Of a DNA stretch of 64,000 bases, positions 1 through 64,000 are shown in pieces. Within the stretch, counting starts at the first letter, position 1. Every line of letters starts with the position of its first letter. Source of the stretch: a virus; the IMG/VR virus record IMGVR_UViG_3300034102_002265, positions 1 through 64,000 of that record; one strand, 5' to 3'. The position numbers were made by a program, and so were the translations under genes. The notes below the pieces were generated by a model. That model saw only the letters and a program-made list of their open reading frames with translations, had not been told where the DNA came from and made no database searches.

Positions 1-598
1 CAAGAACTCTCATTTTTTCTCTATGAGTTGCAGTTCCTTTATCCCACTTTTTATTAAGGTCTGCTCTATTTTTTTCTGCTGCTTTTCCATAAGCAAGCAT
101 TTTATTAACAGAAAGTTCATCAAGTTGTTCTACTTCCTCATTTGCCATTCTTCTTCTTCTTACTCCAGCAGCAAGTTTTTTTGCTCTTGCTTCTTTGTCT
201 GCAGCAGCAACAGTGTCTCTTACATTTTGAGGGGTACGAGCTTTATTTTCCCTATCAGCAGCAACACCAGTTCTTTCAATTCTTGCATTAACAACTTTGC
301 CAGCAAGACCGGCAGAGATTTCGTCAATCTGTTCTACTTCCTCATTCTGTTGCTCTGTTGACTTTCTTTCTGCCTTTCTTTTTGCCAGTTCTGCTCCCTT
401 TTTTCTCTTTTCTATGGTTTTCAATTGACCAATATCCTTATTCACGACACCTTTAGCAAAAGCACCAACCATAGACTTAACATTCTTTCCGGCATATTCC
501 TTTGCCTTTTCTGGAGTGTCTAACACTTCATCAATCTGTTCTGGAGCATAAACTTCAGAATATGATTCCATCAAACCGCGTAGTTCTTTGCTATCCAT
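1..598 (-). CDS. Partial ORF (runs off the left edge), putative internal head protein/polyprotein with repeated EEVEQ(I/L)DE linkers; missing from the ORF track
   Basis: Manual translation from ATG at 598: MDSKELRGLMESYSEVYAPEQIDEVLDTP...NEEVEQIDEISAGLAGK...NEEVEQLDELSVNK..., open to position 1. Perfect TATAAATA late promoter at 620-627. Confidence 0.8.
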   Translation of the reverse strand, partial: MDSKELRGLMESYSEVYAPEQIDEVLDTPEKAKEYAGKNVKSMVGAFAKGVVNKDIGQLKTIEKRKKGAELAKRKAERKSTEQQNEEVEQIDEISAGLAGKVVNARIERTGVAADRENKARTPQNVRDTVAAADKEARAKKLAAGVRRRRMANEEVEQLDELSVNKMLAYGKAAEKNRADLNKKWDKGTATHREKMRVL

Positions 599-619
599 TT
601 TTTACAAATACTTTTTAGT

Positions 620-627
620 TATTTATA
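620..627 (-). promoter_or_regulatory. T4-type late promoter TATAAATA
   Basis: Exact gp55 consensus about 22 nt upstream of the ATG at 598. Confidence 0.8.
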
Positions 628-650
628 AAAAAAGGAGGGTTTCCCCTCCT
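627..650 (-). terminator. Rho-independent terminator
   Basis: GGAGGG-GAAA-CCCTCC stem-loop (GNRA loop) followed by a T-run, immediately after the stop of the peptidase-vWA gene. Confidence 0.85.
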
Positions 651-2860
651 CATGCAACAAGTTCAATGAATTCGCCAAGAACTTTCTTATTCATTTTTTT
701 ACTCTTTAGAGACTTTGCAAATGCAGATCGGATCTGAGTTTTACTTGCATCATCAGAAACTTCAAACTCTGCATCATTAGAAAGAGCCGAACCAGAAAGT
801 CCGAAGTATGCATGATACCCAGATTTTTTAATCGCAAAAGATTTGTTTTTCTTCCAATCATTCGTGATTTCAATATATTCTTTATTCTCCCGACAATAAC
901 CAGAAGAATAATCTAAAGTTTCATAATAACGACGAATGAAACTATTTGCATCCCTACTTTCAAGAACACGAATACCAATGAAGTTTACATCAGTAAATCG
1001 GTCACGAAGATTGCGAAGAAGAACATCAGTAAAACTAGAAAAATCTCCTTCCAACTTATAAGTAGAACCGATTTTACGATCACGAAGAATAGTGTTCAGT
1101 CCAATAGAATTCAAACCGATATAAACCTCTTCAGTATCATAATTAAGACGACCTTTAAACTCTTTATGAAACTTTAGAGGAGAAGCTTCACCATCAGTCA
1201 AAACAACGCATTGAACTTTTTGAAGTTTGTTTTCTCGTTGGAATTTAGGAAGAATATGGTGAAGGGCTACCAATGATTCATTCAAAGGAGTACCAGAAAG
1301 AGAAAGTCGATGTGGATGAGTATACTCGGGTGCATCATTATAATTGTACCTAAATTGTTTTGCCAACCTAAAGATATTAATCATCTGTTCTTCGAGAACA
1401 CGATTGTTGACTTTACTGGTAAACAAATTCATGAGTGAGAAAGTTTCATCCACATAAATCAATCCGTGTTTCTTTTTATAATGGGGTTCCATAGATTTTG
1501 GACGACAATTCTCATCGTAATCATAACGACGCCACTCATTAGTGAAAGCATAAACCTCAAAGGGAATCGTAACTTTCTTACAAAACCACATCAGATTGTA
1601 AAGTTGTTTAAGAGTATCAACCATCACATTCGACATAGAACCGGACCAGTCCAGAATAAAGACTAGGCCATGATTCTTACCATTTGCAAGAGTGGTGACT
1701 TTCTTGAAAAGGTCTTCATTGTATTTGTAAGTATGAAGTTTGGAACAGTCTAGAACACCAGTACGAGCAGTAGTTGCACGAGCATAGGAATCTGCTGCCT
1801 TACGACATTCAAACTCTTTCACCAAATAGTTAACTTCCTTCTGTGCAGAACGTTTGAACTCCCTATAATCTTTGTCTACTTTACCGAAAAGATGTTCTTT
1901 AGGGTTATCATAACCGGAATATTTTGCAATAGTTTTATCCCACCAATCGTTAATTTCTTCATGAACCTCAGAGTTTGATCCAATCACTGTATTAAGATTC
2001 AGTTTAGGAAGTTCCAAATAAATGTTTTCGGATCCATTCATGTTCACAAGATCACGAAGAGCTTCCTCCAAGTTATCTGCAGTTTTAACTTCAGGTTCAG
2101 AAGTTTCGCCACCAAGATTAGAACTCTTATCAGTAGGAAGATTTGATTTATCCTCCGATTGACCATCAGAGGACGCCTGGCCACCTTCTCCAGAGGTTTC
2201 AAGATCATCCTCCCCAGATGGAGTTTGTTCCTCTTGAGGCGCACTTTCCGACCCACTACCGGGGGTAGATTCAAGACTATCAAAAGAATCAATCTTAGTC
2301 TGTTCTTGATCTTTCCTCTTACAATATTCGTAAAGTTTTACCGCAGCTGCAATAGCATCATCAAAAGTTTCTGCATCTGCAACCATATTCAGGATCTCAG
2401 TTTCTTCACCCCTTTCAATAGGAATCTGAGTAAATCCACCAATCTTAAACCACAGATTTACACGGTCTGCAAGATTATAAGTGGAAACATCATCATCCTT
2501 GATTTGGAAAAAATCATCCTCATGAAGTTCTTTATAACCCGCAAAGAACGATTTGTTCAATCCCGCATAACGACGCTTCATCATTTTTTCAATACGAGCG
2601 TCCTCAGTGACATTCACGAATTGTTGGGGAATAGTAAACTTCTTACTCCAATCCTCATTGGGAGTATATAGAGCATGACCAACTTCATGACCAACAAGCA
2701 TGTCATACACTGCGTTGGAAGCTTTCTCCCACATCGGCAGAGTCAAGACACGGGTATCGACATTAAAACATGCCGTAGGAACCTGTTTATGTTCTACAAC
2801 AAGATCTTCAGTTGCGAGTAGACGGGCAAGTTGACCCTTGACTTCGTGATTAACAGGCAT
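650..2860 (-). CDS. Zincin-like metallopeptidase plus C-terminal vWA domain protein (CobT-like), typical of T4-like cyanophages
   Basis: HEVGH (HExxH) motif, NVTEDARIE, acidic linker, MIDAS motif DWSGS, SGTPL and LTDGE. Likely start is MPVNHEV at 2860 (track starts at 2905). Confidence 0.8.
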   Translation of the reverse strand: MPVNHEVKGQLARLLATEDLVVEHKQVPTACFNVDTRVLTLPMWEKASNAVYDMLVGHEVGHALYTPNEDWSKKFTIPQQFVNVTEDARIEKMMKRRYAGLNKSFFAGYKELHEDDFFQIKDDDVSTYNLADRVNLWFKIGGFTQIPIERGEETEILNMVADAETFDDAIAAAVKLYEYCKRKDQEQTKIDSFDSLESTPGSGSESAPQEEQTPSGEDDLETSGEGGQASSDGQSEDKSNLPTDKSSNLGGETSEPEVKTADNLEEALRDLVNMNGSENIYLELPKLNLNTVIGSNSEVHEEINDWWDKTIAKYSGYDNPKEHLFGKVDKDYREFKRSAQKEVNYLVKEFECRKAADSYARATTARTGVLDCSKLHTYKYNEDLFKKVTTLANGKNHGLVFILDWSGSMSNVMVDTLKQLYNLMWFCKKVTIPFEVYAFTNEWRRYDYDENCRPKSMEPHYKKKHGLIYVDETFSLMNLFTSKVNNRVLEEQMINIFRLAKQFRYNYNDAPEYTHPHRLSLSGTPLNESLVALHHILPKFQRENKLQKVQCVVLTDGEASPLKFHKEFKGRLNYDTEEVYIGLNSIGLNTILRDRKIGSTYKLEGDFSSFTDVLLRNLRDRFTDVNFIGIRVLESRDANSFIRRYYETLDYSSGYCRENKEYIEITNDWKKNKSFAIKKSGYHAYFGLSGSALSNDAEFEVSDDASKTQIRSAFAKSLKSKKMNKKVLGEFIELVA

Positions 2861-3029
2861 GGACTTTGTTTCGTATGTAGTCATAATACGACGAAACCGC
2901 CCCATTGGAGCGGTTCATGTGACGCTTTTTGAACTGGGCCAGTCGTGCTTTTGCCTGGCGCAGTGCTTGCGGTTTGAGTTTTCGTTTCTGGGGTTTCCCA
3001 GAGTTGTGTTGCCAGTTTGGTGTGGTCAT
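2850..3029 (-). CDS. Small basic hypothetical protein (59 aa), below the ORF-track cutoff
   Basis: MTTPNWQHNSGKPQKRKLKPQALRQAKARLAQFKKRHMNRSNGAVSSYYDYIRNKVHAC*. ATGA overlap with the gp46 stop suggests translational coupling. Confidence 0.65.
   Translation of the reverse strand: MTTPNWQHNSGKPQKRKLKPQALRQAKARLAQFKKRHMNRSNGAVSSYYDYIRNKVHAC
2895..2915 (-). terminator. Stem-loop (possible terminator or processing site) upstream of the peptidase-vWA gene
   Basis: AACCGCTCC-AAT-GGGGCGGTT, a 9-bp stem with one G-U pair; only a short T-run follows. Confidence 0.4.
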
Positions 3030-4744
3030 GACACTAGTTTACTGAATCCTTTTACTTTATCGAATTTCATCACCTTGTCAAATTTATCCATGAGATCGTC
3101 GGTCTTATGCGAGATTACGAACACATGAGCATCTTGAATTACATACCGAATAATATTTGTGAAGAAATCTGTTCCTGCACCATCCAAAGAACTATCAAAA
3201 ATTTCGTCTAAGATGAGAAGATTTGTACTAGCCGAATTTCTGAGTTTGGCAATGTCCCGCCAGGTAAACAAAAGAGAAAGGTCAATACGCATCTTCTCAC
3301 CTTCACTAAACGATTCATAACTAAAATCTTCGTGAACCGGTGACTTGATAACCTCCTTAAACTCTTCATCCAGTGTGAAATTGATGTAAAAGTCCATCAT
3401 CTGTAGATACTTGTTTATCTGCTGATTCATAAGAGGCAGATATTTTTTGATGATCTTTGACTTTACTCCACCATCTTTCATCAATGAATGAGCGAACTCG
3501 TAATAATTAACCTGTTCCTTTTCTGCAGATCTTTCTTTTTCTAATGTTTCAAGATCTTTTATTAAGTTTTCAAGGGCTTGACGCTCAGAATTTCGGTTTT
3601 GAATTTGTTCGGTAATTTCTTGAATTTCATGTCCAAGATTTCTGATTTGTTTGTTAAGCCCAGTAATTTTAACATTGTTGTGGGAAATGTCATTGTTGAG
3701 TCTATTAATCTCCGTAGAATAAGATAAAAATTGTTTGTCTTTTTCTTGTTCTACATTGATTGCATCCTCCAACTCTTGGTATCCGTCATTGAGTTCTTTG
3801 GATTTCTCCTCTATATCGGCAATCTTATTTAAGCGAAATTCATTTTCAATGCTTTGAGTGCATGTAGGGCAAACCGAATTTTCTTGAAAAAACCTATGAT
3901 CGGATACTAAAGTTTGAATCTTTTGTTCAAGTTTTGCTTTGATAGTACTAAGTTTCTTCAGAGTTGAGTTGGTATTGTTTAATTCTTCTAATTTTGGTTG
4001 AAGATCTTTTTGAATCTTTGCAATTAAAGTCTCATTTTCATCATTTAACTCAACGATTTCATTATCTAAAGATTTGGCCTGATCTTCTTTCTTTTCAATT
4101 CTCTCTTTACCACTCTTGTCAAGATCTTTGATGAAGTTTTCCTGCATATCAATCTTATCTTCAATCATATCTTTCTTGATTGAATATTCACGAATGAGTT
4201 CATTTGTTTTACGCATTCTATCCTTCAAGAGATTATTCATCGTAGAAAAAATCTTGATGTCTAAAAGATCTTCGACAATCTCTCTACGATTGGAAGAAGT
4301 CAACTGCATAAATGGGACAAAAGTGGCAGATCCCAAAATTACTGTTTGAGTAAAAGATTTATAATTGAGTTTTAAAATACCCTCTTCCAATTTCTTTTGT
4401 TGATCCTGAGCTGCGGAATCCTGATCCTGTACCTTTCCGTCAATCCAGATCTCAAATATATTTGGTTTAATACCTCTGACAACTTTATATTCCTTATTTC
4501 CGATAGAGAACTCGATTTCAACAAGACAGTCTTTTTCATTGACTGCATTAATGAGTTGTGGTTTATTGATCTTTCGGAATGGTTTATTATACAACACAAA
4601 AGTAAGAGCATCCAAAATGGTACTCTTACCAGAACCATTGGTTCCTACAATCAAATTTGTTTGAGCGTCTTGAAAGTTTACTTCAGTAAACTGATTTCCA
4701 GTAGAAAGAAAATTACGCCACTTAATCGTTTTGAACAAAATCAT
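3026..4744 (-). CDS. gp46: Recombination endonuclease ATPase subunit (SbcC/Rad50-like), T4 gp46
   Basis: Walker A GTNGSGKS, coiled coil with CPTC zinc hook, signature FSEGEK, Walker B LILDE. Confidence 0.95.
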   Translation of the reverse strand: MILFKTIKWRNFLSTGNQFTEVNFQDAQTNLIVGTNGSGKSTILDALTFVLYNKPFRKINKPQLINAVNEKDCLVEIEFSIGNKEYKVVRGIKPNIFEIWIDGKVQDQDSAAQDQQKKLEEGILKLNYKSFTQTVILGSATFVPFMQLTSSNRREIVEDLLDIKIFSTMNNLLKDRMRKTNELIREYSIKKDMIEDKIDMQENFIKDLDKSGKERIEKKEDQAKSLDNEIVELNDENETLIAKIQKDLQPKLEELNNTNSTLKKLSTIKAKLEQKIQTLVSDHRFFQENSVCPTCTQSIENEFRLNKIADIEEKSKELNDGYQELEDAINVEQEKDKQFLSYSTEINRLNNDISHNNVKITGLNKQIRNLGHEIQEITEQIQNRNSERQALENLIKDLETLEKERSAEKEQVNYYEFAHSLMKDGGVKSKIIKKYLPLMNQQINKYLQMMDFYINFTLDEEFKEVIKSPVHEDFSYESFSEGEKMRIDLSLLFTWRDIAKLRNSASTNLLILDEIFDSSLDGAGTDFFTNIIRYVIQDAHVFVISHKTDDLMDKFDKVMKFDKVKGFSKLVS

Positions 4745-4997
4745 ATTTTCTGGGAGGAATCACAAAGTCATCGGGAGTTATAATAGCGTATTTGTAATTA
4801 TACTGGTGACACGCTTTTATTGCAAGTTCTGGATCTATTTCAACAACTTCCATTTCAGGATGATCATCGGCTTCTAAAAGACCTGCAAATCTTTCTGCGT
4901 CATCTTCATCTTGAAAAAAGTACAAGGTCCTTTCGCCATGATCGTCCGCTACCGCATAAGCGCCGTCTTCGTCTCCATATGGCGTAATCATGTACAT
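4722..4997 (-). CDS. Conserved hypothetical protein between gp47 and gp46 (possibly DUF3110-like)
   Basis: YFFQDEDDAERFAGLLEA motif; position between gp47 and gp46; likely start MYMIT. Confidence 0.65.
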   Translation of the reverse strand: MYMITPYGDEDGAYAVADDHGERTLYFFQDEDDAERFAGLLEADDHPEMEVVEIDPELAIKACHQYNYKYAIITPDDFVIPPRKYDFVQND

Positions 4998-4999
4998 AC

Positions 5000-6046
5000 T
5001 TATTCTATTTCGCAAGCTTCTTGATAGACTTCTCGCAAAAGTTTTTTGACCTTTTCTTTATCTAGATCAAAATCAGAGTCTTCAACATATTTATTTAAAA
5101 TAGTGATTGTGTCCTCTATTTTTTCTTGGTCAAAATCTACATCATCGTCATTAACTTCAAAGTTTTCAACAATTTTAATATCTACAACTCCGGTCTTATA
5201 GATCTTATCTACAAACTTTTCGAAAAGAAGTTGGTCGGATTTTTTACGAACAATGATTTTTACAATTTTATCTTTACAAGAAGTTGTGTTGAATAAATTT
5301 GGATTTTGATCTTCATAATAAATCCTCTCAAACATGTTATGAGGATTTTGAACAAACTCTAACTCAAAACTTTCTGTGTCAAAAAAGTTAAATCCTCTTT
5401 TATCATCAACGTCATTCCAATAAAGTTGATAAGGATTGCCAAGGTAAAAAATCTTTCCATTGTTTGAACGGGTGTGATAATGTCCAGAACATACCATTCT
5501 AAACTTATCAAAAACATTCACTTCCATTCCATGTTGTTGGATATTACCAGGATAAACACTAAATCCCTGGAGTTCAAGATGACCAAAAACCGTTTTTGAT
5601 TTAGTTTTGGAAAGTTTCTCTAAAGTCTCTTCACGATTCTCAGGAGAGATCCAGGGAATCATAAATGTTTTTAATCCAGCAACTTCATATTCACCTGGGC
5701 TGGAAATGGGGACAATGTTATCATACTCTCTTAACAGGGACTCAATAGAGTTGACTTCATTGGTATTTTTATAGTATGCATCATGATTACCTACAATTTG
5801 GTATACGGTGATACCAAGATCTCGAAATTTATCATAAACATTTTCTTTTGCCCAGTTCAGACACCAGAAATCAATAGATTTACGACTATCAAATGCATCA
5901 CCTAAGTGAATACAATGTTTGATATTTCTCTTTTCCAATTCAGGAAAAAAGACATCTTCGTAAAACTTTTTAAAATAATCATGAAAGGTTTTACTACCTT
6001 TTCTAGCACCATAATGGGTATCAGTTATACAAGCAACTAAAGTCAT
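5000..6046 (-). CDS. gp47: Recombination endonuclease nuclease subunit (SbcD/Mre11-like), T4 gp47
   Basis: Metallophosphoesterase motifs DTHYG, GDAFD, GNHD, GHLE, SGHYH. Confidence 0.95.
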   Translation of the reverse strand: MTLVACITDTHYGARKGSKTFHDYFKKFYEDVFFPELEKRNIKHCIHLGDAFDSRKSIDFWCLNWAKENVYDKFRDLGITVYQIVGNHDAYYKNTNEVNSIESLLREYDNIVPISSPGEYEVAGLKTFMIPWISPENREETLEKLSKTKSKTVFGHLELQGFSVYPGNIQQHGMEVNVFDKFRMVCSGHYHTRSNNGKIFYLGNPYQLYWNDVDDKRGFNFFDTESFELEFVQNPHNMFERIYYEDQNPNLFNTTSCKDKIVKIIVRKKSDQLLFEKFVDKIYKTGVVDIKIVENFEVNDDDVDFDQEKIEDTITILNKYVEDSDFDLDKEKVKKLLREVYQEACEIE

Positions 6047-6522
6047 TGATACATCTTTGTTTGAATTGCATCTTTAATACTATTATACTCTGCGGCATCA
6101 ATTCCGTCACCATCAACAGTAAACACTTCATCATATCCTGACCGTTCAATGATTTTGGAACGAATCTCCATTTGTTTCTTTTCTTTTTGAATTCTTCTCA
6201 GAAATGCATAGTGAATAATCTGAGTAAAATAAGCAAAAGGATTTGAAGATTTTTCTGGATTAAAATTGTGAATATACTGCACACAATTCTCAATACCGTC
6301 ACAGATCATGTCCTCACGGAACATGTAGTTGACAAAGTTTGGTTTGTAAGATAGGTGTGTAGCAATCTTAAGGAAACATTCTCCCAGATAGTTGGTAATA
6401 CGAGGTTTAGGATCACCCTTTTCTGCAGCTACCTTCACCTTCATTTTATACTCACATATCGCTTCAAGGAATTCTTTATTGTTTACATAATGTTCGGATC
6501 TTTTTCTTTTTGGTGCCAGCAT
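6043..6522 (-). CDS. gp55: Late-transcription sigma factor gp55
   Basis: HYVNNKEFL, KIATHLSYKPNF, DGIENC, NPFAYFTQI. Likely ATG at 6522, preceded by an AGGA element. Confidence 0.95.
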   Translation of the reverse strand: MLAPKRKRSEHYVNNKEFLEAICEYKMKVKVAAEKGDPKPRITNYLGECFLKIATHLSYKPNFVNYMFREDMICDGIENCVQYIHNFNPEKSSNPFAYFTQIIHYAFLRRIQKEKKQMEIRSKIIERSGYDEVFTVDGDGIDAAEYNSIKDAIQTKMYQ

Positions 6523-6553
6523 TTCATGAGTCCTGCTATTATTAGATGTTCTT

Positions 6554-6582
6554 ATTATAACAGAATATTCGGCTATTGACAA
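6554..6582 (-). promoter_or_regulatory. Host sigma70-type promoter for gp55
   Basis: TTGTCA-17 nt-TATAAT on the minus strand. Confidence 0.75.
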
Positions 6583-6605
6583 TACCCCATAAAAGTTGGT
6601 ACAAT
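6576..6605 (+). promoter_or_regulatory. Divergent sigma70-type promoter, antisense to the upstream genes
   Basis: TTGACA-18 nt-TACAAT with an extended -10 TG; its -35 overlaps the -35 of the gp55 promoter. Confidence 0.55.
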
Positions 6606-6626
6606 TACTCTGTGGAGTTTCAAAGA

Positions 6627-7037
6627 TTAGCTTTCTTTAATATCTGATTGGCCTCTATAAAGTTTCTCAAGTCTTTTCCTTGCTTCAGATACTGATGAGA
6701 GATATCCCATCTCTTCTGTTAATGGATTTTTTGAGTTTTTATTCTGTTGTTGTTTTATAAATTTGTGATACATTTCAATAGTTTCTACATCACGAACTTC
6801 ACTGATGGTGAGAACTTTATCCATATCCAGTAAAAATGTATCATCATCTGCAAATTTAAGCCAAGGATCTATCTTATATCCTTGCATACCAATTTGTTTC
6901 ATAACAATAACTTCTATAGTAACTGGGTTATTCAATATTAACATTGTCTTTTCATCCTCTTCAGATGGACAAACAATTGAAAATATCTCTTCTCCAGAAA
7001 TTAATTTAATAACTGCATAGAAATCTTCTTCCATCAT
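6627..7037 (-). CDS. Conserved hypothetical protein (possible Sm-like beta fold) between uvsW and gp55
   Basis: YAVIKLISGEEI...NPV...PWL pattern; syntenic position in T4-like phages. Confidence 0.7.
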   Translation of the reverse strand: MMEEDFYAVIKLISGEEIFSIVCPSEEDEKTMLILNNPVTIEVIVMKQIGMQGYKIDPWLKFADDDTFLLDMDKVLTISEVRDVETIEMYHKFIKQQQNKNSKNPLTEEMGYLSSVSEARKRLEKLYRGQSDIKES

Positions 7038-8497
7038 TCTTTTAAATTTACCTGTATAAATTCGTAATTGAAATTCTCTTCATTATAAATTTTTACTCTC
7101 TCTATTAGATGGTTGAGGGTATAATTTTTTCTTGAATTTTTAGTACAATCATCAGCGATATCGTATAAAACTGCTTGAGTTTTATTATCACCTTTTCTTA
7201 GAACTCTTCCAATTGATTGGAGATTACGGATTCTAGACTTCGAAGGTGAAGCAAAAATAACATTATGTAAATTCTTAATGTTAATTCCTGTACTAAACGT
7301 ACCATATGAAGCCACAATGATCGCATCTTTTTCTCTCTCAGTAATCTCCCTAACCAATTCCCTCTCTTCTGCGTCTATTCCGCCGTGAACATAAAAAACT
7401 TTACGACCATCCTTAGCAGAATTATTTATTGATTCGTAAAGAGGTTGACCATGAGATTCAACTCTGGAAAAAAGAATAAGAGTATTACCTTTGAGATCTA
7501 GTGCAAGATTCTTAATAAAGTTATTTCGTTTCGGGTGGCCAATAATAAATTGAACTTCATCTTCAAAGTTTTCAAATTGTTGTGGATTATGTTTGAGAAT
7601 AATGATTTTGATCTGAAGTTTAGATAGATGTCCCTTATCAATTAATTCTTTAGTTTGAGTCACTTTATAAGAAGGTCCAAATAAACCTTCTAATACCCAT
7701 TTATGCGTTTGAGTACCATCAAGTGTACCCGTAAAACCGAACCTATATTTTGTATTATCCATTTTGGTCATGATTCCAACCAAAGATTTGGATTTAAATT
7801 GGTGAGCTTCGTCTCCAATAACTACATCAAATGAATCATAAAAAGATCTAGGAAGTTTATAAATGGACTGCCAAGTAGTAATGACTACAGGAGATTCATT
7901 CGTCTTCTCACGACCGCTGTATATGCGGTGGCAGTAGTCCTCTGCGTTCCATCCGTAGTCCTGGAAGTCTTTGAACATCTGTTCAACCAAGGAGGTTGTA
8001 GGGACCACTAGGAGTATCTTTTGATTTCTCTCTGCAAAGTACCTGACAATAGAATAAATCATCAATGACTTACCAGAAGCCGTTGGTGAAATTAAAAGTT
8101 TACGATTATATTTGAGTGCATCATAAACTGCATCTACTTGATAATCTCGTGGTTTGTGTCTAGAAATCCGAGTCATATAATCTTTGACTCCTTCATAAGA
8201 GATCATTTCATTCTCTTCTAAAGGAGTTCCGTAGAATTTATTATTTTTAAATTCTACTTGATAGTCCCATTTTTTAGCCCACGAAACTACCTTATCAAGA
8301 AGACCAACATAGATCTCTCCAGTGTGTGTTGAAAAGAGACGAATCTTTCCATCCCAATACTTACTTCTATACTGGGGCATAAATTTTGCTCCAGGTACAT
8401 CGAAAGTAAAGTGTTCCGAAAGTTCCTGATAGATATGTGGTTCCGCTTCTATCTTCAGGAATACTTCATTCTTTTTTGCAATTACGATATCAGTCAT
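7034..8497 (-). CDS. uvsW: UvsW SF2 DNA helicase
   Basis: PRDYQ, SPTASGKS, DEAH, TGT, QSIGRVLR; WDGKIRLF near the N-terminus. Confidence 0.95.
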   Translation of the reverse strand: MTDIVIAKKNEVFLKIEAEPHIYQELSEHFTFDVPGAKFMPQYRSKYWDGKIRLFSTHTGEIYVGLLDKVVSWAKKWDYQVEFKNNKFYGTPLEENEMISYEGVKDYMTRISRHKPRDYQVDAVYDALKYNRKLLISPTASGKSLMIYSIVRYFAERNQKILLVVPTTSLVEQMFKDFQDYGWNAEDYCHRIYSGREKTNESPVVITTWQSIYKLPRSFYDSFDVVIGDEAHQFKSKSLVGIMTKMDNTKYRFGFTGTLDGTQTHKWVLEGLFGPSYKVTQTKELIDKGHLSKLQIKIIILKHNPQQFENFEDEVQFIIGHPKRNNFIKNLALDLKGNTLILFSRVESHGQPLYESINNSAKDGRKVFYVHGGIDAEERELVREITEREKDAIIVASYGTFSTGINIKNLHNVIFASPSKSRIRNLQSIGRVLRKGDNKTQAVLYDIADDCTKNSRKNYTLNHLIERVKIYNEENFNYEFIQVNLKE

Positions 8498-8918
8498 ATC
8501 CTCTAATAAATTTCTGCCACTCAATTGCATTTTTGAGCTGATATGTTCTATTTAATATAGTTTTAAGAATGCTCTCCAGATAATTTAACATCATCTGATA
8601 GTACTCAATCTTAGTCTGACATTTAATTAAATCTTCATCAGCATCAAGATACTTATCCAAATCTGGTTTAAGTACCTTATGGTCAAATGGTTTTTCTATA
8701 TAAACTTCTGGTTCGGCTTTACCAGTGTAATACTGCCACTTTTCTTTTTTTAAGATCTTATATTTATTCTCTTGAGCTTTCTTAAGAGTGAGAATATTAT
8801 TAAAAATCTTATAGTATTTTGCGTGAAGACTTGGAATCTTTACGGATTCCACATGAAGATTATCTTGATCAATTTTGGAGTCTTCGTCCCAAAGATTTTG
8901 AATTTCATCCAGGTTCAT
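8490..8918 (-). CDS. uvsY: UvsY recombination mediator
   Basis: IPSLHAKY, YYTGKA, RTYQLKNAIEW; adjacent to uvsW. Confidence 0.9.
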   Translation of the reverse strand: MNLDEIQNLWDEDSKIDQDNLHVESVKIPSLHAKYYKIFNNILTLKKAQENKYKILKKEKWQYYTGKAEPEVYIEKPFDHKVLKPDLDKYLDADEDLIKCQTKIEYYQMMLNYLESILKTILNRTYQLKNAIEWQKFIRGYD

Positions 8919-9444
8919 AAGTGAAGATTTTATAAAGAGCATACTTAAATGTTACTGTAGCCACTGCATATTGAATATCAGTTTGAGTGGCATCGAAGTC
9001 AATATCAGAAAGAGATGTTGGGAACATTCCCTGAAACTTTACAAGTGTTGATGGTTGAAAATTACTATTGTATATTAATAATGTACCATCAGATACATTT
9101 GGATCTTGAGTTGGATTTATTGGATCACTTAATCTCCACTCAGTATATTCGTAAATACTTTCTGGATAACCTAGTCCACGCATCCAATTTTGAATAGTAT
9201 TGTAATTTTCTAAATTTTCATCAATGTTAAAAGTTAATCGAAAATCATCAAAAACAAGTTTATCTCCTGGAACGGGAATATCTTTTAGATAAGTTGGTTG
9301 AATAGCAACTCCTAGGGTTATTCCGGGAACATTTGCCGATTTCGAAAAGAAATCCACTTTTGGTGTCCTAGCAAGATTAAACTTAAATCCTAGAGGACTG
9401 AGAAAATTTCTATTTGTAATTTGATTTTCAAAAACACCAGACAT
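8905..9444 (-). CDS. gp3: Tail tube terminator/tail completion protein gp3
   Basis: NFLSPLGFKF, ANVPGITLG, DENLENY, FPTSLS; position after gp23. Confidence 0.88.
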   Translation of the reverse strand: MSGVFENQITNRNFLSPLGFKFNLARTPKVDFFSKSANVPGITLGVAIQPTYLKDIPVPGDKLVFDDFRLTFNIDENLENYNTIQNWMRGLGYPESIYEYTEWRLSDPINPTQDPNVSDGTLLIYNSNFQPSTLVKFQGMFPTSLSDIDFDATQTDIQYAVATVTFKYALYKIFTYEPG

Positions 9445-9456
9445 TGTTTTTATTTT

Positions 9457-9463
9457 TATTTAT
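9457..9463 (-). promoter_or_regulatory. Late promoter (ATAAATA) for gp3
   Basis: Core late consensus between the gp23 terminator and the gp3 start. Confidence 0.65.
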
Positions 9464-9469
9464 CCCCAT

Positions 9470-9495
9470 AAAAAAAGAGGGTCCGAAGACCCTCT
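9470..9495 (-). terminator. Rho-independent terminator after gp23
   Basis: AGAGGGTC-TTCG-GACCCTCT plus T6, with a cUUCGg tetraloop typical of T4-like phages. Confidence 0.92.
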
Positions 9496-9515
9496 CGATT
9501 GAGTTGTGAAATGAA

Positions 9516-10910
9516 TCACATGAGGTTAGCAACCTTAACTCTTCTGTAGTAACGGTTTGCATTGAGGCGTAGTCTTCCGAGTCCCTGATCGGTTCCTTCT
9601 GCAAATGGGTTGGCAACAATACCATAACGGGTCTTGAAGCCAATTTTTGGTTGGAAGGTGTCCTGACCGACGGCACGAACCATCTGGAGAGGAACATATG
9701 GGCAGTAGAAGATACCAGCATCATATGCGCTAGAACCCTTATAACCTACAACGTAGTACTGATCAGCAGCAACGTTAGCAGCATATGGGTCAATATAAAC
9801 GCGATACTTACCTTGGAGAACACCAGCGAAGGTGTTACCAGTGTCATCAACGTTGAGGTTAGCGTTGAGTGCAGGGGTGTAATCAAGTACACCAGCCATG
9901 GTTAGAGCGGAAGCAACGTCTGCAGAACAGATGATAGTGTTGCCCTTTCCTCTACGAGTTCTTTGTGCAATTGCGTTTGCATCACGCTCGATTTGGAACA
10001 GAAGACCCTTGAACTTCTCAACTGACCAACGACCGTTGGAGTCAACGTCTAGGTCAAATACACCAGCGGTAGCAGTGTTAACAGCAGCACCTTGCTCAGC
10101 AACCTTATAGATGGTTCTGATAACTTCTCTGTTGATTTCAGCGAGGATCTCAGTGGAGAGAATGTTAGCAAGTTCTGCTTCTGCGTTTAGACCGTGGATA
10201 GCCTTGAGGTCTTGAGCGAGTTCTAGTGAATACTCGGCCTTGAGTGCTCTAGACTTAGCGGTTACGGTAACCTTCTCAATGCTGAATGCCATCTGGTTGA
10301 AGGCATTAGCTGCAGCATCTCCAAGAGCTTCCGAATCACCAGTGGTCATACCCTGACCAACGTTATATGGTGAGGGGTTGGTTGTAGCAGTTCCAACTGG
10401 GTTGAGAACGTTAGGATTGGTTCCATCCTGGTTAGTTGTACCGAAACCAACGAGACCATCGGAGAATCCGTTGGCAAGGTTACGGCTATTGTTCTGACCA
10501 GAGAAGGTGGTATCTACTTCATCGAAGAAGGTCTCAGTACCAGACTGGTTATCGTAGCGGGAACGCATTGCGAAGATGAGTCCAGTAGGACCGCTCATTG
10601 GTTGAACGCCACAGATGTCATAAGCAATGAGGTTAGGCATTGCACGACGAATGAGGCTGATTAGAACTGGATCGAAACCAGCAACTGGACCACCAGCGTT
10701 AGAAAGTCCACCAAAACCGCCAGTACCGGCAGAGTTGGTTGGGGAAGCTTCACCAAGGAACTCTGCAGACTCGCGGAGTTCTCTTTCTTGGTTCTCTAGC
10801 ATTTGAGCTGTTACAGCTCTTCTGTGGGAATCTTTGATGTCGCCTAGACCGTCGAAGTCTAGAACTGGAGCCCACTTCTCCATTAGCATTTGTGAATTAA
10901 TTCCGTCCAT
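9516..10910 (-). CDS. gp23: Major capsid protein gp23
   Basis: EKWAPVL, FDPVLISLIRRAMPNL, VQPMSGPTGLIFAMR, SRALKAEYSLELAQDLKAIHGL, FYCPYVPL, QPKIGFKTRYG. Confidence 0.98.
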   Translation of the reverse strand: MDGINSQMLMEKWAPVLDFDGLGDIKDSHRRAVTAQMLENQERELRESAEFLGEASPTNSAGTGGFGGLSNAGGPVAGFDPVLISLIRRAMPNLIAYDICGVQPMSGPTGLIFAMRSRYDNQSGTETFFDEVDTTFSGQNNSRNLANGFSDGLVGFGTTNQDGTNPNVLNPVGTATTNPSPYNVGQGMTTGDSEALGDAAANAFNQMAFSIEKVTVTAKSRALKAEYSLELAQDLKAIHGLNAEAELANILSTEILAEINREVIRTIYKVAEQGAAVNTATAGVFDLDVDSNGRWSVEKFKGLLFQIERDANAIAQRTRRGKGNTIICSADVASALTMAGVLDYTPALNANLNVDDTGNTFAGVLQGKYRVYIDPYAANVAADQYYVVGYKGSSAYDAGIFYCPYVPLQMVRAVGQDTFQPKIGFKTRYGIVANPFAEGTDQGLGRLRLNANRYYRRVKVANLM

Positions 10911-10970
10911 TTGGTTTTAATACCTCTGTTAAAAGTGTTGTTGAACTGTGGTTTGAGTATTATCTAAAAA

Positions 10971-12155
10971 TCACTTTTTAGCAACGTTGGAAAGCGCACG
11001 TAGATAAGCATCCATAGAAGGTGAGTGATTAACTTCTTGGAAATTAGCTTCTTCAGTTAGACTTTCTGTTTCGTTTGCTGGAATACCAGCGTTTCTTGGG
11101 AAGTATGACTCCCTAAGAGTTACCAGTTTCTGGTAATAGTCAGCTTCACTCTCAAACTCAACACTTTCTACGAGGTTTGCAAGCTTATCCTTTTGGGAAA
11201 GTGCGAGACCCTCTGAAACTTGACCGAAGATTCTGTCAGCGGCAGATTCTGCAAGTTTAGCGTTTAGAACAACATTCTTTTGAATTTGTTCGTTGAGTTT
11301 TGTCTCCATTTCATCAAGTTTTTCTACCATGCTCTCTAGAACATCATATTTTTCTTCAGGCATTGATACATAATGTGCTTCAAAAAGTCCCTTCATACCA
11401 TCGATGAAGGACTCAGTGATCTCAGTCTTGAGACCACCTTCAACTGCTAGAGCATTCTCTTCTAACCATTCGGAAGAAACATACTCAAGGTATGAGTCAA
11501 CTCTTTCGGTTAGTTCTAGTTTAATTTCTTCAATCTCTTCTGCAAGAGCAATAGCATAGTGCTCTTCCATGACAGATTGAATTTCTTTTGTCTTAGCGTG
11601 AAGAGCGGATTCAAATACCAACTTTGCCTTTTCTCTGAATTCCTCAGAGAGCTCTTCTTCGCCAGAGAGGAGAGCATTTACGTCCTCATCAATGATGGAA
11701 TCTACGTCTTCTTCTACAACCTCTTCCTCTTCCTCTTCAGCATCAACCTCTTCGTCTTCGACTTCTACTAACTCTTCATCTTCTTCCACTTCTTCCTTCA
11801 TTCCACCACCTTGTCCAGGTGTTGAAACTGGAGTTGCGGAAGTAGCAGGAGCATCAGCTGCAGAAGCTTTAGCGTTTACAACATCCTTAACTTGCTTAAG
11901 GGTTGCACCTGGGGTTTTAAACGCATTAGAATTGTCGTCTGGACGACTATTTTCTGGAGTTGGGCCTCCTAGATCTTCCCATGCACCAGTTTGACCTGGA
12001 GTTGCAACTGGAGTTGCACTTTTTTCTGGGGAAGCCGGTGCAGATGCATTAGCATTTACAGCGGTTTTGGATTGTGAAGTGCCGCTTCCTGCGCCACCAC
12101 CCTGACCGGGGGTAGCAACAGATTCCATTTCTTGTAAATTCTTACCACGGGACAT
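10971..12155 (-). CDS. gp22: Prohead core scaffold protein gp22
   Basis: LSEEFREKAKLVFESA, VDSYLEYV, MDAYLRAL; acidic; between gp21 and gp23. Confidence 0.92.
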   Translation of the reverse strand: MSRGKNLQEMESVATPGQGGGAGSGTSQSKTAVNANASAPASPEKSATPVATPGQTGAWEDLGGPTPENSRPDDNSNAFKTPGATLKQVKDVVNAKASAADAPATSATPVSTPGQGGGMKEEVEEDEELVEVEDEEVDAEEEEEEVVEEDVDSIIDEDVNALLSGEEELSEEFREKAKLVFESALHAKTKEIQSVMEEHYAIALAEEIEEIKLELTERVDSYLEYVSSEWLEENALAVEGGLKTEITESFIDGMKGLFEAHYVSMPEEKYDVLESMVEKLDEMETKLNEQIQKNVVLNAKLAESAADRIFGQVSEGLALSQKDKLANLVESVEFESEADYYQKLVTLRESYFPRNAGIPANETESLTEEANFQEVNHSPSMDAYLRALSNVAKK

Positions 12156-12190
12156 TTGTACTCTCCGATTACCTTAGTATAATCTGTATT

Positions 12191-12198
12191 TATTTATA
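12191..12198 (-). promoter_or_regulatory. Late promoter TATAAATA for gp22
   Basis: Exact consensus, with an overlapping second ATAAATA. Confidence 0.8.
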
Positions 12199-12200
12199 AA

Positions 12201-12851
12201 TTAAAGATTTGATAAAAACTCATTGAATAGATTTAACTTCTGTTCATCTAGTTTTCTTTGATCAATAAGTGTATTAATTCTTCTTTGAGTCTTAGAAGCA
12301 AGTTGTTCACGAAGAATACCTCCTTCCCAAACCCACTCCTTACCTTCCATGATTCCCGAAACAAATGCATCAGGAGCAGAAGGATCGGCAACGATGTCAG
12401 CAGCAGTTGCCAACATAAAATCTTCACCAACAATTTTGTGACCTTCATTGGTCATTTTCAATGAACCAACACCACGAGAAGAAACGCCAAGCATTACACC
12501 TTCATCTAAGAGTGAAGATGCAATTTTTCCCATTGGAGTATTGAGAATTTGGGCTTTACCAATAAAATTGTTACCTTCTTGAGCCAAAGAAGTAATTTTA
12601 TGTGAAACCCGATCAAGGTTTACTGTTGGTCCATCAGGATGACCGAGTTCACCTAAAGCGCGTCCCTTGGATACAAATTGTTCATTGTATCTGCTTACTT
12701 CACGAGAAAGAGTAGTAATGGGATACATTCTACCATTTCTATTTTTAATTTCACCTTGAAGGAATACGCCTTCAATATAAAGTTTCTTATCAGCGCCTTT
12801 TCCTTCGCTGATAATTTTTACATTCGTTACTTCTTCGGTAATTAGTTTCAT
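12201..12851 (-). CDS. gp21: Prohead protease gp21
   Basis: MKLITE, NRNGRMY, ALGELGHP, GVSSRGVGSL, ADIVADPSAPDAF. Confidence 0.96.
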   Translation of the reverse strand: MKLITEEVTNVKIISEGKGADKKLYIEGVFLQGEIKNRNGRMYPITTLSREVSRYNEQFVSKGRALGELGHPDGPTVNLDRVSHKITSLAQEGNNFIGKAQILNTPMGKIASSLLDEGVMLGVSSRGVGSLKMTNEGHKIVGEDFMLATAADIVADPSAPDAFVSGIMEGKEWVWEGGILREQLASKTQRRINTLIDQRKLDEQKLNLFNEFLSNL

Positions 12852-12856
12852 CGTTC

Positions 12857-13126
12857 TTAGTTGGTAAGTCCTACTTTAGCCGCTTTCACAGATGCAGAAG
12901 ATGCAAAAATTACATCCGTTGATGATTTCTGGAGAAATTCAACAGTGCCATCGGGCATTGTAAATGTACTAGTAGTTGCAGCTCCAACAGAAGTTGAAAT
13001 ACTAACTGTTGCTGCAGCTCCAGAACCATTGTATAATCTTACGCAAGTTGCTTCACTAATACTTGAAGCTGCACCTGCAGTTGTTGGCATTGCAACTTCT
13101 GTTGCAATTATTTTTGTTCTTTGCAT
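12857..13126 (-). CDS. Small Ala/Ser/Thr-rich beta-strand protein, probable virion component
   Basis: Clean ORF in the head cluster with its own ATAAATA at 13152-13158. Confidence 0.7.
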   Translation of the reverse strand: MQRTKIIATEVAMPTTAGAASSISEATCVRLYNGSGAAATVSISTSVGAATTSTFTMPDGTVEFLQKSSTDVIFASSASVKAAKVGLTN

Positions 13127-13157
13127 CGTTATAATAAAGTTCTATAATAGTTATTTA

Positions 13158-13364
13158 TTATTCTGCATCTTCTTCAGACTCTTCCTCGTAGTTTTCTACT
13201 CCTACTTCCGATTCGACTTCTTCTCCACCAAATAGTGAAGCAGCTACAACTGGTCGAATAATGTCAATATTTTCTGCAGATTTCTGCATCAAAATTTCTT
13301 TGATTTTGTCGCTTATATCTGCTGGCGATTGATTAGTCACCATCATATCAATGAGGTCATCCAT
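13158..13364 (-). CDS. Small acidic protein at the gp67/68 position (possible prohead core component)
   Basis: 68 aa with Glu-rich tail, directly after gp20; ATAAATA at 13394-13400. Confidence 0.65.
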   Translation of the reverse strand: MDDLIDMMVTNQSPADISDKIKEILMQKSAENIDIIRPVVAASLFGGEEVESEVGVENYEEESEEDAE

Positions 13365-13399
13365 AGCTTTAAATTCAGTGTTTACTTAAAAATTATTTA

Positions 13400-15112
13400 T
13401 CAGATTCTGCCACCCTTTGGCATTGTGGCTTTTGGAGCTTCTTCAGTTGGCGGCATTTCAACAGATCCAGTTGAAGCTTCTGGATTCATTGGAACTTCTC
13501 CCATTGCAGATTGATCAACAGGGGGTTCTTGTCCAACTGGTAGTCCGGTATTTGGATCCATTGGTGGTGGAATGATTCCAGCTGCTTGTTCCGATCCAAT
13601 CTGTTCATCGATGTCTACAATTTCCCTATCAGTTTGTTTGAGAATATTTCTCCTCACATAGTCAACTGAGAAATACTTACCAATATAAGGTTCAGCAGCA
13701 ACAAGAACGTTTAATCTATTTTGAATAAGTTCCGCTTCTTTAAGTTCAGCAAAATGATTATCATAAACAAAATCAAACTGAATGTGATCTGAAAGAATCT
13801 TCCAGTCTTCTGGTGTTACTATATTTTTTAAAATAAGTTGAGTTTTCAACATATCCATAAAAAGATGAGAAAATCTTTTTCTCATTCTGCCGACAAACTT
13901 TGTAAATTTAATTTCATCTCTTAAAATTTCTGAAGATCTTCCGAGATTAAATCCACCACCTCCACCCAAACGTGACTCTGGAACTCCAAGTGCTCTATAG
14001 AGTTTTTTCTGGAAATATTCAATGTCAGCAAGTTCTCCAAGATTTTGCCCGCCTGGGAGTGTAGTGATCTCAGTTCCCCTACCACCTTCACGACGAGGCA
14101 ACCAGAAGTCCTCAAGCATTGACATCATTCTTTTATCATCACGAATCTCCCCAGTATTTGCATCATAAACTAACTTATTACGATACCGAGTCATTACATC
14201 TCGTAAGTATTGTTCAGCTTTAATCTTTGGGAGGTTGCCTACATCAATGTAGAAAATTCTTCTTTCTGGGGCACGAGATAAACGATAGATAACCAGGGAA
14301 TCCTCAATCATTCGTAGTTGATTGAGGGCTTTGATTGCTTTGTGTAGATATGAAAGTACAACCTGTTTATTTCGGTCTACTAAACCAGAGTGTACATATG
14401 TAATTGAATCTTTAGAAATTCTTGCAGTTCCACCAATTGCGTTCTTAAAGTTGCTAGTTGATTGACCTGCACCAGTTCCTCTGATATTTGGGTCATACTC
14501 ATAAAACTCTTCAACTTCTGGAGTTTCCATATTTCCATTTGCAGCCCTTCCATCAGTGACTGAAAAGGATGGATTCAATACATGTTTACCATTTTTCTTA
14601 ATTTTCCTCACCAGTTTAATTTTCATGGGATCAATATATCTTATTTCTTTGATCCCTTCTTCTGGTTTCTGTAAATCAATGACTTTATGATAATACACTC
14701 TACCATCAACATACCAATTCCTTAAAATTTCATGACATCTTTTATCGAAGTCTAAAATTTCTTTGATATACTTAAACTCATCTCTGATAATTGATTTCAA
14801 CTTATCTGAAGCCGGAACATTTTGCAAATCAATTTGAACAGGAGAATCATTTTGATCAGATACGATTGCTTCATTGATAATATCTTCGATGGCTCCATCA
14901 ACCTCTGGGTGAATAGCCATCTCACGATATCTTTTAATTAGATCATATTCGGATTTATATACACCTTCAATATCAACATATTGTCCATAAAATCCACTAG
15001 ACACATAAAAGTCCGAAGAATCTTCTTGATTCTCCGGAACAGGAGAGACGATAGATTTTTTTGATCTATCGTCCTCCGAATCTTGGATTTTAAAACCAAA
15101 TAATTTAGGCAT
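13400..15112 (-). CDS. gp20: Portal vertex protein gp20
   Basis: WYVDGR, NQLRMIEDSLVIYRLSRAPERRIFYIDVGNLPK, EDFWLPRREGGRGTEI. Confidence 0.98.
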   Translation of the reverse strand: MPKLFGFKIQDSEDDRSKKSIVSPVPENQEDSSDFYVSSGFYGQYVDIEGVYKSEYDLIKRYREMAIHPEVDGAIEDIINEAIVSDQNDSPVQIDLQNVPASDKLKSIIRDEFKYIKEILDFDKRCHEILRNWYVDGRVYYHKVIDLQKPEEGIKEIRYIDPMKIKLVRKIKKNGKHVLNPSFSVTDGRAANGNMETPEVEEFYEYDPNIRGTGAGQSTSNFKNAIGGTARISKDSITYVHSGLVDRNKQVVLSYLHKAIKALNQLRMIEDSLVIYRLSRAPERRIFYIDVGNLPKIKAEQYLRDVMTRYRNKLVYDANTGEIRDDKRMMSMLEDFWLPRREGGRGTEITTLPGGQNLGELADIEYFQKKLYRALGVPESRLGGGGGFNLGRSSEILRDEIKFTKFVGRMRKRFSHLFMDMLKTQLILKNIVTPEDWKILSDHIQFDFVYDNHFAELKEAELIQNRLNVLVAAEPYIGKYFSVDYVRRNILKQTDREIVDIDEQIGSEQAAGIIPPPMDPNTGLPVGQEPPVDQSAMGEVPMNPEASTGSVEMPPTEEAPKATMPKGGRI

Positions 15113-15138
15113 TATTCAAATATTAACTCTATTTGTAC

Positions 15139-15146
15139 TATTTATA
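15139..15146 (-). promoter_or_regulatory. Late promoter TATAAATA for gp20
   Basis: Exact consensus overlapping the gp19 stop. Confidence 0.78.
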
Positions 15147-15834
15147 GAGGGTTCAGAACTTGGGGATCAGTACCCAATTGTGTTGTACCAGTAGAATCCA
15201 GTGCATCCCACCACTGTACCTGTAGATCTACGGTAAATTCTTCAATGGAATCTGAAGAATCATAGGATAGATCAATAGCACTAACCGCAGTTGGGAATAT
15301 TCCATAAAACTTATATGCTTTTAAAACTGGAATTGCATCCCCAGCTCTAGCGGTAACAGGAGAAATAACATTAGATTGAGCGGATGAAACTGAAGTTCTA
15401 CCAAATTGTTTTACAATAGCGTCTCTCTGATATTGAGCTGGATTAATCAATCCAGTGTTATCATCGTGTTTGTTAATCGCATTCATCCACTTTTCAAAAG
15501 CTGTTCTGATTGAAAAATCAACATCGTTAATGATTGTGATTGTCCAAACATCGAAAGTTCTATCTCCTGCAATTTTTAAAGTTCTTCCTCTAAAAGGAAC
15601 TTCAATAACACCAACATTTGATGCAGGTAGATTTGCGGATTTAATCATAAATCTAGAAAGCTCACTTACAGTTCTAGTTTGATCTGTATTTGCATTTGTA
15701 TTTGCTTCAGTTGCAAATGATGGGAAATTTAACTCAACTTCGAAAAGATTTGGACGAGCTGCTCCACCAATTAACCTTGCTTTAAAGTCTTCTAAAGTTC
15801 TGGAGCCGAAACTTGGGGTATTTGAAAATGCCAT
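15142..15834 (-). CDS. gp19: Tail tube protein gp19
   Basis: GGAARPNLFEV, VPFRGRTLKIAGDRTF, FPTAVSAIDLSYD, IEEFTV. Confidence 0.95.
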   Translation of the reverse strand: MAFSNTPSFGSRTLEDFKARLIGGAARPNLFEVELNFPSFATEANTNANTDQTRTVSELSRFMIKSANLPASNVGVIEVPFRGRTLKIAGDRTFDVWTITIINDVDFSIRTAFEKWMNAINKHDDNTGLINPAQYQRDAIVKQFGRTSVSSAQSNVISPVTARAGDAIPVLKAYKFYGIFPTAVSAIDLSYDSSDSIEEFTVDLQVQWWDALDSTGTTQLGTDPQVLNPL

Positions 15835-15869
15835 TTTTTTACCTCTGTAGGGATTGATGTTTTAAAAAA

Positions 15870-18269
15870 TTAAACGGTTCCAACAACCTCTTCAAAACTA
15901 ATACCAGTTCTGTTAGCGACAAAAGTAAGACCAATAAAGTTAATTGATCTTGCAGGTTTGATGAAAATGTCAGCCCTAAATTGATTTGCGTCAATTACAT
16001 CTGGAGTATTGTTTGATTCATCACAAACAACTAGGAAGTCTGTAATTCCTCTCTTTGACTTAACATCACGAAGATATGGTTCAACAATGTTTACAAAATT
16101 TGTTCTGGTGATAACATCATTGAACTCAAAGAGTTGAGCTCTTGCAGCTCTAGAGATCGTATCCTCAACCGTCAAGAACAAACGACGAACATTGATTCTA
16201 TCAAAAGCACTAGCGTTAGATAGTCCAGTCTTATCACCGAAAAGAATTATTCCAGCGCCTGGTGAGAATACTACAGGGTTGATTCTCTTAGGATATAGTA
16301 AATCTCTTTGTGCTTGGGATGGATTGAAAGCGAGTTTAATCGCGTTATTAATAACACCTCTTGAAGATCCAGCAGGGGAGAACCAAGGGTAGTTATTAAT
16401 AGATGTTCTTGCCATTAATCCAGCCACATCACCATTCAATGGAACGTATCTAAACTCATTATTAAATCTATCATACATGTACTTGTATCCAGTATCAAAT
16501 ACTGCATATGATGAAGAACTTATAGCATCAAAGAATTTAATGACGTTATCTGTTTGTAAATCACTATTTGTTACATTGACAACTCCAGACTTTCTTGCAG
16601 AAATACATGCAATGCAGTCTTTTCTATTTTCAGCAATATCAATCAATCTATTTGCTTTTGCTTGGGCATCGAATAAACTATCTCCACTATCAGGACCTGC
16701 AATTAGGAAATTAATATCATATTCTACGGGATTTCTGAAGACTTCATATGAAGTTAGAATATCACCCAACGTGGCTGCCATTCCTCCACTAGCGGAAGAA
16801 TAATCGTATCCATTTGATAATGAATATGATTTATTTCCATAACATCCAAAATTAACTCCAGAAGCTTGTTGGCCAGAAGCTATTGTTCCACCACTAGCTT
16901 GGAGATAACCATTAATTGTAGTAAACTTAACTCCAGTAACTGAATCGCTAGAACCAGCAAAAACGTATGAAGATACATTAGAGAGGTAATTCTTTATGTA
17001 AATATTTTCAGAAGGAGAAATCTTCCCGTCAGTAGCTTTTGATAGATTAGTATATTTTTCTAGAATATTACCAGATGTACCAGTTATTGAACCACTTTCA
17101 TCTACAACAACAACGTGAATTTCATCGTTTTTTCCACCTCTTTCCTTAGAATATTGAGATGTTCCTGGTTTTGGTGCAATAGATTTCCAGTAAACGGTAG
17201 AATTTGATAATCCTAAAGTCTGTTGATCATACCAATCAACAGAAACATTAGTGGAATTGAGGAATAATCCTTCACCATATCCCAATGTCCCATCAGTAAC
17301 ATTTCTTGTATATCTTACTACCAAAGTAGTTGATGCATATGATACTGGAGATGCAGAGTCAATTAAAATTGTGCCTGTACTAATAGCGACAACTCTCGCG
17401 GATAAAGCTCCATTTTCACTTTGAATTAAATCCCCAACATTAACCAATCCTTCAGGAATGAGAGTTGGTGGATATGTAATTGTTGTGGATCCAATCCCAA
17501 TAGTTGTATTACCTGGGAATCTAAACTTTTCTATTGAAGTAGCAGTTCCAACATTATTAAAAATTTGATAATAGTTTCCAGGACCATCTGGGAATCTGTT
17601 TAGTCCGGATGCTGTATAAGAAATTTCTGTAGCAAGTCCAGTAAAGTTATTGTGAAGACTTACGACCTTAACATCAATGCTACCTACGTTTACTCTAGTA
17701 ATAATTCCTTTGACATAACCATCAAAAGTTTCAACAGTTCCAGCAGAAGTAGCATAACTGGTTCCGATTGAACAAGTAATAGCAAATCCTGCAGAAACAC
17801 CAAAAGTTCCAATAGCTATTCTCTGATCCGCTAAAGCATCAATAACACAAACTTTTAGTCCATTAGCCCAAGATCCTGGATTTTTAGCTGCGAAAATCCA
17901 ATCACTATCTGTGGCATGATTATTAATAAAATCTTCTTGACTGGCAATCTTTAGATTAACAGAAGTGGATACAGGATAATTTGCATTCAGTAAATTATCA
18001 GAATCCGTTCTAACTACCCGTAAAGTTCCTCCATATGAAAGATACGATGAAGCAGTTAACCAGTATTCAAACTGACTATCTGAATTTGATGGCTTACCGA
18101 AGGTGTTTAATAAATCTTGTTCGGTATCAATGAGAACTGGTTCGCCTACTGGACCCTTCACAAAAGGACCAGCAAAAGCACCTACTTGATCGTTTACTGC
18201 ATCAATTCTACCTACAGTAAGATCAATTTCTCGAACTTTTATGCCAGGTGATACTAAGTTTAGCGACAT
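15870..18269 (-). CDS. gp18: Tail sheath protein gp18
   Basis: LVSPGIKVREIDLT, PWFSPAG, SAFDRINVRRLF, IFIKPARSINFI; likely start MSLNL. Confidence 0.96.
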   Translation of the reverse strand: MSLNLVSPGIKVREIDLTVGRIDAVNDQVGAFAGPFVKGPVGEPVLIDTEQDLLNTFGKPSNSDSQFEYWLTASSYLSYGGTLRVVRTDSDNLLNANYPVSTSVNLKIASQEDFINNHATDSDWIFAAKNPGSWANGLKVCVIDALADQRIAIGTFGVSAGFAITCSIGTSYATSAGTVETFDGYVKGIITRVNVGSIDVKVVSLHNNFTGLATEISYTASGLNRFPDGPGNYYQIFNNVGTATSIEKFRFPGNTTIGIGSTTITYPPTLIPEGLVNVGDLIQSENGALSARVVAISTGTILIDSASPVSYASTTLVVRYTRNVTDGTLGYGEGLFLNSTNVSVDWYDQQTLGLSNSTVYWKSIAPKPGTSQYSKERGGKNDEIHVVVVDESGSITGTSGNILEKYTNLSKATDGKISPSENIYIKNYLSNVSSYVFAGSSDSVTGVKFTTINGYLQASGGTIASGQQASGVNFGCYGNKSYSLSNGYDYSSASGGMAATLGDILTSYEVFRNPVEYDINFLIAGPDSGDSLFDAQAKANRLIDIAENRKDCIACISARKSGVVNVTNSDLQTDNVIKFFDAISSSSYAVFDTGYKYMYDRFNNEFRYVPLNGDVAGLMARTSINNYPWFSPAGSSRGVINNAIKLAFNPSQAQRDLLYPKRINPVVFSPGAGIILFGDKTGLSNASAFDRINVRRLFLTVEDTISRAARAQLFEFNDVITRTNFVNIVEPYLRDVKSKRGITDFLVVCDESNNTPDVIDANQFRADIFIKPARSINFIGLTFVANRTGISFEEVVGTV

Positions 18270-18305
18270 GTCTTTCCCTCTGAAGAAGTTCAACTTAACT
18301 ACAAA

Positions 18306-18312
18306 TATTTAT
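18306..18312 (-). promoter_or_regulatory. Late promoter for gp18
   Basis: TAATAAATA upstream of gp18. Confidence 0.65.
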
Positions 18313-18351
18313 TATTTGCTAACTTTATATTGGGGAAATCGCCAATGAACA

Positions 18352-18585
18352 CTACCAATCGGGATATTGCCAGTATAAATTGGTTGACTTTTGTTTTCTA
18401 TTACTAATAATTCTATGTTTAGTACACTCTTTGCATTCATATGAATACGCAGAAGGCAAGTGACCTCTATCACTACGAGTCAAATAAAATCCATCTATAA
18501 GATCTTTAATTTCCCCACAAACTCTACATTTCCTTTCAGTTAAAAATAAATGTTCTAATTCAAATTGATCATCAATATCCATCAT
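18352..18585 (-). CDS. Small zinc-finger protein (CxxC...CxxC)
   Basis: RKCRVCG...YECKEC; ATGA overlap with the gp17 stop. Confidence 0.75.
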   Translation of the reverse strand: MMDIDDQFELEHLFLTERKCRVCGEIKDLIDGFYLTRSDRGHLPSAYSYECKECTKHRIISNRKQKSTNLYWQYPDW

Positions 18586-20237
18586 TGGTAATCCCACATA
18601 AAGGATCTATCGCCATACTCATCAATATGCCAACGATCTCCATCCCCGTCTACAAAACTTTCTCCACCATCCAATCCATCAGAAATAAAACCAAAAGGAG
18701 CCATATCTTGTTCAATTTGATTTTTCTGTTCATCATATAATCTTTTACGAACATCATTGTCCGTCATTTCTTTAAAGTATGGTTGAGCAATTAACCATGC
18801 AAAAATTACCAGACACATTGCAAGGTCATCATTACAACCATCTTCAGCTTCGAAGGAATTTGACTTTTGAATAAATGTTGTGAGTTCACTGATAGTATCG
18901 TAATCCTTAATAATAAGTTTGTCACCTTCAATCAATGTCTTGAGATTCATGCATCCAATCTTTTTGACATTTTTAGACATCTTAACTCCCATCTGAGATT
19001 TCTTTCCAGAAAATCCCTGACCAACTAGTTGTCCTGCACGACCTCTCATGGTACACATGAGAACATTGTCATATTCCAAGTCCATGTGGAGAATCTGACC
19101 CACTTGTTCACCGATATCATTAACTTCTACAAGAATGTATGCTTTGTTATATGCAACTGCAAGATCTTTAATGATGCTGGGAAACAACATTGGTTTGATT
19201 TGGTTGTCCCTATATTTTGCTACAAGACGATATGGAAATGCTGTTGTATCACAAATGGTGAATGCAGAGTAATCTTTTTCCACACCACGAGCTACATCCA
19301 CTGTTAGAACATAATTGTGATCTTTCTGTGGTTCTTCAAAAATGTCCAAACCTGCGTTGGATTTAATTGGATCATCATATACTAAGGATCTGAGTTTTGA
19401 TGCAGATACAAGAGTATCAACAGATCCTAGGAATTCACATTCAAACTCAACCTTAAACTGTTGTTCGGATGTGTTTGCAATAGTCTGGGCTTTCCACTTA
19501 TCGTCCCTGCCAGGGACTTCTGACCAATGAACGTCCGTGGGTATATATTCATTCTTACCCCGTTCGGCGTCATGCCAAATGCGGTAGAAGTGGTTCATAC
19601 CCTTTGGGGTGGAAACAATCAGGACTTTTGTACTTTGACCTGACGAAATAGTAGGATAAACAGAGGCAAAGAATTCATCAGCAATGTGATTTGGGATGAA
19701 CGCGAATTCATCCAAAAAGATGACATTATATGATCCGCCTCGGACAGCAGATGCAGAAGTAGACGCTGCGATAATTTTGGAACCATTTTCTAGTTCTAAC
19801 GATCTTTTATTCCATGATACAATACCTTGTTGCATCCACTTTGGTAGTTTCTCATATGCAAATTGTAATCTACTGAGTAGATCTTGTGCAGTAGATGCTT
19901 TGTTGGCTAGAATAGCTATGTTGACATTATCATTAAAGACCGCATAATGTAACAAATATGAAACACAAGTTGTAGATTTGCCTGTCTGTCGAGGCATTCT
20001 ACAAATATTGAATCTATTCTCATGGAAATTAGTGATTAATTTCTCTTGGAAAGGATACATTTTAAAGGGTATCTCACCATAATCAAGAGAAACAATCTTG
20101 ATATAATTTTTAGCAAAATATACAGGATCATTCTTGCATTTAACAAATTCAAGAACTTGTTCCTGTGTAAATTCTACGGCTACATTAGCCTTCTTGAGGT
20201 TTGGGTTCCCCAAATAAACTTGATCAGACATAATCAT
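18582..20237 (-). CDS. gp17: Terminase large subunit gp17
   Basis: YLGNPNLK, Walker A PRQTGKS, Walker B FLDEFAF, STPKG, VDVARG, DDLAM. Confidence 0.97.
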   Translation of the reverse strand: MIMSDQVYLGNPNLKKANVAVEFTQEQVLEFVKCKNDPVYFAKNYIKIVSLDYGEIPFKMYPFQEKLITNFHENRFNICRMPRQTGKSTTCVSYLLHYAVFNDNVNIAILANKASTAQDLLSRLQFAYEKLPKWMQQGIVSWNKRSLELENGSKIIAASTSASAVRGGSYNVIFLDEFAFIPNHIADEFFASVYPTISSGQSTKVLIVSTPKGMNHFYRIWHDAERGKNEYIPTDVHWSEVPGRDDKWKAQTIANTSEQQFKVEFECEFLGSVDTLVSASKLRSLVYDDPIKSNAGLDIFEEPQKDHNYVLTVDVARGVEKDYSAFTICDTTAFPYRLVAKYRDNQIKPMLFPSIIKDLAVAYNKAYILVEVNDIGEQVGQILHMDLEYDNVLMCTMRGRAGQLVGQGFSGKKSQMGVKMSKNVKKIGCMNLKTLIEGDKLIIKDYDTISELTTFIQKSNSFEAEDGCNDDLAMCLVIFAWLIAQPYFKEMTDNDVRKRLYDEQKNQIEQDMAPFGFISDGLDGGESFVDGDGDRWHIDEYGDRSFMWDYQ

Positions 20238-20241
20238 AAAA

Positions 20242-20418
20242 TTATAATTTCGCTAAACTTGATACGATCTCTTGTTGTTTGAGATAAAGTTTAAAATAAG
20301 CTTTTGCAAACTCTATTGCTTCTTCTCTATCCAATTTATCTATAACCCTTGACTGTTGTTCATAAACTAACATCTTATTAATATCCGAAAGTTCAATATC
20401 AGAAGGGTCAATGTTCAT
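20242..20418 (-). CDS. 58-aa helical protein, NblA-like (putative phycobilisome degradation adaptor); below the ORF-track cutoff
   Basis: Manual translation MNIDPSDIELSDINKMLVYEQQSRVIDKLDREEAIEFAKAYFKLYLKQQEIVSSLAKL*. It fills the gap between the 549-aa ORF and gp17 exactly. The ORF is likely real; the NblA assignment is tentative. Confidence 0.6.
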   Translation of the reverse strand: MNIDPSDIELSDINKMLVYEQQSRVIDKLDREEAIEFAKAYFKLYLKQQEIVSSLAKL

Positions 20419-20419
20419 T

Positions 20420-22069
20420 TTACTTACCTTGAATAACTACAATTGGTTTAGATGGATCGGTAGGACTTGGATACCACTGCAGTATAACTGCGCCTGGGTA
20501 AAACTTTTCAATTTCCGTTTTTACTTCATCTTTAGAGGGTCTCTTCATATTTGGGAAGAAGAGTTGAAGATTCATCATTGGTCTACCTCTCCAAGAGAAA
20601 AGTATAGTATAAACATTACCAGTAGATTGTATCCGTTGATAATCCTCGTTTGTCAATTGTCCAGGTTGGATGACTGAATCTGCAAGAGGAAGTGAGGGTC
20701 CACTCAGTTTCCTGAGGGCAGCAGACTTTTCATTAGGATTATTAGTTCCTGTTGCAAGATTTCTAATCTTTGCTTGTTTCTGCGCCTGTTTATGTCCAGA
20801 ACCAATTTCAAAACTCATTCCTTCATTCGCAGGATGAACTTTTGCAATACTATATGGTTGTTCTGGTGATAATGATGCAGGAAGTGAGAACATTTTCCAA
20901 TATCCCTCACCATATCTACACTCCTTCATCGTCTCATTCTTTTTGCACTTAGGACAATATCTTTGAACTTCGCCCATTTCTTGAAGTTCAAAAGATTCTT
21001 TTTTAGTTTTATTACCCCAGTTCTTTGCGCCAACTTTACGACATTTAACCAGAGCACCCGATGCATATGCAGAAGGCCAAACCTTGTAACGGGATTTTAC
21101 CTTTGAATAACATGCATCTTTTTCTTCAGTCGCAACCATTTTAGCCTTACCCTTTCTGTCAGGATTTGGATCTTCTTGGTTCTTACGACGGAATGCACTT
21201 TCCTCTTCCTTATCGGAGAGGTCTGCCTTCATTTTACTTGAACCACACTTTGGTTTGGTTGTTTGTCCAGGTTGTTTTGCACAGGGTTTTCCTGCGTATT
21301 TACCACCCAATTGAACCCAACCAGGGGTGCCATCAGAAGAGCGACTCTTAGTAAACCAGTCACGCAAAGAATCATCACCACTCTTGTTCCCTTCATCAAT
21401 AGAATCCTCCTTCACGCAATTGGGAACTATCTTTTCACCCTTCTTTTTCATTCCAACTCGTTTGTACCCATCCCAACACTTTTCTGATACTGGTTGAGTA
21501 AAACTCTTAAACTTATAATCACTACCTTTAATAATATCAACAACATGTGCAAAAGTATTGCCATTTGCATCATGAATTTCTGTCCATTCTTCCTTCACTT
21601 TCTCCATCTTTTTGAGTTTAGAGTAGTAATTAGGAATCTCATCTAAATGTTGCAATGCAATATCCATTGCTTCATCATTATCTGTAGTATGTTCATGTTC
21701 AACTTTCATCCCCATCTCAAGTTGTTTTTGGATAGTTGATGGAGACACATTATGCTTTTTTGCGATTTCTTCTATCGACTTATGACCTTTGAATCCTTCT
21801 CTAACTTCTTTCTTTCTTTCCGTGTCATCTTCTCCATGAGAAAGATGATCAGATACAGTATCAAGATACTCTGCAGCTTTTGTGATCTTTGACTGTACCC
21901 ATGCCTCAAGATCTCCTTCACCTTTGAGTTTGGTCATTAATCTGGTGATAGCTGCTTGTGCAGTTTTAAGTTCTCCACGAGCCATGGAAAACTCAAAATC
22001 TTCACCAAGAGGTGCGATTGATTCTAGGTCTGCAAGAATAGACCATTCCTTAAAGGTAAGTTTATCCAT
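20420..22069 (-). CDS. Modular internal-head-protein-like polyprotein (contains a DUF5661-like segment)
   Basis: N-terminal MDKLTFKEW resembles the T4 capsid-targeting sequence. Basic modules are separated by xxE sites. Segment GMKVEHEH...IALQHLDEIPNYY. CTAAATA late promoter at 22094-22100. Confidence 0.7.
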   Translation of the reverse strand: MDKLTFKEWSILADLESIAPLGEDFEFSMARGELKTAQAAITRLMTKLKGEGDLEAWVQSKITKAAEYLDTVSDHLSHGEDDTERKKEVREGFKGHKSIEEIAKKHNVSPSTIQKQLEMGMKVEHEHTTDNDEAMDIALQHLDEIPNYYSKLKKMEKVKEEWTEIHDANGNTFAHVVDIIKGSDYKFKSFTQPVSEKCWDGYKRVGMKKKGEKIVPNCVKEDSIDEGNKSGDDSLRDWFTKSRSSDGTPGWVQLGGKYAGKPCAKQPGQTTKPKCGSSKMKADLSDKEEESAFRRKNQEDPNPDRKGKAKMVATEEKDACYSKVKSRYKVWPSAYASGALVKCRKVGAKNWGNKTKKESFELQEMGEVQRYCPKCKKNETMKECRYGEGYWKMFSLPASLSPEQPYSIAKVHPANEGMSFEIGSGHKQAQKQAKIRNLATGTNNPNEKSAALRKLSGPSLPLADSVIQPGQLTNEDYQRIQSTGNVYTILFSWRGRPMMNLQLFFPNMKRPSKDEVKTEIEKFYPGAVILQWYPSPTDPSKPIVVIQGK

Positions 22070-22092
22070 TTATCTTTATAAGTTTCCTATTT

Positions 22093-22524
22093 TTATTTAG
22101 ATGTATCTGGATTCATGGAACTCTTCAAGAACTTTTGGAGTTCTGCAGTGGATCCTAAGAATACTGCATTATTAGTGACATTAGTTGGTACAGATCCCTT
22201 TTGTTCTTGATTGATATCTTTCATCTTCTTTTGGAGATCAAGAAGTTTGTCGGTAACATCTCCAACGTTTTTGATAAGTTGACCAGCAACCTCATATGCT
22301 CTTGGGGAATCGGATTCTTGTGCAAGTTCTAAAATACCATTAATTGCTTCTTGGCCCTTTTCAATAATAGAATAGAGTTGTCCCCTAGAATACTCATAAT
22401 CTTTTTGAAGTTGATCTGCAGATCCTTCAATTTTTTTTATTTCTAAAGATGATGTCTTAACAATCTCTGATTTAATTTCTGTCGGTTCAATATCTAAAGC
22501 TTTATCAATATCTTCAAAGTTCAT
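22093..22524 (-). CDS. gp16: Terminase small subunit gp16
   Basis: DYEYSRGQL, SPRAYEVAGQLIK, FLGSTAELQK. Confidence 0.93.
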   Translation of the reverse strand: MNFEDIDKALDIEPTEIKSEIVKTSSLEIKKIEGSADQLQKDYEYSRGQLYSIIEKGQEAINGILELAQESDSPRAYEVAGQLIKNVGDVTDKLLDLQKKMKDINQEQKGSVPTNVTNNAVFLGSTAELQKFLKSSMNPDTSK

Positions 22525-23570
22525 ACATCAATTCCTTTCGTAGTGCTATAGACTTTACCATCTGCAAAATTGTAACGAGATTCACTAAATCCAAAATCAT
22601 CATCCAGATCAATTAACTCATCATCTGCACTATTAATAACATTAACTGCAGTTCCAGATGCATGAGTCATAACAGGAGTATTATCTTCGCCTCTATTCAC
22701 TAATAACGTATTTCCTGTAATCTTACGAATGAACATCGACTCTTCACCGAGCATAATATAAGATTTTTCAATTAACACAGATGCATCTACAACATTAAAT
22801 TGTGTAACCTCTTCAGAAATATCTTCAGAAATTTGAGTTATCTCATCATTATTATAATCTTGTAAGGCTCTAGGTTCTGCTACATATCTTAATTGTCTAG
22901 ATGCATTTACTTTATTGGTGTTGGTATGATAATCAACTTGAACTTGTTTAATTATGGCTTCATTAGGAGTACCAAGAGGTCCGAATAGATATGTCTTTGC
23001 AACAAAATCTAAAGTATAAACTAAAACTCTTCTCGTAGTAAAATCACCTTCATACTGATCATCCATTGCAATTCTTTCAAGAATCATTGGAATATCTCTT
23101 TTTTCTCCAATACTAGAAACTAAATCTACTGTAAGATTAAAATGAGGTTGAAAATATGGTAATATCTGTTCTACTACTTGCAATGCATCTTCATTCAATT
23201 TGGACATTATTGAGAGTCTAAAGTTTACATTATATGGAACTGGCATAAAAACTTTTGTCACTTCATTATTTGTCTTATCTAAAGCTTTAAAAGTTTGCAT
23301 CGTAGAAGATTTTCTACTAGCATCATATGATATTCCTGTCATTTCAAATGACATTCTTGGGAGAGTAATTGCAACTCTTTTCTTTAGATCAGGTACTTGT
23401 TCAATTCTCGCTAAAAACTTTTGAACAGGACCGTAAGCAATAGGTACAGTTAAGATACTGAAATCATCTCCAGCATTATCTTTATGTTTGATTTGAATAT
23501 CATTGAAAAGAGTACCGAAAGCCACAATGGTCTTTCTCAATATTTCGTGATAAAAATAATTTGAGATCAT
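22521..23570 (-). CDS. gp15: Tail sheath stabilizer/terminator gp15
   Basis: YFYHEILRKTIVAFGTLFN, VPIAYGP, LPRMSFE, QVVEQILPYFQP. Confidence 0.95.
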   Translation of the reverse strand: MISNYFYHEILRKTIVAFGTLFNDIQIKHKDNAGDDFSILTVPIAYGPVQKFLARIEQVPDLKKRVAITLPRMSFEMTGISYDASRKSSTMQTFKALDKTNNEVTKVFMPVPYNVNFRLSIMSKLNEDALQVVEQILPYFQPHFNLTVDLVSSIGEKRDIPMILERIAMDDQYEGDFTTRRVLVYTLDFVAKTYLFGPLGTPNEAIIKQVQVDYHTNTNKVNASRQLRYVAEPRALQDYNNDEITQISEDISEEVTQFNVVDASVLIEKSYIMLGEESMFIRKITGNTLLVNRGEDNTPVMTHASGTAVNVINSADDELIDLDDDFGFSESRYNFADGKVYSTTKGIDV

Positions 23571-23597
23571 TACAAGTAATTATGGAGTAATAATTAT

Positions 23598-25028
23598 TTA
23601 GTATTCACCAAACGGGTTCTTTTGACTGAAATCTACAATTTGATCTGCAGCTAATTCAATTTCAATATTTTCTGCATATGCATCTAAGAATTCATTAGTT
23701 TGTACAGTTGATACTTTATAACTTGCAGCTACACCAACTATAGATTCTCCTCTTGCAAAAGTTCCGTCAACAACAGAAAGTTTGAGAACTCTATTTACAT
23801 AATCCCAACTCTTAACATATCCAGTAGTGCCTGTTCTAGAGCCAGTGACCACTTCATTGTAGTCATAATCTCCAAATGTAGTTGCAGTAGGATCTGTGAA
23901 AGATATTGTTGGCGTAAATGTGTATCCAGCTCCAGCATTTGAGTACCGAACCGCAACAACTTCACCATTAGAATTTACCACAGCCTCGGCTTGTGCATTT
24001 CTGATATTAGAAGAAATACCTGTACTGGTAGGAATAAAGATTCTTTGAATTATCGCTTGAGGAGTTGTACTATATCCAACACCTCCAGAAGAAATTCCGA
24101 TAACTCCAAGAACTCTTGTATTGATTACAGCAGTAGCAATTCCACCGCTTCCACCACCTCCAGAAATGGTTACGATTGGGGGTTCTATGTAACCAAAACC
24201 AGGATTCGTGATAAGGATTCTGTCAATTGCAAGTTTTTGATTTGGGGACCTACTTGTCATAATTGCAACCGCAGTTGCTGTTAGACCACCAGATGGTGCA
24301 GTAGATATAGAAACTGTAGGAGGTAAAGAATATCCAAATCCATCATTAATAAGATCAATATACTGGACTGACTTGGAATTTGGATTAGTTGTTGCAAATC
24401 CAACAGTTGCTACAGCCGTAGTTGCTCCAGATCCAACCATTTGAATGGTGTATACGTTTCCAAGATCCTTAATGGATTCATTGATTTCTATTCCAGTAGG
24501 ATCAACTTCAGGAACATCAATAATCTCATCTTCATATTCAAATCTTTCACATCTTAGTTCATAGACATATAGATTATTAAGTTGATAGAAAGGTTTTTTG
24601 CCCTCAACATACTTAATTTCAAATAAAGATTCATCCAAAGGAAACCAAATCAAATCTCCTTCTTGTGGTCTATATGCAACTTTTCTTTCATCTTCTGGCC
24701 ATAATTTTAATAATGGTGATATAAAATCATCATATCTTTCCTTTGAAATTACTAGATTGATTTCATCATTACTTCTGACTCCAAATTTACTTAGTAAATC
24801 CCCATTTCCACTAAATCCTTCAAAATTCATTAAGTAGGCTTCAATACGAAAACTATCATCAAATTTTGACGCAGTAACTTCTTTAATAACTGTATTTTCC
24901 CCAATAATTCTTCTGGGCATGTATAGAACGTCTTGTCCATACATTTTAAGTTGTTCGTTAATTAGATCTTGAATGAGTCTTTGTTCACTCGGAGATCCCT
25001 GAAGAAAATAAGAATTTAGTGGTGACAT
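23598..25028 (-). CDS. gp14: Neck protein gp14 with an inserted GxGY beta-repeat domain
   Basis: EQLKMYGQDVLYMPR, PQEGDLIWFP, FEIKYVE, PFYQL, C-terminal DFSQKNPFG. Confidence 0.92.
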   Translation of the reverse strand: MSPLNSYFLQGSPSEQRLIQDLINEQLKMYGQDVLYMPRRIIGENTVIKEVTASKFDDSFRIEAYLMNFEGFSGNGDLLSKFGVRSNDEINLVISKERYDDFISPLLKLWPEDERKVAYRPQEGDLIWFPLDESLFEIKYVEGKKPFYQLNNLYVYELRCERFEYEDEIIDVPEVDPTGIEINESIKDLGNVYTIQMVGSGATTAVATVGFATTNPNSKSVQYIDLINDGFGYSLPPTVSISTAPSGGLTATAVAIMTSRSPNQKLAIDRILITNPGFGYIEPPIVTISGGGGSGGIATAVINTRVLGVIGISSGGVGYSTTPQAIIQRIFIPTSTGISSNIRNAQAEAVVNSNGEVVAVRYSNAGAGYTFTPTISFTDPTATTFGDYDYNEVVTGSRTGTTGYVKSWDYVNRVLKLSVVDGTFARGESIVGVAASYKVSTVQTNEFLDAYAENIEIELAADQIVDFSQKNPFGEY

Positions 25029-25029
25029 A

Positions 25030-25863
25030 TCAACCTATGAGATCAAGTGGTGGTAATTCGTATTCATCCTTAAGTTGTTGTTCCAACTTTTCTATTTCTG
25101 CAACTCCATCATCATAGATTTGTCTTCCATTCAATTGAACTCCACCTGGAAGTAAAACTCCATTGAATTTAATCATATTCTGTCCCCACTGCTTTTTGAT
25201 GAGAGCAGTAAGGTATTTTTTTAACCACCAATCATTATAAAGTTTTGGAGTATCTGATGGGTCTACGATTCGATAACAATCAATAATTACATATTCATTT
25301 TCACCAACTTGCTGCCAGTCTATATCTAAGTATAATTTATGATTTAATTTGTTAAAACGAATTTGTGCATTAGGATTTAAAAGAAAATCCAAATCTTCAA
25401 GATATCTTTTAACCATCGCATAATTAAGGAGGTCTAATGCACCATAATAATAAACATCATTTAAAAATATCTGATATTTAATATTGAAAAGTCCATCAGA
25501 GATGGTACTAGAATTTATTTTTAAGATATTATTTACACCAATAATTGAATCCGGTAATGGAAGATAGTTAACTCCCTCTACATAATTGAGAGAAGTTAAA
25601 CCAACTCCAACAACATCTGAAGAAGATGTTGTTGCGGAACCTACTGGTCCTGGTTGAGCTAATGTTGCTTTAGTTGCAGGAGTAAGTTTGTGTTTTAAAA
25701 ATACACGATCAATACCATCATAATGTCTTTCATGAAAATATTGAATAGCATCATCTACTAAATTATCGATTTGATCATCATCAACATTTATCTCTAATAC
25801 AGGTTTACCCAATTGACGAAGACAATATTCGATTAATTCCTTTCTGTTATTAGGTGATGCCAT
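25030..25863 (-). CDS. gp13: Neck protein gp13
   Basis: YCLRQLGKPVLEINVDDDQ, KKQWGQN, LPGGVQLNG; ATAAATA at 25899-25905. Confidence 0.95.
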   Translation of the reverse strand: MASPNNRKELIEYCLRQLGKPVLEINVDDDQIDNLVDDAIQYFHERHYDGIDRVFLKHKLTPATKATLAQPGPVGSATTSSSDVVGVGLTSLNYVEGVNYLPLPDSIIGVNNILKINSSTISDGLFNIKYQIFLNDVYYYGALDLLNYAMVKRYLEDLDFLLNPNAQIRFNKLNHKLYLDIDWQQVGENEYVIIDCYRIVDPSDTPKLYNDWWLKKYLTALIKKQWGQNMIKFNGVLLPGGVQLNGRQIYDDGVAEIEKLEQQLKDEYELPPLDLIG

Positions 25864-25934
25864 ACATATTAAATGATTTTATAATGGTAATATAAAAATA
25901 TTTATCTCTACAATTTTTTCTTTTTTTATTTAAC

Positions 25935-26729
25935 ATGATTATATTAACAGGATCACAAGGTTTCATTGGAAAAAACTTTCTTTCCACTATTAAAGAGCCT
26001 ATAATAGAAGTGGAAAAGGATAATGCTTTTCGTTTTATATCTGGGTTTAATCAATGGGATCAAGTATCCTTAATTTTACATCAAGGAGCAATATCTTCAA
26101 CGACTGAGAGAAACATTCAAACGTTACATCACAATAATGTTGTCTTTTCTTTGTTTCTTTTTGAAAAAGCAATAGAGCATGGAATATCAGTAAAATATGC
26201 TTCATCAGCATCAGTATATGGAAATCAAACAAAAAAATCAAAAGTCATAAATCCACTAAATTATTATGCAATAACTAAACTTCAAATTGATTATTTTGTC
26301 CAAGATAATATAGAAAAATTTTCGAGTATTCAGGGATTTAGGTACTTTAATGTTTATGGGCAAGGTGAAGATCATAAAGGTGATCAAGCAAGTCCAATCT
26401 CTAAATTCACAAAACAAATTCGTGAATCAGGAAAATTGAACCTCTTCAGAGGATCAGACAAATTTTTAAGAGACTTCATCTGTGTTGAAGATGTTGTTGA
26501 TGTTGTTTTAAATAATAGCCATCCATCAGGAATCTATGATTTGGGAACAGGAAACCCTATTAGTTTTCAAGAAGTTGCAGAATTAGTCTCAGAAAAAGAA
26601 AAAGGGGAAGTCGAATATATCGACTTCCCCGAACATCTTAAAGGTAAATATCAAGATTATACTTGTGCTGACATGAAATGGATTGGTGACTATAAGTTTA
26701 AAACAGTTAGAGAGTATCTCCTTCAATAA
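25935..26729 (+). CDS. hldD: ADP-L-glycero-D-manno-heptose 6-epimerase (HldD/RfaD/GmhD)
   Basis: TGSQGFIG (GxxGxxG), HQGAISSTTE, YASSASVYG, PLNYYAITK (YxxxK), FRYFNVYG..EDHKG, RDFI. Confidence 0.9.
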   Translation: MIILTGSQGFIGKNFLSTIKEPIIEVEKDNAFRFISGFNQWDQVSLILHQGAISSTTERNIQTLHHNNVVFSLFLFEKAIEHGISVKYASSASVYGNQTKKSKVINPLNYYAITKLQIDYFVQDNIEKFSSIQGFRYFNVYGQGEDHKGDQASPISKFTKQIRESGKLNLFRGSDKFLRDFICVEDVVDVVLNNSHPSGIYDLGTGNPISFQEVAELVSEKEKGEVEYIDFPEHLKGKYQDYTCADMKWIGDYKFKTVREYLLQ

Positions 26730-27066
26730 TACGAATACTATCACTATCGAAATGTTGAGTTGAGAATTCAAACAACTCAGTATCTTCTAAGGCATACATT
26801 CTATGTCTTAATCCAACAGGAACATGAAAGTTTTGACCCTTTTTAAGGGTCCTTTTTTGTGCCAAATTAATGTCATCATCATACCCATAAAAAAGAATCA
26901 ACATTCCAGACTGCACATAGAATGTCTCATCTTTTATGTTGTGATAATGCCAAGAACACTTTTTCCCTTTTACAAAATATAAAAGTTTTCCACAATATTG
27001 TTCATTGTTTACAATCCATTTTTCAAATCCCCATCCTTTGGGGACAAATTTAATTGAAGAAGTCAT
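26707..27066 (-). CDS. Cupin-fold sugar isomerase (mannose-6-P/D-lyxose isomerase-like)
   Basis: KGWGFE, SWHYHNIKDETF (HxH...E), PVGLRHR metal-binding motifs. Confidence 0.75.
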   Translation of the reverse strand: MTSSIKFVPKGWGFEKWIVNNEQYCGKLLYFVKGKKCSWHYHNIKDETFYVQSGMLILFYGYDDDINLAQKRTLKKGQNFHVPVGLRHRMYALEDTELFEFSTQHFDSDSIRIIEGDTL

Positions 27067-27379
27067 CTGCATTCACCGCTTTGTCATCAATGTACATATC
27101 CCCACTTGGTTTGCCCATGATTAATTCATGATACTTGCATCCCCAATCATCCAATTGTGTTTTTGTTAGATTATAAAAATCCGCATAAGCTAGATTTGAA
27201 TTATCAAGATGTCTTCCCATACCACGAGCAGTAAAGTACTTGATAATATGTCCTTCCTCGTAAAGACGATTGATGGTATCAATACGGTCTAACTTTGGAA
27301 TACTATTATGATAGTAACCATCTTCTCTGCAAATGGGTTTATCACAAATTGTTCCGTCGATATCAATTACATAATTCAT
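27050..27379 (-). CDS. HAD-superfamily phosphatase (capless, capsule-biosynthesis phosphatase type)
   Basis: DIDGT, FTARG, GKP, YIDDK motifs I-IV. Confidence 0.85.
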   Translation of the reverse strand: MNYVIDIDGTICDKPICREDGYYHNSIPKLDRIDTINRLYEEGHIIKYFTARGMGRHLDNSNLAYADFYNLTKTQLDDWGCKYHELIMGKPSGDMYIDDKAVNADDFFN

Positions 27380-28118
27380 TCACATCTTCCTTTGATAATA
27401 CGTAAGTTCCTGGATATGATACAGCAATTGCGGCCGCCCTATTAGCAATGGGTATTGCTTCCTCTATTCTACCACAATTCAAATATCCGAACACAAGGGC
27501 AGATAAGAAAGTGTCCCCAGCTCCAACAACATCATAAACATTTACTTTTTCTCCCGGATATACTACTCCATTGTATTCAGCACCTTTTGATCCATGAGTG
27601 ATAATGACATTGGAGTTTTTTTCTTCTAACTTTTCATATTCATGTTCATTGATCTTGACATAACAATTGTATGAAGGAAGAATCTTCTTTTTACTGTCAA
27701 TAAATGTGGGACATTTCATGTTATAAACAATCTCAAATAATTTTGAACTCGTTATAAATCCCTTGTCATAATCACTAATTACGACCGCATCATATGGTTC
27801 ATTTGGAATTTCATATTCCATTGGTTTACAAACAACTTCTTCGTCAACTCTAAGAATTTGTTGATTTGTCCTTTCATCAATATAACGTGTCTTAATAATT
27901 TTTTCTTGATTTGTCATCATATAAACTTCAAGACCTAATGCTTTAAGATTGTTATAGACATTCCATGCCATCCCTTGTCTTGTTTCGGTTTTCTTGTAGT
28001 TTAAGATTGGAACAGGTGCTTCTGGATTCAATCGTTTAACTTCTCCATAAACATATTTGTCTATGCAACTATCTCCGATCAATAATACTTTGAATGATTT
28101 TTGTTGAGGAGTATTCAT
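27363..28118 (-). CDS. hldA: D-glycero-D-manno-heptose-7-phosphate kinase (HldE/RfaE domain I, PfkB family)
   Basis: IGDSCIDKYVYG, RLNPEAPVP, SDYDKG, DVVGAGDT. Confidence 0.88.
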   Translation of the reverse strand: MNTPQQKSFKVLLIGDSCIDKYVYGEVKRLNPEAPVPILNYKKTETRQGMAWNVYNNLKALGLEVYMMTNQEKIIKTRYIDERTNQQILRVDEEVVCKPMEYEIPNEPYDAVVISDYDKGFITSSKLFEIVYNMKCPTFIDSKKKILPSYNCYVKINEHEYEKLEEKNSNVIITHGSKGAEYNGVVYPGEKVNVYDVVGAGDTFLSALVFGYLNCGRIEEAIPIANRAAAIAVSYPGTYVLSKEDVNELCN

Positions 28119-28470
28119 CTATTCTATCAAAAAAAATTAATCTTTTTGCAAACTGAGATCCAATTACTGGTTTATTTTTCCAATCAGAACCTACTATCAT
28201 TATATCTGGATTGAACCCTTTTATCAATTCTTCCAACTCTTTATCATTAGAAAAAGTCTCAACCTGATCTACAGGTTTTAACATATTCAAGAAAAATCTT
28301 CTTTCATCTTGATTGTGTATTGGTCTAGATGTTCCTTTCTTTTCCTTTACCCGTTCGTCGTCATCAATAGCAACTATTAAATAATCACCATAAGATTTTG
28401 CAAAATTCAAAAGTTGTAAGTGGCCTACATGAAGGACATCAAAGGTTCCATTAACAAATATTTTTTTCAT
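28069..28470 (-). CDS. hldC: Heptose-1-phosphate nucleotidyltransferase (HldE/RfaE domain II)
   Basis: NGTFDVLHVGH (HxGH), LIVAIDDD, KGTSRPI, GSDW, YSSTKII. Confidence 0.85.
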   Translation of the reverse strand: MKKIFVNGTFDVLHVGHLQLLNFAKSYGDYLIVAIDDDERVKEKKGTSRPIHNQDERRFFLNMLKPVDQVETFSNDKELEELIKGFNPDIMIVGSDWKNKPVIGSQFAKRLIFFDRIDEYSSTKIIQSIIDRR

Positions 28471-30161
28471 TCGTTAGGAACTTTAACCAATTTTTGAATT
28501 TCGGGAAGATACATATATTCAATATCACTATTCTGAAGGGTATCAATTGCATCAACAATAGTTTCTACAAGAGGATCTCCGCCAAGATTGAATGAAGTAT
28601 TGAAGAGGATGGGAACATCACTCAATTTTTCAAAAGCATCAATAAGTCTATAATAATGATCATTCTGATCTTTTGTAACCGTTTGAATTCTACAAGTTCC
28701 ATCAACGTGAATTACTGAGGGAATTTTTTCTTCAACGCCAGGTAGACAATCTACAGCATACATCATATGAGGAGATTCTTCTCTTCCAGCAATATCAAAC
28801 CATTCATTCACTTTCTCTTTGAGAATTGTACAAGCAAATGGACGGAAGAACTCACGACGCTTAACTTGGTTTACGAGATCCTTGCCATTTTGAATGGTGG
28901 GATCAAAGAGAATTGAACGATTTCCTAGTGCTCTAGGTCCACCCTCTGAACGACCTTGGAAGATAGTAACAATATTACCATCACGAATAAGTTTTGCTAC
29001 CTCGTTATAAGTTGTGGGTTGAACATCCAGTCCTTCTAAATACTCTTCATAAGTTTCTGGATCATACTGAGGGCCATAATAAATTGAAGACTGTCTTTCA
29101 AATGGAGTTTCCATTTCAGTTATTTGTGCATGAGTATATTTTGCACCACCAATAGATGTTCCTCCATCATGGGAGATTGGTTCGCAGTAAATATTGAGAT
29201 CTGGGAATTCTTTCCAATACTTGTAGTTGGCAACACAATTTAGACCATAACCACCGCAGACAACGATATTAGTTTCACCAGTTTCTTCGTGAGCTTTACG
29301 AATGAGATCAATCATTCGGGTTTCAGTTTCCTTTTGTACTAAGAACGCTAAATCTTTTTGAATTTGAGTGTATTCACCTTTAGAATGATTTTTTACATCT
29401 TCGGAAAGAATATCATATCTTTGGTGATTTATTTTAGACCCATTTGGATAATTGGGTACAAATACTTCACGATTTGCCCACCCATTCCTAAAAAGTTCAG
29501 GAAGATCTTGATTTTCTTTTCCATATGGAGACAATCCCATTGTTTTTCCAGCATCTATGGAAGAAAATCCACAATACTCAGTTACCGCTTCATATGTTTT
29601 TGTTAGTCCTGGATATTCTGTGAGAATATATTTCCCATCCTCATCCAATTTAATAATACCGATACTTTCTTTGGATCCAAAATGTTTGTAAACAGAATCG
29701 AACTCTAATGGATATTTTGCTTTAAATATAGATTCAAATTCGTAAATGACTCCTGGACAAGCATCAGTCTGTAAGAAACTTCCAGCACCATCAGCAATCA
29801 CACACGCTGCAGTTTCAAATCCAGAATTTAAAAATGCACAAGCAGCGTGCATTTCATGATGTTTTGTGTCAATAAAATGAGTTTGATATTCAAATTTCTT
29901 TCTAGAAAGTTTTCTTATCCAACCATGATACAGATCTTCCCCAGTCCAATCTAGTTCAGGTCCGTTTCTATGAGTATGACATATTACTAAATGGTCAATA
30001 TGGTCTACATATTCAAATACTTTTAGTAGTCCTAGAAGTGGACTTCCATCGTGTTTCCAACGAGAAAGTCTTTCCTCTTCAACATAAAAAATTACTTCAC
30101 CATCAATCATCAGAGTTGTGCTTGCATTGTGTCCGCGAGCACAGGAAACAATAATACTCAT
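28467..30161 (-). CDS. O-carbamoyltransferase, NodU/CmcH/TobZ family
   Basis: GHNAS, EEERLSR, HHEMHA, DGAG, GKTMGLSPYG, GGYGLNCVAN, GPRALGNRS, KRREFFRPFA, HVDGTCRIQTV, NTSFN. Confidence 0.93.
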   Translation of the reverse strand: MSIIVSCARGHNASTTLMIDGEVIFYVEEERLSRWKHDGSPLLGLLKVFEYVDHIDHLVICHTHRNGPELDWTGEDLYHGWIRKLSRKKFEYQTHFIDTKHHEMHAACAFLNSGFETAACVIADGAGSFLQTDACPGVIYEFESIFKAKYPLEFDSVYKHFGSKESIGIIKLDEDGKYILTEYPGLTKTYEAVTEYCGFSSIDAGKTMGLSPYGKENQDLPELFRNGWANREVFVPNYPNGSKINHQRYDILSEDVKNHSKGEYTQIQKDLAFLVQKETETRMIDLIRKAHEETGETNIVVCGGYGLNCVANYKYWKEFPDLNIYCEPISHDGGTSIGGAKYTHAQITEMETPFERQSSIYYGPQYDPETYEEYLEGLDVQPTTYNEVAKLIRDGNIVTIFQGRSEGGPRALGNRSILFDPTIQNGKDLVNQVKRREFFRPFACTILKEKVNEWFDIAGREESPHMMYAVDCLPGVEEKIPSVIHVDGTCRIQTVTKDQNDHYYRLIDAFEKLSDVPILFNTSFNLGGDPLVETIVDAIDTLQNSDIEYMYLPEIQKLVKVPNE

Positions 30162-30170
30162 AATTTTACC

Positions 30171-31253
30171 TCAATTTTTAATGTCGTTTAATTCCAGAAT
30201 TTGATCAATTGTTTTTTTCTTGGTTGGTTTTGGTTTTTGGAATCCAGGCATTACACTTGGATTTATCGGAAGATTATTTTGACTTGTTCCATTTTTTGAT
30301 ACACCTGATAAATTCAATGTATCATTATTGACCTTACTTACGCCAATTTTATCTTTAATTGATTTGGAAATTTCTTTTATTCTTTCATTACTTAAAATCA
30401 TCAAATCTTCATTATTTCTATCATATTGATCTTCAAAACTTATTCTTATTGGGCTATATTTCCTTCTATTTTTTCCATTATCTACGATATGGAAATTTTT
30501 ATTATTTGGATAGGAAATATTTTCAGGATAAGTTGAACCTATAACTACAGTACTTGGTTTGTTCAATGCATATGCAATGTGTTGACCCATGCTGTCACAT
30601 CCCAGAAAATAGTCGGCAGCATTAATTATACCACCCCATTGTGTAATTGGTACATTCTGAGGACAAGCGACTCCAAGTTTATCCCAATCTGGAATTGGAA
30701 TTTGTGTCATTAAGATGACGCCATAATTTTTCTTCAATTCATCAATAACTTTGTATATATCCGAAAGTTCAAAACTTCTACCTGTGACATCATAAGTAAA
30801 TTTTCCTTCAACTTTTGCAGAACTGCCAAAAGGTTGAAAAACTACAATTTTATCTTTTTTTAGAACTTCTCTTACTTCTTCTACTAGATTATATCCGAAT
30901 ATTTGTTCTTGTTTGTTTAATTCTAAATTAATTTTTTTAGTATCTGGTATATGATTCAGTTCATTGATTAATATATCAAATGCTTGAATCAAATTACACT
31001 CTTGAGTGAAATATGCATTGAGTCTATAGGGTTCTGGACTTACAATTTCCTTATCAAGTAAAAGCGACTCAAATAAATTTTTATGATTAATAGGATAAAC
31101 TTTATCCCTTAGTACTTTACTACAGGAATAAAATTCTCCCCATGATTCGGCAACGACTATAAAATCGTCATGTCTTTTGGCATATTCTTCCAAAGCGGGT
31201 ATGGAACAAAGGACCCTACCCGCACCACCATTGATGAAAAATGCTTTATTCAT
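30171..31253 (-). CDS. GT-B glycosyltransferase resembling GT9 (ADP-heptose heptosyltransferase)
   Basis: N-terminal GGAGRVLCSIPAL (cf. GxGD..xxxPal), VFQPFGS, C-terminal ADYFLGCDSMGQHIAYALNKPSTVVIGST (cf. GT9 DSGxxHxAxAxxxP). Confidence 0.78.
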   Translation of the reverse strand: MNKAFFINGGAGRVLCSIPALEEYAKRHDDFIVVAESWGEFYSCSKVLRDKVYPINHKNLFESLLLDKEIVSPEPYRLNAYFTQECNLIQAFDILINELNHIPDTKKINLELNKQEQIFGYNLVEEVREVLKKDKIVVFQPFGSSAKVEGKFTYDVTGRSFELSDIYKVIDELKKNYGVILMTQIPIPDWDKLGVACPQNVPITQWGGIINAADYFLGCDSMGQHIAYALNKPSTVVIGSTYPENISYPNNKNFHIVDNGKNRRKYSPIRISFEDQYDRNNEDLMILSNERIKEISKSIKDKIGVSKVNNDTLNLSGVSKNGTSQNNLPINPSVMPGFQKPKPTKKKTIDQILELNDIKN

Positions 31254-31295
31254 TAATATTGTCCACCTTTAATAATTAAACTCGTTATACTCAGT

Positions 31296-31302
31296 TATTT
31301 AT
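31296..31302 (-). promoter_or_regulatory. Late promoter (ATAAATA) heading the GT9-carbamoyltransferase-heptose operon
   Basis: AAATAAATAAC about 45 nt upstream of the GT9 ATG; AAGGTGG ribosome-binding site. Confidence 0.65.
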
Positions 31303-31332
31303 TTTACTACTTTTGGAGTGTTTTATCAAATG

Positions 31333-32397
31333 TTATTTAAAGCAAATACAAACCAATCCCATTTTACCAGAACAATCCCCATACATACCAACCGCACCAC
31401 CAAAAGCACTTGAAGGCCAACCACCCGCACTAGGAACTCTTAATCTGCCACAACATGCTTGGTTAGCCGAACCGCAACAGATACCATCATAGAAAACTGT
31501 ACACTGAGACTCGGAAAGGAATCCAAAAACTGGTGGGTGACAGTAACAAGCCGCATTATTATTACCGCAACTGCATAGAGATGAGAACATTCCTTTTATT
31601 CCATATATCGAGCCAACAGGAGATGATCCATAATAATTTGCTCCAGGGGTGAATGGATGAATGCAGCATACGCCAACACCAGTTGCTGACCAACATCCAA
31701 AACTACCTCCCCCACAAACAGCGTATCCACATCCTTGACTACATTTTGATCCAAAATAACAAGAAGATACGGCATATCTGCCATTACATACCATCCACTT
31801 ACCCAGTTCCCCAATACCACCATCTACACAGAAATTGCATAATCCCGGTCCTTGAACGAAGGATTTATCTCCGTCTGGTCTATGGCAACCATATGTACAG
31901 TATGCACAAATTCTTGGAGCACATCCACTATGGATTGTATAAGTTGCTCCAGCTGTTACAGGAATAATAAGTGATGCATATGCACCAGTTCCACCAAAAG
32001 GAGATATAGAACAACACATTCCTCCACTACCAGAACCAGATCCAGCACCCCAAATCTGGAATCTTGCACAAGTTACTCCACTAGGAACAGTCCAAGTACA
32101 ATCCTTACCCTGAGAGAAATATTGATTAACAACACCATCATCCCCACAAACAGTAAATCCACCAGTCCATCCGGAACCAGCTGCTACACAAGACCAAAGA
32201 CTTGTTTGAGCTGGATTTGCTAGTAATGAAGGTTCTATGCACCGAACCCAACAACTATATTCAGGAGTAAACAAACTTGCAGAAACCGCAAGAGCAGTAG
32301 TTTGGGGTCCTTTTACAGCTATGCAAGCGCTCTTTTCGGAAACTTGAGTAGTTAAATAGTCTTTTGCATTTTCTGCACTGTATCTTAATACATCCAT
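31333..32397 (-). CDS. Cys/Gly-rich fibre or receptor-binding-like protein (paralogue 2)
   Basis: About 35 Cys in 354 aa; CTWTVPSGVTCARFQIWGAG glycine-rich phage domain. Confidence 0.75.
   Translation of the reverse strand: MDVLRYSAENAKDYLTTQVSEKSACIAVKGPQTTALAVSASLFTPEYSCWVRCIEPSLLANPAQTSLWSCVAAGSGWTGGFTVCGDDGVVNQYFSQGKDCTWTVPSGVTCARFQIWGAGSGSGSGGMCCSISPFGGTGAYASLIIPVTAGATYTIHSGCAPRICAYCTYGCHRPDGDKSFVQGPGLCNFCVDGGIGELGKWMVCNGRYAVSSCYFGSKCSQGCGYAVCGGGSFGCWSATGVGVCCIHPFTPGANYYGSSPVGSIYGIKGMFSSLCSCGNNNAACYCHPPVFGFLSESQCTVFYDGICCGSANQACCGRLRVPSAGGWPSSAFGGAVGMYGDCSGKMGLVCICFK
32042..32074. repeat. 33-bp exact direct repeat shared by the two Cys-rich genes (second copy 33898-33930)
   Basis: ccagcaccccaaatctggaatcttgcacaagtt at both positions. 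Confidence 0.9.
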
Positions 32398-32403
32398 GGA
32401 ATT

Positions 32404-33063
32404 TTACTGGTAATTTTTTAGAAGGTCTTGTATTTTTTCAGGAATCGGAAAAACTGATTCAAGAACATTATCAAAATTTGTATATTTCCAACTCATAAAA
32501 TATGGATTTTCTTCTATATACTTATCTATATCTTTTACGACTTCTGAAATTTGATCTAATAAGTCTAAAGAAACATCTTGGTCTTCACCTTTTTCTTTTT
32601 TTCCTTCTTCATTACTTAAAATAAAACCCAATCTATTACGAATAGCAGTTAAATTCAAAGTCACATAATTATCAAGATTATTTTTTGCAATCAGATTTAA
32701 TTTAATTGATTTTAATTCTGAGTCATAAACAGCGTCATAACAATCCAGTAAAGTTGGATTTTTTATTTTTTGATAAATATCTCCATTTTCCATAATCTCC
32801 TCTTCATATTCATATTCATGATTTTCTAAAAGATTTGTCAAATAATAACAAATTTCTGGTTGTTGTTCAGCATTAATTTTGATTAAACTGCAAGAATCAA
32901 CATCGTAATGTTCTGGATTAATGCCATTAATAATGCCAGTAGGGGTGTGAACCAATACATTTATGTATTTTGGTCCATCATAAGTTAAAGAAATTTCTTT
33001 CCCTTCATCAAAAGAATTGATATAAAGTTCATCTGGCATTGGATAGGAAAATGTTTTTATCAT
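32404..33063 (-). CDS. Hypothetical protein between the Cys-rich paralogues (possible fibre chaperone)
   Basis: Acidic 219-aa ORF with its own ATAAATA at 33085-33091; function inferred from position only. Confidence 0.6.
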   Translation of the reverse strand: MIKTFSYPMPDELYINSFDEGKEISLTYDGPKYINVLVHTPTGIINGINPEHYDVDSCSLIKINAEQQPEICYYLTNLLENHEYEYEEEIMENGDIYQKIKNPTLLDCYDAVYDSELKSIKLNLIAKNNLDNYVTLNLTAIRNRLGFILSNEEGKKEKGEDQDVSLDLLDQISEVVKDIDKYIEENPYFMSWKYTNFDNVLESVFPIPEKIQDLLKNYQ

Positions 33064-33104
33064 GACTCAATAAAAATTTTTAGTTATTTATTAAAAGAAA
33101 CCGA

Positions 33105-34220
33105 TTATTTAAAGCAAACACAAACCATTCCCATTCTACCGGCATCACCACAAATCGATAAACAACCACCAGCAACTTGCATCGCAAAACCACCAGAACC
33201 AGGAAGTAAAAGAGATGCAAGTACTGCACCAAAAGTAGCGCTAGCCGAACAGTAGTTTCCACCACAACTGGTGGAACTACTGAGAGAAAATACGCACTGT
33301 GAAGATGATTCGAATCCATAAATTGGTGGATTTTTGTGATACCCACATTTACAGTAGTGGGCCATACAACTCTCTCCATATGCACCAGCAATACCATAAA
33401 CAGTTCCACCTGTAGCTGAACCATAAGATAATGCTGAAGAATGGTACGCAGGAAGCATCATGTGGGGATTACTTGAAAATCCACTTCCACAACACTGGAT
33501 AGTAGGAACTGCTTCATTGAATGGAGTACTAATCGTTGTAGAACAGAAACTAGATCCAGTACCACAAATGCAATATCCAAGAAATGACTGACAAGTATAT
33601 GCAGGTCTAGCGTCTATAATACCAGTTTTATAATAATAAACATCTCTATCAATCATTTGTTGACAAAGATTTCCTATTCCACCCATGGCACAGAAGTTTG
33701 TTAGTCCAGGCCCAGTGATATAAGAAGCACAACCATTTCCATTACTTATACAGTTCCAACATCCATAACAACATAGAGCGCAACCAGCACAAAGAATATA
33801 TTGACATCCAGCAGTTACAGGCATAATAACTGATGCATAAGCTCCACTTCCACCAAAAGGTGATCCTCCACAACAACCAGCAGCACCAGAAGAACCACCA
33901 GCACCCCAAATCTGGAATCTTGCACAAGTTGCCCCACCAGGCACTGTCCATGTACAAGTAGCTCCACATCTAAAAAATCCAGAAGTATCGCAAACTTTAA
34001 ATCCAGAAGTCCATCCAGAACCAGTCTCTACACAAGCCCACAGTTCTGGTCTAGGAATTTTACCATTAATAATACTAGGAGCATTAGTATTAACAGTGGA
34101 CAAATAAGTGCTACAATTACTATTTAAAGTAGAAATACATGATGTTAAGGTATTATTGCAAGTCCTTAAAGGTTGATTTTGTTTATTTAAGGAGTTGTAT
34201 GCTAAAACGTCTATTGTCAT
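33105..34220 (-). CDS. Cys/Gly-rich fibre or receptor-binding-like protein (paralogue 1)
   Basis: About 36 Cys in 371 aa; CTWTVPGGATCARFQIWGAGG; C-terminal GRMGMVCVCFK. Confidence 0.75.
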   Translation of the reverse strand: MTIDVLAYNSLNKQNQPLRTCNNTLTSCISTLNSNCSTYLSTVNTNAPSIINGKIPRPELWACVETGSGWTSGFKVCDTSGFFRCGATCTWTVPGGATCARFQIWGAGGSSGAAGCCGGSPFGGSGAYASVIMPVTAGCQYILCAGCALCCYGCWNCISNGNGCASYITGPGLTNFCAMGGIGNLCQQMIDRDVYYYKTGIIDARPAYTCQSFLGYCICGTGSSFCSTTISTPFNEAVPTIQCCGSGFSSNPHMMLPAYHSSALSYGSATGGTVYGIAGAYGESCMAHYCKCGYHKNPPIYGFESSSQCVFSLSSSTSCGGNYCSASATFGAVLASLLLPGSGGFAMQVAGGCLSICGDAGRMGMVCVCFK

Positions 34221-34225
34221 TTTTA

Positions 34226-34501
34226 TTATGCCCTCGTTATAGAAGTTACATTTCCGGTGCCGGAGTCATAAGTTATAGTAACTGTATAACTAGATGATCC
34301 TATAGTTTCGATGTATCCCGTAATTTTATTTTCAGAATCATAAGTAATACTACTCAACCTCTTATCACCATAAGTTACAGAAGTCACTCTTCCTAGGCCA
34401 TCTTCAACTAAGTCAGAACTCCTAGTAAAAGGTCTTGTTCTAAAATTATAAGCCTCTTCATCAGGATTTCTAGATGGAATGTTTCCAATATACCTAGCCA
34501 T
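34226..34501 (-). CDS. Small beta-rich protein with three xTY[GD] (YD-like) hairpin repeats
   Basis: VTSVTYGD, LSSITYDS, VTITYDSG; MARYIGN start typical of small fibre-associated proteins. Confidence 0.65.
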   Translation of the reverse strand: MARYIGNIPSRNPDEEAYNFRTRPFTRSSDLVEDGLGRVTSVTYGDKRLSSITYDSENKITGYIETIGSSSYTVTITYDSGTGNVTSITRA

Positions 34502-34514
34502 TTAATTAGCCTCC

Positions 34515-34832
34515 TTACACAGCTTGAACAATGCCATAAACAGAAACCGAAACATTAGCATTGTTTGAATAAACAACAATGTTCTTGGTTGCAGTTAAAG
34601 TAACACCCGTTCTTTCCAAAACTCCATTGCCGGGAATAGTTGTATCATATTCAATCCACTCGGCATTAGTTGGGGTTCCTGAAGCTGATGCGGCAACTCT
34701 AACTACAGCAGCAGTTGTTCCTCTGTTTGCAATACTAATGTTCACTACTGCATAGTTACTTGCAGGAACTGTATAAACTGTAGTATTAGTTGTTGCGCTT
34801 GGTGCAGATTGAGATAAAATTGCAGAGGCCAT
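34515..34832 (-). CDS. Small structural/adaptor protein
   Basis: TTVYTVPA, WIEYD, GVLERTG; TATAAATA at 34860-34867. Confidence 0.7.
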   Translation of the reverse strand: MASAILSQSAPSATTNTTVYTVPASNYAVVNISIANRGTTAAVVRVAASASGTPTNAEWIEYDTTIPGNGVLERTGVTLTATKNIVVYSNNANVSVSVYGIVQAV

Positions 34833-34859
34833 TTCTAATCAGATAATTTTCCTTTAAAG

Positions 34860-34867
34860 TATTTATA
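34860..34867 (-). promoter_or_regulatory. Late promoter TATAAATA heading the Cys-rich cassette
   Basis: Exact consensus. Confidence 0.8.
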
Positions 34868-34884
34868 AACTTAATGAAAATAGT

Positions 34885-37800
34885 TTATGAAACTCCAATA
34901 AAATATGCAAATGCTTTAGCATCTTCTATAGCACCTTCCACATCAGCTCTACTTGTTCCACCTAAGAAATTAGCATTCAAATTAGTACATACTGTAGAAG
35001 AAGCAACAGAAACTGGTGCAGTTCCCTGAGCAACGTTAGATACAAATCTTGTTGCAGTTACGATGCCACTGATTGCAATACCATTATTGAATACAACGTT
35101 TCCAGTAAATGTTGGGTTAACCGTTTGGTTAAATGCAGTTCCGTTACCAAGAAGAATTGCGCCACTTGCTGGGAGTCCAGTTAAACCAGTTCCACCCTTA
35201 GTAATTGGAACAGCAGCAGATAAGTTTGCTGGATCAATATAATAAGAAGGCGATTGACTACCTAAAGTAGCAGCATCAATATCACCAGTAGTGGAATTCT
35301 TGATACTTACTTGACCGTCAACACCAACAGTAAATGTGGATGTCTTAAATCTAGCGACTCCAAGTGTAGAAAATGTATCTAAAGAAGAAGCGACACGATT
35401 TAGGGAGATATTAATATTTCCATAGTAAGTATTGACTCCTACACCACCTGGGGCAGAATCAAAACTTGTTGCAGTAACCTGGATTGGTTGGGTGGTTCCA
35501 ATTCCAACACTCTTAACTACTTTTTGGTAAGCTGAATTTCCTGCCAAGAATGTATCTTGAGTTGCAGATCCTGAACCAAGTCTTGTTGGAGAAACAGTTC
35601 CAGAAATAATATTAGAAGCATCAATATCAGACTTAGCGAGTAAAGACCAGTTACTATCTAAAGCAGAAGAAGTATTTACCGTCGCAGAGTATCTTACATT
35701 TTGTTTTGTTACAGTAAGTGTAGTTCCAACTCCAACTGTAGATATTCCTACAGCATTTAAAGTTACTCCATTAGCCGACTGAGTTGCATCAGATTGAGTT
35801 GTATGGAATGTAAATGCGTTGGTAGTTACTGATCCAACATAATAGAATCCACCTGTCGTAATTCCTGTTGGAGTTGCCCCAGTAACTTTAATTGCATCAC
35901 CAGATGCTAATCCATGATTAACAAATACTAAAGTATTTTTGTTTTCATCTATAGTATTTCTTATGAGGGAATGAGTTCCAGTTCCACTCGAAGTAAGTGA
36001 TATTGGTGAGGCAATTGCGTAAGTATTAAAAACTTGTACAGAACCAATACCAACTTTCTTAATGTAATAAGTATTTCCATTAATTAGACCACCAATTGAA
36101 TTACCACCATTATTTCTGTAAATAACTGGATCACCATCACCTAAGTTTGTATTGTCTATAATAATTCTATTATTAAAGAAGTCTACATTACCACCCGTAT
36201 TATAATCTGTTGGATCGAATGTTTTAGTTACGACAGTACTGAGATTAGTAGAAATAGCGACAGCGTTTCTATCTTGAATATAATCTGGAAGAGCCGTTGA
36301 TCCTGGGAATTTTTGGTTATTTGTGAGTTTTAAATATAGTCTAGTCTCTACATTCCCTATAGTAATCTGGAAATTAGATCCTCCAGTTCTACCACCAATT
36401 AGAGCTGGATTATTTAAAGTTAAAACATTCCCAGTAGCATAATATCTACCACCAGTACTGATAGCAACGTTTGAAACAGTTCCAGCTGCACTAACAGTAA
36501 CGGTAGCTGTAATACTTGTACCAATACCAGTTACTGAGTTTAGAGAAACACCTGTATAAATGCCTGGACTTGTATATCCCGATCCACCGCTAAGTGAAGT
36601 GAGATTGAGAGGGACACCCTTAACTAAACCTGTAGTTCCATATGCTACTGATGTTGGAGCAGTAACGATACCAATAGCGTTTCCAGCGGATAAAGCACTC
36701 GTAACAGTATCTCCATTCAAGAAATTATAATTTGTTGTTGGGGAATCTAAAATTAAATATTCTTGGATAGTATCTTGAACAAGGACATAAGAATTTTCTG
36801 GTTCAGCAGCAGTATCACCTTGTCTAATGTTTGCAGCAGGAATGTAGTTTACGAGAGAAGTTTTTCCACCAATTGTAGTAACAGTAATGAAATTAACCAC
36901 TTTTGGTGGAATTAAATCTGCATTAATTTGTCCAGATGCATTCAGTTGAACAATATTATTTGGAATAGCACTGGTACTTACTCTCTTATCAATAAAATCG
37001 CCTAAGCGATTATTCATGAATGTTCTTACTGCAAGTTGAGTGGATACTCTCTTATTCAGTGGTCCACCAATTTCAGTTTCACCTAAATTAACATCTGAGG
37101 AGAATTCTTCAATAACTGTACCACCAGAAAGACTCAATCTAAGTGAATCCAACTGACCAATTGTAACTTTATTATTGAAGATAATATTACCAGTTCTGTT
37201 ATATGCGGTAATAAAATCACCAATCTTAAAGTCACCTAGTTCATTAGTACCTGAGGAATATACTCTACCACCTTGTTCCGATACTTGTTCTGAAGAAGGA
37301 ATTGTTTTACCGCCATTTTGTGGTAAAGCATTATAGTCAATACCAGATCCAGAATATTCCCAAGTATGCGAAGAGGAGTTGATTATAGATGGTCTATGGA
37401 AGTGGAGTTTATATGTTTCTGGAAGATCTCCAATGTCTGGAATTACATTACCAGGTATAGTAGAGTCTACTTTTGTTTCTACAGTAAAATAAGTTGTAAT
37501 TCCAGCAACTGCAGTCACTCCTATCGATATTGGTGACGCAGTATGATCGGCAATTGGATTTGGTGAGGATGCAGAAAATAGATTTTTTATACCACCTACA
37601 GATTCTACAGAAACAATAAGACTTCTAGTAGATGACAAATAAGTTAATGCAATACCTACAGCAGTTCCACCACCAGCAAGAACTTGCGTTACTTCTCTAC
37701 CAGAAACAAACTTTAATGTAGAACTTGTAGATGCAAGACTTACTCTTTGATAGACATTATGTGCATCTATGATTTCATAAGCAAAGAAATCTTGATTGTT

Positions 37801-40728
37801 CTTAAGGAAAGTATTGATGCCTACAAATGTAGATCCTAATGATACAAGTCTTGTTAAGCTATCATCTTCATAAAGTCTAAAACTACTTGCATCAATATAT
37901 CCAATATAATATTGGTTTTTACTAACAAGTCCACCAATTACTTGTTGGGGAATGCTTTGTTCATTTCCAATATAAACGACACTTTCTCCATTAATAAATG
38001 GGTGTGCAGGTATTGTAATTACGCTAGTTGCAGTATTTACTGAACTACCTACATTAAACTGTTGTTGTACTAAGAGTGGTTTAAAGTTTGATGTTACATC
38101 ATTATCATTGTCATCGAAGAATCTTAGTACATATAGATCTTGTTCAGATCTCCCAAGTCCAACAGTTTTAAGAGTCTGAAGTCCTCCAGAAACTCCCGTT
38201 GCAGCAACTCTACCTCTATCAAATGTAAATGAATTTGGACTGAATCCGGTAGATCTAAGAGCATAATAACCAAAGTTAGTTGCTGAGTTGGTAATTGATA
38301 GATAGCCGCCAGACTGTGTTAATGAACCATATCGACAGAAGATCTGGAAACAAGAAACAACCTGAGCATAACCATCATTAATTGTTCTCCAACCAATACC
38401 ACCAAACGAAACCATGGTAAAGGTTGCTGCGACCATGGACTTACCGAATTTAGGTAAATCGCCAACTGGTGGTTTTTCTGCTTCTTCAGGTATTGCAGGA
38501 ATATTGTTATCCTGAACTTTAGATCCATCTACTAAAATACCATTTCCACCAAGGAATGAAAGAATGGAACAGTTCTGGATATATGGAGATTGGGTAATTT
38601 TTAATTTACCTAATTGAGCAGTTCCCCCTCCATCATAATAATGTTGTATTGTTGTAATTCCTGCTTTGATCGTAAATTCTACAGGAGATCCAGTAGAAAT
38701 AATATCAAAATCACGTTGACCATTTGCATTCGATTCTGGGTAGAAAACTGTTGTAACTCCAGCATCATAATTGCAAGTAAATCCTAATCCGGAAAGTCTT
38801 ACTACTTGTCCTTTAATCAATTGGTGAGGAATATCAGTAGTTATTGTTGTAATTCCAGTCGCATTATTATAATAAGCATCAACTACGTTAACAATGGTTC
38901 CACCATATCCAACTCTATTAACAGATGAATCAAATGGATCATCAAAAGCAACAGTATAATCAAATGTATGTTGTGGAACTCCATCAATAACATAATCTTT
39001 CATTGAAATGTTTGTTATATAACAACCATTTCTTACTCTGAATAAATCTTGTCCTGCATGTAAAGGTCTTACAATGGTATTTCTGAGTGAATCACCTGAA
39101 ACAGAAATGCCATCTGCAACAATAAGAGGGTTGTTTTCTACATAATCTCCACCTTGAACAAATACGGTAACCGCATCTAGAGTTTCTGGTTGTGGATAAG
39201 TTTTTGTTGGTGCAAAGCCAATTCCACCAGAAATAATAGCTGTTGTAATTCCAACATATGAACCTATTGCAGACCAAACATTAGCGCAAGATGCAATACT
39301 ATAACTATCTTTATCAACTGTTTGATCATACGCAATAGTAAGATCATATTGTTGAGTAAGAACTAACTGATATGTTGTTGGTACTGCAGTATTGTTTATG
39401 ATATATCTAGAAATAGTAGTAATATATTGGAAGGCAGCTACGGTTTCTGTAAGTCTATCATCAAATGAAGCCTTTACAAGTTGATAGTATTTAATTGTTG
39501 CATCAACAGTTTTTGAATTTCCTCCATAAGCTAAGTCATGGATAAATCCATCTAAAATGTATCCAATATAAAGTTTAGCGTTATTTGAATTGTATCCTGG
39601 ATCTCCAACTATGGATGGATATTGATTTTGAATATATGCAACAACTTCTGCCTTAATAAATTCTTTGTTTAATTTTACTAGATTGGAACCATCTATAAAT
39701 CTAGAATCGACAGTATTTTTTAGCCTTTGTGAGGCAAGTTGCAATCCTCTCCGTATAGTTTGTACTGGTAAAATTCTACCATCGTTACTATCATCACCGT
39801 CAAGAGCCGATACTACAATTCTAGTTTGTGCAGATGAACCAGCCGAACCAAAGGTAACATTTCCAGCTCCATCAGTTATTAGAGCTTGGCCGGGTCTACC
39901 ATCTACAGTTGGGAAACTTAATCCACTAATAATTGCAGATTCTAATGTTGAAATTCCTATAACATTTATAGCACTTAGGATACCTGCCTTACCTGTTATT
40001 GTACCATCTAGTACTAAATCGGATCCAAAACCTACAAAACCATCTACATAAAGACTTTGGCCAATACCAACACTTCTATCAACATTTAGGTTGTCATTAA
40101 GTTGTACAGAACCATCTACCTCTAGAGTGCCACCTATTTCAGTAAAAGAAGATACACTTAAGGTATTGCCTATACTAACAGAACCAGTTAAAGAAGATTT
40201 ACCACCTACACTAAGACTTGCTCCTACACCTAAGTTATAACCAATTTGACCAGCACCACCAGCGGTTAAATTGGAACCTATTCCTACGGATGTTCCTACA
40301 GAAAGGCTACTTCCTATAGAAACAGCAGCTCCAACTACTAAACTAGACCCAATGGAAACACCATTGACGACGGATAAATCGGAACCAAATCCAGCTAAGC
40401 CACCAACACTTAGGTCTCTAGTTACTGTTATATTTTTTTGAGCAAGTAGATTTGATGAAAATCCAACTGCTCCTGCAACATCTAATCCATCTTGCAAAAA
40501 GGTAGATCTATTAACAGTAAGATTATCCTCAACAATAACAGATCCAGCAATTGTTCCACCAACCGAATTGGTAAAATCTGTTCTTAACAACTCAAATCCA
40601 TTTGGTTGCGAACCATCGTGAACATGAACTGATTTGTTGGTAGTATTTACAGTAAGTTCACCGGACGCGCCAGTAAAAGCTACGTGTTCTTCCTTTGTAC
40701 CTCTTCTGAGTTGTACCTGTTTAGTCAT
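34885..40728 (-). CDS. Large tail fibre/spike protein (1947 aa)
   Basis: N-terminal Mtd_N-like MTKQVQLRRGT...GELTVNT...VHDG; VGxxLxV beta-helix repeats; GDDSNDG...PVQTI pectin-lyase-like entry; repeated HxxxxGDxVxY modules; CATAAATA upstream at 40764-40771. Confidence 0.85.
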   Translation of the reverse strand: MTKQVQLRRGTKEEHVAFTGASGELTVNTTNKSVHVHDGSQPNGFELLRTDFTNSVGGTIAGSVIVEDNLTVNRSTFLQDGLDVAGAVGFSSNLLAQKNITVTRDLSVGGLAGFGSDLSVVNGVSIGSSLVVGAAVSIGSSLSVGTSVGIGSNLTAGGAGQIGYNLGVGASLSVGGKSSLTGSVSIGNTLSVSSFTEIGGTLEVDGSVQLNDNLNVDRSVGIGQSLYVDGFVGFGSDLVLDGTITGKAGILSAINVIGISTLESAIISGLSFPTVDGRPGQALITDGAGNVTFGSAGSSAQTRIVVSALDGDDSNDGRILPVQTIRRGLQLASQRLKNTVDSRFIDGSNLVKLNKEFIKAEVVAYIQNQYPSIVGDPGYNSNNAKLYIGYILDGFIHDLAYGGNSKTVDATIKYYQLVKASFDDRLTETVAAFQYITTISRYIINNTAVPTTYQLVLTQQYDLTIAYDQTVDKDSYSIASCANVWSAIGSYVGITTAIISGGIGFAPTKTYPQPETLDAVTVFVQGGDYVENNPLIVADGISVSGDSLRNTIVRPLHAGQDLFRVRNGCYITNISMKDYVIDGVPQHTFDYTVAFDDPFDSSVNRVGYGGTIVNVVDAYYNNATGITTITTDIPHQLIKGQVVRLSGLGFTCNYDAGVTTVFYPESNANGQRDFDIISTGSPVEFTIKAGITTIQHYYDGGGTAQLGKLKITQSPYIQNCSILSFLGGNGILVDGSKVQDNNIPAIPEEAEKPPVGDLPKFGKSMVAATFTMVSFGGIGWRTINDGYAQVVSCFQIFCRYGSLTQSGGYLSITNSATNFGYYALRSTGFSPNSFTFDRGRVAATGVSGGLQTLKTVGLGRSEQDLYVLRFFDDNDNDVTSNFKPLLVQQQFNVGSSVNTATSVITIPAHPFINGESVVYIGNEQSIPQQVIGGLVSKNQYYIGYIDASSFRLYEDDSLTRLVSLGSTFVGINTFLKNNQDFFAYEIIDAHNVYQRVSLASTSSTLKFVSGREVTQVLAGGGTAVGIALTYLSSTRSLIVSVESVGGIKNLFSASSPNPIADHTASPISIGVTAVAGITTYFTVETKVDSTIPGNVIPDIGDLPETYKLHFHRPSIINSSSHTWEYSGSGIDYNALPQNGGKTIPSSEQVSEQGGRVYSSGTNELGDFKIGDFITAYNRTGNIIFNNKVTIGQLDSLRLSLSGGTVIEEFSSDVNLGETEIGGPLNKRVSTQLAVRTFMNNRLGDFIDKRVSTSAIPNNIVQLNASGQINADLIPPKVVNFITVTTIGGKTSLVNYIPAANIRQGDTAAEPENSYVLVQDTIQEYLILDSPTTNYNFLNGDTVTSALSAGNAIGIVTAPTSVAYGTTGLVKGVPLNLTSLSGGSGYTSPGIYTGVSLNSVTGIGTSITATVTVSAAGTVSNVAISTGGRYYATGNVLTLNNPALIGGRTGGSNFQITIGNVETRLYLKLTNNQKFPGSTALPDYIQDRNAVAISTNLSTVVTKTFDPTDYNTGGNVDFFNNRIIIDNTNLGDGDPVIYRNNGGNSIGGLINGNTYYIKKVGIGSVQVFNTYAIASPISLTSSGTGTHSLIRNTIDENKNTLVFVNHGLASGDAIKVTGATPTGITTGGFYYVGSVTTNAFTFHTTQSDATQSANGVTLNAVGISTVGVGTTLTVTKQNVRYSATVNTSSALDSNWSLLAKSDIDASNIISGTVSPTRLGSGSATQDTFLAGNSAYQKVVKSVGIGTTQPIQVTATSFDSAPGGVGVNTYYGNINISLNRVASSLDTFSTLGVARFKTSTFTVGVDGQVSIKNSTTGDIDAATLGSQSPSYYIDPANLSAAVPITKGGTGLTGLPASGAILLGNGTAFNQTVNPTFTGNVVFNNGIAISGIVTATRFVSNVAQGTAPVSVASSTVCTNLNANFLGGTSRADVEGAIEDAKAFAYFIGVS

Positions 40729-40781
40729 AGTACCACGGGTAAACGCAAATCTTTCTTCTGTTTTATTTATGGAGGTTTTAA

Positions 40782-43700
40782 TTAGATGATGATAACATAA
40801 GATCTTGGAATCTGATACGGATTATTAATACTAATTGAAGATGAATTCAATTGATCGATAAATACTGTTCCCATTCCAATATAAGTGGATCTACCAAAAG
40901 ATTCAAATCCACTTGAGATGGTAAATATACTTCTATTTCCGACAAGAGTTTCATGATATGTAGCACTTTCATTACCGATTCCATAAACATTAATGGATCC
41001 AGAAGTTCTTGGTGATGGTATAAATCTGATATTTGGATGGACGAGTTCTCCAGAAATAGAAATAGAACCAATTCCAGAATATATGCTGGATTTTTTGATC
41101 CTAGATTCTGCATTACCATAAAGATTAGTGGTGGTAATTCCAAAATATGGATATTCTTTGTTGAATGCAACCTTCGAAGATCCAGAAACAACAAATAGAA
41201 CACTATTATTAATACTGGTACTGGAGTATAATTTAGATTCAGTAGATCCAGAAAGTGCAAATAAAGTTCCCTTACCTACATACGAATCGACATCATATAC
41301 TTGACTTGCAGATAATTCGAATATAGTTCCTACACCAACATAGGAGTTTATTTTTCTTATTCTTCCAATAGATTCCGAAATTTGAATATTACCGAGACCA
41401 ATATACTCATTAGTGTGTATTTGATTGGTGTTTGCAAATCCAAAGACATTGAATAGTTGTGTAGATTCTGGTGGATTAGCTACAAATCTTATAGAAGCAC
41501 TATTTTCATAATCACAAGTAATATCTTCGGAATCACAAGTATCATAAGTATTATCAACCAGATGAGTTTTGAATCTGATTGTTCCTTGGCCAGAAATACT
41601 GGATGTAAATGTAACAACTGAGGAGGATTCTGCAAAGAGTATTTGACCAAATCCAGCATAAGCAAATCCCTTTCTTAGAACAGAATTTCCACTAAATTCA
41701 TAAAGTACCTCTGTTTCAGGTGTTTGTGCAATAAATCTTTCTCTTGCAGTTCCAGATGTATTAAAGAGAATTGTTTGTTCTGGAGTTTGAGAGGAAAGTG
41801 ATTCTTGAGCACTTGAAGTTAGTTTGACTGAACCATTACCAGAATAACTAAAGGCTCTCCTATTAACTCTTTGATCTGATAAAGTAATTGTTCCAGAGCC
41901 CGAATATGATTCGGTGTTCTTTTCAATTATTGGTTGAGTTTGAGTGGAAATCTGAATAAATCCAGATCCAATATTTGCATATACTGCAATTTCTCTATTA
42001 AAAGATCTTCCGGAGAAGGTTATTAATCCGGAACCTGTATAATTCGTTCTTATAAAGCTTTCATTACCAAAACCAGATACAAATATAGATCCCTTAGCTT
42101 TGTATGGTAGAGTTGCCCTGTAAATTGATCCTGCATCAACAATCTGGATAATTCCCTTTCCAGCATTAGGATCTCCAGAATTTATTGGATAAACTGGGGA
42201 GTAATTTCTAGAATCTCCACTAAGAGAAATTATACCAGATCCAATATAAGTAGTTCTGGTGAAACTTTCAAACTTGGAACCAGAGATATTAATTGATCCA
42301 AAACCACCATATCTCTGTACAAAACTTTCTAGTCCAGAAGAGAACCCAAAGAGTGATCCAGTAGCAACATAAGAATCTACATCCTTCGTTATAGCTTGTC
42401 CATATATCTGGAAGATCTGAGTAGTGTCAGAAGAGAATGTAAGTTTAATATCAGAAGCAGATCCAGAAATTTGAAATAGTTGAACTGACTTCAGATAATT
42501 TGAAGTAAATTTCTCTACAGCAGATCCAGAAATACTTAATGAACCATATGGAACTAATGGTTCGCTGTATCTGTAGCTTCTACTCTCTACTTTCTCCCCA
42601 AAGCTAAAGAGTGATCCAGAAGTTACATAAGTATCTGAATCTTTCTCTATAGCTTGTCCATATATCTGGAAGAGTTGGGTATTCTCTGTATAATATGTTC
42701 TAGTGTCAGAAGCAGATCCAGAAATTTCAAACAGTTGAGTTGATCCCGAATAGTCTGAAGTAGATCTTTCTACAGCAGATCCAGAAATACTTAATGAACC
42801 ATATGGGTACTGATTACTAAGGATACTTTCAATAATGGAACCATGATCAATTGTAGATGTTGGATCATTAATGATAAATTCATAATCCTGGAGTCCAGTA
42901 AGATCATCGTCTACAACAGATCCATAGTCGTCTGTGGGATCGTCTACGGAGTCTTCGCTGTATCTATAGGTCCTACTCTCTACTTTCTCGCCAAAGGTGA
43001 ATAGAGAACCTTGGCCAATATAGGTATCTGAATCTTTCTCTATAGCTTGTCCATATATCTGGAAGATCTGAGTAGTGTCAGAAGAGAATGTAAGTTTAAT
43101 ATCAGAAGCAGATCCAGAAATTTCAAACAGTTGAGTTGATTCTAGATAGTCTGAAGTAAATCTTTCTACAGAAGATCCAGAAATACTTAATGAACCATAT
43201 GGAACTAGTGGTTGTATGATATCTAAGGAAATCAATCCATAATCTAATATTGGTCCTGGGTTGTCAGTAATAAATCCAGAATCTTCAAATACTGTAAGAT
43301 TAGTATCTAAAATAGATCCATAATCGTTTATGGAATCTTCAATCGAATCTTCACTATATCTGTAGGTGATACTCTCAACTTTCTCTCCAAAGCTGAAGAG
43401 TGATCCTGAAGCTACATAAGTATCCGAATCTTTCTCTATAGCTTGTCCAGAAGCAACAAATGATCCCCTTCCATAGAATCTTGGGGTTACATTGAGTACT
43501 GCTTTACCATAAATTTCAAACAGTTGAGTTGATTCCGGTTGATCTAAAGTAAATGATTCTACAGCAGATCCAGAAATACTTAATGAACCATATGGAACTA
43601 ATGGTTCATTGTATCTGTAGCTTCTACTCTCTAGTACTTGTCCAAATCCAAATAGAGTTCCAGTTCCTTCTGGACTATACGTTACTTTTTCTACAGATGT

Positions 43701-44381
43701 TCCAGAGAGGTATAGTCTATAATTTACTTGAGTTATAGCTGATCCACTAAATGTTAATCCACCGAAAGGATAAAGACTAGTAGAAGTTAGTATAGAGCCC
43801 TGATCAAAACTAAATGAAGCCGGTACACTTACAAGTCCGTAGTCGTCCGGTGAATCAGATGTGACATTTAGATCACCGAGATCTTCTGTTGTGTAGAGAA
43901 GTACAGAAGATTCGTTATAATCGTAAGTTTTACTTTCTAATTTTTCACCGAATCCAAATAAAGTTCCACCAATATCATTTGGATGGTGAACAAAGTTATA
44001 TTTTGCAGATCCGTAAAAAATCTTATCAACATATTCAGTATTTGCTGATCCACCAAATGTTAATCCACCAAAAGGATACAGACTGGTAGAAGTTAGTACA
44101 GAACCATTGTCAACACTAATTGAAGCCGGTACACTTATGAGTCCATAGTCATCCGACAAATCATATACATCATTTATTTCGTCAAAAGTATGCGTTGTTT
44201 GACTAAAATTTATTGTATTATTACTAAAACCATTCGGTTGTAATATTCCCTGTAGTGTATCATAATCTTCCGTAGTGTAGAGAAGTACGGAAGATTCATT
44301 ATATGATATAGATATTTCTTCTAAACAAGTTTGTTGTAATTGAATATTTTGTGGTATTCCCTGATAACTGAAGTCAGTCAT
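40782..44381 (-). CDS. 1199-aa repetitive Ser/Gly-rich structural protein
   Basis: Repeated units EPLVPYGSLSISGSAVE, TQLFEISGSA, GSLFSFGEKVES, DYG(S/L)I. Confidence 0.75.
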   Translation of the reverse strand: MTDFSYQGIPQNIQLQQTCLEEISISYNESSVLLYTTEDYDTLQGILQPNGFSNNTINFSQTTHTFDEINDVYDLSDDYGLISVPASISVDNGSVLTSTSLYPFGGLTFGGSANTEYVDKIFYGSAKYNFVHHPNDIGGTLFGFGEKLESKTYDYNESSVLLYTTEDLGDLNVTSDSPDDYGLVSVPASFSFDQGSILTSTSLYPFGGLTFSGSAITQVNYRLYLSGTSVEKVTYSPEGTGTLFGFGQVLESRSYRYNEPLVPYGSLSISGSAVESFTLDQPESTQLFEIYGKAVLNVTPRFYGRGSFVASGQAIEKDSDTYVASGSLFSFGEKVESITYRYSEDSIEDSINDYGSILDTNLTVFEDSGFITDNPGPILDYGLISLDIIQPLVPYGSLSISGSSVERFTSDYLESTQLFEISGSASDIKLTFSSDTTQIFQIYGQAIEKDSDTYIGQGSLFTFGEKVESRTYRYSEDSVDDPTDDYGSVVDDDLTGLQDYEFIINDPTSTIDHGSIIESILSNQYPYGSLSISGSAVERSTSDYSGSTQLFEISGSASDTRTYYTENTQLFQIYGQAIEKDSDTYVTSGSLFSFGEKVESRSYRYSEPLVPYGSLSISGSAVEKFTSNYLKSVQLFQISGSASDIKLTFSSDTTQIFQIYGQAITKDVDSYVATGSLFGFSSGLESFVQRYGGFGSINISGSKFESFTRTTYIGSGIISLSGDSRNYSPVYPINSGDPNAGKGIIQIVDAGSIYRATLPYKAKGSIFVSGFGNESFIRTNYTGSGLITFSGRSFNREIAVYANIGSGFIQISTQTQPIIEKNTESYSGSGTITLSDQRVNRRAFSYSGNGSVKLTSSAQESLSSQTPEQTILFNTSGTARERFIAQTPETEVLYEFSGNSVLRKGFAYAGFGQILFAESSSVVTFTSSISGQGTIRFKTHLVDNTYDTCDSEDITCDYENSASIRFVANPPESTQLFNVFGFANTNQIHTNEYIGLGNIQISESIGRIRKINSYVGVGTIFELSASQVYDVDSYVGKGTLFALSGSTESKLYSSTSINNSVLFVVSGSSKVAFNKEYPYFGITTTNLYGNAESRIKKSSIYSGIGSISISGELVHPNIRFIPSPRTSGSINVYGIGNESATYHETLVGNRSIFTISSGFESFGRSTYIGMGTVFIDQLNSSSISINNPYQIPRSYVIII
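42390..43630. repeat. Internal direct repeats within the 1199-aa gene
   Basis: 83-bp identical copies at 42390-42472 and 43041-43123; four copies of gatccagaaatacttaatgaaccatatgg near 42523, 42778, 43174 and 43567. Confidence 0.9.
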
Positions 44382-44755
44382 TTTACTCCACCTCCAGATA
44401 CATCGGGAATAACTTGTCTTATTAATGAACTATTAGATTCAAATATAACATTAAATCCAATCCATCTGAATACAATTCCATGTAATAGAATAGATTTTTT
44501 ATTAATATCTTCAAATTTTCTAGCTTCGGAAGAAATTATTTTATAAGTCTCTTTTTCTTTAGATGGTTCTATTCTAATACTTCCAAAAGGAATTAAAGTT
44601 TCATTGCATGTAATATTTCCATAATTATCAACTACCTCACAATTACTACTCAATTTTTGGCAGTCAAACACTTCACTTGGAAAAGAAGTAATACTTCCAA
44701 AATCTTCTTCCAAGTATTCATTTATGGATGATGAGTTATACTCGTAGATATTCAT
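44378..44755 (-). CDS. Small protein with one degenerate unit of the downstream repeat protein
   Basis: YEYNSSSI...EDFGSI...DNYGNI...LIPFGSIRI; ATGA overlap with the 1199-aa gene; likely start MNIYE at 44755. Confidence 0.6.
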   Translation of the reverse strand: MNIYEYNSSSINEYLEEDFGSITSFPSEVFDCQKLSSNCEVVDNYGNITCNETLIPFGSIRIEPSKEKETYKIISSEARKFEDINKKSILLHGIVFRWIGFNVIFESNSSLIRQVIPDVSGGGVK

Positions 44756-44783
44756 CCGTAACCCTAATCCCCAATGAGTAAAC

Positions 44784-44816
44784 AAAAAAATGGGGATTGT
44801 TTTTATAACAATCCCC
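44784..44816 (-). terminator. Rho-independent terminator (possibly an attenuator)
   Basis: GGGGATTGTT-ATAAA-AACAATCCCC, a 10-bp perfect stem followed by A and T7. Confidence 0.8.
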
Positions 44817-44845
44817 CAAAAACGAATAATATATTTATTTAGATA

Positions 44846-45853
44846 TCAATCAAGAGCAACATTTAATGTAATTTTAATCTGGTCTCCATTATTTTGAATC
44901 GTGTAAGGACCATTCGTAAATCTTTCAGCGTACATTATAGAACTATAAAGAGTTGCTGTATTTAATCCAACAGTAGAATTTGAAACCGGAGTCAATGCAG
45001 GAGTTGTATAGAACTCATTTGCATTTGGGACAGAGAATACGGTATACGTATTTGATTGTACTGTTGTATTTCCAGTACCAGCAGCAACATAAAGAATATC
45101 TCCTGCTACTAATTGGTGTCCATTAGCTACAATCTTACCATAACTAAATGTAACGCTTGGATCTGTAGCAACTTGGATGTTATCGATAAGAGATTTATCT
45201 AGATATACAACTTTTAATGCTCTATCAACACCAATAACCTGAGTTCCTGTCTGAATGCCAGCATTACCACCAACAATCATTCCTAAAGTTAGGTCATCAA
45301 CACTCTGATCTGGATCAATTGTAATATATTGATTTCCAATAACTCCAATAACTGGATCGGTATTATCTCCCTTAGATACGGTTGTTCCGATACCAACAGA
45401 AGCATAGTGTACAACACCTTGCACAGCAACAGGCATATTATTTGCACGAGTTACATAATAACCATAGACATCTCCAGCTTCTCCAGTGAAGGTAAATGTC
45501 TGTTCTGGATATGTTGCAGTTGTACCAGAACCAACTTGATTAATTCTCCAACGAGAACCATTTAATAGAATGCCAGTCTGTGAAGTGTAAACTTGATCTG
45601 CTCTATTGTTTACACAATATGGATAACCAGTAGATGGTGCATATCCATAAGCATTTGTATTACCAATTCCATATGGTTCATAATATCTAACATCTGAAGG
45701 CACATCAGACTCTGCAGGAGTCGTGTTGCTGGTAAAAAGTTTTAAAATTAAATTTCTGGGAGACTGGTCAGCAAGACTGGCTGTGTGGTTGTTTTGTGCA
45801 ACCAGATATCTGAGTGACTCAAGTTCTCCAATATTTGGAACTAATAGTGCCAT
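44846..45853 (-). CDS. Virion structural protein
   Basis: MALLVPNIGELESLRYL, ATYPEQTFTF, VYGYYV, YAERF...GDQIKIT; TATAAATA at 45895-45902. Confidence 0.75.
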   Translation of the reverse strand: MALLVPNIGELESLRYLVAQNNHTASLADQSPRNLILKLFTSNTTPAESDVPSDVRYYEPYGIGNTNAYGYAPSTGYPYCVNNRADQVYTSQTGILLNGSRWRINQVGSGTTATYPEQTFTFTGEAGDVYGYYVTRANNMPVAVQGVVHYASVGIGTTVSKGDNTDPVIGVIGNQYITIDPDQSVDDLTLGMIVGGNAGIQTGTQVIGVDRALKVVYLDKSLIDNIQVATDPSVTFSYGKIVANGHQLVAGDILYVAAGTGNTTVQSNTYTVFSVPNANEFYTTPALTPVSNSTVGLNTATLYSSIMYAERFTNGPYTIQNNGDQIKITLNVALD

Positions 45854-45897
45854 TTAAACAACTCCCCTACAGGACGATTTTTAATAACTATCTTTAT

Positions 45898-46575
45898 TTA
45901 TAATTTTAATTTTAAAGAAATCAGAAATCTATTGATATTATTTACCGCAATAACATCAAAAGTCAAAATACTACCAGCAACCAAAGTTGTATCCCAATTA
46001 GTTAAATTATCATCTCTAACTTTTCTAGCATTTGTAATTTGTGGATATACTCCACCAACTATGGAAGTAAAAGTTGGAAATGTTGAATATGTTGATTTCT
46101 TAATGTCCAGAGTCAGATCACCTTGTTGATCGGACAAGATAACCAAAGACTCAATAATTCCACTTACATCTAAGGTTACGGAGCCCTTGTTACCCGCAAT
46201 CATTGCGATAGATCCACTATCAACAACATAATTAATAGTTCTGGTTAAGTCTGCTGTCGTTGCAAGAGCAATAATAAAAACATCATCTCCAACATCTGGA
46301 GCATTTGTAAAAATAATATTATTATTTGATATTACAAAGTCTTGAAGTGGTTCTAGAATTACATTATTTAAACTAACTATGAGTTGTTGTTCATTTATTG
46401 GAACATAATTATCTCCAGTATAAAATAATCCAAATGTATGAGCAACTCCGGTAAATTGGGAATTTATATTGTCAAGAATTATGTTCCCGTATTGTATTGA
46501 CTTTGTAGGAATTTCATAGTCAACACCAATTCTATATGGACCTGGTTCGTTTAACGTTACTAAGTAATCAGTCAT
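45898..46575 (-). CDS. Virion structural protein (hypothetical)
   Basis: LDNINSQFTG...LIVSLNNVILEP...FTNAP module also seen in gp7. Confidence 0.7.
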   Translation of the reverse strand: MTDYLVTLNEPGPYRIGVDYEIPTKSIQYGNIILDNINSQFTGVAHTFGLFYTGDNYVPINEQQLIVSLNNVILEPLQDFVISNNNIIFTNAPDVGDDVFIIALATTADLTRTINYVVDSGSIAMIAGNKGSVTLDVSGIIESLVILSDQQGDLTLDIKKSTYSTFPTFTSIVGGVYPQITNARKVRDDNLTNWDTTLVAGSILTFDVIAVNNINRFLISLKLKL

Positions 46576-46907
46576 TATGATACTCCGGGAGTTACCAGAA
46601 CGTTTCCTTGAACAGCTCGGGTTCTGTAAGAATTAGGAGAAATAAGAATAATATCATAAACATAACGACCGCCTTCAATCGCGTCAGTTGCAGTATATCC
46701 CATAGAAACTGCAATTTTTCCATTGATTCTATCGGGAAAAGCCAGTGTTAGTGGGTATGTTGTTGAAGATGCGGGATGTTTCCTAATTGAGGAAATGCCG
46801 GTGTATCCAGTTAAGTTTAGTGGTGCGTTATTAGTATTCCTGATTGTAAAGGTGGCTTGAAAGTCAACCCCTTGTTCAAGAACTAAGTTTACATTCCTTG
46901 CCGCCAT
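46575..46907 (-). CDS. Small baseplate-associated protein (BppU N-terminal-like)
   Basis: LEQGVDF, PLNLTGY, GRYVYDI, QGNVLVTPGV; ATAAATA at 46928-46934. Confidence 0.7.
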   Translation of the reverse strand: MAARNVNLVLEQGVDFQATFTIRNTNNAPLNLTGYTGISSIRKHPASSTTYPLTLAFPDRINGKIAVSMGYTATDAIEGGRYVYDIILISPNSYRTRAVQGNVLVTPGVS

Positions 46908-46930
46908 TATTGGAATCCGTTTTTAAGTAT

Positions 46931-47182
46931 TTATGATCCAGAATCTAATTTGGACAAAATCAATTTCATCATATCTTTCATTTCACTTACATCAGACTTC
47001 AATTGATCTATTTCATTAACCTTGTTGTCAATTTGATTTAATCTATCAACTTCGTTTATTCGTTCTGTTTTCAATTCCAAATACTTTTTGTACTCGGAAT
47101 CAGAACAGTTTAGAATAGCATTGGAGTTCTCATCTCGAAACAACCCCATGTTTCCTTCTACAGGTACTAACATAATTTTCAA
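46931..47182 (-). CDS. Conserved small coiled-coil hypothetical protein downstream of the VrlC-like gene
   Basis: VEGNMGLFRDENSNAILN followed by a heptad-rich tail. Confidence 0.7.
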   Translation of the reverse strand: MKIMLVPVEGNMGLFRDENSNAILNCSDSEYKKYLELKTERINEVDRLNQIDNKVNEIDQLKSDVSEMKDMMKLILSKLDSGS

Positions 47183-50100
47183 ATCGTTGCAATAACTCTA
47201 AAATCTCTAATTTTTGGAACAAATGCTGAATTAGTTCCCGACATTAAGATCTTTATCTGGAATCCATTAAACTGCGGTAAATTAACAGCAGTAAATTCAT
47301 AAGAATTGAAATTGTCTTCAGATGTTGAACTTGTTACATTTTTGTCAGGTCTTCCATTATTTTTAGCCGAATTAATGACTTGTAGATTTGCATCCAAGTT
47401 ATCATATCCCGGGAACAACTGCCAAAGTTGAGGTTCTGAAGGAGCATCAGATCTAAAGATTCTATAACATACTCTAATATCATTTGTTGAATGTCTGAAA
47501 GCATCAAAGAACACTTTCAAATTATCAGCAGCCTTATCCAAAATAACAATGTTACTTAGATATGTTGCTGCAGTTGGATCATCTTTCAGAGAATTAACTC
47601 TTGGATCAGTAGAATAGTCTACAACTTTAGAATTAATTCTATTTGCAATAGTAACTAAATTTACTCTATCCAAATCAATCATTGGAGAAACTTTTTCATT
47701 TTGAGTTGATAATGTCAACTCCATAGTGAATGATTTTTTACCAGGGAAACTCGATAGATATGTTTCTTCGTTAACTTGAGAAGAAATAATTCTTGGAGAA
47801 TTAAATTCATTATTGGAATTCAGAGATATATCAACAAATCCTTGATCTAAAAATGGAGTTAAATCACTATCTGGAGTAGATCCACTAAAGGTTCTTACCT
47901 TTGCGGATACAGAGGTTTTTTGTGGTAATAATGTTTGAATATTTGGTCTAATAACGTTAAATGGTATGTTCTGAGTCGCTTTAGGTCCTTTTGGTGATCC
48001 AAGTAATGGAACAATATCATATGACCCACAAGACTTATCATCGTTAAAATATAAAGCAGGATATCCAAGAACATTTCCTGGTGTTCTATCAATACCTCTA
48101 CTACTCATTCCAACCTTAACATAATAATAATCTAAATCAGTTGGATAAGTTACTAAGTTAGTGTCGGATAAATTATGAGTTTTATTTATTCTTCTCAGAG
48201 ATACTCCATTCAGTTCATATTTAAAGATAGGAAATTCAATATCGTATGATCCAGAAATGGTGTCGTCAATGTTTCTAGTTATTCCAATTAGACTATTTGT
48301 AGATGTAACTACTCCAGTGTATTTGATAACTTCATTATCAATTAAAATATATCCGGGATTTACGGAAGATACTGGAACATTCTCAAAGCTTGTAAATATT
48401 CCAACAGAACTTACTGAAATATTACTTGTAGATGTTGAATCATATAAAGCTTTTAATGTTTCAGGTTTTTGATCTGGTTGCATTCCCGAAAGTGCAACTT
48501 TATCAGCCAAAGAATACATTCCGTGATTGTTGTGACTTACTTTAAAATGTAATCCATCAGTCAAATCGGTTATGGTATTTACCGTTGCATTAGAAAGAAG
48601 TGAAGTTCCAGAAGAACCAACATAGTACAGACTATCTACAGTATTTTGATTTAGAGTTCCTTGTACTCTGTCTACTAATAGAGAATTGAAAGAAGAAATA
48701 ATTCCTACATTGTTTGGAATTGTAAGAATTAAATTATTACCAAGTCCGTCTGTTTGGGAATAATTAACTTCTAATGAATCTCCATAAGCGTATCCAGTAC
48801 CTCCAATAGAAACTGTGGCTGCAATAGCAACTCCATTTTGAACACTTAAATTTACTTTGGCCCCAAAACCAAAACCAGTCATGGAAACTAAATCTACATT
48901 GGAATAAGTTTTAAATGTAGATGTAAATGCGGCTCCTGCAGAAGTTACTACTAATGTGCTTCCAATTCCTACAGAACCAACTATACTCTTTAAATTAGAT
49001 CTAAAAGTTTGATTGTTACGTTGCAATATTGGACTTCCGGGGGTTAATCCAGTAACCTCCGTTGAAGTCAGACTCTTCCCTAGTCCAATCAAAGTTGATT
49101 TGGAAATACAATCTAATGGATTAGGTCTTAAAGTTACAATTTGATTATTACCAATATCTAATTTTGGATTATAGAATCTAACTGTAGAAGATCCTGTAAC
49201 AAATTTTGCTCTATAAAGAGTTAGTTTGAGATCTTCTAATTGGCTAGGATCCCATGTAGCACCATTCTGAGACTTAAACATAGATCCTAATAAAGGTTGT
49301 TGCGATACAACTATTTTTTGTGACTCTGGTAGATTCAATGTTGTTACATCTTCCTCACCCATTCTAGAAATCCATACAGTGTATTCATTAGATACTGAAA
49401 GTAATACTACACAATAATCATTTCCACTCTCAAGATAAACTGGAGATGGGAAAGTAAATGTTGTTGGAGTTCTACCATCTTCCGATACATTAACCTGACT
49501 TGGATCTAAGACAACTTCAGCAAAAGGAATAATTGTTGTCGTTGGCAAACCAGTTTGCATGGTTCTGATTTGCATAGTAATTGGTAAACTGTTAGTATCT
49601 TTAGTTCTGAAGAACAAATCACATTTTGTAATAAAAATTCCAGTTTCTTCAGGGACTTCAAAAGACTGTGCAATTGGGTCAACCCATCTGGTTTGAACTA
49701 CAGTACGGTTTATAAAAGTAGTTCCTGCTGTCAGTGCTGTTTCTTGAGAAGTTGAAGTTCTTTCTTCAGTTCTACTAGTTCTCTCAACATTTGCATTCCT
49801 TGTTCTTAAAGTAACCTCTTCAGTATTGTTTATAGTTCCCGATGATCTAAATTTAACATCAGCTATACTATCTGTAGCGCCAATAATTGGTGTATTTGTG
49901 GAACTGGTTGTAAGAGTAAAAGTCTTTGTTCCGGTTTCAAATGATGGAGTAGACTGCAATCTTGAATCGGGGATAAACAATGATCCAATCACAGTGCCAG
50001 AGACATCACTAACTAATCTAACATCCGTTACTTTTGCGACTGCCTTAGAAGTTTCGCCTCTCAGTTGCATGTTTGTAATAATATGTCCATAGAATCCAGA

Positions 50101-53100
50101 AGCAGATTGTAATTCTAGAGAAGCTGTATCAACATTCAATATGGTTGAAGTTGTTGAATAGGATATGGGTATTAGTTGTGTAGGTGAATATGGATTATCA
50201 GTATAAACTTGTTCAGGTTGATTGTATGGTCCGTACTTATGGTTAGCAGTTGACAATCTAAATTTAATTGATGTTGTTCCTACTGTACCAACGACTGTTT
50301 CTCCAACAGTGAAAGTACCACTTTCCATTTGGACTTCAATAAGCTTTGGAACAACATATTTGTTCATATCAACGTTATCAAAAAACGCATAAACTTTTGT
50401 TTTTGGTTTTAATCTTTTTGCTATGAACTCAATATTTCTAGATCTCATTACATGAACAATTTCTGTAGATACAACAGAAGTTCCCAAGTTGACAGAATCT
50501 ATTCTTTCGCCAACTTTATATTGAATACCTTGTCTAGATTGTTGCGAAGTAGTAAGAGTAGTAACATTTGCAAAGGTCAAAAACTGATCTCTGAAAGTTT
50601 GTTCTTCTCTCCACCAATTACCTGTAGATCCAACGAAAGTAGTTCCTTGGAATATAGTATGCACATTTTGTCTGGCAATTTCTTGTCTACCAGTCCAAGT
50701 AGTTTCCCAAGAACCCCAATCTATTGGAGATAACCCAGTATTAGTATCCGCACCAAGAGCTCTTAGTGTAGCTTCATAATTTCCTTCTTGATCGATTGTC
50801 CTTTTTGATCCTCTAGTTTCAATCCAAGTATCCGTTGATGGATTTAATTCGATAGATCCAATCCAGTTAACAACATTAAATGGGTTGACATTTTCAACTC
50901 TAGTTGCAAAAGTATTCTTTAAAAATACTTCATCACTATACTTTAAACAAACAACATCGCCAACTTTAACTGTATTTGGATTTCCTAAATCTTTTACAAA
51001 CCTTAAATCAGCATCTGGATTTGAAATATTAGATATTCCCGTTACAGATTCTGATCCTAAAAGAAGATCTATTGAAGTGGTGTAATGTTGAGGTCTAAGT
51101 AATCCTTCTATGGTATCAATACTACACTTATGTTGAGAATCACCCAAGGATCCTGAACGTATTGATTTAAAATTATCTACAAGAAAACCACATTTAAATC
51201 TATCTAACTGAGTTTGTGAATCTCTTAAAGATAGATTCTTAGTATCAGTCTCTAAGAGAGATAGTGAAGTATAGTATTCAATATTTCTTATTCTATCTTC
51301 AAGTCTTGCAATATCTTGCATCCTATAACGTTTGTGTGAGGACAATTTAACGATTACATCCTTAACGTTATAAACATATGGACTCATGGAAATAGTAGCT
51401 ACTTCCATAGCATTTTCAATATTATTTGGAGCAATTGGAGTTTGTGATGCTACTCCTTTTGTAACAAAAAATTCTCCATATCGGTTAAGATATAATTTAT
51501 CAATTCTACCAAGATAGTAAGAATATGATAAAAATAGGTCCTTATCTTTAGCAAAATTATATGGACTAGAATTTGTTGCAGGTAAAAACTTTCTTGAATC
51601 AAATTCAAACGGAGAAAACGGAGTTAAAGTACTATTATATGGGCTAACTCTAGGTCTTAAGTCTACAATATCGCTTGCTCTATAATAAGAAATTCTTGGC
51701 AAGTCTTGTGAGTATCTTTCACGTTCATATGAACTAACAGTTACGAAGTCTCCCGTATCGTTAGGATCTATGTAGTAATAATCATATATTATTTTTAACC
51801 TCTTTGTTGGCGAAGTTACGCCAGACTTTCTTCTCAAAGAAGAATAGTCAACTATTTCCAAAGTTTGACCATTATCAAAAAGAAAATCAGTCATTATATT
51901 TCTATCGCCTTCTATTAAAGCGCTTATTCTTGCACTAACATTTGACTCCCCAAATAGGATTTTTTCGCCTTTAATAAAAGCATTTTCATTAATATATACA
52001 AATTCTAATTGATTTGTTCCGTTAGTTGCAACAAACTTTGCTATTGCATTACTCGATTGTCCATAAATTATCTCACCTTTAATTGCATTCAAAATATTTG
52101 CATTTAAATCAACAACTTCCAATCTTGGTAACTCAGCATCATTAGAATCTGAAGATTCAAAAACACCTGCAACGAAGATTACATCGGGTACATTTAACGA
52201 TATTCTGGAGTCTTGCACTCTTGTGCCATAATATGGACTATATGTTAGTCCATCATTGAGAGTTGTGCTACCTATTCCAGATGAACGAGTACTAGAATTC
52301 CTGATATCTAAAACTGCACATCTATTAAAAATTTTCTTCCTTGATTTTAATCTTCTTTTTCTTAAAGTGACCGTTAATGTTGCAGAACCATTTTTACTTA
52401 AATTAACTAATGTTAAAGTTCTTCCTGAGGTAATCGTAAATTGACTGGAAGTTAATGTTTCAACAGTACCATCAGAGAACACTAAAGAATAGTCTTCCTC
52501 ATCAAATGTCTCTAAAGTGATATTAGTATCACTTTCTAAAGTCGCTGTCAAACCATTAGATGCAACGGTTACAGAATATGATTTTCTATAAACTATTTCA
52601 GCATCAGAAACATCAACGCTTGCAACATTTTGATTTTGCAGTTCGGCGAATAAAAATGATTGTTTGTTATTTAATAATGTAGAAACTCCTTTAAACAATC
52701 CACTCGTAGTTGTTGTGCTTGCGGGTAATCCTCCACTATTGATGCCAGAAACACTTGTGGTTGCTTCAATAGTTATAGATTTTGCAGAAACACTTACAGA
52801 AGTAACTCTATTGTAAGTAGGTAATATTTCCCCAGACTTAGTATAAACAAAAATGTCTCCAGTGTTAATCCCTACCCCAAAAGTTGAGGATGATGTTGTT
52901 ACAGTGCTTATTCCCCCAGAGCCTGCAGAGATGGTAAAAGTAGTTCCTTGTGGTGCAATAGGAACTCCTACAGATATTGCAGTGTCTGCAGTAAAAGATG
53001 TTGTAGTTCCAACATATCCAACTAGTTGTCTTATATCTCCCAGATCATAATCCCTAACACTAACTATTGTTCTGGAAATATCTTGACCATCAATTTTTAA

Positions 53101-54663
53101 TTGTTCACCTACAATAAAATCTCCAGAAGTTTGATATAGTACCAATTGATTGCTATTTGTAACAGATGACGATAAATATCCAGATGCAGAACTATTTTTA
53201 CCCTCAACAAACGATGGTTTGGATAGGGTTATGGTAGTATTTAATGTCAAATATGTATAAGTTTGTACATCATAAACCGATGCTTCAAAAGGAGTAGAAG
53301 AATTGGAATATGCAGTATTTTTTAATTTTAAATCATAAATCCTAGCTACTCCTACTGGAATTCCAGAAGGAAGACCTGGTGTTGCAGTTCTTTTTGAATA
53401 TAATGTTACTTGACTAGTTGAACCAAATCCAACAGGAACTGATCCATAAACATTATTAACTTCTACTTGGTTACCTAAACTAAAAGGAACAGTTACGTCG
53501 TTAACAGTTGTTGTAGTTCTGGGTTTTTCCAGATCTGCATTTACTGTTACAAGAGTTTCTACTTCGTATCCTTTGACATATGCTTTTCCTGGAGAAATTT
53601 GCAATGTCAATAGGTCGTCTGAAGGGGTACTTCCTTGTTTAGTTAATTGACCTAAATTATAAACACCATTATTTCCTATTTTGTCATTTAATGATTCTTT
53701 TGGAACAACTCTGAATGGGGTTACATAATAATCTCCAGACTCATCGGTTGTTCTTCTTGCTAACTCATCTGTTATTAGAGAGGGAATATCTTCTTTTTTA
53801 AGAATTCTCTTAATATTTCCATTTTCAATCCTCAATAACTCAATAAAGTTCTCATCATTAAAATCATTTAAAGATTTTTTTATTAAAGTTGTTACAATTC
53901 GAAGTCTGTCTGCTCCAGGAGCAGCAAAGTTTGAAAATCCCCTAGCATTATCAAATAAATCAGAATTTTCTTGGGAAGGTACGGCTATATCTTCAAAAAT
54001 AGATAGTCCAATTCTATAGGATGGTAAATTTGAATATTGATCTAATATTACTGTTTGAGGAAAAACGTCTACAAAAAATCCCCTTATGAAATAAACACCT
54101 GATTCTATTTTTGCTGCAGATCCTGTTGCAGTTGAATTGGATATAATTGTAGTTGCAAATGATGATTCTAGTCTAATAACACCTAATCCATAATCAATAT
54201 TTTCTAGAACGATTAAATTTTCTCCATCAATAAAAGTACTACGAGTAAAATCAGTTTCACTAGAACTTTGGTACTTTATATACAAAGTAAAGCTATCATT
54301 TTCAGATTCTTCACTAGTAATATAATTTTCAATCTTAGCAAATACTCCACTCGATTCGCCTTTTATTTGTTTACCAATCAAATATGACAAATAAGTTATT
54401 ACTGGAATACTTAAGTGAGTTGGGTCAATTTGAACACAAGTATATTCTGAATCATATGCAATATTTCCGGGAATTACTACAGATCCTTCTTTGAAAAAGT
54501 GTTTACCAAATTTTTCAACCTGATTCTGTAGAATAGATTGTAGTGTTGTTAGTTCTCTTGCTTGAATTGGAGTTCCTGGCTTAAATAAAACTCTTTGATA
54601 ATTTTTTGTTGGATCAAAATCATCAAAATATGGAGATGTATTTAAATTAGTGTTTTGTGCCAT
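47179..54663 (-). CDS. Giant structural protein, VrlC/DUF4815 type (2494 aa)
   Basis: NLNTSPYFDDFD, VLFKPG.PIQARELT.LQ, APGADR, RRTTDESGDY, RYRMQDI..LE.RI, DPIAQSF, GSMFKSQNG.TW. Confidence 0.9.
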   Translation of the reverse strand: MAQNTNLNTSPYFDDFDPTKNYQRVLFKPGTPIQARELTTLQSILQNQVEKFGKHFFKEGSVVIPGNIAYDSEYTCVQIDPTHLSIPVITYLSYLIGKQIKGESSGVFAKIENYITSEESENDSFTLYIKYQSSSETDFTRSTFIDGENLIVLENIDYGLGVIRLESSFATTIISNSTATGSAAKIESGVYFIRGFFVDVFPQTVILDQYSNLPSYRIGLSIFEDIAVPSQENSDLFDNARGFSNFAAPGADRLRIVTTLIKKSLNDFNDENFIELLRIENGNIKRILKKEDIPSLITDELARRTTDESGDYYVTPFRVVPKESLNDKIGNNGVYNLGQLTKQGSTPSDDLLTLQISPGKAYVKGYEVETLVTVNADLEKPRTTTTVNDVTVPFSLGNQVEVNNVYGSVPVGFGSTSQVTLYSKRTATPGLPSGIPVGVARIYDLKLKNTAYSNSSTPFEASVYDVQTYTYLTLNTTITLSKPSFVEGKNSSASGYLSSSVTNSNQLVLYQTSGDFIVGEQLKIDGQDISRTIVSVRDYDLGDIRQLVGYVGTTTSFTADTAISVGVPIAPQGTTFTISAGSGGISTVTTSSSTFGVGINTGDIFVYTKSGEILPTYNRVTSVSVSAKSITIEATTSVSGINSGGLPASTTTTSGLFKGVSTLLNNKQSFLFAELQNQNVASVDVSDAEIVYRKSYSVTVASNGLTATLESDTNITLETFDEEDYSLVFSDGTVETLTSSQFTITSGRTLTLVNLSKNGSATLTVTLRKRRLKSRKKIFNRCAVLDIRNSSTRSSGIGSTTLNDGLTYSPYYGTRVQDSRISLNVPDVIFVAGVFESSDSNDAELPRLEVVDLNANILNAIKGEIIYGQSSNAIAKFVATNGTNQLEFVYINENAFIKGEKILFGESNVSARISALIEGDRNIMTDFLFDNGQTLEIVDYSSLRRKSGVTSPTKRLKIIYDYYYIDPNDTGDFVTVSSYERERYSQDLPRISYYRASDIVDLRPRVSPYNSTLTPFSPFEFDSRKFLPATNSSPYNFAKDKDLFLSYSYYLGRIDKLYLNRYGEFFVTKGVASQTPIAPNNIENAMEVATISMSPYVYNVKDVIVKLSSHKRYRMQDIARLEDRIRNIEYYTSLSLLETDTKNLSLRDSQTQLDRFKCGFLVDNFKSIRSGSLGDSQHKCSIDTIEGLLRPQHYTTSIDLLLGSESVTGISNISNPDADLRFVKDLGNPNTVKVGDVVCLKYSDEVFLKNTFATRVENVNPFNVVNWIGSIELNPSTDTWIETRGSKRTIDQEGNYEATLRALGADTNTGLSPIDWGSWETTWTGRQEIARQNVHTIFQGTTFVGSTGNWWREEQTFRDQFLTFANVTTLTTSQQSRQGIQYKVGERIDSVNLGTSVVSTEIVHVMRSRNIEFIAKRLKPKTKVYAFFDNVDMNKYVVPKLIEVQMESGTFTVGETVVGTVGTTSIKFRLSTANHKYGPYNQPEQVYTDNPYSPTQLIPISYSTTSTILNVDTASLELQSASGFYGHIITNMQLRGETSKAVAKVTDVRLVSDVSGTVIGSLFIPDSRLQSTPSFETGTKTFTLTTSSTNTPIIGATDSIADVKFRSSGTINNTEEVTLRTRNANVERTSRTEERTSTSQETALTAGTTFINRTVVQTRWVDPIAQSFEVPEETGIFITKCDLFFRTKDTNSLPITMQIRTMQTGLPTTTIIPFAEVVLDPSQVNVSEDGRTPTTFTFPSPVYLESGNDYCVVLLSVSNEYTVWISRMGEEDVTTLNLPESQKIVVSQQPLLGSMFKSQNGATWDPSQLEDLKLTLYRAKFVTGSSTVRFYNPKLDIGNNQIVTLRPNPLDCISKSTLIGLGKSLTSTEVTGLTPGSPILQRNNQTFRSNLKSIVGSVGIGSTLVVTSAGAAFTSTFKTYSNVDLVSMTGFGFGAKVNLSVQNGVAIAATVSIGGTGYAYGDSLEVNYSQTDGLGNNLILTIPNNVGIISSFNSLLVDRVQGTLNQNTVDSLYYVGSSGTSLLSNATVNTITDLTDGLHFKVSHNNHGMYSLADKVALSGMQPDQKPETLKALYDSTSTSNISVSSVGIFTSFENVPVSSVNPGYILIDNEVIKYTGVVTSTNSLIGITRNIDDTISGSYDIEFPIFKYELNGVSLRRINKTHNLSDTNLVTYPTDLDYYYVKVGMSSRGIDRTPGNVLGYPALYFNDDKSCGSYDIVPLLGSPKGPKATQNIPFNVIRPNIQTLLPQKTSVSAKVRTFSGSTPDSDLTPFLDQGFVDISLNSNNEFNSPRIISSQVNEETYLSSFPGKKSFTMELTLSTQNEKVSPMIDLDRVNLVTIANRINSKVVDYSTDPRVNSLKDDPTAATYLSNIVILDKAADNLKVFFDAFRHSTNDIRVCYRIFRSDAPSEPQLWQLFPGYDNLDANLQVINSAKNNGRPDKNVTSSTSEDNFNSYEFTAVNLPQFNGFQIKILMSGTNSAFVPKIRDFRVIATI

Positions 54664-54668
54664 TTCTA

Positions 54669-56264
54669 TTAGAACTCCAGTACAATTTTAATGTCTTCTT
54701 TTTGGTTAGCTGATCTTGGAATTGGTTGTCTATTATCCAAATAGATAATATCACCGGACTTTTTATTATATTCAGCAGAAGAAATGCCAGCTACAAACTC
54801 TTGACCTAACTGATATATTCTATTATTTATTGTGGTACTTACCCCACTAAAATTAGAATTAATTGATAATGTTGGGCCAATGATGGATGAACAATTAATT
54901 GTTAATCCATATCCAACATCTGGATTGGAAGTGAATGGAATGATTTTAAATCCGGTTTCACTTGAACCTAACCCAGTCGGTTGATAATATTTTAAAACAC
55001 CAGTTATTGAATCCCAAGAGGATACAAATCCAATTGCAGTAGAACCTAGTCCAACAGTCTGTTTAATTACAGAGTCCACACCATACGTTGTATTAGTTGT
55101 AACTCCAGATAGTTTTAAAGCATTTAGTCCACTAACCAAAGATGCATCTAACAGTTGATTACTACTTCCAACAATAGTTGGATTTTTCAAAATTCCAACT
55201 CTAGCGAAATCATTTCCCAAAATAATATCTGGGTTACTTTCTAGAGTTTCATATCTAGAGTATAACAATACTCTGTATGCGCCTAATTCTCGATAAACAT
55301 CGTACCCATGACCACCTTTTGGTGGAATAATAACATTAAAAGAAGATATGGATGTACTTCCTATTCCAGTATTACTCAATTGACGAAGAGGACCATCAAT
55401 TTCAGATCCAGGAGCTCCTGGATAAAACTGAATTGTCCCATAAGTATATCCTTTTCCCCCATCAGTAACAAAAATTTCAGAAACTTTTCCAAAAGAATCA
55501 ATAGTTATTGTAGCTTTTCCACCAGAACCATCTCCCAAAATTGGAACATTTGAAAAAGATGTTGAAATTGGTTGATAATTCGAACCTCTATTATTAATCA
55601 ATATGACTTCGATTTTACCATCAATTGCGTTATTTTTTGTGGATATTGATTCTCCGGTATTTCCCCAATTTTCTGGTACTGGAATAAATTCAATAGAATC
55701 AAACTTAACGATTTCAGAAGGTTTAATAGTGTACAAATATTTCCAGATATACCCATCACCACTAGCGCCAGCTGCTCTGGGTTCTAGGTCAATAAAAGTT
55801 GGTTGATCAAAAGATGGTCTTCCTTTGGGATTTTCTGGGTCAGTTCCATTTTGTAAACATATATAAACTCGCAAATCTTCATTTATTACATAATAATTTG
55901 CTTCATATAGACTCGTTTGAGAGGTAACAGAAGTTACATTAAAGACATTATAATCATGCCTGTACATTTCATAAGTATTTCCCGCAACCCAAGTGACTTT
56001 TCTAACAAGTCTTCTTACATCTTGACTTGCAATTTGTTTCAAAGATATAATGCTTTCCTTAACCTGAAACTCTTCCTTAAATCCATCTAAAGGAGATGGA
56101 GTATTTGAAACCCAAGTTGGAGATCCCCCAGCAGCTGGATTATTACTATTAGGAAGTCCTATAAAAGTATAATATTTGTTTGAAGTATCACCTACTCCAG
56201 AAACACTTTTTACAAAGTTATCTGCATTTAAGATTCTAAATTGATCTGATATTATAGCGGGCAT
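54669..56264 (-). CDS. gp8: Baseplate wedge subunit gp8
   Basis: MPAIISDQFRILNA, YEMYRHDY, VYICLQNG, DGYIWKYLYTI, GDIIYLDNR, QKEDIKIVLEF. Confidence 0.92.
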   Translation of the reverse strand: MPAIISDQFRILNADNFVKSVSGVGDTSNKYYTFIGLPNSNNPAAGGSPTWVSNTPSPLDGFKEEFQVKESIISLKQIASQDVRRLVRKVTWVAGNTYEMYRHDYNVFNVTSVTSQTSLYEANYYVINEDLRVYICLQNGTDPENPKGRPSFDQPTFIDLEPRAAGASGDGYIWKYLYTIKPSEIVKFDSIEFIPVPENWGNTGESISTKNNAIDGKIEVILINNRGSNYQPISTSFSNVPILGDGSGGKATITIDSFGKVSEIFVTDGGKGYTYGTIQFYPGAPGSEIDGPLRQLSNTGIGSTSISSFNVIIPPKGGHGYDVYRELGAYRVLLYSRYETLESNPDIILGNDFARVGILKNPTIVGSSNQLLDASLVSGLNALKLSGVTTNTTYGVDSVIKQTVGLGSTAIGFVSSWDSITGVLKYYQPTGLGSSETGFKIIPFTSNPDVGYGLTINCSSIIGPTLSINSNFSGVSTTINNRIYQLGQEFVAGISSAEYNKKSGDIIYLDNRQPIPRSANQKEDIKIVLEF

Positions 56265-56297
56265 TTTAGAACATACTTTTTTTTATTTAGTTGCATT

Positions 56298-59200
56298 TTA
56301 CTTACTTATTACACTTCTGGTCCTTATAATTTTTGGAGAAGAAGAAATTCCAGAAATCCCATTATCATTAAAAACTTCAAAAGTCTTTGGATTGCCTAAG
56401 ATTCTATTTTGGTAATCATAAATTTTAGCCCAACTATATTTTCCATAATAATTATTTGTTCCAACTCCAGTATTATTTAAACCTCTTGTATAAACTTTGA
56501 CATAATTATCAACCATAGGAGCAAAATTACAAGTAACGGTAACAATACCAACTGATGGTGTGGTTACGTCTTCTACAATATAAATTCCATCTATAAAAGA
56601 TTTTGCTATACCAATTTTAGAATTCGGATAGTTACTCATACCACCAAGAAGTGTAGTAATTCCTACTAAGTCTCCACCAGTTTCAACATTACTATCGGTA
56701 ATGACAAAATAATCACCTTTAGATAATTGACTATTGAGAACTCCAAAAATATTGAGAGATGAATACCCAATACCTAAAGTACTATTATCATATTGTTCGG
56801 ATTTTAGTGTAAAAGAAATTTTTGGAGACGTTGTTCCAATTCCGGGAGTTCCGGAAATATATGTTGTGACCCCAATAATAACTCCGTGATCACCAGTAAC
56901 TTTGAATGATTTAATTAATTCAGTATTATAACTATCTGGTTCTATTATTACTGGTGGGGGATTATTTAAATCATAACCAAATCCACCATTAATAATCTGT
57001 ATTGAAGTAACAACTCCAGAAGTTACACTGGAAATCGCCTCAGCCCTGTTATAAATGGGTTCTGCATATATCGCAGTAGCTCCAGATCCTATGGCAACAT
57101 ATCTTCCATCTGAACCAAGATTATCAACAAATACTAAACTATTGATAAAATTCGATTGTGATGTTGATCGATAAATCCAATTGCTCAAATCAAATGAATA
57201 GTATAAATCACCCAAAGCTGTAATAATTACATAGAAACCATAGTTATAATAAATGTTTGTTATGTTTACAATTCCAAGATTATTTGAAACGATTTCATAA
57301 GAAGTTCGATCTATTGATCTAATGACTACACCATAATCCCCAACAGCAACATATTTCCCATCAACATAAATTACCTTATTTAAATTAGTAATTACTGGAG
57401 AACTTACAAATTCCCAAATATTACCATCATTCGAAGTTCTAATTACTCCATCATCACCAACAGAAACAAAATATTCAGCTCCAAAAGCCACACTATTCAA
57501 ATCAGATAAAGTTTCAGAATATCTACTGACAAATGAATCAGTACCTACTCCTGTTCCTACAAATATTGATCCAGCTGCACCTACTGTAACCCAAGTATTT
57601 GTAATACTAGAATATGCAATTTCATTAAATGTTCCGGTATATCCACTACTTACTCTATTGACCGCTCCAAAACCAGGAATTGAAACATCTTCTTGTAACG
57701 GAATCTGTGTCCATGGAGATATTACATTTCCATAATCTGTGGCTTTTATTATTTGTCCAAGATTTCCTACGGAAAGTAAGAAATTACTTGTTCCAACCCC
57801 AACTACTTCAAGTGAATTGAAATTAGAAGACTGACCAAATCCAACTGTAGAAACTTGCCAATTTATTCCATCAAAACTTGTAGAATATACTGAGTTGTTC
57901 CCGACAGAAATAAATTTATTTTTATACTTAATAGATTTCAAATCATATGAAGTTGATAATCCAATAGAACCACTCCAATTAAAAATAGGATCTTTTCTAA
58001 TAATTAAAGACTCGGAAACAATTACTTTAGGTGATTGTGTATTAGCATATCCTACCCCTCCATCATTAATAGTAATTGATGAAATTGTAGATGATGTTGA
58101 TACTACACATTGACCTAGAGATTCCTGAATGGATCTATTTTCTAATACTAATACATCTCTTATATCTTCAGGGAGAGAGTCTAAATCTGAGAATAGTGGA
58201 TATGCATTGTCAACATATATTACAGTGTCTGTAGGTTCGATTTTCTTAATGATAGTTGCAGATGGTTTAACACTACTCTGTAGATTTGGTCTAGATTTAG
58301 AATATAAAGAACCATTGATAACAGTATCATTAAGTTGTTTTTTCCAAGTAAGAGGTCTAATTTTTGTTGGGTCTGTAATAATACCAACAGAATAATAATT
58401 AAAAGTTTCAAATTGATCAGCAGCTGTAATTTTTTTAACAACTCTATCAAATTGAGAGATATCAAATAAATCTTCAGGATTCTCCTGTATTATTATACTA
58501 TCTCCCGGTTTAATTGTTTTAGGTGGATCAATTAACTCAACATCAATTGAAGAACCTCTATAATATAGAATAACACACTTGGATCCTGCTTTTGGTGGTT
58601 CAGTAAATATTACTCTACTTCCAGAAAACTTATATGATACATTAGGAACTTGTAAAATATCATTTACGTATATAAAAATGTTATTAGTTATATCCAAATC
58701 AGTTCCATCGGGAACCCTCAATCCTAAAACTTGTTTTACGCCATTTAAAGTAGTTGTAAGTGTAAATTTCTTTGTAAATCCATTGAAGAATTCTGAGATA
58801 TCATCAAATTGTACAAATTGTCCAGGATAGAATCCATAGAAACTATCAGTCTCCACCTCTTCAACTGTTAGTACAAGGGGTTGGAAACTTAGTGATGGAT
58901 CAGTTACTATTCCGATAGGGGTAAGTTTATCCCCAACTTTATATCCAATTCCGGATTCATCAAACTTGTATGTTATTACACTTGATCCCATACCAACTTC
59001 AACTGTAAGTTTTGCTTTTTGGCCAACTCCAGAAGTTCCACCAGTATAACCTAAACTTAGATTACTATATCCTGTTGGGATTCCAATTGCAACTTCTGGT
59101 CTTGAAGTAGTTGTATATCCAGATCCAGCATTAATAATAGTAAACCCAGAAATTGTACCTGCAGCACTTACTGTAGCCACAACACTTGCACCAAATCCAA

Positions 59201-62200
59201 TGGTGGACGCAATACTAATAACGGGAGGATTTCTATATCCAGATCCAGATCCAGTAACAATTACACTACTAATAGTACCAGCGGTAGAAACTATTACGGT
59301 AGCAGCTGCTCCAATTCTAGGAGCATACCCATAACTAGTCGATATTGATACTTTTGATATTTTTCCAGAATTTGGAGTTCCCGATAAGAATTTAATTACG
59401 TTTGTTCCAACTCCATCAACTGTATAATCACTTGTTGGATTTTGAAATACGTTGTTAATAGTTACTATAGGATTATTATTAATATTGGTAGAACTATTCA
59501 CGTTGTTAAAAATAGTATTCGTAGTTTGTCCATCAGATTTTAAAGTGAATTCTGTTGCTGCAATACCAGTAAAAGATAATGAGATATCATCAAACAGAAT
59601 ATTTCTATCTTGTGAGATATTGGGATCAAACTTTCTACTAAAAACTCTACCACCAAATGCGGATCCTGTTTCCAACCCTACTGGTCCAATTTTTCCATTT
59701 GGAGATTGGTCAAAATATATTACATCTCCAACAATATTAAAATCACCCACTAATACTGTTCCACTAGCGCCTACAGTGTGTGCTAATGCAACTGTCCCAA
59801 AATAACCACGTACAACTTCTATTTGATTCGTAGAGGTTATGCCGATAGTTTTAATGGAAACATATTCACCATCAATATCAATAACATCACCAGTAGATAA
59901 AGATGAAATTCCCGAAGAAATACTTATTATTGTTGTTGAAGCTGAAGAAACACTAGAAGCAAAAGAAACATTCAGTGATTTTCTAGTTACAGCTTTTTGT
60001 ATTATTCCATCTATAGTAATTATTACACTAGAATTTGGTTCTTTATATGAAAGTGAATGTGTTGCTGTGCCTACACCAGTTAAATTTAAAAATACACTTG
60101 TAGATAATCCAGAAAGTTTAAATTCATTGTCATTTAATTTATATACAAAAACTGAAGTTGGTAAAGTTTTTGTACCAAGTTCTAATGGACTAAATGATAA
60201 ATCATCTTTAGATCCTGTTCCACCAATATAAGTTCCTGCTATAGAAATAACTGAATTGGTAGTATAGCCAGACCCACCATTTAAAACTTTTACATATGTA
60301 ATCGCACCAGTCGAATCCCTAGAAACATCAAAAGTTGCTCCACTTAAATCTAATGAAGGAACCGACAAATAACTTGTATTTGCTTCGGATTGTATCACTG
60401 TTGGACCGGTTTTTGAGATAATAAATGTTAGATCATTAGTTGGACTTGTTCCTGCAAAGTACGTTCCGGATATAGAAACCTGTTCCCCAACATTATATCC
60501 ATATCCACCATAAGTAGGAATAATAGAAGTGGATATAGCAACTCCTCCACCATTATAATTAATCAATACATTGAATAAGGCATTTGTTCCAAATCCAGTG
60601 GTATTAAATCCCAAAACTTGAGTATAATTTATAGTCCCAGTTGGACCTGTTGGAACTATTCCAGAAATACTTGTTGTAATTGCAACGTTATATCCATTTT
60701 CTAAAATAGCAGTTCCATCATAATTAAAAATATTCAATAATGTATCAAGATTACCATTAACATAAGAAGTAGTTGCAATTCCAATAGGACTGCCACCAGA
60801 ATATGAATACAATAACTCTTGACCAGACTGAAAATTATGATTAGCAATTATAAATTTATCATTAACTATATCAACGTTACTGCCAGGAAATTCATGTTTG
60901 AATAAAGAAGTTCCTTTATTTTTTAATTTAAAAGTACTCAATCCAACTGTAGATCCACCTTTCGCTAAAGATGGATATATTATATTATTTGGAGCTCCTG
61001 TTGTACCAATTCCAATTATAGTGGTTATTATTCCAACATAATTACCAATTGCAGTCCAAACATCGGCACAACAATTTTCACTATAGGTTAAACTACAATC
61101 AACATCGGGTAGAATTGTAGTATTGGTGTACTGGGATGTAGATATGAAAGCTTTTTGAACTGTGCCGCCACTAGCATAATTGTACGAAATAGTGGATGGT
61201 CCAGGATTTACTCTAAATCTAACCGAATCAATAACTTCTACTTGATAAACAAATTTTTGAGTCGTTAATGGTCCTGTAGTTGATGTTGAATTTGGGAAAA
61301 CTGTAGTGGTTATTCCGCTACCAGAATTAAAAAAGAATGATATATTTTTTAAAACAACATAATTCGTAGTTGTTGTTGATAATCCATGAGCACTTGAAGT
61401 AATTATTGTGGTTATCCCAGTTATATTGTTATAAATTGCTGTAGAAATACTGACAGTATTTCCAAGTTGATATGATGTTTTAACTCCCACATTATTAATA
61501 ATGTATTTGGAAAGATCTATAATGTACTTAAACGATTCTATAGTTTCTGTAGATATTCCAGAAACATAAGTAGTACTTAATCCACTCCAATAATTTAATC
61601 CTTCTTGAACAGATTTATTATTGGACTTATATTTAACATCATTAGATATTGCATCAACAATATTTCCAACACTGTCATAAAATACAGTTTTACTCCAACC
61701 AACATTTGTAGTAATGCCTGAATATTTAGTAGTAACGAATCCAACTACCTCTTCTTGAATAAATGTTTTGTTGCCATCCAATAAATCAGATGCGTCCGCA
61801 AAACGTCCATCTAGTTGTTGTTCAGATGTTCCATCGAATTGAGCACTAATATCATCTATTTCTACAACTTTGTTTGTTTTATTAATTATATAAGAAGTTA
61901 AATCAATACCTTCATCAAGAAAAACATTCTGAATGGATCCATCAGGCAATAACTCTTCCTCATAAACTCTTGCAAAATTTGTTTTAAGATTTATAGGTAC
62001 TGTCTGGTCAATATTGATAAATGTAAAGGAATCTGTTGCTGATAATCTTGGTTTCATGTCTGAAGATTTAGCAATTCCTAAATTAACTTCATTCAAAGTT
62101 GGTTTAGTTAAAATTTCTAAATCTGAAAATTCTTTAAATCCAGAAGGATGAACAATTGACCTTACAGACTCTCTCCACACATTATAAGGAATATTTCCTT

Positions 62201-64000
62201 TAATGGAATATGAAAACTTCTGATAGTAGAAATTATCAGAAATTTTTTGCAAAGAATCATTCAGAATACCGGAAGAAAAATCTATAGAGGATGTTTTATC
62301 TCTAGAAACTCCTAAAGTAGCATATAAATTAAATACATCAAAATATTCTACTGTACCATTAATTTTGGATATTTCTCCAAAAATTTTATCTCCAGTGTTT
62401 ATTTCACCAGAAATATTTTTCAATCTCATTTGATTGAGTTTATTATCCCAACCATTTTCCATGACTGTACCGGAAAATGTTTCTGAGGTTACTTTTTCAT
62501 TTGAAATATAACTTACATCATCCTTTAGAACCATATTAAACTCAGGCATGTTATTTTTATTAATAACAATACCCAAATTAAATTCGTCACTATATGTACC
62601 AAAAGAACCGGTAGAAATTCCCGACATGTTATAAGTTACAGTATTATTACTGGTACTTACGCCAACAACGTCAAAGAAAGAATAATTATATGAAGATGAA
62701 TTGAAATTAGATTGATCGGATGTGGAATCGGTCAGTCTACAATTTTCAATAAAAATTTTGTCTCCGATTTTAAATGGATATACATAATCAGTTCTTCCAA
62801 ATCCGGAAGATATAAAAGGATTAAATGTAGGATTATTTGTTAACTCTAATGTTACTAAATCGCCTGCTATCGAAATTGCATCAATTTCATATCCATTTGA
62901 ATTGTATATTGAAATAATATCCAATGGTGCTGATAGTGAAGTAGAATTTTTGATGATATCTACAGAAGTTACGGATCCTCCAGATATTTTAGCGTTAAGT
63001 TCAATTCCACTAGTATCATTTTTTACTATTAATTTTGGTGAACTATTATATCGTTGACCCCCAGTAACAATTCCAATGTAATCTATAGTTCTTATATCTT
63101 TTATTCCAATAACAGTTGGTACACTAAGAGATGGTGAAAGTGTAGGATCTGTTGGATAATCAAATCCATCTTTGACTCTACTAAAAGTCTCAACTCTTCC
63201 TATATTTGGTGATATAAGTTTTAATACTGCATTTTTACCAGAAACACTTTGTACTCCTCTAATATTAGGTAATTTTTTGTATCCTCTACCTGGGAAATTA
63301 ATTTTTAATTTGGATATTGGTCCTAATGCACTGGTGGAGGTGGTTTTATATGAAAACTCTGTAACACTTTGACTAATAATATTAGTTTCAACAAAAGTTA
63401 ATTTTTTAGTATTAAAGAAAGAGAATGTTTTGTCAGAAGAAACTGATACTTTAAATTTACTATTCAGTTGGTGATTTATTATTGAAATTTTATTATAAGA
63501 TTTTACATCATTATCTGATGATATTTGTTTCTTAGTTTCATCAGATGATCCCCTAGGGAATAAATTATAATAAATTGGGAAAAACTGCGCTGAAAGGTCC
63601 AAAATAACTTTAGAATTGTCACTTCCAGGAACTCCTTGTCTACTTACAAAAAATCCCGCTCTTTCATTAATTTTTTGAATAAAATTAGAATCAAAGTAAA
63701 ACTGTAGGTCTAGATTATTCAAACTACTATCAGATAAATCAAATTCTATTTTTGCAGTTCTTACACACGAAATTTGTGGATTTACAAAATACAATTTGTG
63801 AGTAGTTCCAACACCTCCATCCGAAGAAAAATTAATGAACTTGGATTCATTTATATCACTCCTATACTGACATAATTTTATAAAATTAAAATCAGTTTTT
63901 AAGACATAATAAACACCATAGTTGGTTAGTCCATTTATAGGAGAAGTAGCAATATAAACAACTTTATCACCGGTTTCTATATTACCGTTATATGAAGAAA
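56298..64000 (-). CDS. gp7: Baseplate wedge initiator gp7-like giant protein, 5'-partial
   Basis: The frame is open from 63794 to the window end (checked manually). DNFYYQKFSYSIK...VHPSGF motif, many GSGY repeats and Asp-box repeats; lies upstream of gp8. Confidence 0.85.
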   Translation of the reverse strand, partial: SSYNGNIETGDKVVYIATSPINGLTNYGVYYVLKTDFNFIKLCQYRSDINESKFINFSSDGGVGTTHKLYFVNPQISCVRTAKIEFDLSDSSLNNLDLQFYFDSNFIQKINERAGFFVSRQGVPGSDNSKVILDLSAQFFPIYYNLFPRGSSDETKKQISSDNDVKSYNKISIINHQLNSKFKVSVSSDKTFSFFNTKKLTFVETNIISQSVTEFSYKTTSTSALGPISKLKINFPGRGYKKLPNIRGVQSVSGKNAVLKLISPNIGRVETFSRVKDGFDYPTDPTLSPSLSVPTVIGIKDIRTIDYIGIVTGGQRYNSSPKLIVKNDTSGIELNAKISGGSVTSVDIIKNSTSLSAPLDIISIYNSNGYEIDAISIAGDLVTLELTNNPTFNPFISSGFGRTDYVYPFKIGDKIFIENCRLTDSTSDQSNFNSSSYNYSFFDVVGVSTSNNTVTYNMSGISTGSFGTYSDEFNLGIVINKNNMPEFNMVLKDDVSYISNEKVTSETFSGTVMENGWDNKLNQMRLKNISGEINTGDKIFGEISKINGTVEYFDVFNLYATLGVSRDKTSSIDFSSGILNDSLQKISDNFYYQKFSYSIKGNIPYNVWRESVRSIVHPSGFKEFSDLEILTKPTLNEVNLGIAKSSDMKPRLSATDSFTFINIDQTVPINLKTNFARVYEEELLPDGSIQNVFLDEGIDLTSYIINKTNKVVEIDDISAQFDGTSEQQLDGRFADASDLLDGNKTFIQEEVVGFVTTKYSGITTNVGWSKTVFYDSVGNIVDAISNDVKYKSNNKSVQEGLNYWSGLSTTYVSGISTETIESFKYIIDLSKYIINNVGVKTSYQLGNTVSISTAIYNNITGITTIITSSAHGLSTTTTNYVVLKNISFFFNSGSGITTTVFPNSTSTTGPLTTQKFVYQVEVIDSVRFRVNPGPSTISYNYASGGTVQKAFISTSQYTNTTILPDVDCSLTYSENCCADVWTAIGNYVGIITTIIGIGTTGAPNNIIYPSLAKGGSTVGLSTFKLKNKGTSLFKHEFPGSNVDIVNDKFIIANHNFQSGQELLYSYSGGSPIGIATTSYVNGNLDTLLNIFNYDGTAILENGYNVAITTSISGIVPTGPTGTINYTQVLGFNTTGFGTNALFNVLINYNGGGVAISTSIIPTYGGYGYNVGEQVSISGTYFAGTSPTNDLTFIISKTGPTVIQSEANTSYLSVPSLDLSGATFDVSRDSTGAITYVKVLNGGSGYTTNSVISIAGTYIGGTGSKDDLSFSPLELGTKTLPTSVFVYKLNDNEFKLSGLSTSVFLNLTGVGTATHSLSYKEPNSSVIITIDGIIQKAVTRKSLNVSFASSVSSASTTIISISSGISSLSTGDVIDIDGEYVSIKTIGITSTNQIEVVRGYFGTVALAHTVGASGTVLVGDFNIVGDVIYFDQSPNGKIGPVGLETGSAFGGRVFSRKFDPNISQDRNILFDDISLSFTGIAATEFTLKSDGQTTNTIFNNVNSSTNINNNPIVTINNVFQNPTSDYTVDGVGTNVIKFLSGTPNSGKISKVSISTSYGYAPRIGAAATVIVSTAGTISSVIVTGSGSGYRNPPVISIASTIGFGASVVATVSAAGTISGFTIINAGSGYTTTSRPEVAIGIPTGYSNLSLGYTGGTSGVGQKAKLTVEVGMGSSVITYKFDESGIGYKVGDKLTPIGIVTDPSLSFQPLVLTVEEVETDSFYGFYPGQFVQFDDISEFFNGFTKKFTLTTTLNGVKQVLGLRVPDGTDLDITNNIFIYVNDILQVPNVSYKFSGSRVIFTEPPKAGSKCVILYYRGSSIDVELIDPPKTIKPGDSIIIQENPEDLFDISQFDRVVKKITAADQFETFNYYSVGIITDPTKIRPLTWKKQLNDTVINGSLYSKSRPNLQSSVKPSATIIKKIEPTDTVIYVDNAYPLFSDLDSLPEDIRDVLVLENRSIQESLGQCVVSTSSTISSITINDGGVGYANTQSPKVIVSESLIIRKDPIFNWSGSIGLSTSYDLKSIKYKNKFISVGNNSVYSTSFDGINWQVSTVGFGQSSNFNSLEVVGVGTSNFLLSVGNLGQIIKATDYGNVISPWTQIPLQEDVSIPGFGAVNRVSSGYTGTFNEIAYSSITNTWVTVGAAGSIFVGTGVGTDSFVSRYSETLSDLNSVAFGAEYFVSVGDDGVIRTSNDGNIWEFVSSPVITNLNKVIYVDGKYVAVGDYGVVIRSIDRTSYEIVSNNLGIVNITNIYYNYGFYVIITALGDLYYSFDLSNWIYRSTSQSNFINSLVFVDNLGSDGRYVAIGSGATAIYAEPIYNRAEAISSVTSGVVTSIQIINGGFGYDLNNPPPVIIEPDSYNTELIKSFKVTGDHGVIIGVTTYISGTPGIGTTSPKISFTLKSEQYDNSTLGIGYSSLNIFGVLNSQLSKGDYFVITDSNVETGGDLVGITTLLGGMSNYPNSKIGIAKSFIDGIYIVEDVTTPSVGIVTVTCNFAPMVDNYVKVYTRGLNNTGVGTNNYYGKYSWAKIYDYQNRILGNPKTFEVFNDNGISGISSSPKIIRTRSVISK

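Follow-up and report, generated by a model that had tools for sequence, protein, structure and literature searches.

Why a phage should carry, among the genes of its tail fibres, enzymes resembling those that make, transfer and carbamoylate heptose is the question raised by a cassette at positions 25935-34867 of the window, the 64,000 nucleotides (positions 1 to 64,000) of IMG/VR record IMGVR_UViG_3300034102_002265 that were analysed. The source is an uncultured marine T4-like cyanophage related to P-SSM2. The gene set itself is known already, having been published for P-SSM2, S-SSM7 and S-CAM1, and its enzymes have been listed since 2005/2010 as cyanophage "LPS genes" with no assigned role (PMC1079782, PMC3037559), or described without function as "functional or stuffer DNA" (PMC3037559); the published accounts do not mention a link to Cys-rich fibre genes. 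The gene identities, folds, gene order, co-occurrence and promoter-motif placement computed here led us to favor, at a probability of roughly 0.45, decoration of a virion protein by a module expressed late in infection.

The cassette genes, on the minus strand unless stated otherwise, each lay where the original prediction had placed them, and the cassette is bounded upstream by a long tail-fibre protein of 1947 aa (34885-40728, minus strand; Pfam Mtd_N, 2e-13). Gene order is the same in P-SSM2 (PSSM2_301-313), to whose proteins those of the cassette have 41-65% amino-acid identity. PSSM2_302-306 are the counterparts of the five genes that precede the enzymes, and the enzyme genes are identical in kind and order to T4-GC 302-308 (P-SSM2 PSSM2_307-313, S-SSM7 SSSM7_120-133, S-CAM1 and Sf-FS3), so that there is no difference in kind from the cyanomyovirus "LPS gene" set. 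Counting from the transferase gene, the enzyme operon has a 9-nt gap followed by overlaps of 4, 50, 17 and 23 nt, which bears out its earlier description as tightly packed and mostly overlapping. The late promoter proposed to head it corresponds to an ATAAATA motif on the minus strand at 31296-31302 (in full AATAAATA, not TATAAATA), 43 nt upstream of the transferase ATG at 31253. Similar minus-strand motifs precede the genes for a 105-aa protein (34860-34866, 28 nt upstream of the ATG at 34832) and a 219-aa protein (33085-33091, 22 nt upstream of the ATG at 33063), and another stands 36 nt ahead of the start of the 1947-aa fibre gene (40764-40770). It is reasonable to read these copies as late promoters, because 21 of the 24 in the window are on the coding strand and 13 of the 24 have an ORF start 13-47 nt downstream; within the window they are common to the starts of the enzyme operon, the fibre genes and the neck genes.

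The proteins encoded directly upstream of the operon include two that are rich in cysteine, protein 1 (33105-34220; 371 aa, 36 Cys) and protein 2 (31333-32397; 354 aa, 35 Cys; PHROG 35878, 4.6e-59). Cysteine makes up 9.7% and 9.9% of their residues, whereas the median for the window's 33 ORFs of at least 150 aa is 0.52%. The two are paralogues, as had been suggested (BLASTP, 36% identity, E 6e-50). The AF2 model of protein 1 (pLDDT 80.5) has a long N-terminal helix and a glycine-rich-domain head, and resembles the cyanophage Pam3 fibre (7ypx, Z 13.1 over 193 aa), the Bxb1 tail tip (9d93, Z 12.0) and the ALK glycine-rich domain (Z 7.3-9.6); its BFVD matches are phage proteins annotated "glycine-rich domain". 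As modelled, then, the Cys-rich proteins are fibre proteins whose heads (residues about 67-370) have the fold common to Pam3, Bxb1 and ALK/LTK, but unlike those domains they are about 10% cysteine. In an alignment of 38 Cys-rich sequences the Cys columns are conserved, with clusters such as CxxCxxCC, and no Ser or Thr is. Of their small neighbors, the Cys-free 105-aa protein (34515-34832) matches the PHROG 11338 "tail fiber protein" family (1.8e-12) and has tblastn matches in 46 of the 83 related loci, and a 91-aa protein (34226-34501) with a weak YD/RHS-like repeat (Pfam RHS_repeat 0.0048, under the cut-off) was detected in 18 of the 83. Both had been called adaptors, a term that was a guess. 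The acidic 219-aa protein between the Cys-rich genes (32404-33063; 18.7% D+E) has no Pfam match and an Atlas search gave none of use, leaving its earlier label of chaperone a guess; in most related loci the same slot is filled by an ORF of some 210-255 aa with little Cys (0-1%).

The enzyme assignments made previously held for the carbamoyltransferase, the three Hld-like proteins, the HAD protein and the cupin, on Pfam, TIGR and PDB matches. There is a strong sequence case for a full-length, TobZ-like O-carbamoyltransferase of the NodU/CmcH/TobZ type (28467-30161, 564 aa), in which both Pfam domains exceed their cut-offs (Carbam_trans_C 9e-59, Carbam_trans_N 5.5e-22) and residues 11-548 match TobZ (1e-45; TobZ, GdmN and NovN structures, 1e-45 to 1e-57). 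The best matches of the putative heptose-supply enzymes, all under their NCBIfam cut-offs, are TIGR02199 (1.6e-31; CTP_transf_like 2.4e-17) for an HldC-like heptose-1-phosphate adenylyltransferase (28069-28470, 133 aa), TIGR02198 (2e-41; Pfam PfkB 8e-17) for an HldA-like heptose-7-phosphate kinase of the PfkB family (27363-28118, 251 aa) and TIGR02197 (2.5e-64; Pfam Epimerase 2.7e-23) for an HldD-like ADP-heptose 6-epimerase (25935-26729, plus strand, 264 aa). The HldD-like gene is convergent with the operon. Most of the related loci with an HldD-like gene, and every one of the closer loci among them, have it on the strand opposite to the transferase; the two are co-stranded in about ten more distant loci. 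A minimal HAD phosphatase of 109 aa (27050-27379) with a DxDGT motif (PDB 9iqw 2.6e-11, 1xpj 2.4e-7; TIGR01689 3e-7) is likely a GmhB substitute, and is labelled "phosphoheptose isomerase" in GenBank, PHROG and the literature. Its constant neighbor is a 121-aa cupin (26707-27072; Pfam Cupin_2 3e-7) with the HxH...E and ...H motifs of a metal site, called a "cysteine dioxygenase" in the literature, which weakly matches L-ribose and D-lyxose/mannose isomerases; Lyx_isomer or MannoseP_isomer occurs in 12-17% of the members of related Atlas clusters. There is no SIS-type GmhA here, nor in P-SSM2 or S-SSM7, and the cupin is a candidate replacement for it. Together with a GT9 fold bearing a donor motif, these matches fit one pathway.

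The gene linkage that suggests decoration of the phage's own fibres, rather than of the host, was followed through 80 IMG/VR loci plus P-SSM2, S-SSM7, S-CAM1 and Sf-FS3, in which the GT9-like protein has 45-80% identity. In 81 of 83 cyanophage loci the gene directly after the GT9-like one encodes the carbamoyltransferase. In every locus with enough upstream sequence the transferase is preceded by between one and three Cys-rich ORFs, most of them with 7-13% Cys, and 151 of these 157 ORFs are homologous to the window's pair. As the cyanophage loci are mutually related, the conserved order is in part a matter of descent. Among eight complete cyanomyovirus genomes, a small and non-independent sample, GT9-like and Cys-rich genes occur together in four and neither occurs in the other four, and no case of the transferase and carbamoyltransferase independent of the Cys-rich genes, to which the original prediction had coupled them, was seen in the related phages examined. 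Heptose genes are present in all eight, and the heptose supply is not specific to the cassette, since S-SM2, S-T4, P-TIM68 and Sf-CH8 have it in other glycan clusters that lack the GT9-like gene and the Cys-rich fibres. All five complete or near-complete cyanophage genomes carrying the GT9-like gene also have ADP-heptose genes, which in one 98%-complete genome are not adjacent to the transferase but about 33 kb away. Beyond the cyanophages, transferase homologues with 24-38% identity fell into 16 distinct locus types, seven of which have a Cys-rich ORF (at least 6% Cys) within four genes. The folds of such neighbors are different ones (RCC1 propeller, Lcl_C-like). A further locus, L120, which shares its type with L121, encodes a Cys-rich (8%) Phage_Tail_Tip protein in the adjacent gene. 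Over 7 kb on either side, the nearest four genes account for 9 of the 10 Cys-rich ORFs, versus 69 of 116 ORFs overall, a modest enrichment; a Cys-rich neighbor is frequent, not universal.

The "LPS gene" label implies another target, i.e., that carbamoyl-heptose is added during infection to host LPS or another surface glycan, which could block superinfection or keep progeny off debris, and under which the fibre-gene linkage would mean that a receptor-binding protein and a receptor-modifying enzyme had adapted to each other. Sullivan et al. suggested that LPS is altered (PMC1079782), characterised GT9 enzymes act mostly on LPS, with WaaF and WaaC among the nearest folds to the cassette transferase, and the closest chemical analogue, the 7-O-carbamoyl-heptose of the Pseudomonas core, is an LPS feature attributed to WapO (PA5005; PMC8005017). 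WaaC/WaaF and WapO thus pair a heptosyltransferase with an O-carbamoyltransferase as the cassette would. In addition, the clusters of S-SM2, S-T4, P-TIM68 and Sf-CH8 resemble surface-polysaccharide synthesis, since their heptose genes belong to large glycan clusters that contain other glycosyltransferases and lie next to hli genes. However, the cassette transferase is never in such hli-linked clusters and its presence or absence tracks the Cys-rich fibre genes, a Vibrio phage homologue lies between tail genes, and, unlike WaaC/WaaF/WapO, the operon is in a phage structural module behind late-type motifs; exclusion functions would be expected early. The classical GT9 acceptor is also unexpected in the host, because cyanobacterial LPS reportedly contains neither heptose nor Kdo, that acceptor, nor a Kdo-lipid A/heptose core (PMC4515613); a lack of heptose had been stated earlier for characterised Synechococcus LPS. 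Remodelling of the host envelope therefore appears unlikely to us.

The transferase (30171-31253, 360 aa) belongs to a "GGxGR" clade whose members, among the sequences surveyed, all come from viruses or from unnamed metagenome sequence, and has a folded core (1-306) and a disordered Lys-rich tail with a conserved end. The earlier GT9 call receives weak support from sequence (PF01075 scores 19.5 bits, the cut-off being 22); the AF2 model (pLDDT 77.6) confirms it, with Z scores of 17-20 to GT9 structures (WaaF, WaaC, TibC; 17-19 for WaaC/WaaF) and no more than 12.8 to other GT-B folds. The donor motif D-S-x-G-x-H aligns with WaaC and WaaF, and D220, S221, G223 and H225, along with a QPFG motif, are invariant in cyanophage and distant members. 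What departs from precedent is Arg13, likewise invariant, which aligns with the catalytic Asp13 of WaaC and replaces the aspartate family-wide (about 85 full-length representatives, nearly all GGxGR); for that reason transferase activity is deduced, and the protein could be inactive or use other chemistry. PnsB1, a subunit of the chloroplast NDH, is a non-enzymatic protein with a GT9 fold, and NDH subunits match the transferase model at Z 17.6-18.4. With the sub-cut-off Pfam score, and the Vibrio phages, in which the gene is alone among tail genes (in D505 it is flanked by two giant tail proteins and has no sugar genes in its vicinity), these points would suit a protein turned nucleotide-sugar-binding or structural assembly factor for the Cys-rich tips, the carbamoyltransferase and heptose genes then serving another target. 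That seems improbable, as the invariant donor and QPFG motifs are hard to explain without a ligand, the adjoining carbamoyltransferase and accompanying ADP-heptose genes argue against it, and the invariant E74-P75-Y76 could provide an alternative base. An acceptor that is neither fibre protein nor host LPS, be it a small molecule, phage DNA or another virion protein (1947-aa fibre, sheath or capsid), is very doubtful: the TobZ, GdmN and NovN relatives do carbamoylate natural-product sugars, and the S-SSM7 and Sf-FS3 cassettes are interleaved with 2OG/P4H oxygenases and a second carbamoyltransferase-like gene (in S-SSM7 also a tryptophan halogenase), but the window has no polyketide or peptide scaffold genes, no DNA glycosyltransferase is among the top fold matches of the transferase model, and such an acceptor would not explain why the Cys-rich tip proteins are so closely and repeatedly paired with the transferase.

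Decoration of a virion protein has a precedent in TibC and AAH of the BAHT family, GT9-fold enzymes that heptosylate proteins in the cytoplasm with ADP-heptose (PMC4358343), as the original prediction stated; modification there of a secreted adhesin is the mechanism proposed for the cassette. The transferase model shares the GT9-type GT-B fold of TibC (4rap; Z 18.6, rmsd 3.4 Å over 262 residues), but it lacks the N-terminal extension, the alignment starting at TibC residue 97, and there is no evidence in it of a TibC-like iron finger or dodecamer. TibC Asp110, the catalytic base whose D110A mutant is inactive (PMC4358343), is the Arg of the cassette protein, and TibC acts on Ser in beta-helix repeats, whereas the aligned fibre proteins share no conserved Ser or Thr. 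In mycobacteriophages (cited in PMC11256854 and others), phage glycosyltransferases act on capsid and tail tube, so that these phages likewise use enzymes of their own for virion decoration; there the glycosyltransferase families, sugars and targets are others, and the glycan was observed, whereas that of the cassette is predicted from genes. Our literature search found no paper reporting a glycan on any cyanophage virion.

For the virion (carbamoyl-)heptosylation originally predicted, the enzymes, late motifs and fibre-gene linkage stood, with the acceptor read from that linkage only. By this mechanism the phage would itself make ADP-L-glycero-beta-D-manno-heptose by way of the PfkB-type kinase, the minimal HAD phosphatase in place of GmhB, the HldC-like adenylyltransferase and the HldD-like epimerase, and the cupin may replace the missing GmhA isomerase. 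The donor would be bound by the "GGxGR" transferase and the heptose passed, most probably to the Cys-rich glycine-rich-domain tip proteins, in the cytoplasm, either ahead of fibre assembly or while it proceeds, after which the O-carbamoyltransferase would carbamoylate a hydroxyl of the sugar, the role proposed for WapO on the Pseudomonas core heptose. The enzyme activity, acceptor and linkage type are inferred, as is the benefit to the phage, which may be fibre stability, masking or host range.

The parent record of the window, a 76.7-kb IMG/VR virus estimated to be about 36% complete, derives from a T4-like cyanomyovirus with recognisable neck, sheath-stabiliser and terminase genes. Among isolates it is closest to the Prochlorococcus phages P-SSM2 and P-SSM5 (62% identity between their GT9-like proteins and that of the window); megablast of the region against phages returned nothing beyond short 75% matches in SAG viruses. 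Nearly all genes lie on the minus strand. Between the 1947-aa fibre (34885-40728) and the neck gene (25030-25863) come, in that direction, proteins of 105 and 91 aa, Cys-rich protein 1 (33105-34220; 371 aa), an acidic 219-aa protein, Cys-rich protein 2 (31333-32397; 354 aa), the GT9-like transferase (30171-31253; 360 aa), a carbamoyltransferase (28467-30161), HldC-like and HldA-like genes, a small HAD gene, a cupin gene and, convergent on the plus strand, an HldD-like gene. The gene coordinates, with enzyme genes that abut or overlap, bear out the tightly packed, mostly overlapping operon of the original prediction. The 219-aa protein had been put forward as a possible chaperone, a label that is unsupported, since an Atlas search with it yielded no usable match. 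A 114-aa ORF (33080-33424) that overlaps Cys-rich gene 1 in a different frame is almost certainly spurious, and elsewhere in the window a 549-aa protein (20420-22069) with DUF5661 and weak HTH/IF2_N-like matches adjoins a small-terminase-like gene.

A T4-type late promoter was taken to be (T/N)ATAAATA on the coding strand, shortly upstream of a late gene. ATAAATA occurs 24 times in the window, i.e., fewer than the 33.5 copies expected by chance, and the strand and placement of those copies agree with this definition: the coding (minus) strand carries 21 of the 24, and 13 copies are followed at 13-47 nt by an ORF start, among them the starts of the long fibre, the 105-aa and 219-aa proteins, the GT9-like transferase and the neck protein. 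As judged from sequence, this is the pattern expected for T4-type late promoters; the promoter predicted at 31296-31302, before the GT9-like gene, held up in both motif and placement, and it is these promoter motifs that suggest late timing for the cassette. The temporal transcriptome of P-SSM2 is reportedly the work of Lin et al. 2016. Such a transcriptome is cited in PMC7238727 (its reference 21).

With 36% identity (E 6e-50), Cys-rich proteins 1 and 2 are paralogues. Cys makes up 9.7% and 9.9% of their residues; the median for the window is 0.52%, and the next-highest protein reaches 2.5%. In their model (38 homologues, pLDDT 80.5) an N-terminal helix of 47 residues leads into a beta-rich head, which resembles the fibre of cyanophage Pam3 (7ypx_A; Z 13.1, rmsd 3.4 Å over 193 aligned residues), the tail-tip chain of mycobacteriophage Bxb1 (9d93_Qa; Z 12.0) and the ALK glycine-rich domain. 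These fold matches, together with BFVD matches to phage and giant-virus "glycine-rich domain" proteins, identify them as fibre-tip proteins, in keeping with the pair of Cys-rich fibre paralogues first proposed. About ten Cys columns are conserved in their alignment, CxxCxxCC among them, and the alignment has no conserved Ser/Thr column. The conserved clusters of the heads (CC at 115-116, CxxCxxCC at 143-150) may serve for disulfide bonding or metal binding and not for modification. Even with the threshold relaxed to E 0.05, tblastn with the Cys-rich protein reached only P-SSM2, P-SSM5 and SAG viruses; the copies in S-SSM7, S-CAM1 and Sf-FS3 were detected only with a profile built from a family alignment (A2).

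The AlphaFold model of the transferase (25 homologues, pLDDT 77.6) is folded over residues 1-306, and in VIA-align comparisons it scored highest against 3tov, a Veillonella GT9 (Z 20.2), WaaF (18.9), TibC (18.6, rmsd 3.4 Å) and WaaC (17.9), with non-GT9 GT-B families at Z 12.8 or less; Foldseek against GT9 structures gave E 7e-9. By this model its GT-B fold is nearest GT9, with fold scores that do not distinguish the LPS-type from the protein-type enzymes. The ADP-heptose-binding motif (D-[ST]-G-x-x-H ... G-x-T-x-P) is likewise recognisable, residues 199-247 aligning with WaaC 240-288 and with WaaF 254-304 (both by hhalign), and D220, S221, G223 and H225 are invariant in the alignments, distant members included. 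Fold and donor motif thus uphold the GT9 assignment made at the outset, but the sequence score does not (PF01075, 19.5 bits against a cut-off of 22, covering residues 204-259 only), and neither does the catalytic position. A fold search was needed, as PDB sequences screened with a profile of the family gave no GT9 match.

Residues 12-23 of the transferase (GRVLCSIPALEE) align with WaaC 12-23 (GDVLHTLPALTD), and the loop after strand 1 reads GGAGR-VL in the transferase versus SMGD-VL in WaaC, with identical residue numbers, so that Arg13 occupies the place of the catalytic base Asp13. The expected Asp (WaaC Asp13, TibC Asp110) is therefore absent; TibC cannot function without its Asp110 (PMC4358343). 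An exhaustive profile search placed 537 clusters in the family. Arg13 is invariant in two of our alignments (A1 and A3) and found in almost every one of some 85 family representatives, while GGxGR occurs in nearly all full-length representatives, in a Vibrio phage homologue (30% identical) and in a 17-sequence alignment of distant members. On these sequences, the Arg-for-Asp substitution is a family-defining signature. The BAHT enzymes (TibC, AAH) are marked by an N-terminal extension with an iron finger, a dodecameric assembly and an Asp110 base. Residue 1 of the transferase model matches TibC residue 97, leaving the BAHT N-terminal part absent, and the transferase has Arg in place of the Asp. 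Lacking the extension and the Asp, the protein is GT9-like in fold and donor site, yet neither a standard GT9 enzyme nor a BAHT member. An invariant E74-P75-Y76 could provide an alternative base. A predicted complex of transferase residues 1-310 with Cys-rich residues 55-370 scored 0.00, which is evidence neither way. Residues 311-360 (30171-30320) form a disordered Lys-rich tail whose end is a short, conserved helix (consensus KKK-x-ID-xx-LEL). It hardly varies among cyanophage homologues, is absent from the roughly 300-aa distant members and may be a docking peptide.

The neighbouring enzyme is unambiguously an O-carbamoyltransferase of the NodU/CmcH/TobZ type, as had been called: Carbam_trans_N (79.1 bits, cut-off 24) and Carbam_trans_C (198.2 bits, cut-off 27) are both above threshold, TobZ aligns over residues 11-548, and matches to the TobZ, GdmN and NovN structures run from 1e-45 to 1e-57. 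The heptose-supply calls are putative: the best NCBIfam matches are of the HldA (2e-41), HldC (1.6e-31) and HldD (2.5e-64) types, yet none reaches its equivalog cut-off. As proposed, the small HAD gene encodes a phosphatase, a minimal one of 109 aa (PDB 9iqw, 2.6e-11; DxDGT motif), and on that match and motif its "phosphoheptose isomerase" label in P-SSM2/GenBank and PHROG is a misannotation. The 121-aa protein, called "cysteine dioxygenase" in GenBank and PHROG, is a cupin as first read, by Pfam match and an intact metal site. A SIS-domain GmhA (PF13580) was found in none of the 76.7-kb record, complete P-SSM2 and complete S-SSM7, where controls matched. Given the weak likeness of the cupin to lyxose, mannose and ribose isomerases, it may replace GmhA; alternatively, the host may supply the isomerase step. 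The cupin and the minimal HAD gene (26707-27379) are also adjacent, beside heptose genes, in P-SSM2, S-SSM7, S-CAM1, Sf-FS3, S-SM2 and P-TIM68, lie 150 nt apart in S-T4, and in Sf-CH8 the HAD neighbour is annotated as a "putative nucleotidyltransferase".

The linkage of these genes was followed in 80 IMG/VR loci (transferase identity 53-80%) along with P-SSM2, S-SSM7, S-CAM1 and Sf-FS3. In 81 of 83 loci the gene after that of the transferase encodes the carbamoyltransferase, and every locus with enough upstream sequence has one to three Cys-rich ORFs (mostly 7-13% Cys and 12-27% Gly) ahead of the transferase, usually accompanied by a low-Cys ORF of about 210-255 aa; 151 of the 157 Cys-rich ORFs are homologous to the pair in the window. 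Only some half to three-fifths of the loci have adjacent heptose genes; in a 98%-complete genome without them at that site, HldA-like and HldD-like genes occur at a distance of about 33 kb. Co-occurrence of transferase and Cys-rich genes, the check suggested at the outset, was concordant in all eight complete cyanomyovirus genomes: P-SSM2, S-SSM7, S-CAM1 and Sf-FS3 have the transferase and two to three Cys-rich fibre genes, and S-T4, S-SM2, P-TIM68 and Sf-CH8 have neither. All eight carry heptose genes, which in the latter four sit in large glycan clusters with other glycosyltransferases, beside hli genes. Heptose supply therefore looks like a portable sub-cassette, and transferase, carbamoyltransferase and Cys-rich fibres like a tight unit, in what is a small sample of related phages. 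The cassettes of S-SSM7 (locus L002) and Sf-FS3 (L086) are interleaved with 2OG-Fe(II)/prolyl-4-hydroxylase-like oxygenases and a second carbamoyltransferase-like gene, and that of S-SSM7 also with a tryptophan halogenase and denV, which hints at further tailoring steps.

The distant-member alignment led to 31 further viral loci of 16 distinct types. In seven types an ORF of at least 6% Cys lies upstream of the transferase at a distance of no more than four genes, and in one more such an ORF is seven genes away; several others have Gly-rich ORFs of 4-6% Cys, and three contigs were too short for judging. These neighbours are not homologous to the cyanophage Cys-rich proteins, one being an RCC1 propeller (3e-45) and two weakly Lcl_C-like. 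At one locus (L120) the gene directly downstream, with 8% Cys, encodes a tail-tip fibre protein (Phage_Tail_Tip, 5e-16). Its type is not counted among the seven, because L121 represented that type in the scoring and has about 4% Cys in the corresponding gene. A carbamoyltransferase adjoins the transferase or is a few genes away in 7 of the 31. In 78-kb Vibrio phages the homologue is flanked by a 2109-aa protein and by a 1756-aa protein annotated as a tail protein, and no sugar genes were found near it. In Vibrio phage D505 (L003, 9729-14999) this 1756-aa protein, directly after the homologue, has a Cys-rich N-terminal stretch and repeated motifs of the form A-C-x-C-A-x-A-Y-A-D-G-I-V-T. Four loci with a GT9-like match (L111, L117, L118 and L119) have very few ORFs under table 11, which may reflect stop-codon recoding or poor-quality contigs. 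The most interesting of the results is the repeated pairing of the transferase with Cys-rich proteins of differing folds, which is suggestive and, the loci being short and centred on the transferase, not statistically strong.

Our leading interpretation, at a rough probability of 0.45, is that the cassette decorates the virion fibres. The published "LPS gene" reading, in which such cyanophage genes modify the host surface, is unlikely, if the least so of the alternatives: virion decoration is favoured by the combination of late-promoter motifs, a location within the fibre module, presence or absence in step with the fibre genes, a tail-module setting in unrelated phages and the report that cyanobacterial LPS is without heptose and Kdo (PMC4515613). 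A non-catalytic role in assembly seems quite doubtful for the GT9-like protein: the Arg in the place of the base speaks for it, the invariant residues of the donor motif against it. Acceptors other than fibre proteins or the host surface are still less probable, and phage DNA glycosylation is unlikely. Within fibre decoration, a long shot, drawn from correlation only, is that the GGxGR clade are Cys S-heptosyltransferases that would place (carbamoyl-)heptose onto Cys of receptor-binding fibre tips, the general-base Asp having been lost and Arg stabilising the thiolate instead. This would explain why Cys-rich tips of unrelated folds (glycine-rich domain, RCC1 propeller, Lcl_C-like, tail-tip fibre) lie beside the transferase in distant phages, and why Cys are the only conserved candidate acceptor residues.

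The cassette genes have been public since 2005 (PMC1079782) and were called possibly "stuffer DNA" (PMC3037559), and the window is a further member of the cassette rather than a new discovery. A literature search found no paper linking these genes to fibres or reporting glycosylated cyanophage virions; what is new here is the family-wide Arg signature, the eight-genome concordance and the association with Cys-rich neighbours of differing folds. Were the genes to act on the host surface instead, the finding would be an ordinary one. Fibre decoration is directly testable, since P-SSM2, S-SSM7 and S-CAM1 are cultured isolates. If phages do decorate their own fibres, a 20-year-old set of abundant ocean-virus "LPS genes" would gain a function, the range of virion glycosylation would widen from mycobacteriophages to marine T4-like phages, and a GT9 clade with altered catalytic machinery, seen here only in viral or unnamed metagenome sequence, would be defined. 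Glycans on fibre tips could then influence the host range and the particle stability of phages that control Prochlorococcus and Synechococcus, and how many of these phages are lost to grazing or adsorption.

What the first reader, a model, noticed from the sequence alone, without database searches (positions are those of the whole stretch)
26707..27379. Possible non-orthologous replacements for GmhA and GmhB
Seen: the cluster has the kinase, nucleotidyltransferase and epimerase but no SIS-domain GmhA and no canonical GmhB. Instead a metal-binding cupin and a minimal HAD phosphatase are translationally coupled into the operon. Established: cupins catalyse aldose-ketose isomerisations. Inference: the cupin converts sedoheptulose-7-P to heptose-7-P and the HAD removes the 7-phosphate, which would be a new route to ADP-heptose.
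Basis: inference. Interest (0 to 1): 0.7.

Follow-up and report, generated by a model that had tools for sequence, protein, structure and literature searches.

The report
Cupin and mini-HAD complete phage heptose pathway
A marine cyanophage carries a five-gene ADP-heptose pathway in which a small metal-binding cupin most likely replaces the usual first enzyme (GmhA) and a 109-residue HAD phosphatase replaces GmhB; no enzyme assay has tested either swap.

Summary
The window is part of a T4-like cyanophage related to P-SSM2. Window 26707-27379 holds two overlapping minus-strand genes: a 121-aa His3/Glu cupin and a 109-aa cap-less HAD. They are chained to an HldA-like kinase, an HldC-like nucleotidyltransferase, a carbamoyltransferase and a GT9-like gene, with an HldD-like epimerase convergent on the other strand.

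No SIS-fold GmhA and no HAD-IIIA GmhB was found in this record or in five complete cyanophage genomes that carry the same five genes.

- **Cupin:** its nearest solved relatives by profile are D-lyxose/D-mannose isomerases. It occurs fused to the heptose kinase, the nucleotidyltransferase or the HAD. In DPANN archaea it heads operons of the form cupin-HldD-HldA-GmhB/HldC. Among kinase-bearing genomes it never co-occurred with a strong GmhA (0 of 39, against 15 of 25 without the cupin).
- **HAD:** its closest characterised relative is phage HY126 AfhF, an arabinose-1,5-bisphosphate 5-phosphatase. That is the same type of reaction as GmhB.

Caveats are that nothing has been assayed, that many family members lie outside heptose clusters, and that most genomes compared are incomplete MAGs. 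Public records mislabel the HAD as "phosphoheptose isomerase" and the cupin as "cysteine dioxygenase". This scan has flagged the same swap many times on other DNA.

The parts
26707..27072 (-). 121-aa metal-binding cupin (alternative start at 27066). Proposed sedoheptulose-7-P to D-glycero-D-manno-heptose-7-P isomerase, standing in for GmhA.
   Evidence: Cupin_2 hit. Family-invariant residues are N22, Y26, C27, K29, H42, H44, K47, E49, H90, E102 and D111. The family profile hits D-lyxose isomerases 2y0o (E 5.8e-10) and 7nzo (E 2.2e-9). AF2 model pLDDT is 95.5.
27050..27379 (-). 109-aa cap-less HAD phosphatase. Proposed heptose-1,7-bisphosphate 7-phosphatase, standing in for GmhB.
   Evidence: Homologous to PDB 9iqw (phage HY126 AfhF, arabinose-1,5-bisphosphate phosphatase; E 2.6e-11) and to 1xpj. 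Weak TIGR01689 hit. HAD motifs are invariant in the alignment. NT::HAD and HAD::cupin fusions exist.
27363..28118 (-). HldA-like (RfaE domain I) pfkB kinase, shortened to 251 aa. Proposed heptose-7-P 1-kinase.
   Evidence: TIGR02198 E 2e-41 (142 bits, below the equivalog cut-off) and a PfkB hit.
28069..28470 (-). HldC-like (RfaE domain II) nucleotidyltransferase, 133 aa.
   Evidence: TIGR02199 E 1.6e-31 and CTP_transf_like hit.
25935..26729 (+). HldD-like ADP-glyceromanno-heptose 6-epimerase, 264 aa. It converges on the cupin gene with a 23-nt overlap at the 3' ends.
   Evidence: TIGR02197 E 2.5e-64 (217 bits; cut-off 274.6).
28467..30161 (-). NodU/CmcH-type carbamoyltransferase in the same overlapping gene chain.
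   Evidence: Carbam_trans_C E 9e-59 and Carbam_trans_N E 5.5e-22.
30171..31253 (-). GT9-like (heptosyltransferase-like) glycosyltransferase, the first gene of the chain.
   Evidence: Only weak hits: PF01075 at 19.5 bits (below cut-off) and RfaQ-type models at E 2e-4. Strong match to phrog_8954, function unknown.
31296..31302 (-). ATAAATA, resembling a T4-type late promoter core, about 45 nt upstream of the GT9-like start. Inference only.
   Evidence: Read directly from the sequence.

Best explanation
The seven-gene chain encodes a self-contained ADP-heptose pathway plus two tailoring or transfer enzymes.

Proposed steps (all inferred):
1. The cupin, using a His3/Glu-bound divalent metal and a cis-enediol mechanism like its D-lyxose/D-mannose isomerase relatives, isomerises sedoheptulose-7-P to D-glycero-D-manno-heptose-7-P. 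This is the GmhA step.
2. The HldA-like kinase phosphorylates C1.
3. The small HAD removes the 7-phosphate from the 1,7-bisphosphate. This is the GmhB step, and the same chemistry as its relative AfhF performs on arabinose-1,5-bisphosphate.
4. The HldC-like enzyme makes ADP-D,D-heptose.
5. The HldD-like enzyme epimerises C6.

What is shown: the genes, their overlaps, their motifs, their homologies, the natural fusions, the operon contexts and the GmhA/cupin exclusivity. What is inferred: the substrates and every catalytic step. The use of the product by the GT9-like enzyme and the carbamoyltransferase, possibly on virion proteins, is further inference.
For: 1. **Slot-filling.** The module has exactly five candidate enzymes for five steps. 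GmhA and GmhB are absent from five complete cyanophage genomes of five genera that keep genes T4-GC 304-308 together despite rearrangement.

2. **Co-occurrence in phages.** All 31 cyanophage or marine-virus records that hit with the kinase also hit with the cupin.

3. **Fusions of the cupin family.** It occurs as kinase::cupin and cupin::kinase (P0157, P0170), NT::cupin (P0128, P0135, P0160, P0222) and HAD::cupin (P0127, P0278 and others).

4. **Archaeal operons.** In the DPANN locus L074 the order is cupin, HldD (265 bits), HldA (399 bits, over cut-off), then a GmhB::HldC fusion, with a GT9 gene upstream. Every canonical enzyme is present except GmhA. Eleven loci have this layout and eleven more have kinase::cupin reading frames.

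5. **Exclusivity with GmhA.** In a sample of 251 genomes of one archaeal class, 32 have the kinase. Of those, 15 have a strong GmhA (at least 177 bits), 7 have the cupin, and none has both. Pooled, 0 of 39 cupin-plus-kinase genomes have a strong GmhA, against 15 of 25 kinase genomes without the cupin (Fisher p = 2e-8).

6. **Homology of the cupin.** Its best PDB profile hits are D-lyxose/D-mannose isomerases. They share N22, YCxK, HxH, KxETF, H90 and ExS. Related fusion proteins score on PF01050 (PMI type II) and PF07385. Foldseek ranks D-lyxose isomerases first. Those enzymes interconvert ketoses and manno-configured aldoses, which is the stereochemistry GmhA produces (established chemistry).

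7. **Homology of the HAD.** It matches AfhF (9iqw) at E 2.6e-11. PMC13326640 describes AfhF as a Mg2+-dependent phosphatase converting Araf-1,5-bisphosphate to Araf-1-P between a kinase step and a nucleotidyltransferase step. NT::small-HAD fusions mirror the GmhB::HldC fusions. In cupin loci, the phage type has the small HAD and no GmhB, while the cellular type has GmhB and no small HAD.
Against: - No enzyme of this cupin family or of this phage module has been assayed.
- 48 of 80 cellular cupin loci show no kinase within 10 kb. Some are isolated next to housekeeping genes (aRF1, DnaJ), and 8 of 23 such genomes had no HldA-like kinase detected. The family may therefore have other or broader substrates.
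- Weak GmhA-like SIS proteins (42-117 bits) occur in 8 of 18 operon-bearing genomes. In two CPR loci (L019, L064) one lies about 6 kb from the cupin.
- Most comparison genomes are MAGs of unknown completeness and are phylogenetically related, so the p-values are optimistic.
- D-lyxose isomerases act on unphosphorylated sugars, and a phosphate site in the cupin is not demonstrated.
- HAD::SIS fusions sit in NeuB/PseF-type ulosonic-acid clusters, so the small HAD family is not heptose-specific.
- The window's kinase, NT and epimerase all score below NCBIfam equivalog cut-offs, so the exact sugar is not certain.
- The window's own record is only 36% complete.
- Host gmhA status could not be tested.
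Confidence: 0.72

Rival explanations
1. The cupin is a sugar or sugar-nucleotide tailoring enzyme, for example a CapF-like 3-epimerase, a Pac13-like dehydratase or a KdgF-like enzyme, acting after ADP-heptose is made. Heptose-7-P would then come from a host GmhA or a promiscuous host isomerase.
For: CapF cupin domains, Pac13 and KdgF score as high as the isomerases in structure comparison. A weak WbuC-family hit was seen. At least one Prochlorococcus encodes a GmhA-like SIS domain (P0321).
Against: Profile-sequence matches favour D-lyxose isomerases by three or more orders of magnitude over CapF. The module has no 4,6-dehydratase to supply a keto-sugar for a CapF-type reaction. In DPANN and CPR genomes with complete operons, no GmhA reaches the cut-off, so those pathways would lack a first step. 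Kinase::cupin fusions join what would be steps 1 and 2. Cyanobacterial LPS is reported to lack heptose (PMC4390846).
Confidence: 0.12
2. The cupin is a true isomerase but on a different substrate, such as fructose-6-P to mannose-6-P, free sedoheptulose, or another ketose phosphate. The module would then make a different NDP-sugar.
For: Relatives include PMI-type cupins (PF01050 in HAD::cupin fusions; T. kodakarensis PMI 7zvy among the hits). Stand-alone family members occur in genomes with no detected heptose kinase. The window's kinase, NT and epimerase score below equivalog cut-offs.
Against: An HldD-type C6 epimerase, which is meaningful only for a heptose, travels with the cupin in the phages and in 11 archaeal operons. 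A route through a kinase and then a phosphatase implies a phosphorylated substrate carrying a terminal phosphate, which matches S7P. The exclusivity is specifically with GmhA.
Confidence: 0.1
3. The small HAD is not the 1,7-bisphosphate phosphatase. It dephosphorylates some other intermediate or product, for example a phosphosugar acid as in the HAD::SIS clusters, and the GmhB step is done by a host enzyme.
For: HAD::SIS fusions of the same HAD family lie in NeuB/PseF/PseC-type clusters, not heptose clusters. The TIGR01689 score is far below its cut-off.
Against: Its closest characterised relative, AfhF, removes the terminal phosphate of a sugar-1,omega-bisphosphate. There are many NT(RfaE-II)::HAD fusions. 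It is strictly adjacent to the cupin and kinase in phage modules, and it is replaced by GmhB in cellular cupin operons.
Confidence: 0.1

Closest known systems
GmhA, sedoheptulose-7-phosphate isomerase (SIS fold; TIGR00441, PF13580; EC 5.3.1.28)
   Same: The proposed reaction is the same, as is the position at the start of the ADP-heptose pathway. The cupin occupies GmhA's place in operons and is mutually exclusive with it.
   Different: The fold is unrelated: a cupin beta-barrel with a His3/Glu metal site against the SIS alpha/beta fold. There is no sequence similarity and no SIS hit anywhere in the phage.
[not shown]
   Same: Cupin fold. Shared residues are N, YCxK, HxH, KxETF, a distal His and ExS. 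Both make manno-configured aldoses from ketoses. Some family members reach the Pfam cut-offs for these families.
   Different: The window protein is much smaller (121 aa against about 170-230 aa). It lacks the insertion between HxH and K. It does not itself reach either Pfam threshold. Its presumed substrate is a 7-carbon sugar phosphate.
GmhB, D,D-heptose-1,7-bisphosphate phosphatase (HAD-IIIA; TIGR00213, TIGR01656)
   Same: Same HAD superfamily, also cap-less, with the same proposed reaction. GmhB structures appear as weaker fold matches (4pnh, 3l8h, 2gmw). Both occur fused to HldC-type nucleotidyltransferases.
   Different: The window HAD has 109 aa against about 180. It gives no HAD-IIIA HMM match (for the genomes). 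It belongs to a different HAD subfamily, the one around TIGR01689.
AfhF of phage HY126 (PDB 9iqw), D-arabinose-1,5-bisphosphate phosphatase; also V. cholerae 1xpj; TIGR01689 (EcbF/BcbF)
   Same: This is the closest sequence and structure relative (E 2.6e-11, 34% identity). It is phage-encoded and Mg2+-dependent, and it removes the terminal phosphate of a sugar-1,omega-bisphosphate between a kinase step and a nucleotidyltransferase step (PMC13326640).
   Different: The sugar differs (pentofuranose against heptose), and so do the pathway product (UDP-Araf for DNA modification) and the partner isomerase (SIS-type arabinose-5-P isomerase).
Cyanophage 'LPS/heptose' gene cluster of P-SSM2 and relatives (T4-GC 304-308)
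   Same: Orthologous genes: the cupin is 65% and the HAD 57% identical to PSSM2_312 and PSSM2_311. The order and neighbours are the same.
   Different: Nothing is structurally different. The difference is in labelling: public annotation calls the HAD 'phosphoheptose isomerase' and the cupin 'cysteine dioxygenase'. PMC7378029 repeats the 'phosphoheptose isomerase' label.

Membership tests
GmhA (SIS-fold S7P isomerase) | SIS domain matching TIGR00441 or PF13580 | tested here: not met
   The cupin and HAD give no SIS hit. There is no SIS_2 or gmhA match in the own record or in five complete relatives.
Cupin superfamily, metal-binding | Two cupin motifs supplying His, His, Glu and His ligands, plus a beta-barrel fold | tested here: met
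   [not shown]
D-lyxose isomerase family (PF07385) | Match to the Pfam model, with conserved YCxK, HxH...KxE, distal His and ExS residues | tested here: inconclusive
   The window protein does not reach PF07385. The family profile hits 2y0o and 7nzo at E about 1e-9 with those residues aligned. Relatives P0196, P0170 and the L050 cupin exceed the Pfam cut-off.
PMI type II cupin domain (PF01050) | Match to PF01050 | tested here: inconclusive
   The window protein gives no hit. HAD::cupin fusions P0271, P0331 and P0333 hit at 45-81 bits, and P0331 aligns to the window cupin at E 5e-12.
S7P isomerase activity (EC 5.3.1.28), by function | Catalysis of S7P to D-glycero-D-manno-heptose-7-P | not testable with these tools
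   The support is indirect only: operon slot, fusions and exclusivity with GmhA.
GmhB (HAD-IIIA heptose bisphosphate phosphatase) | Match to TIGR00213, TIGR01656 or NF006506 | tested here: not met
   The window HAD gives no such hit. TIGR01656 is absent from the own record and from five complete relatives.
HAD superfamily phosphatase | Motifs I (DxDxT), II (T/S), III (K) and IV (DD), plus a Rossmannoid fold | tested here: met
   D6, D8, T10, T50, K90 and D99 are invariant and D98 is nearly invariant (90% or more) in 23 sequences. AF2 pLDDT is 85. The fold matches 1xpj, 9iqw, T4 PNK phosphatase, HisB-N and GmhB.
AfhF / TIGR01689 small sugar-bisphosphate phosphatases | Sequence homology to AfhF (9iqw) or to TIGR01689 above its cut-off | tested here: inconclusive
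   Clear homology to 9iqw (E 2.6e-11) and 1xpj (E 2.4e-7). TIGR01689 scores only 30 bits against a cut-off of 162.
ADP-L-glycero-beta-D-manno-heptose pathway | HldA/HldE-I kinase, HldC/HldE-II adenylyltransferase and HldD epimerase all present | tested here: met
   Domain-level matches: TIGR02198 E 2e-41, TIGR02199 E 1.6e-31, TIGR02197 E 2.5e-64. All three are below the equivalog cut-offs, so the family-level assignment is met but exact specificity is unproven.

The most novel reading that the evidence does not exclude
The cupin defines a large, unnamed family of metal-dependent sedoheptulose-7-phosphate isomerases, a second and non-homologous solution for EC 5.3.1.28. This family supplies heptose in cyanophages, DPANN archaea, CPR bacteria, Bdellovibrionota and Planctomycetota. 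In cyanophages it makes the virus independent of the host, whose LPS lacks heptose, for making ADP-heptose. The GT9-like enzyme and the carbamoyltransferase then attach that heptose, carbamoylated, to the phage's own virion proteins late in infection.
Probability: 0.3. Interest if true: 0.8.

Novelty: new variant of a known kind. Interest (0 to 1): 0.62.

Why it matters
**Pathway biology.** ADP-heptose synthesis is textbook biochemistry with a single known enzyme for its first step. GmhA is pursued as an antibiotic-adjuvant target, and ADP-heptose is a bacterial innate-immune signal in mammals.

**Annotation.** A second, unrelated isomerase family would explain 'broken' heptose pathways in many small-genome archaea and bacteria, in Planctomycetota and in marine phages. 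It would correct widespread misannotation in cyanophage genomes, where the HAD is called 'phosphoheptose isomerase' and the cupin 'cysteine dioxygenase'. It would also change how metabolic reconstructions score heptose capability.

**Phage biology.** It implies that cyanophages carry a complete, host-independent route from the Calvin-cycle and pentose-phosphate intermediate S7P to an activated heptose. That makes the long-unexplained 'LPS genes' of P-SSM2-type phages directly testable.

Tried and rejected
Contexts of the fusion proteins P0157, P0170 and P0128 could not be read directly, so I used the search for related loci instead.
- **First genome scan failed.** The 32-row alignment was too diverse. 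A 9-row alignment worked.
- **Host check not possible.** No handle for a marine Prochlorococcus or Synechococcus genome could be obtained. Only a review statement that cyanobacterial LPS lacks heptose is available.
- **HAD::SIS fusions are not direct evidence.** I first read them as proof that the small HAD partners GmhA. Their loci turned out to be NeuB/PseF/PseC-type ulosonic-acid clusters without heptose genes. They explain the 'phosphoheptose isomerase' mislabel but are not heptose evidence.
- **P0301 in viral contigs** found nothing.
- **Two non-cyanophage phage records** with a distant pfkB kinase (LR756501, MT838225) have neither GmhA nor the cupin, which is uninformative.
- **No transaldolase** in the own partial record.
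- **Literature searches** for cupin with GmhA, ADP-heptose or sedoheptulose gave nothing relevant. 9IQW, bcbF and TIGR01689 gave nothing useful.
- **The tree is only the quick version** with few columns. I use it only to say that heptose-linked members occur in both halves of the family.
Full report
**What is in the window.**

The 64-kb window belongs to a 76.7-kb viral record estimated at 36% complete. Its nearest isolates are T4-like cyanophages (Kyanoviridae) such as P-SSM2, P-SSM5, S-CAM3 and S-CAM1.

Between a structural-gene block and two Cys-rich phage proteins lies a chain of overlapping minus-strand genes:
- GT9-like gene, 30171-31253
- carbamoyltransferase, 28467-30161
- HldC-like nucleotidyltransferase, 28069-28470
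- HldA-like kinase, 27363-28118
- 109-aa HAD, 27050-27379
- 121-aa cupin, 26707-27072

An HldD-like epimerase (25935-26729) sits convergent on the plus strand. The finding's coordinates are exactly the HAD and cupin ORFs. Gene overlaps of 4-50 nt join the whole chain. An ATAAATA late-promoter-like core precedes the first gene (inference only).

**Absence of the canonical enzymes.**

Neither GmhA (TIGR00441, PF13580) nor the HAD-IIIA domain of GmhB (TIGR01656) is found in this record. Because the record is partial, I repeated the searches on five complete genomes from five cyanophage genera that carry the same five genes: P-SSM2, S-CAM3, S-SSM7, P-TIM68 and S-SM2. None has either canonical enzyme.

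In those genomes the five genes (T4-GC 304-308) stay together although their order and neighbours differ. In the GenBank phage collection, all 31 cyanophage or marine-virus records that match the kinase also match the cupin.

**The cupin.**

It has both cupin metal-binding motifs. Across 32 relatives N22, Y26, C27, K29, H42, H44, K47, E49, H90, E102 and D111 are invariant or nearly so.

These enzymes interconvert ketoses and manno-configured aldoses. That is the stereochemical outcome of the GmhA reaction (established chemistry).

**Fusions and operons.**

An exhaustive search found 3,638 relatives of the cupin. Among the best 150 are natural fusions:
- kinase::cupin and cupin::kinase
- nucleotidyltransferase::cupin
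- HAD::cupin

Of 80 cellular loci with the cupin, the contexts are:
- 11 loci, mostly DPANN archaea, show the operon cupin-HldD-HldA-GmhB(::)HldC.
- 11 loci (CPR, Bdellovibrionota and others) have the kinase and cupin in one reading frame, often with HldC and GmhB nearby.
- 6 phage-like contigs repeat the window's order NT-kinase-HAD-cupin.

In the Woesearchaeota locus L074 every canonical ADP-heptose enzyme is present at high score except GmhA. The cupin is the first gene of that operon, and a GT9 heptosyltransferase lies upstream.

**Exclusivity with GmhA.**

- None of 18 genomes with such operons has a GmhA over the curated cut-off. Five have weaker full-length GmhA-like SIS proteins of 88-117 bits.
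- In an even sample of 251 genomes of the same archaeal class, 32 have an HldA-like kinase. Of these, 15 have a strong GmhA (at least 177 bits), usually next to the kinase. Seven have the cupin, two of them as kinase::cupin fusions. None has both (hypergeometric p = 0.006).
- Of 23 genomes whose cupin stands alone, 15 have the kinase elsewhere, including 5-6-Mb Planctomycetota. None has a strong GmhA.
- Pooled, 0 of 39 against 15 of 25 (Fisher p = 2e-8).

These p-values ignore shared ancestry and MAG incompleteness. One of the 18 genomes (G009, locus L068) is flagged as unpublished. It contributes one row to the tallies, and no conclusion depends on it.

**The HAD.**

All four HAD motifs are invariant or nearly so in the alignment. 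Its closest solved relatives are PDB 9iqw (E 2.6e-11) and 1xpj. The fold search names 9iqw as phage HY126 AfhF, a D-arabinose-1,5-diphosphate phosphatase.

PMC13326640 summarises the HY126 work. AfhF is a Mg2+-dependent phosphatase that converts Araf-1,5-bisphosphate to Araf-1-P, between a kinase step and a nucleotidyltransferase step. That pathway logic is identical to GmhA, HldA, GmhB, HldC.

GmhB structures are weaker fold matches. The small HAD is frequently fused to RfaE-II-type nucleotidyltransferases, mirroring the GmhB::HldC fusions. In cupin loci the small HAD and GmhB replace each other.

**A correction to a tempting argument.**

The same HAD is also fused to GmhA-like SIS domains, for example a Prochlorococcus sp. 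MIT 1223 protein that UniRef names D-sedoheptulose-7-phosphate isomerase. This explains why cyanophage HADs are annotated 'phosphoheptose isomerase'.

The metagenomic loci of these fusions, however, lie in NeuB/PseF/PseC-type ulosonic-acid clusters, not heptose clusters. The small HAD is therefore a general sugar-phosphate phosphatase module. The HAD::SIS fusions are not heptose evidence.

**Limits.**

- Nothing has been assayed.
- 48 of the 80 cupin loci have no kinase nearby. Some are isolated next to aRF1 or DnaJ, and 8 of 23 such genomes showed no kinase at all. Other substrates within the family are therefore possible.
- A quick tree places heptose-linked members in both halves of the family. 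The window falls within a phage-type clade.
- Host genomes could not be searched.

**Comparison with the literature and verdict.**

The cyanophage cluster itself has long been known as 'LPS/heptose genes'. I found no paper linking a cupin to GmhA, ADP-heptose or sedoheptulose.

This scan has noted the same substitution many times on other DNA, and earlier follow-up agents reached the same reading. Those notes are not independent evidence, and I reproduced the key tests here.

The pathway is the known one, with two non-canonical enzymes. The cupin substitution appears undescribed. The HAD belongs to the recently characterised AfhF-type family.

Noticed in passing
L001 4683-5364 (P-SSM2 PSSM2_311/312); also L002, L105-L107: RefSeq and PHROG annotation call the HAD 'phosphoheptose isomerase' (phrog_1238) and the cupin 'cysteine dioxygenase' (phrog_7851). 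Both labels look like transfer errors. The first probably comes from HAD::SIS fusion proteins.
   Followed up: yes
L120 7129-13730 (marine metagenome contig); L108-L143: Small-HAD::GmhA-like-SIS fusion genes sit in clusters with a short NeuB-like synthase, an SDR, a TIM-barrel epimerase, a PseF/KdsB-like cytidylyltransferase and a PseC-like aminotransferase. This looks like an uncharacterised ulosonic-acid pathway in low-GC marine genomes.
   Followed up: partly
window 31333-32397 and 33105-34220 (-): Two paralogous Cys- and Gly-rich proteins of about 360 aa (phrog_35878, no Pfam hit), ending in VCICFK and VCVCFK, lie directly upstream of the heptose chain. They are possible acceptors of the sugar.
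   Followed up: no
L106 1935-3080 (P-TIM68); L107 1-264 (S-SM2): In two other cyanophage genera a 'transketolase central region' gene lies at or close to the heptose kinase. In P-TIM68 it directly abuts the kinase. In S-SM2 one hypothetical gene (264-1076) lies between them. This may relate to S7P supply. Not examined.
   Followed up: no
window 27363-28118 (-): The HldA-like kinase is shortened to 251 aa, against about 315. It matches TIGR02198 in three separate stretches.
   Followed up: no
window 30171-31253 (-): The GT9-like protein reaches only 19.5 bits on PF01075, below the cut-off. It is a well-conserved phage family of unknown function (phrog_8954).
   Followed up: no
G274, G282, G285, G286, G288, G289 (Planctomycetota genomes behind L022, L043, L047, L051, L059, L060): HldA-like kinase domains (312-348 bits) lie inside open frames of 465 aa (G274) to 1389 aa. 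These 2.7-5.7-Mb genomes show no GmhA-like match at E <= 1e-10 (best cut-off 209 bits) but do have a stand-alone cupin of this family.
   Followed up: partly
L019 16519-17698; L064 16228-19478: In two CPR genomes a weak GmhA-like SIS gene (56-99 bits on TIGR00441) and a second GmhB-like gene lie about 6 kb from the kinase::cupin cluster. This could be a second sugar-phosphate pathway, or a counter-example to strict exclusivity.
   Followed up: no
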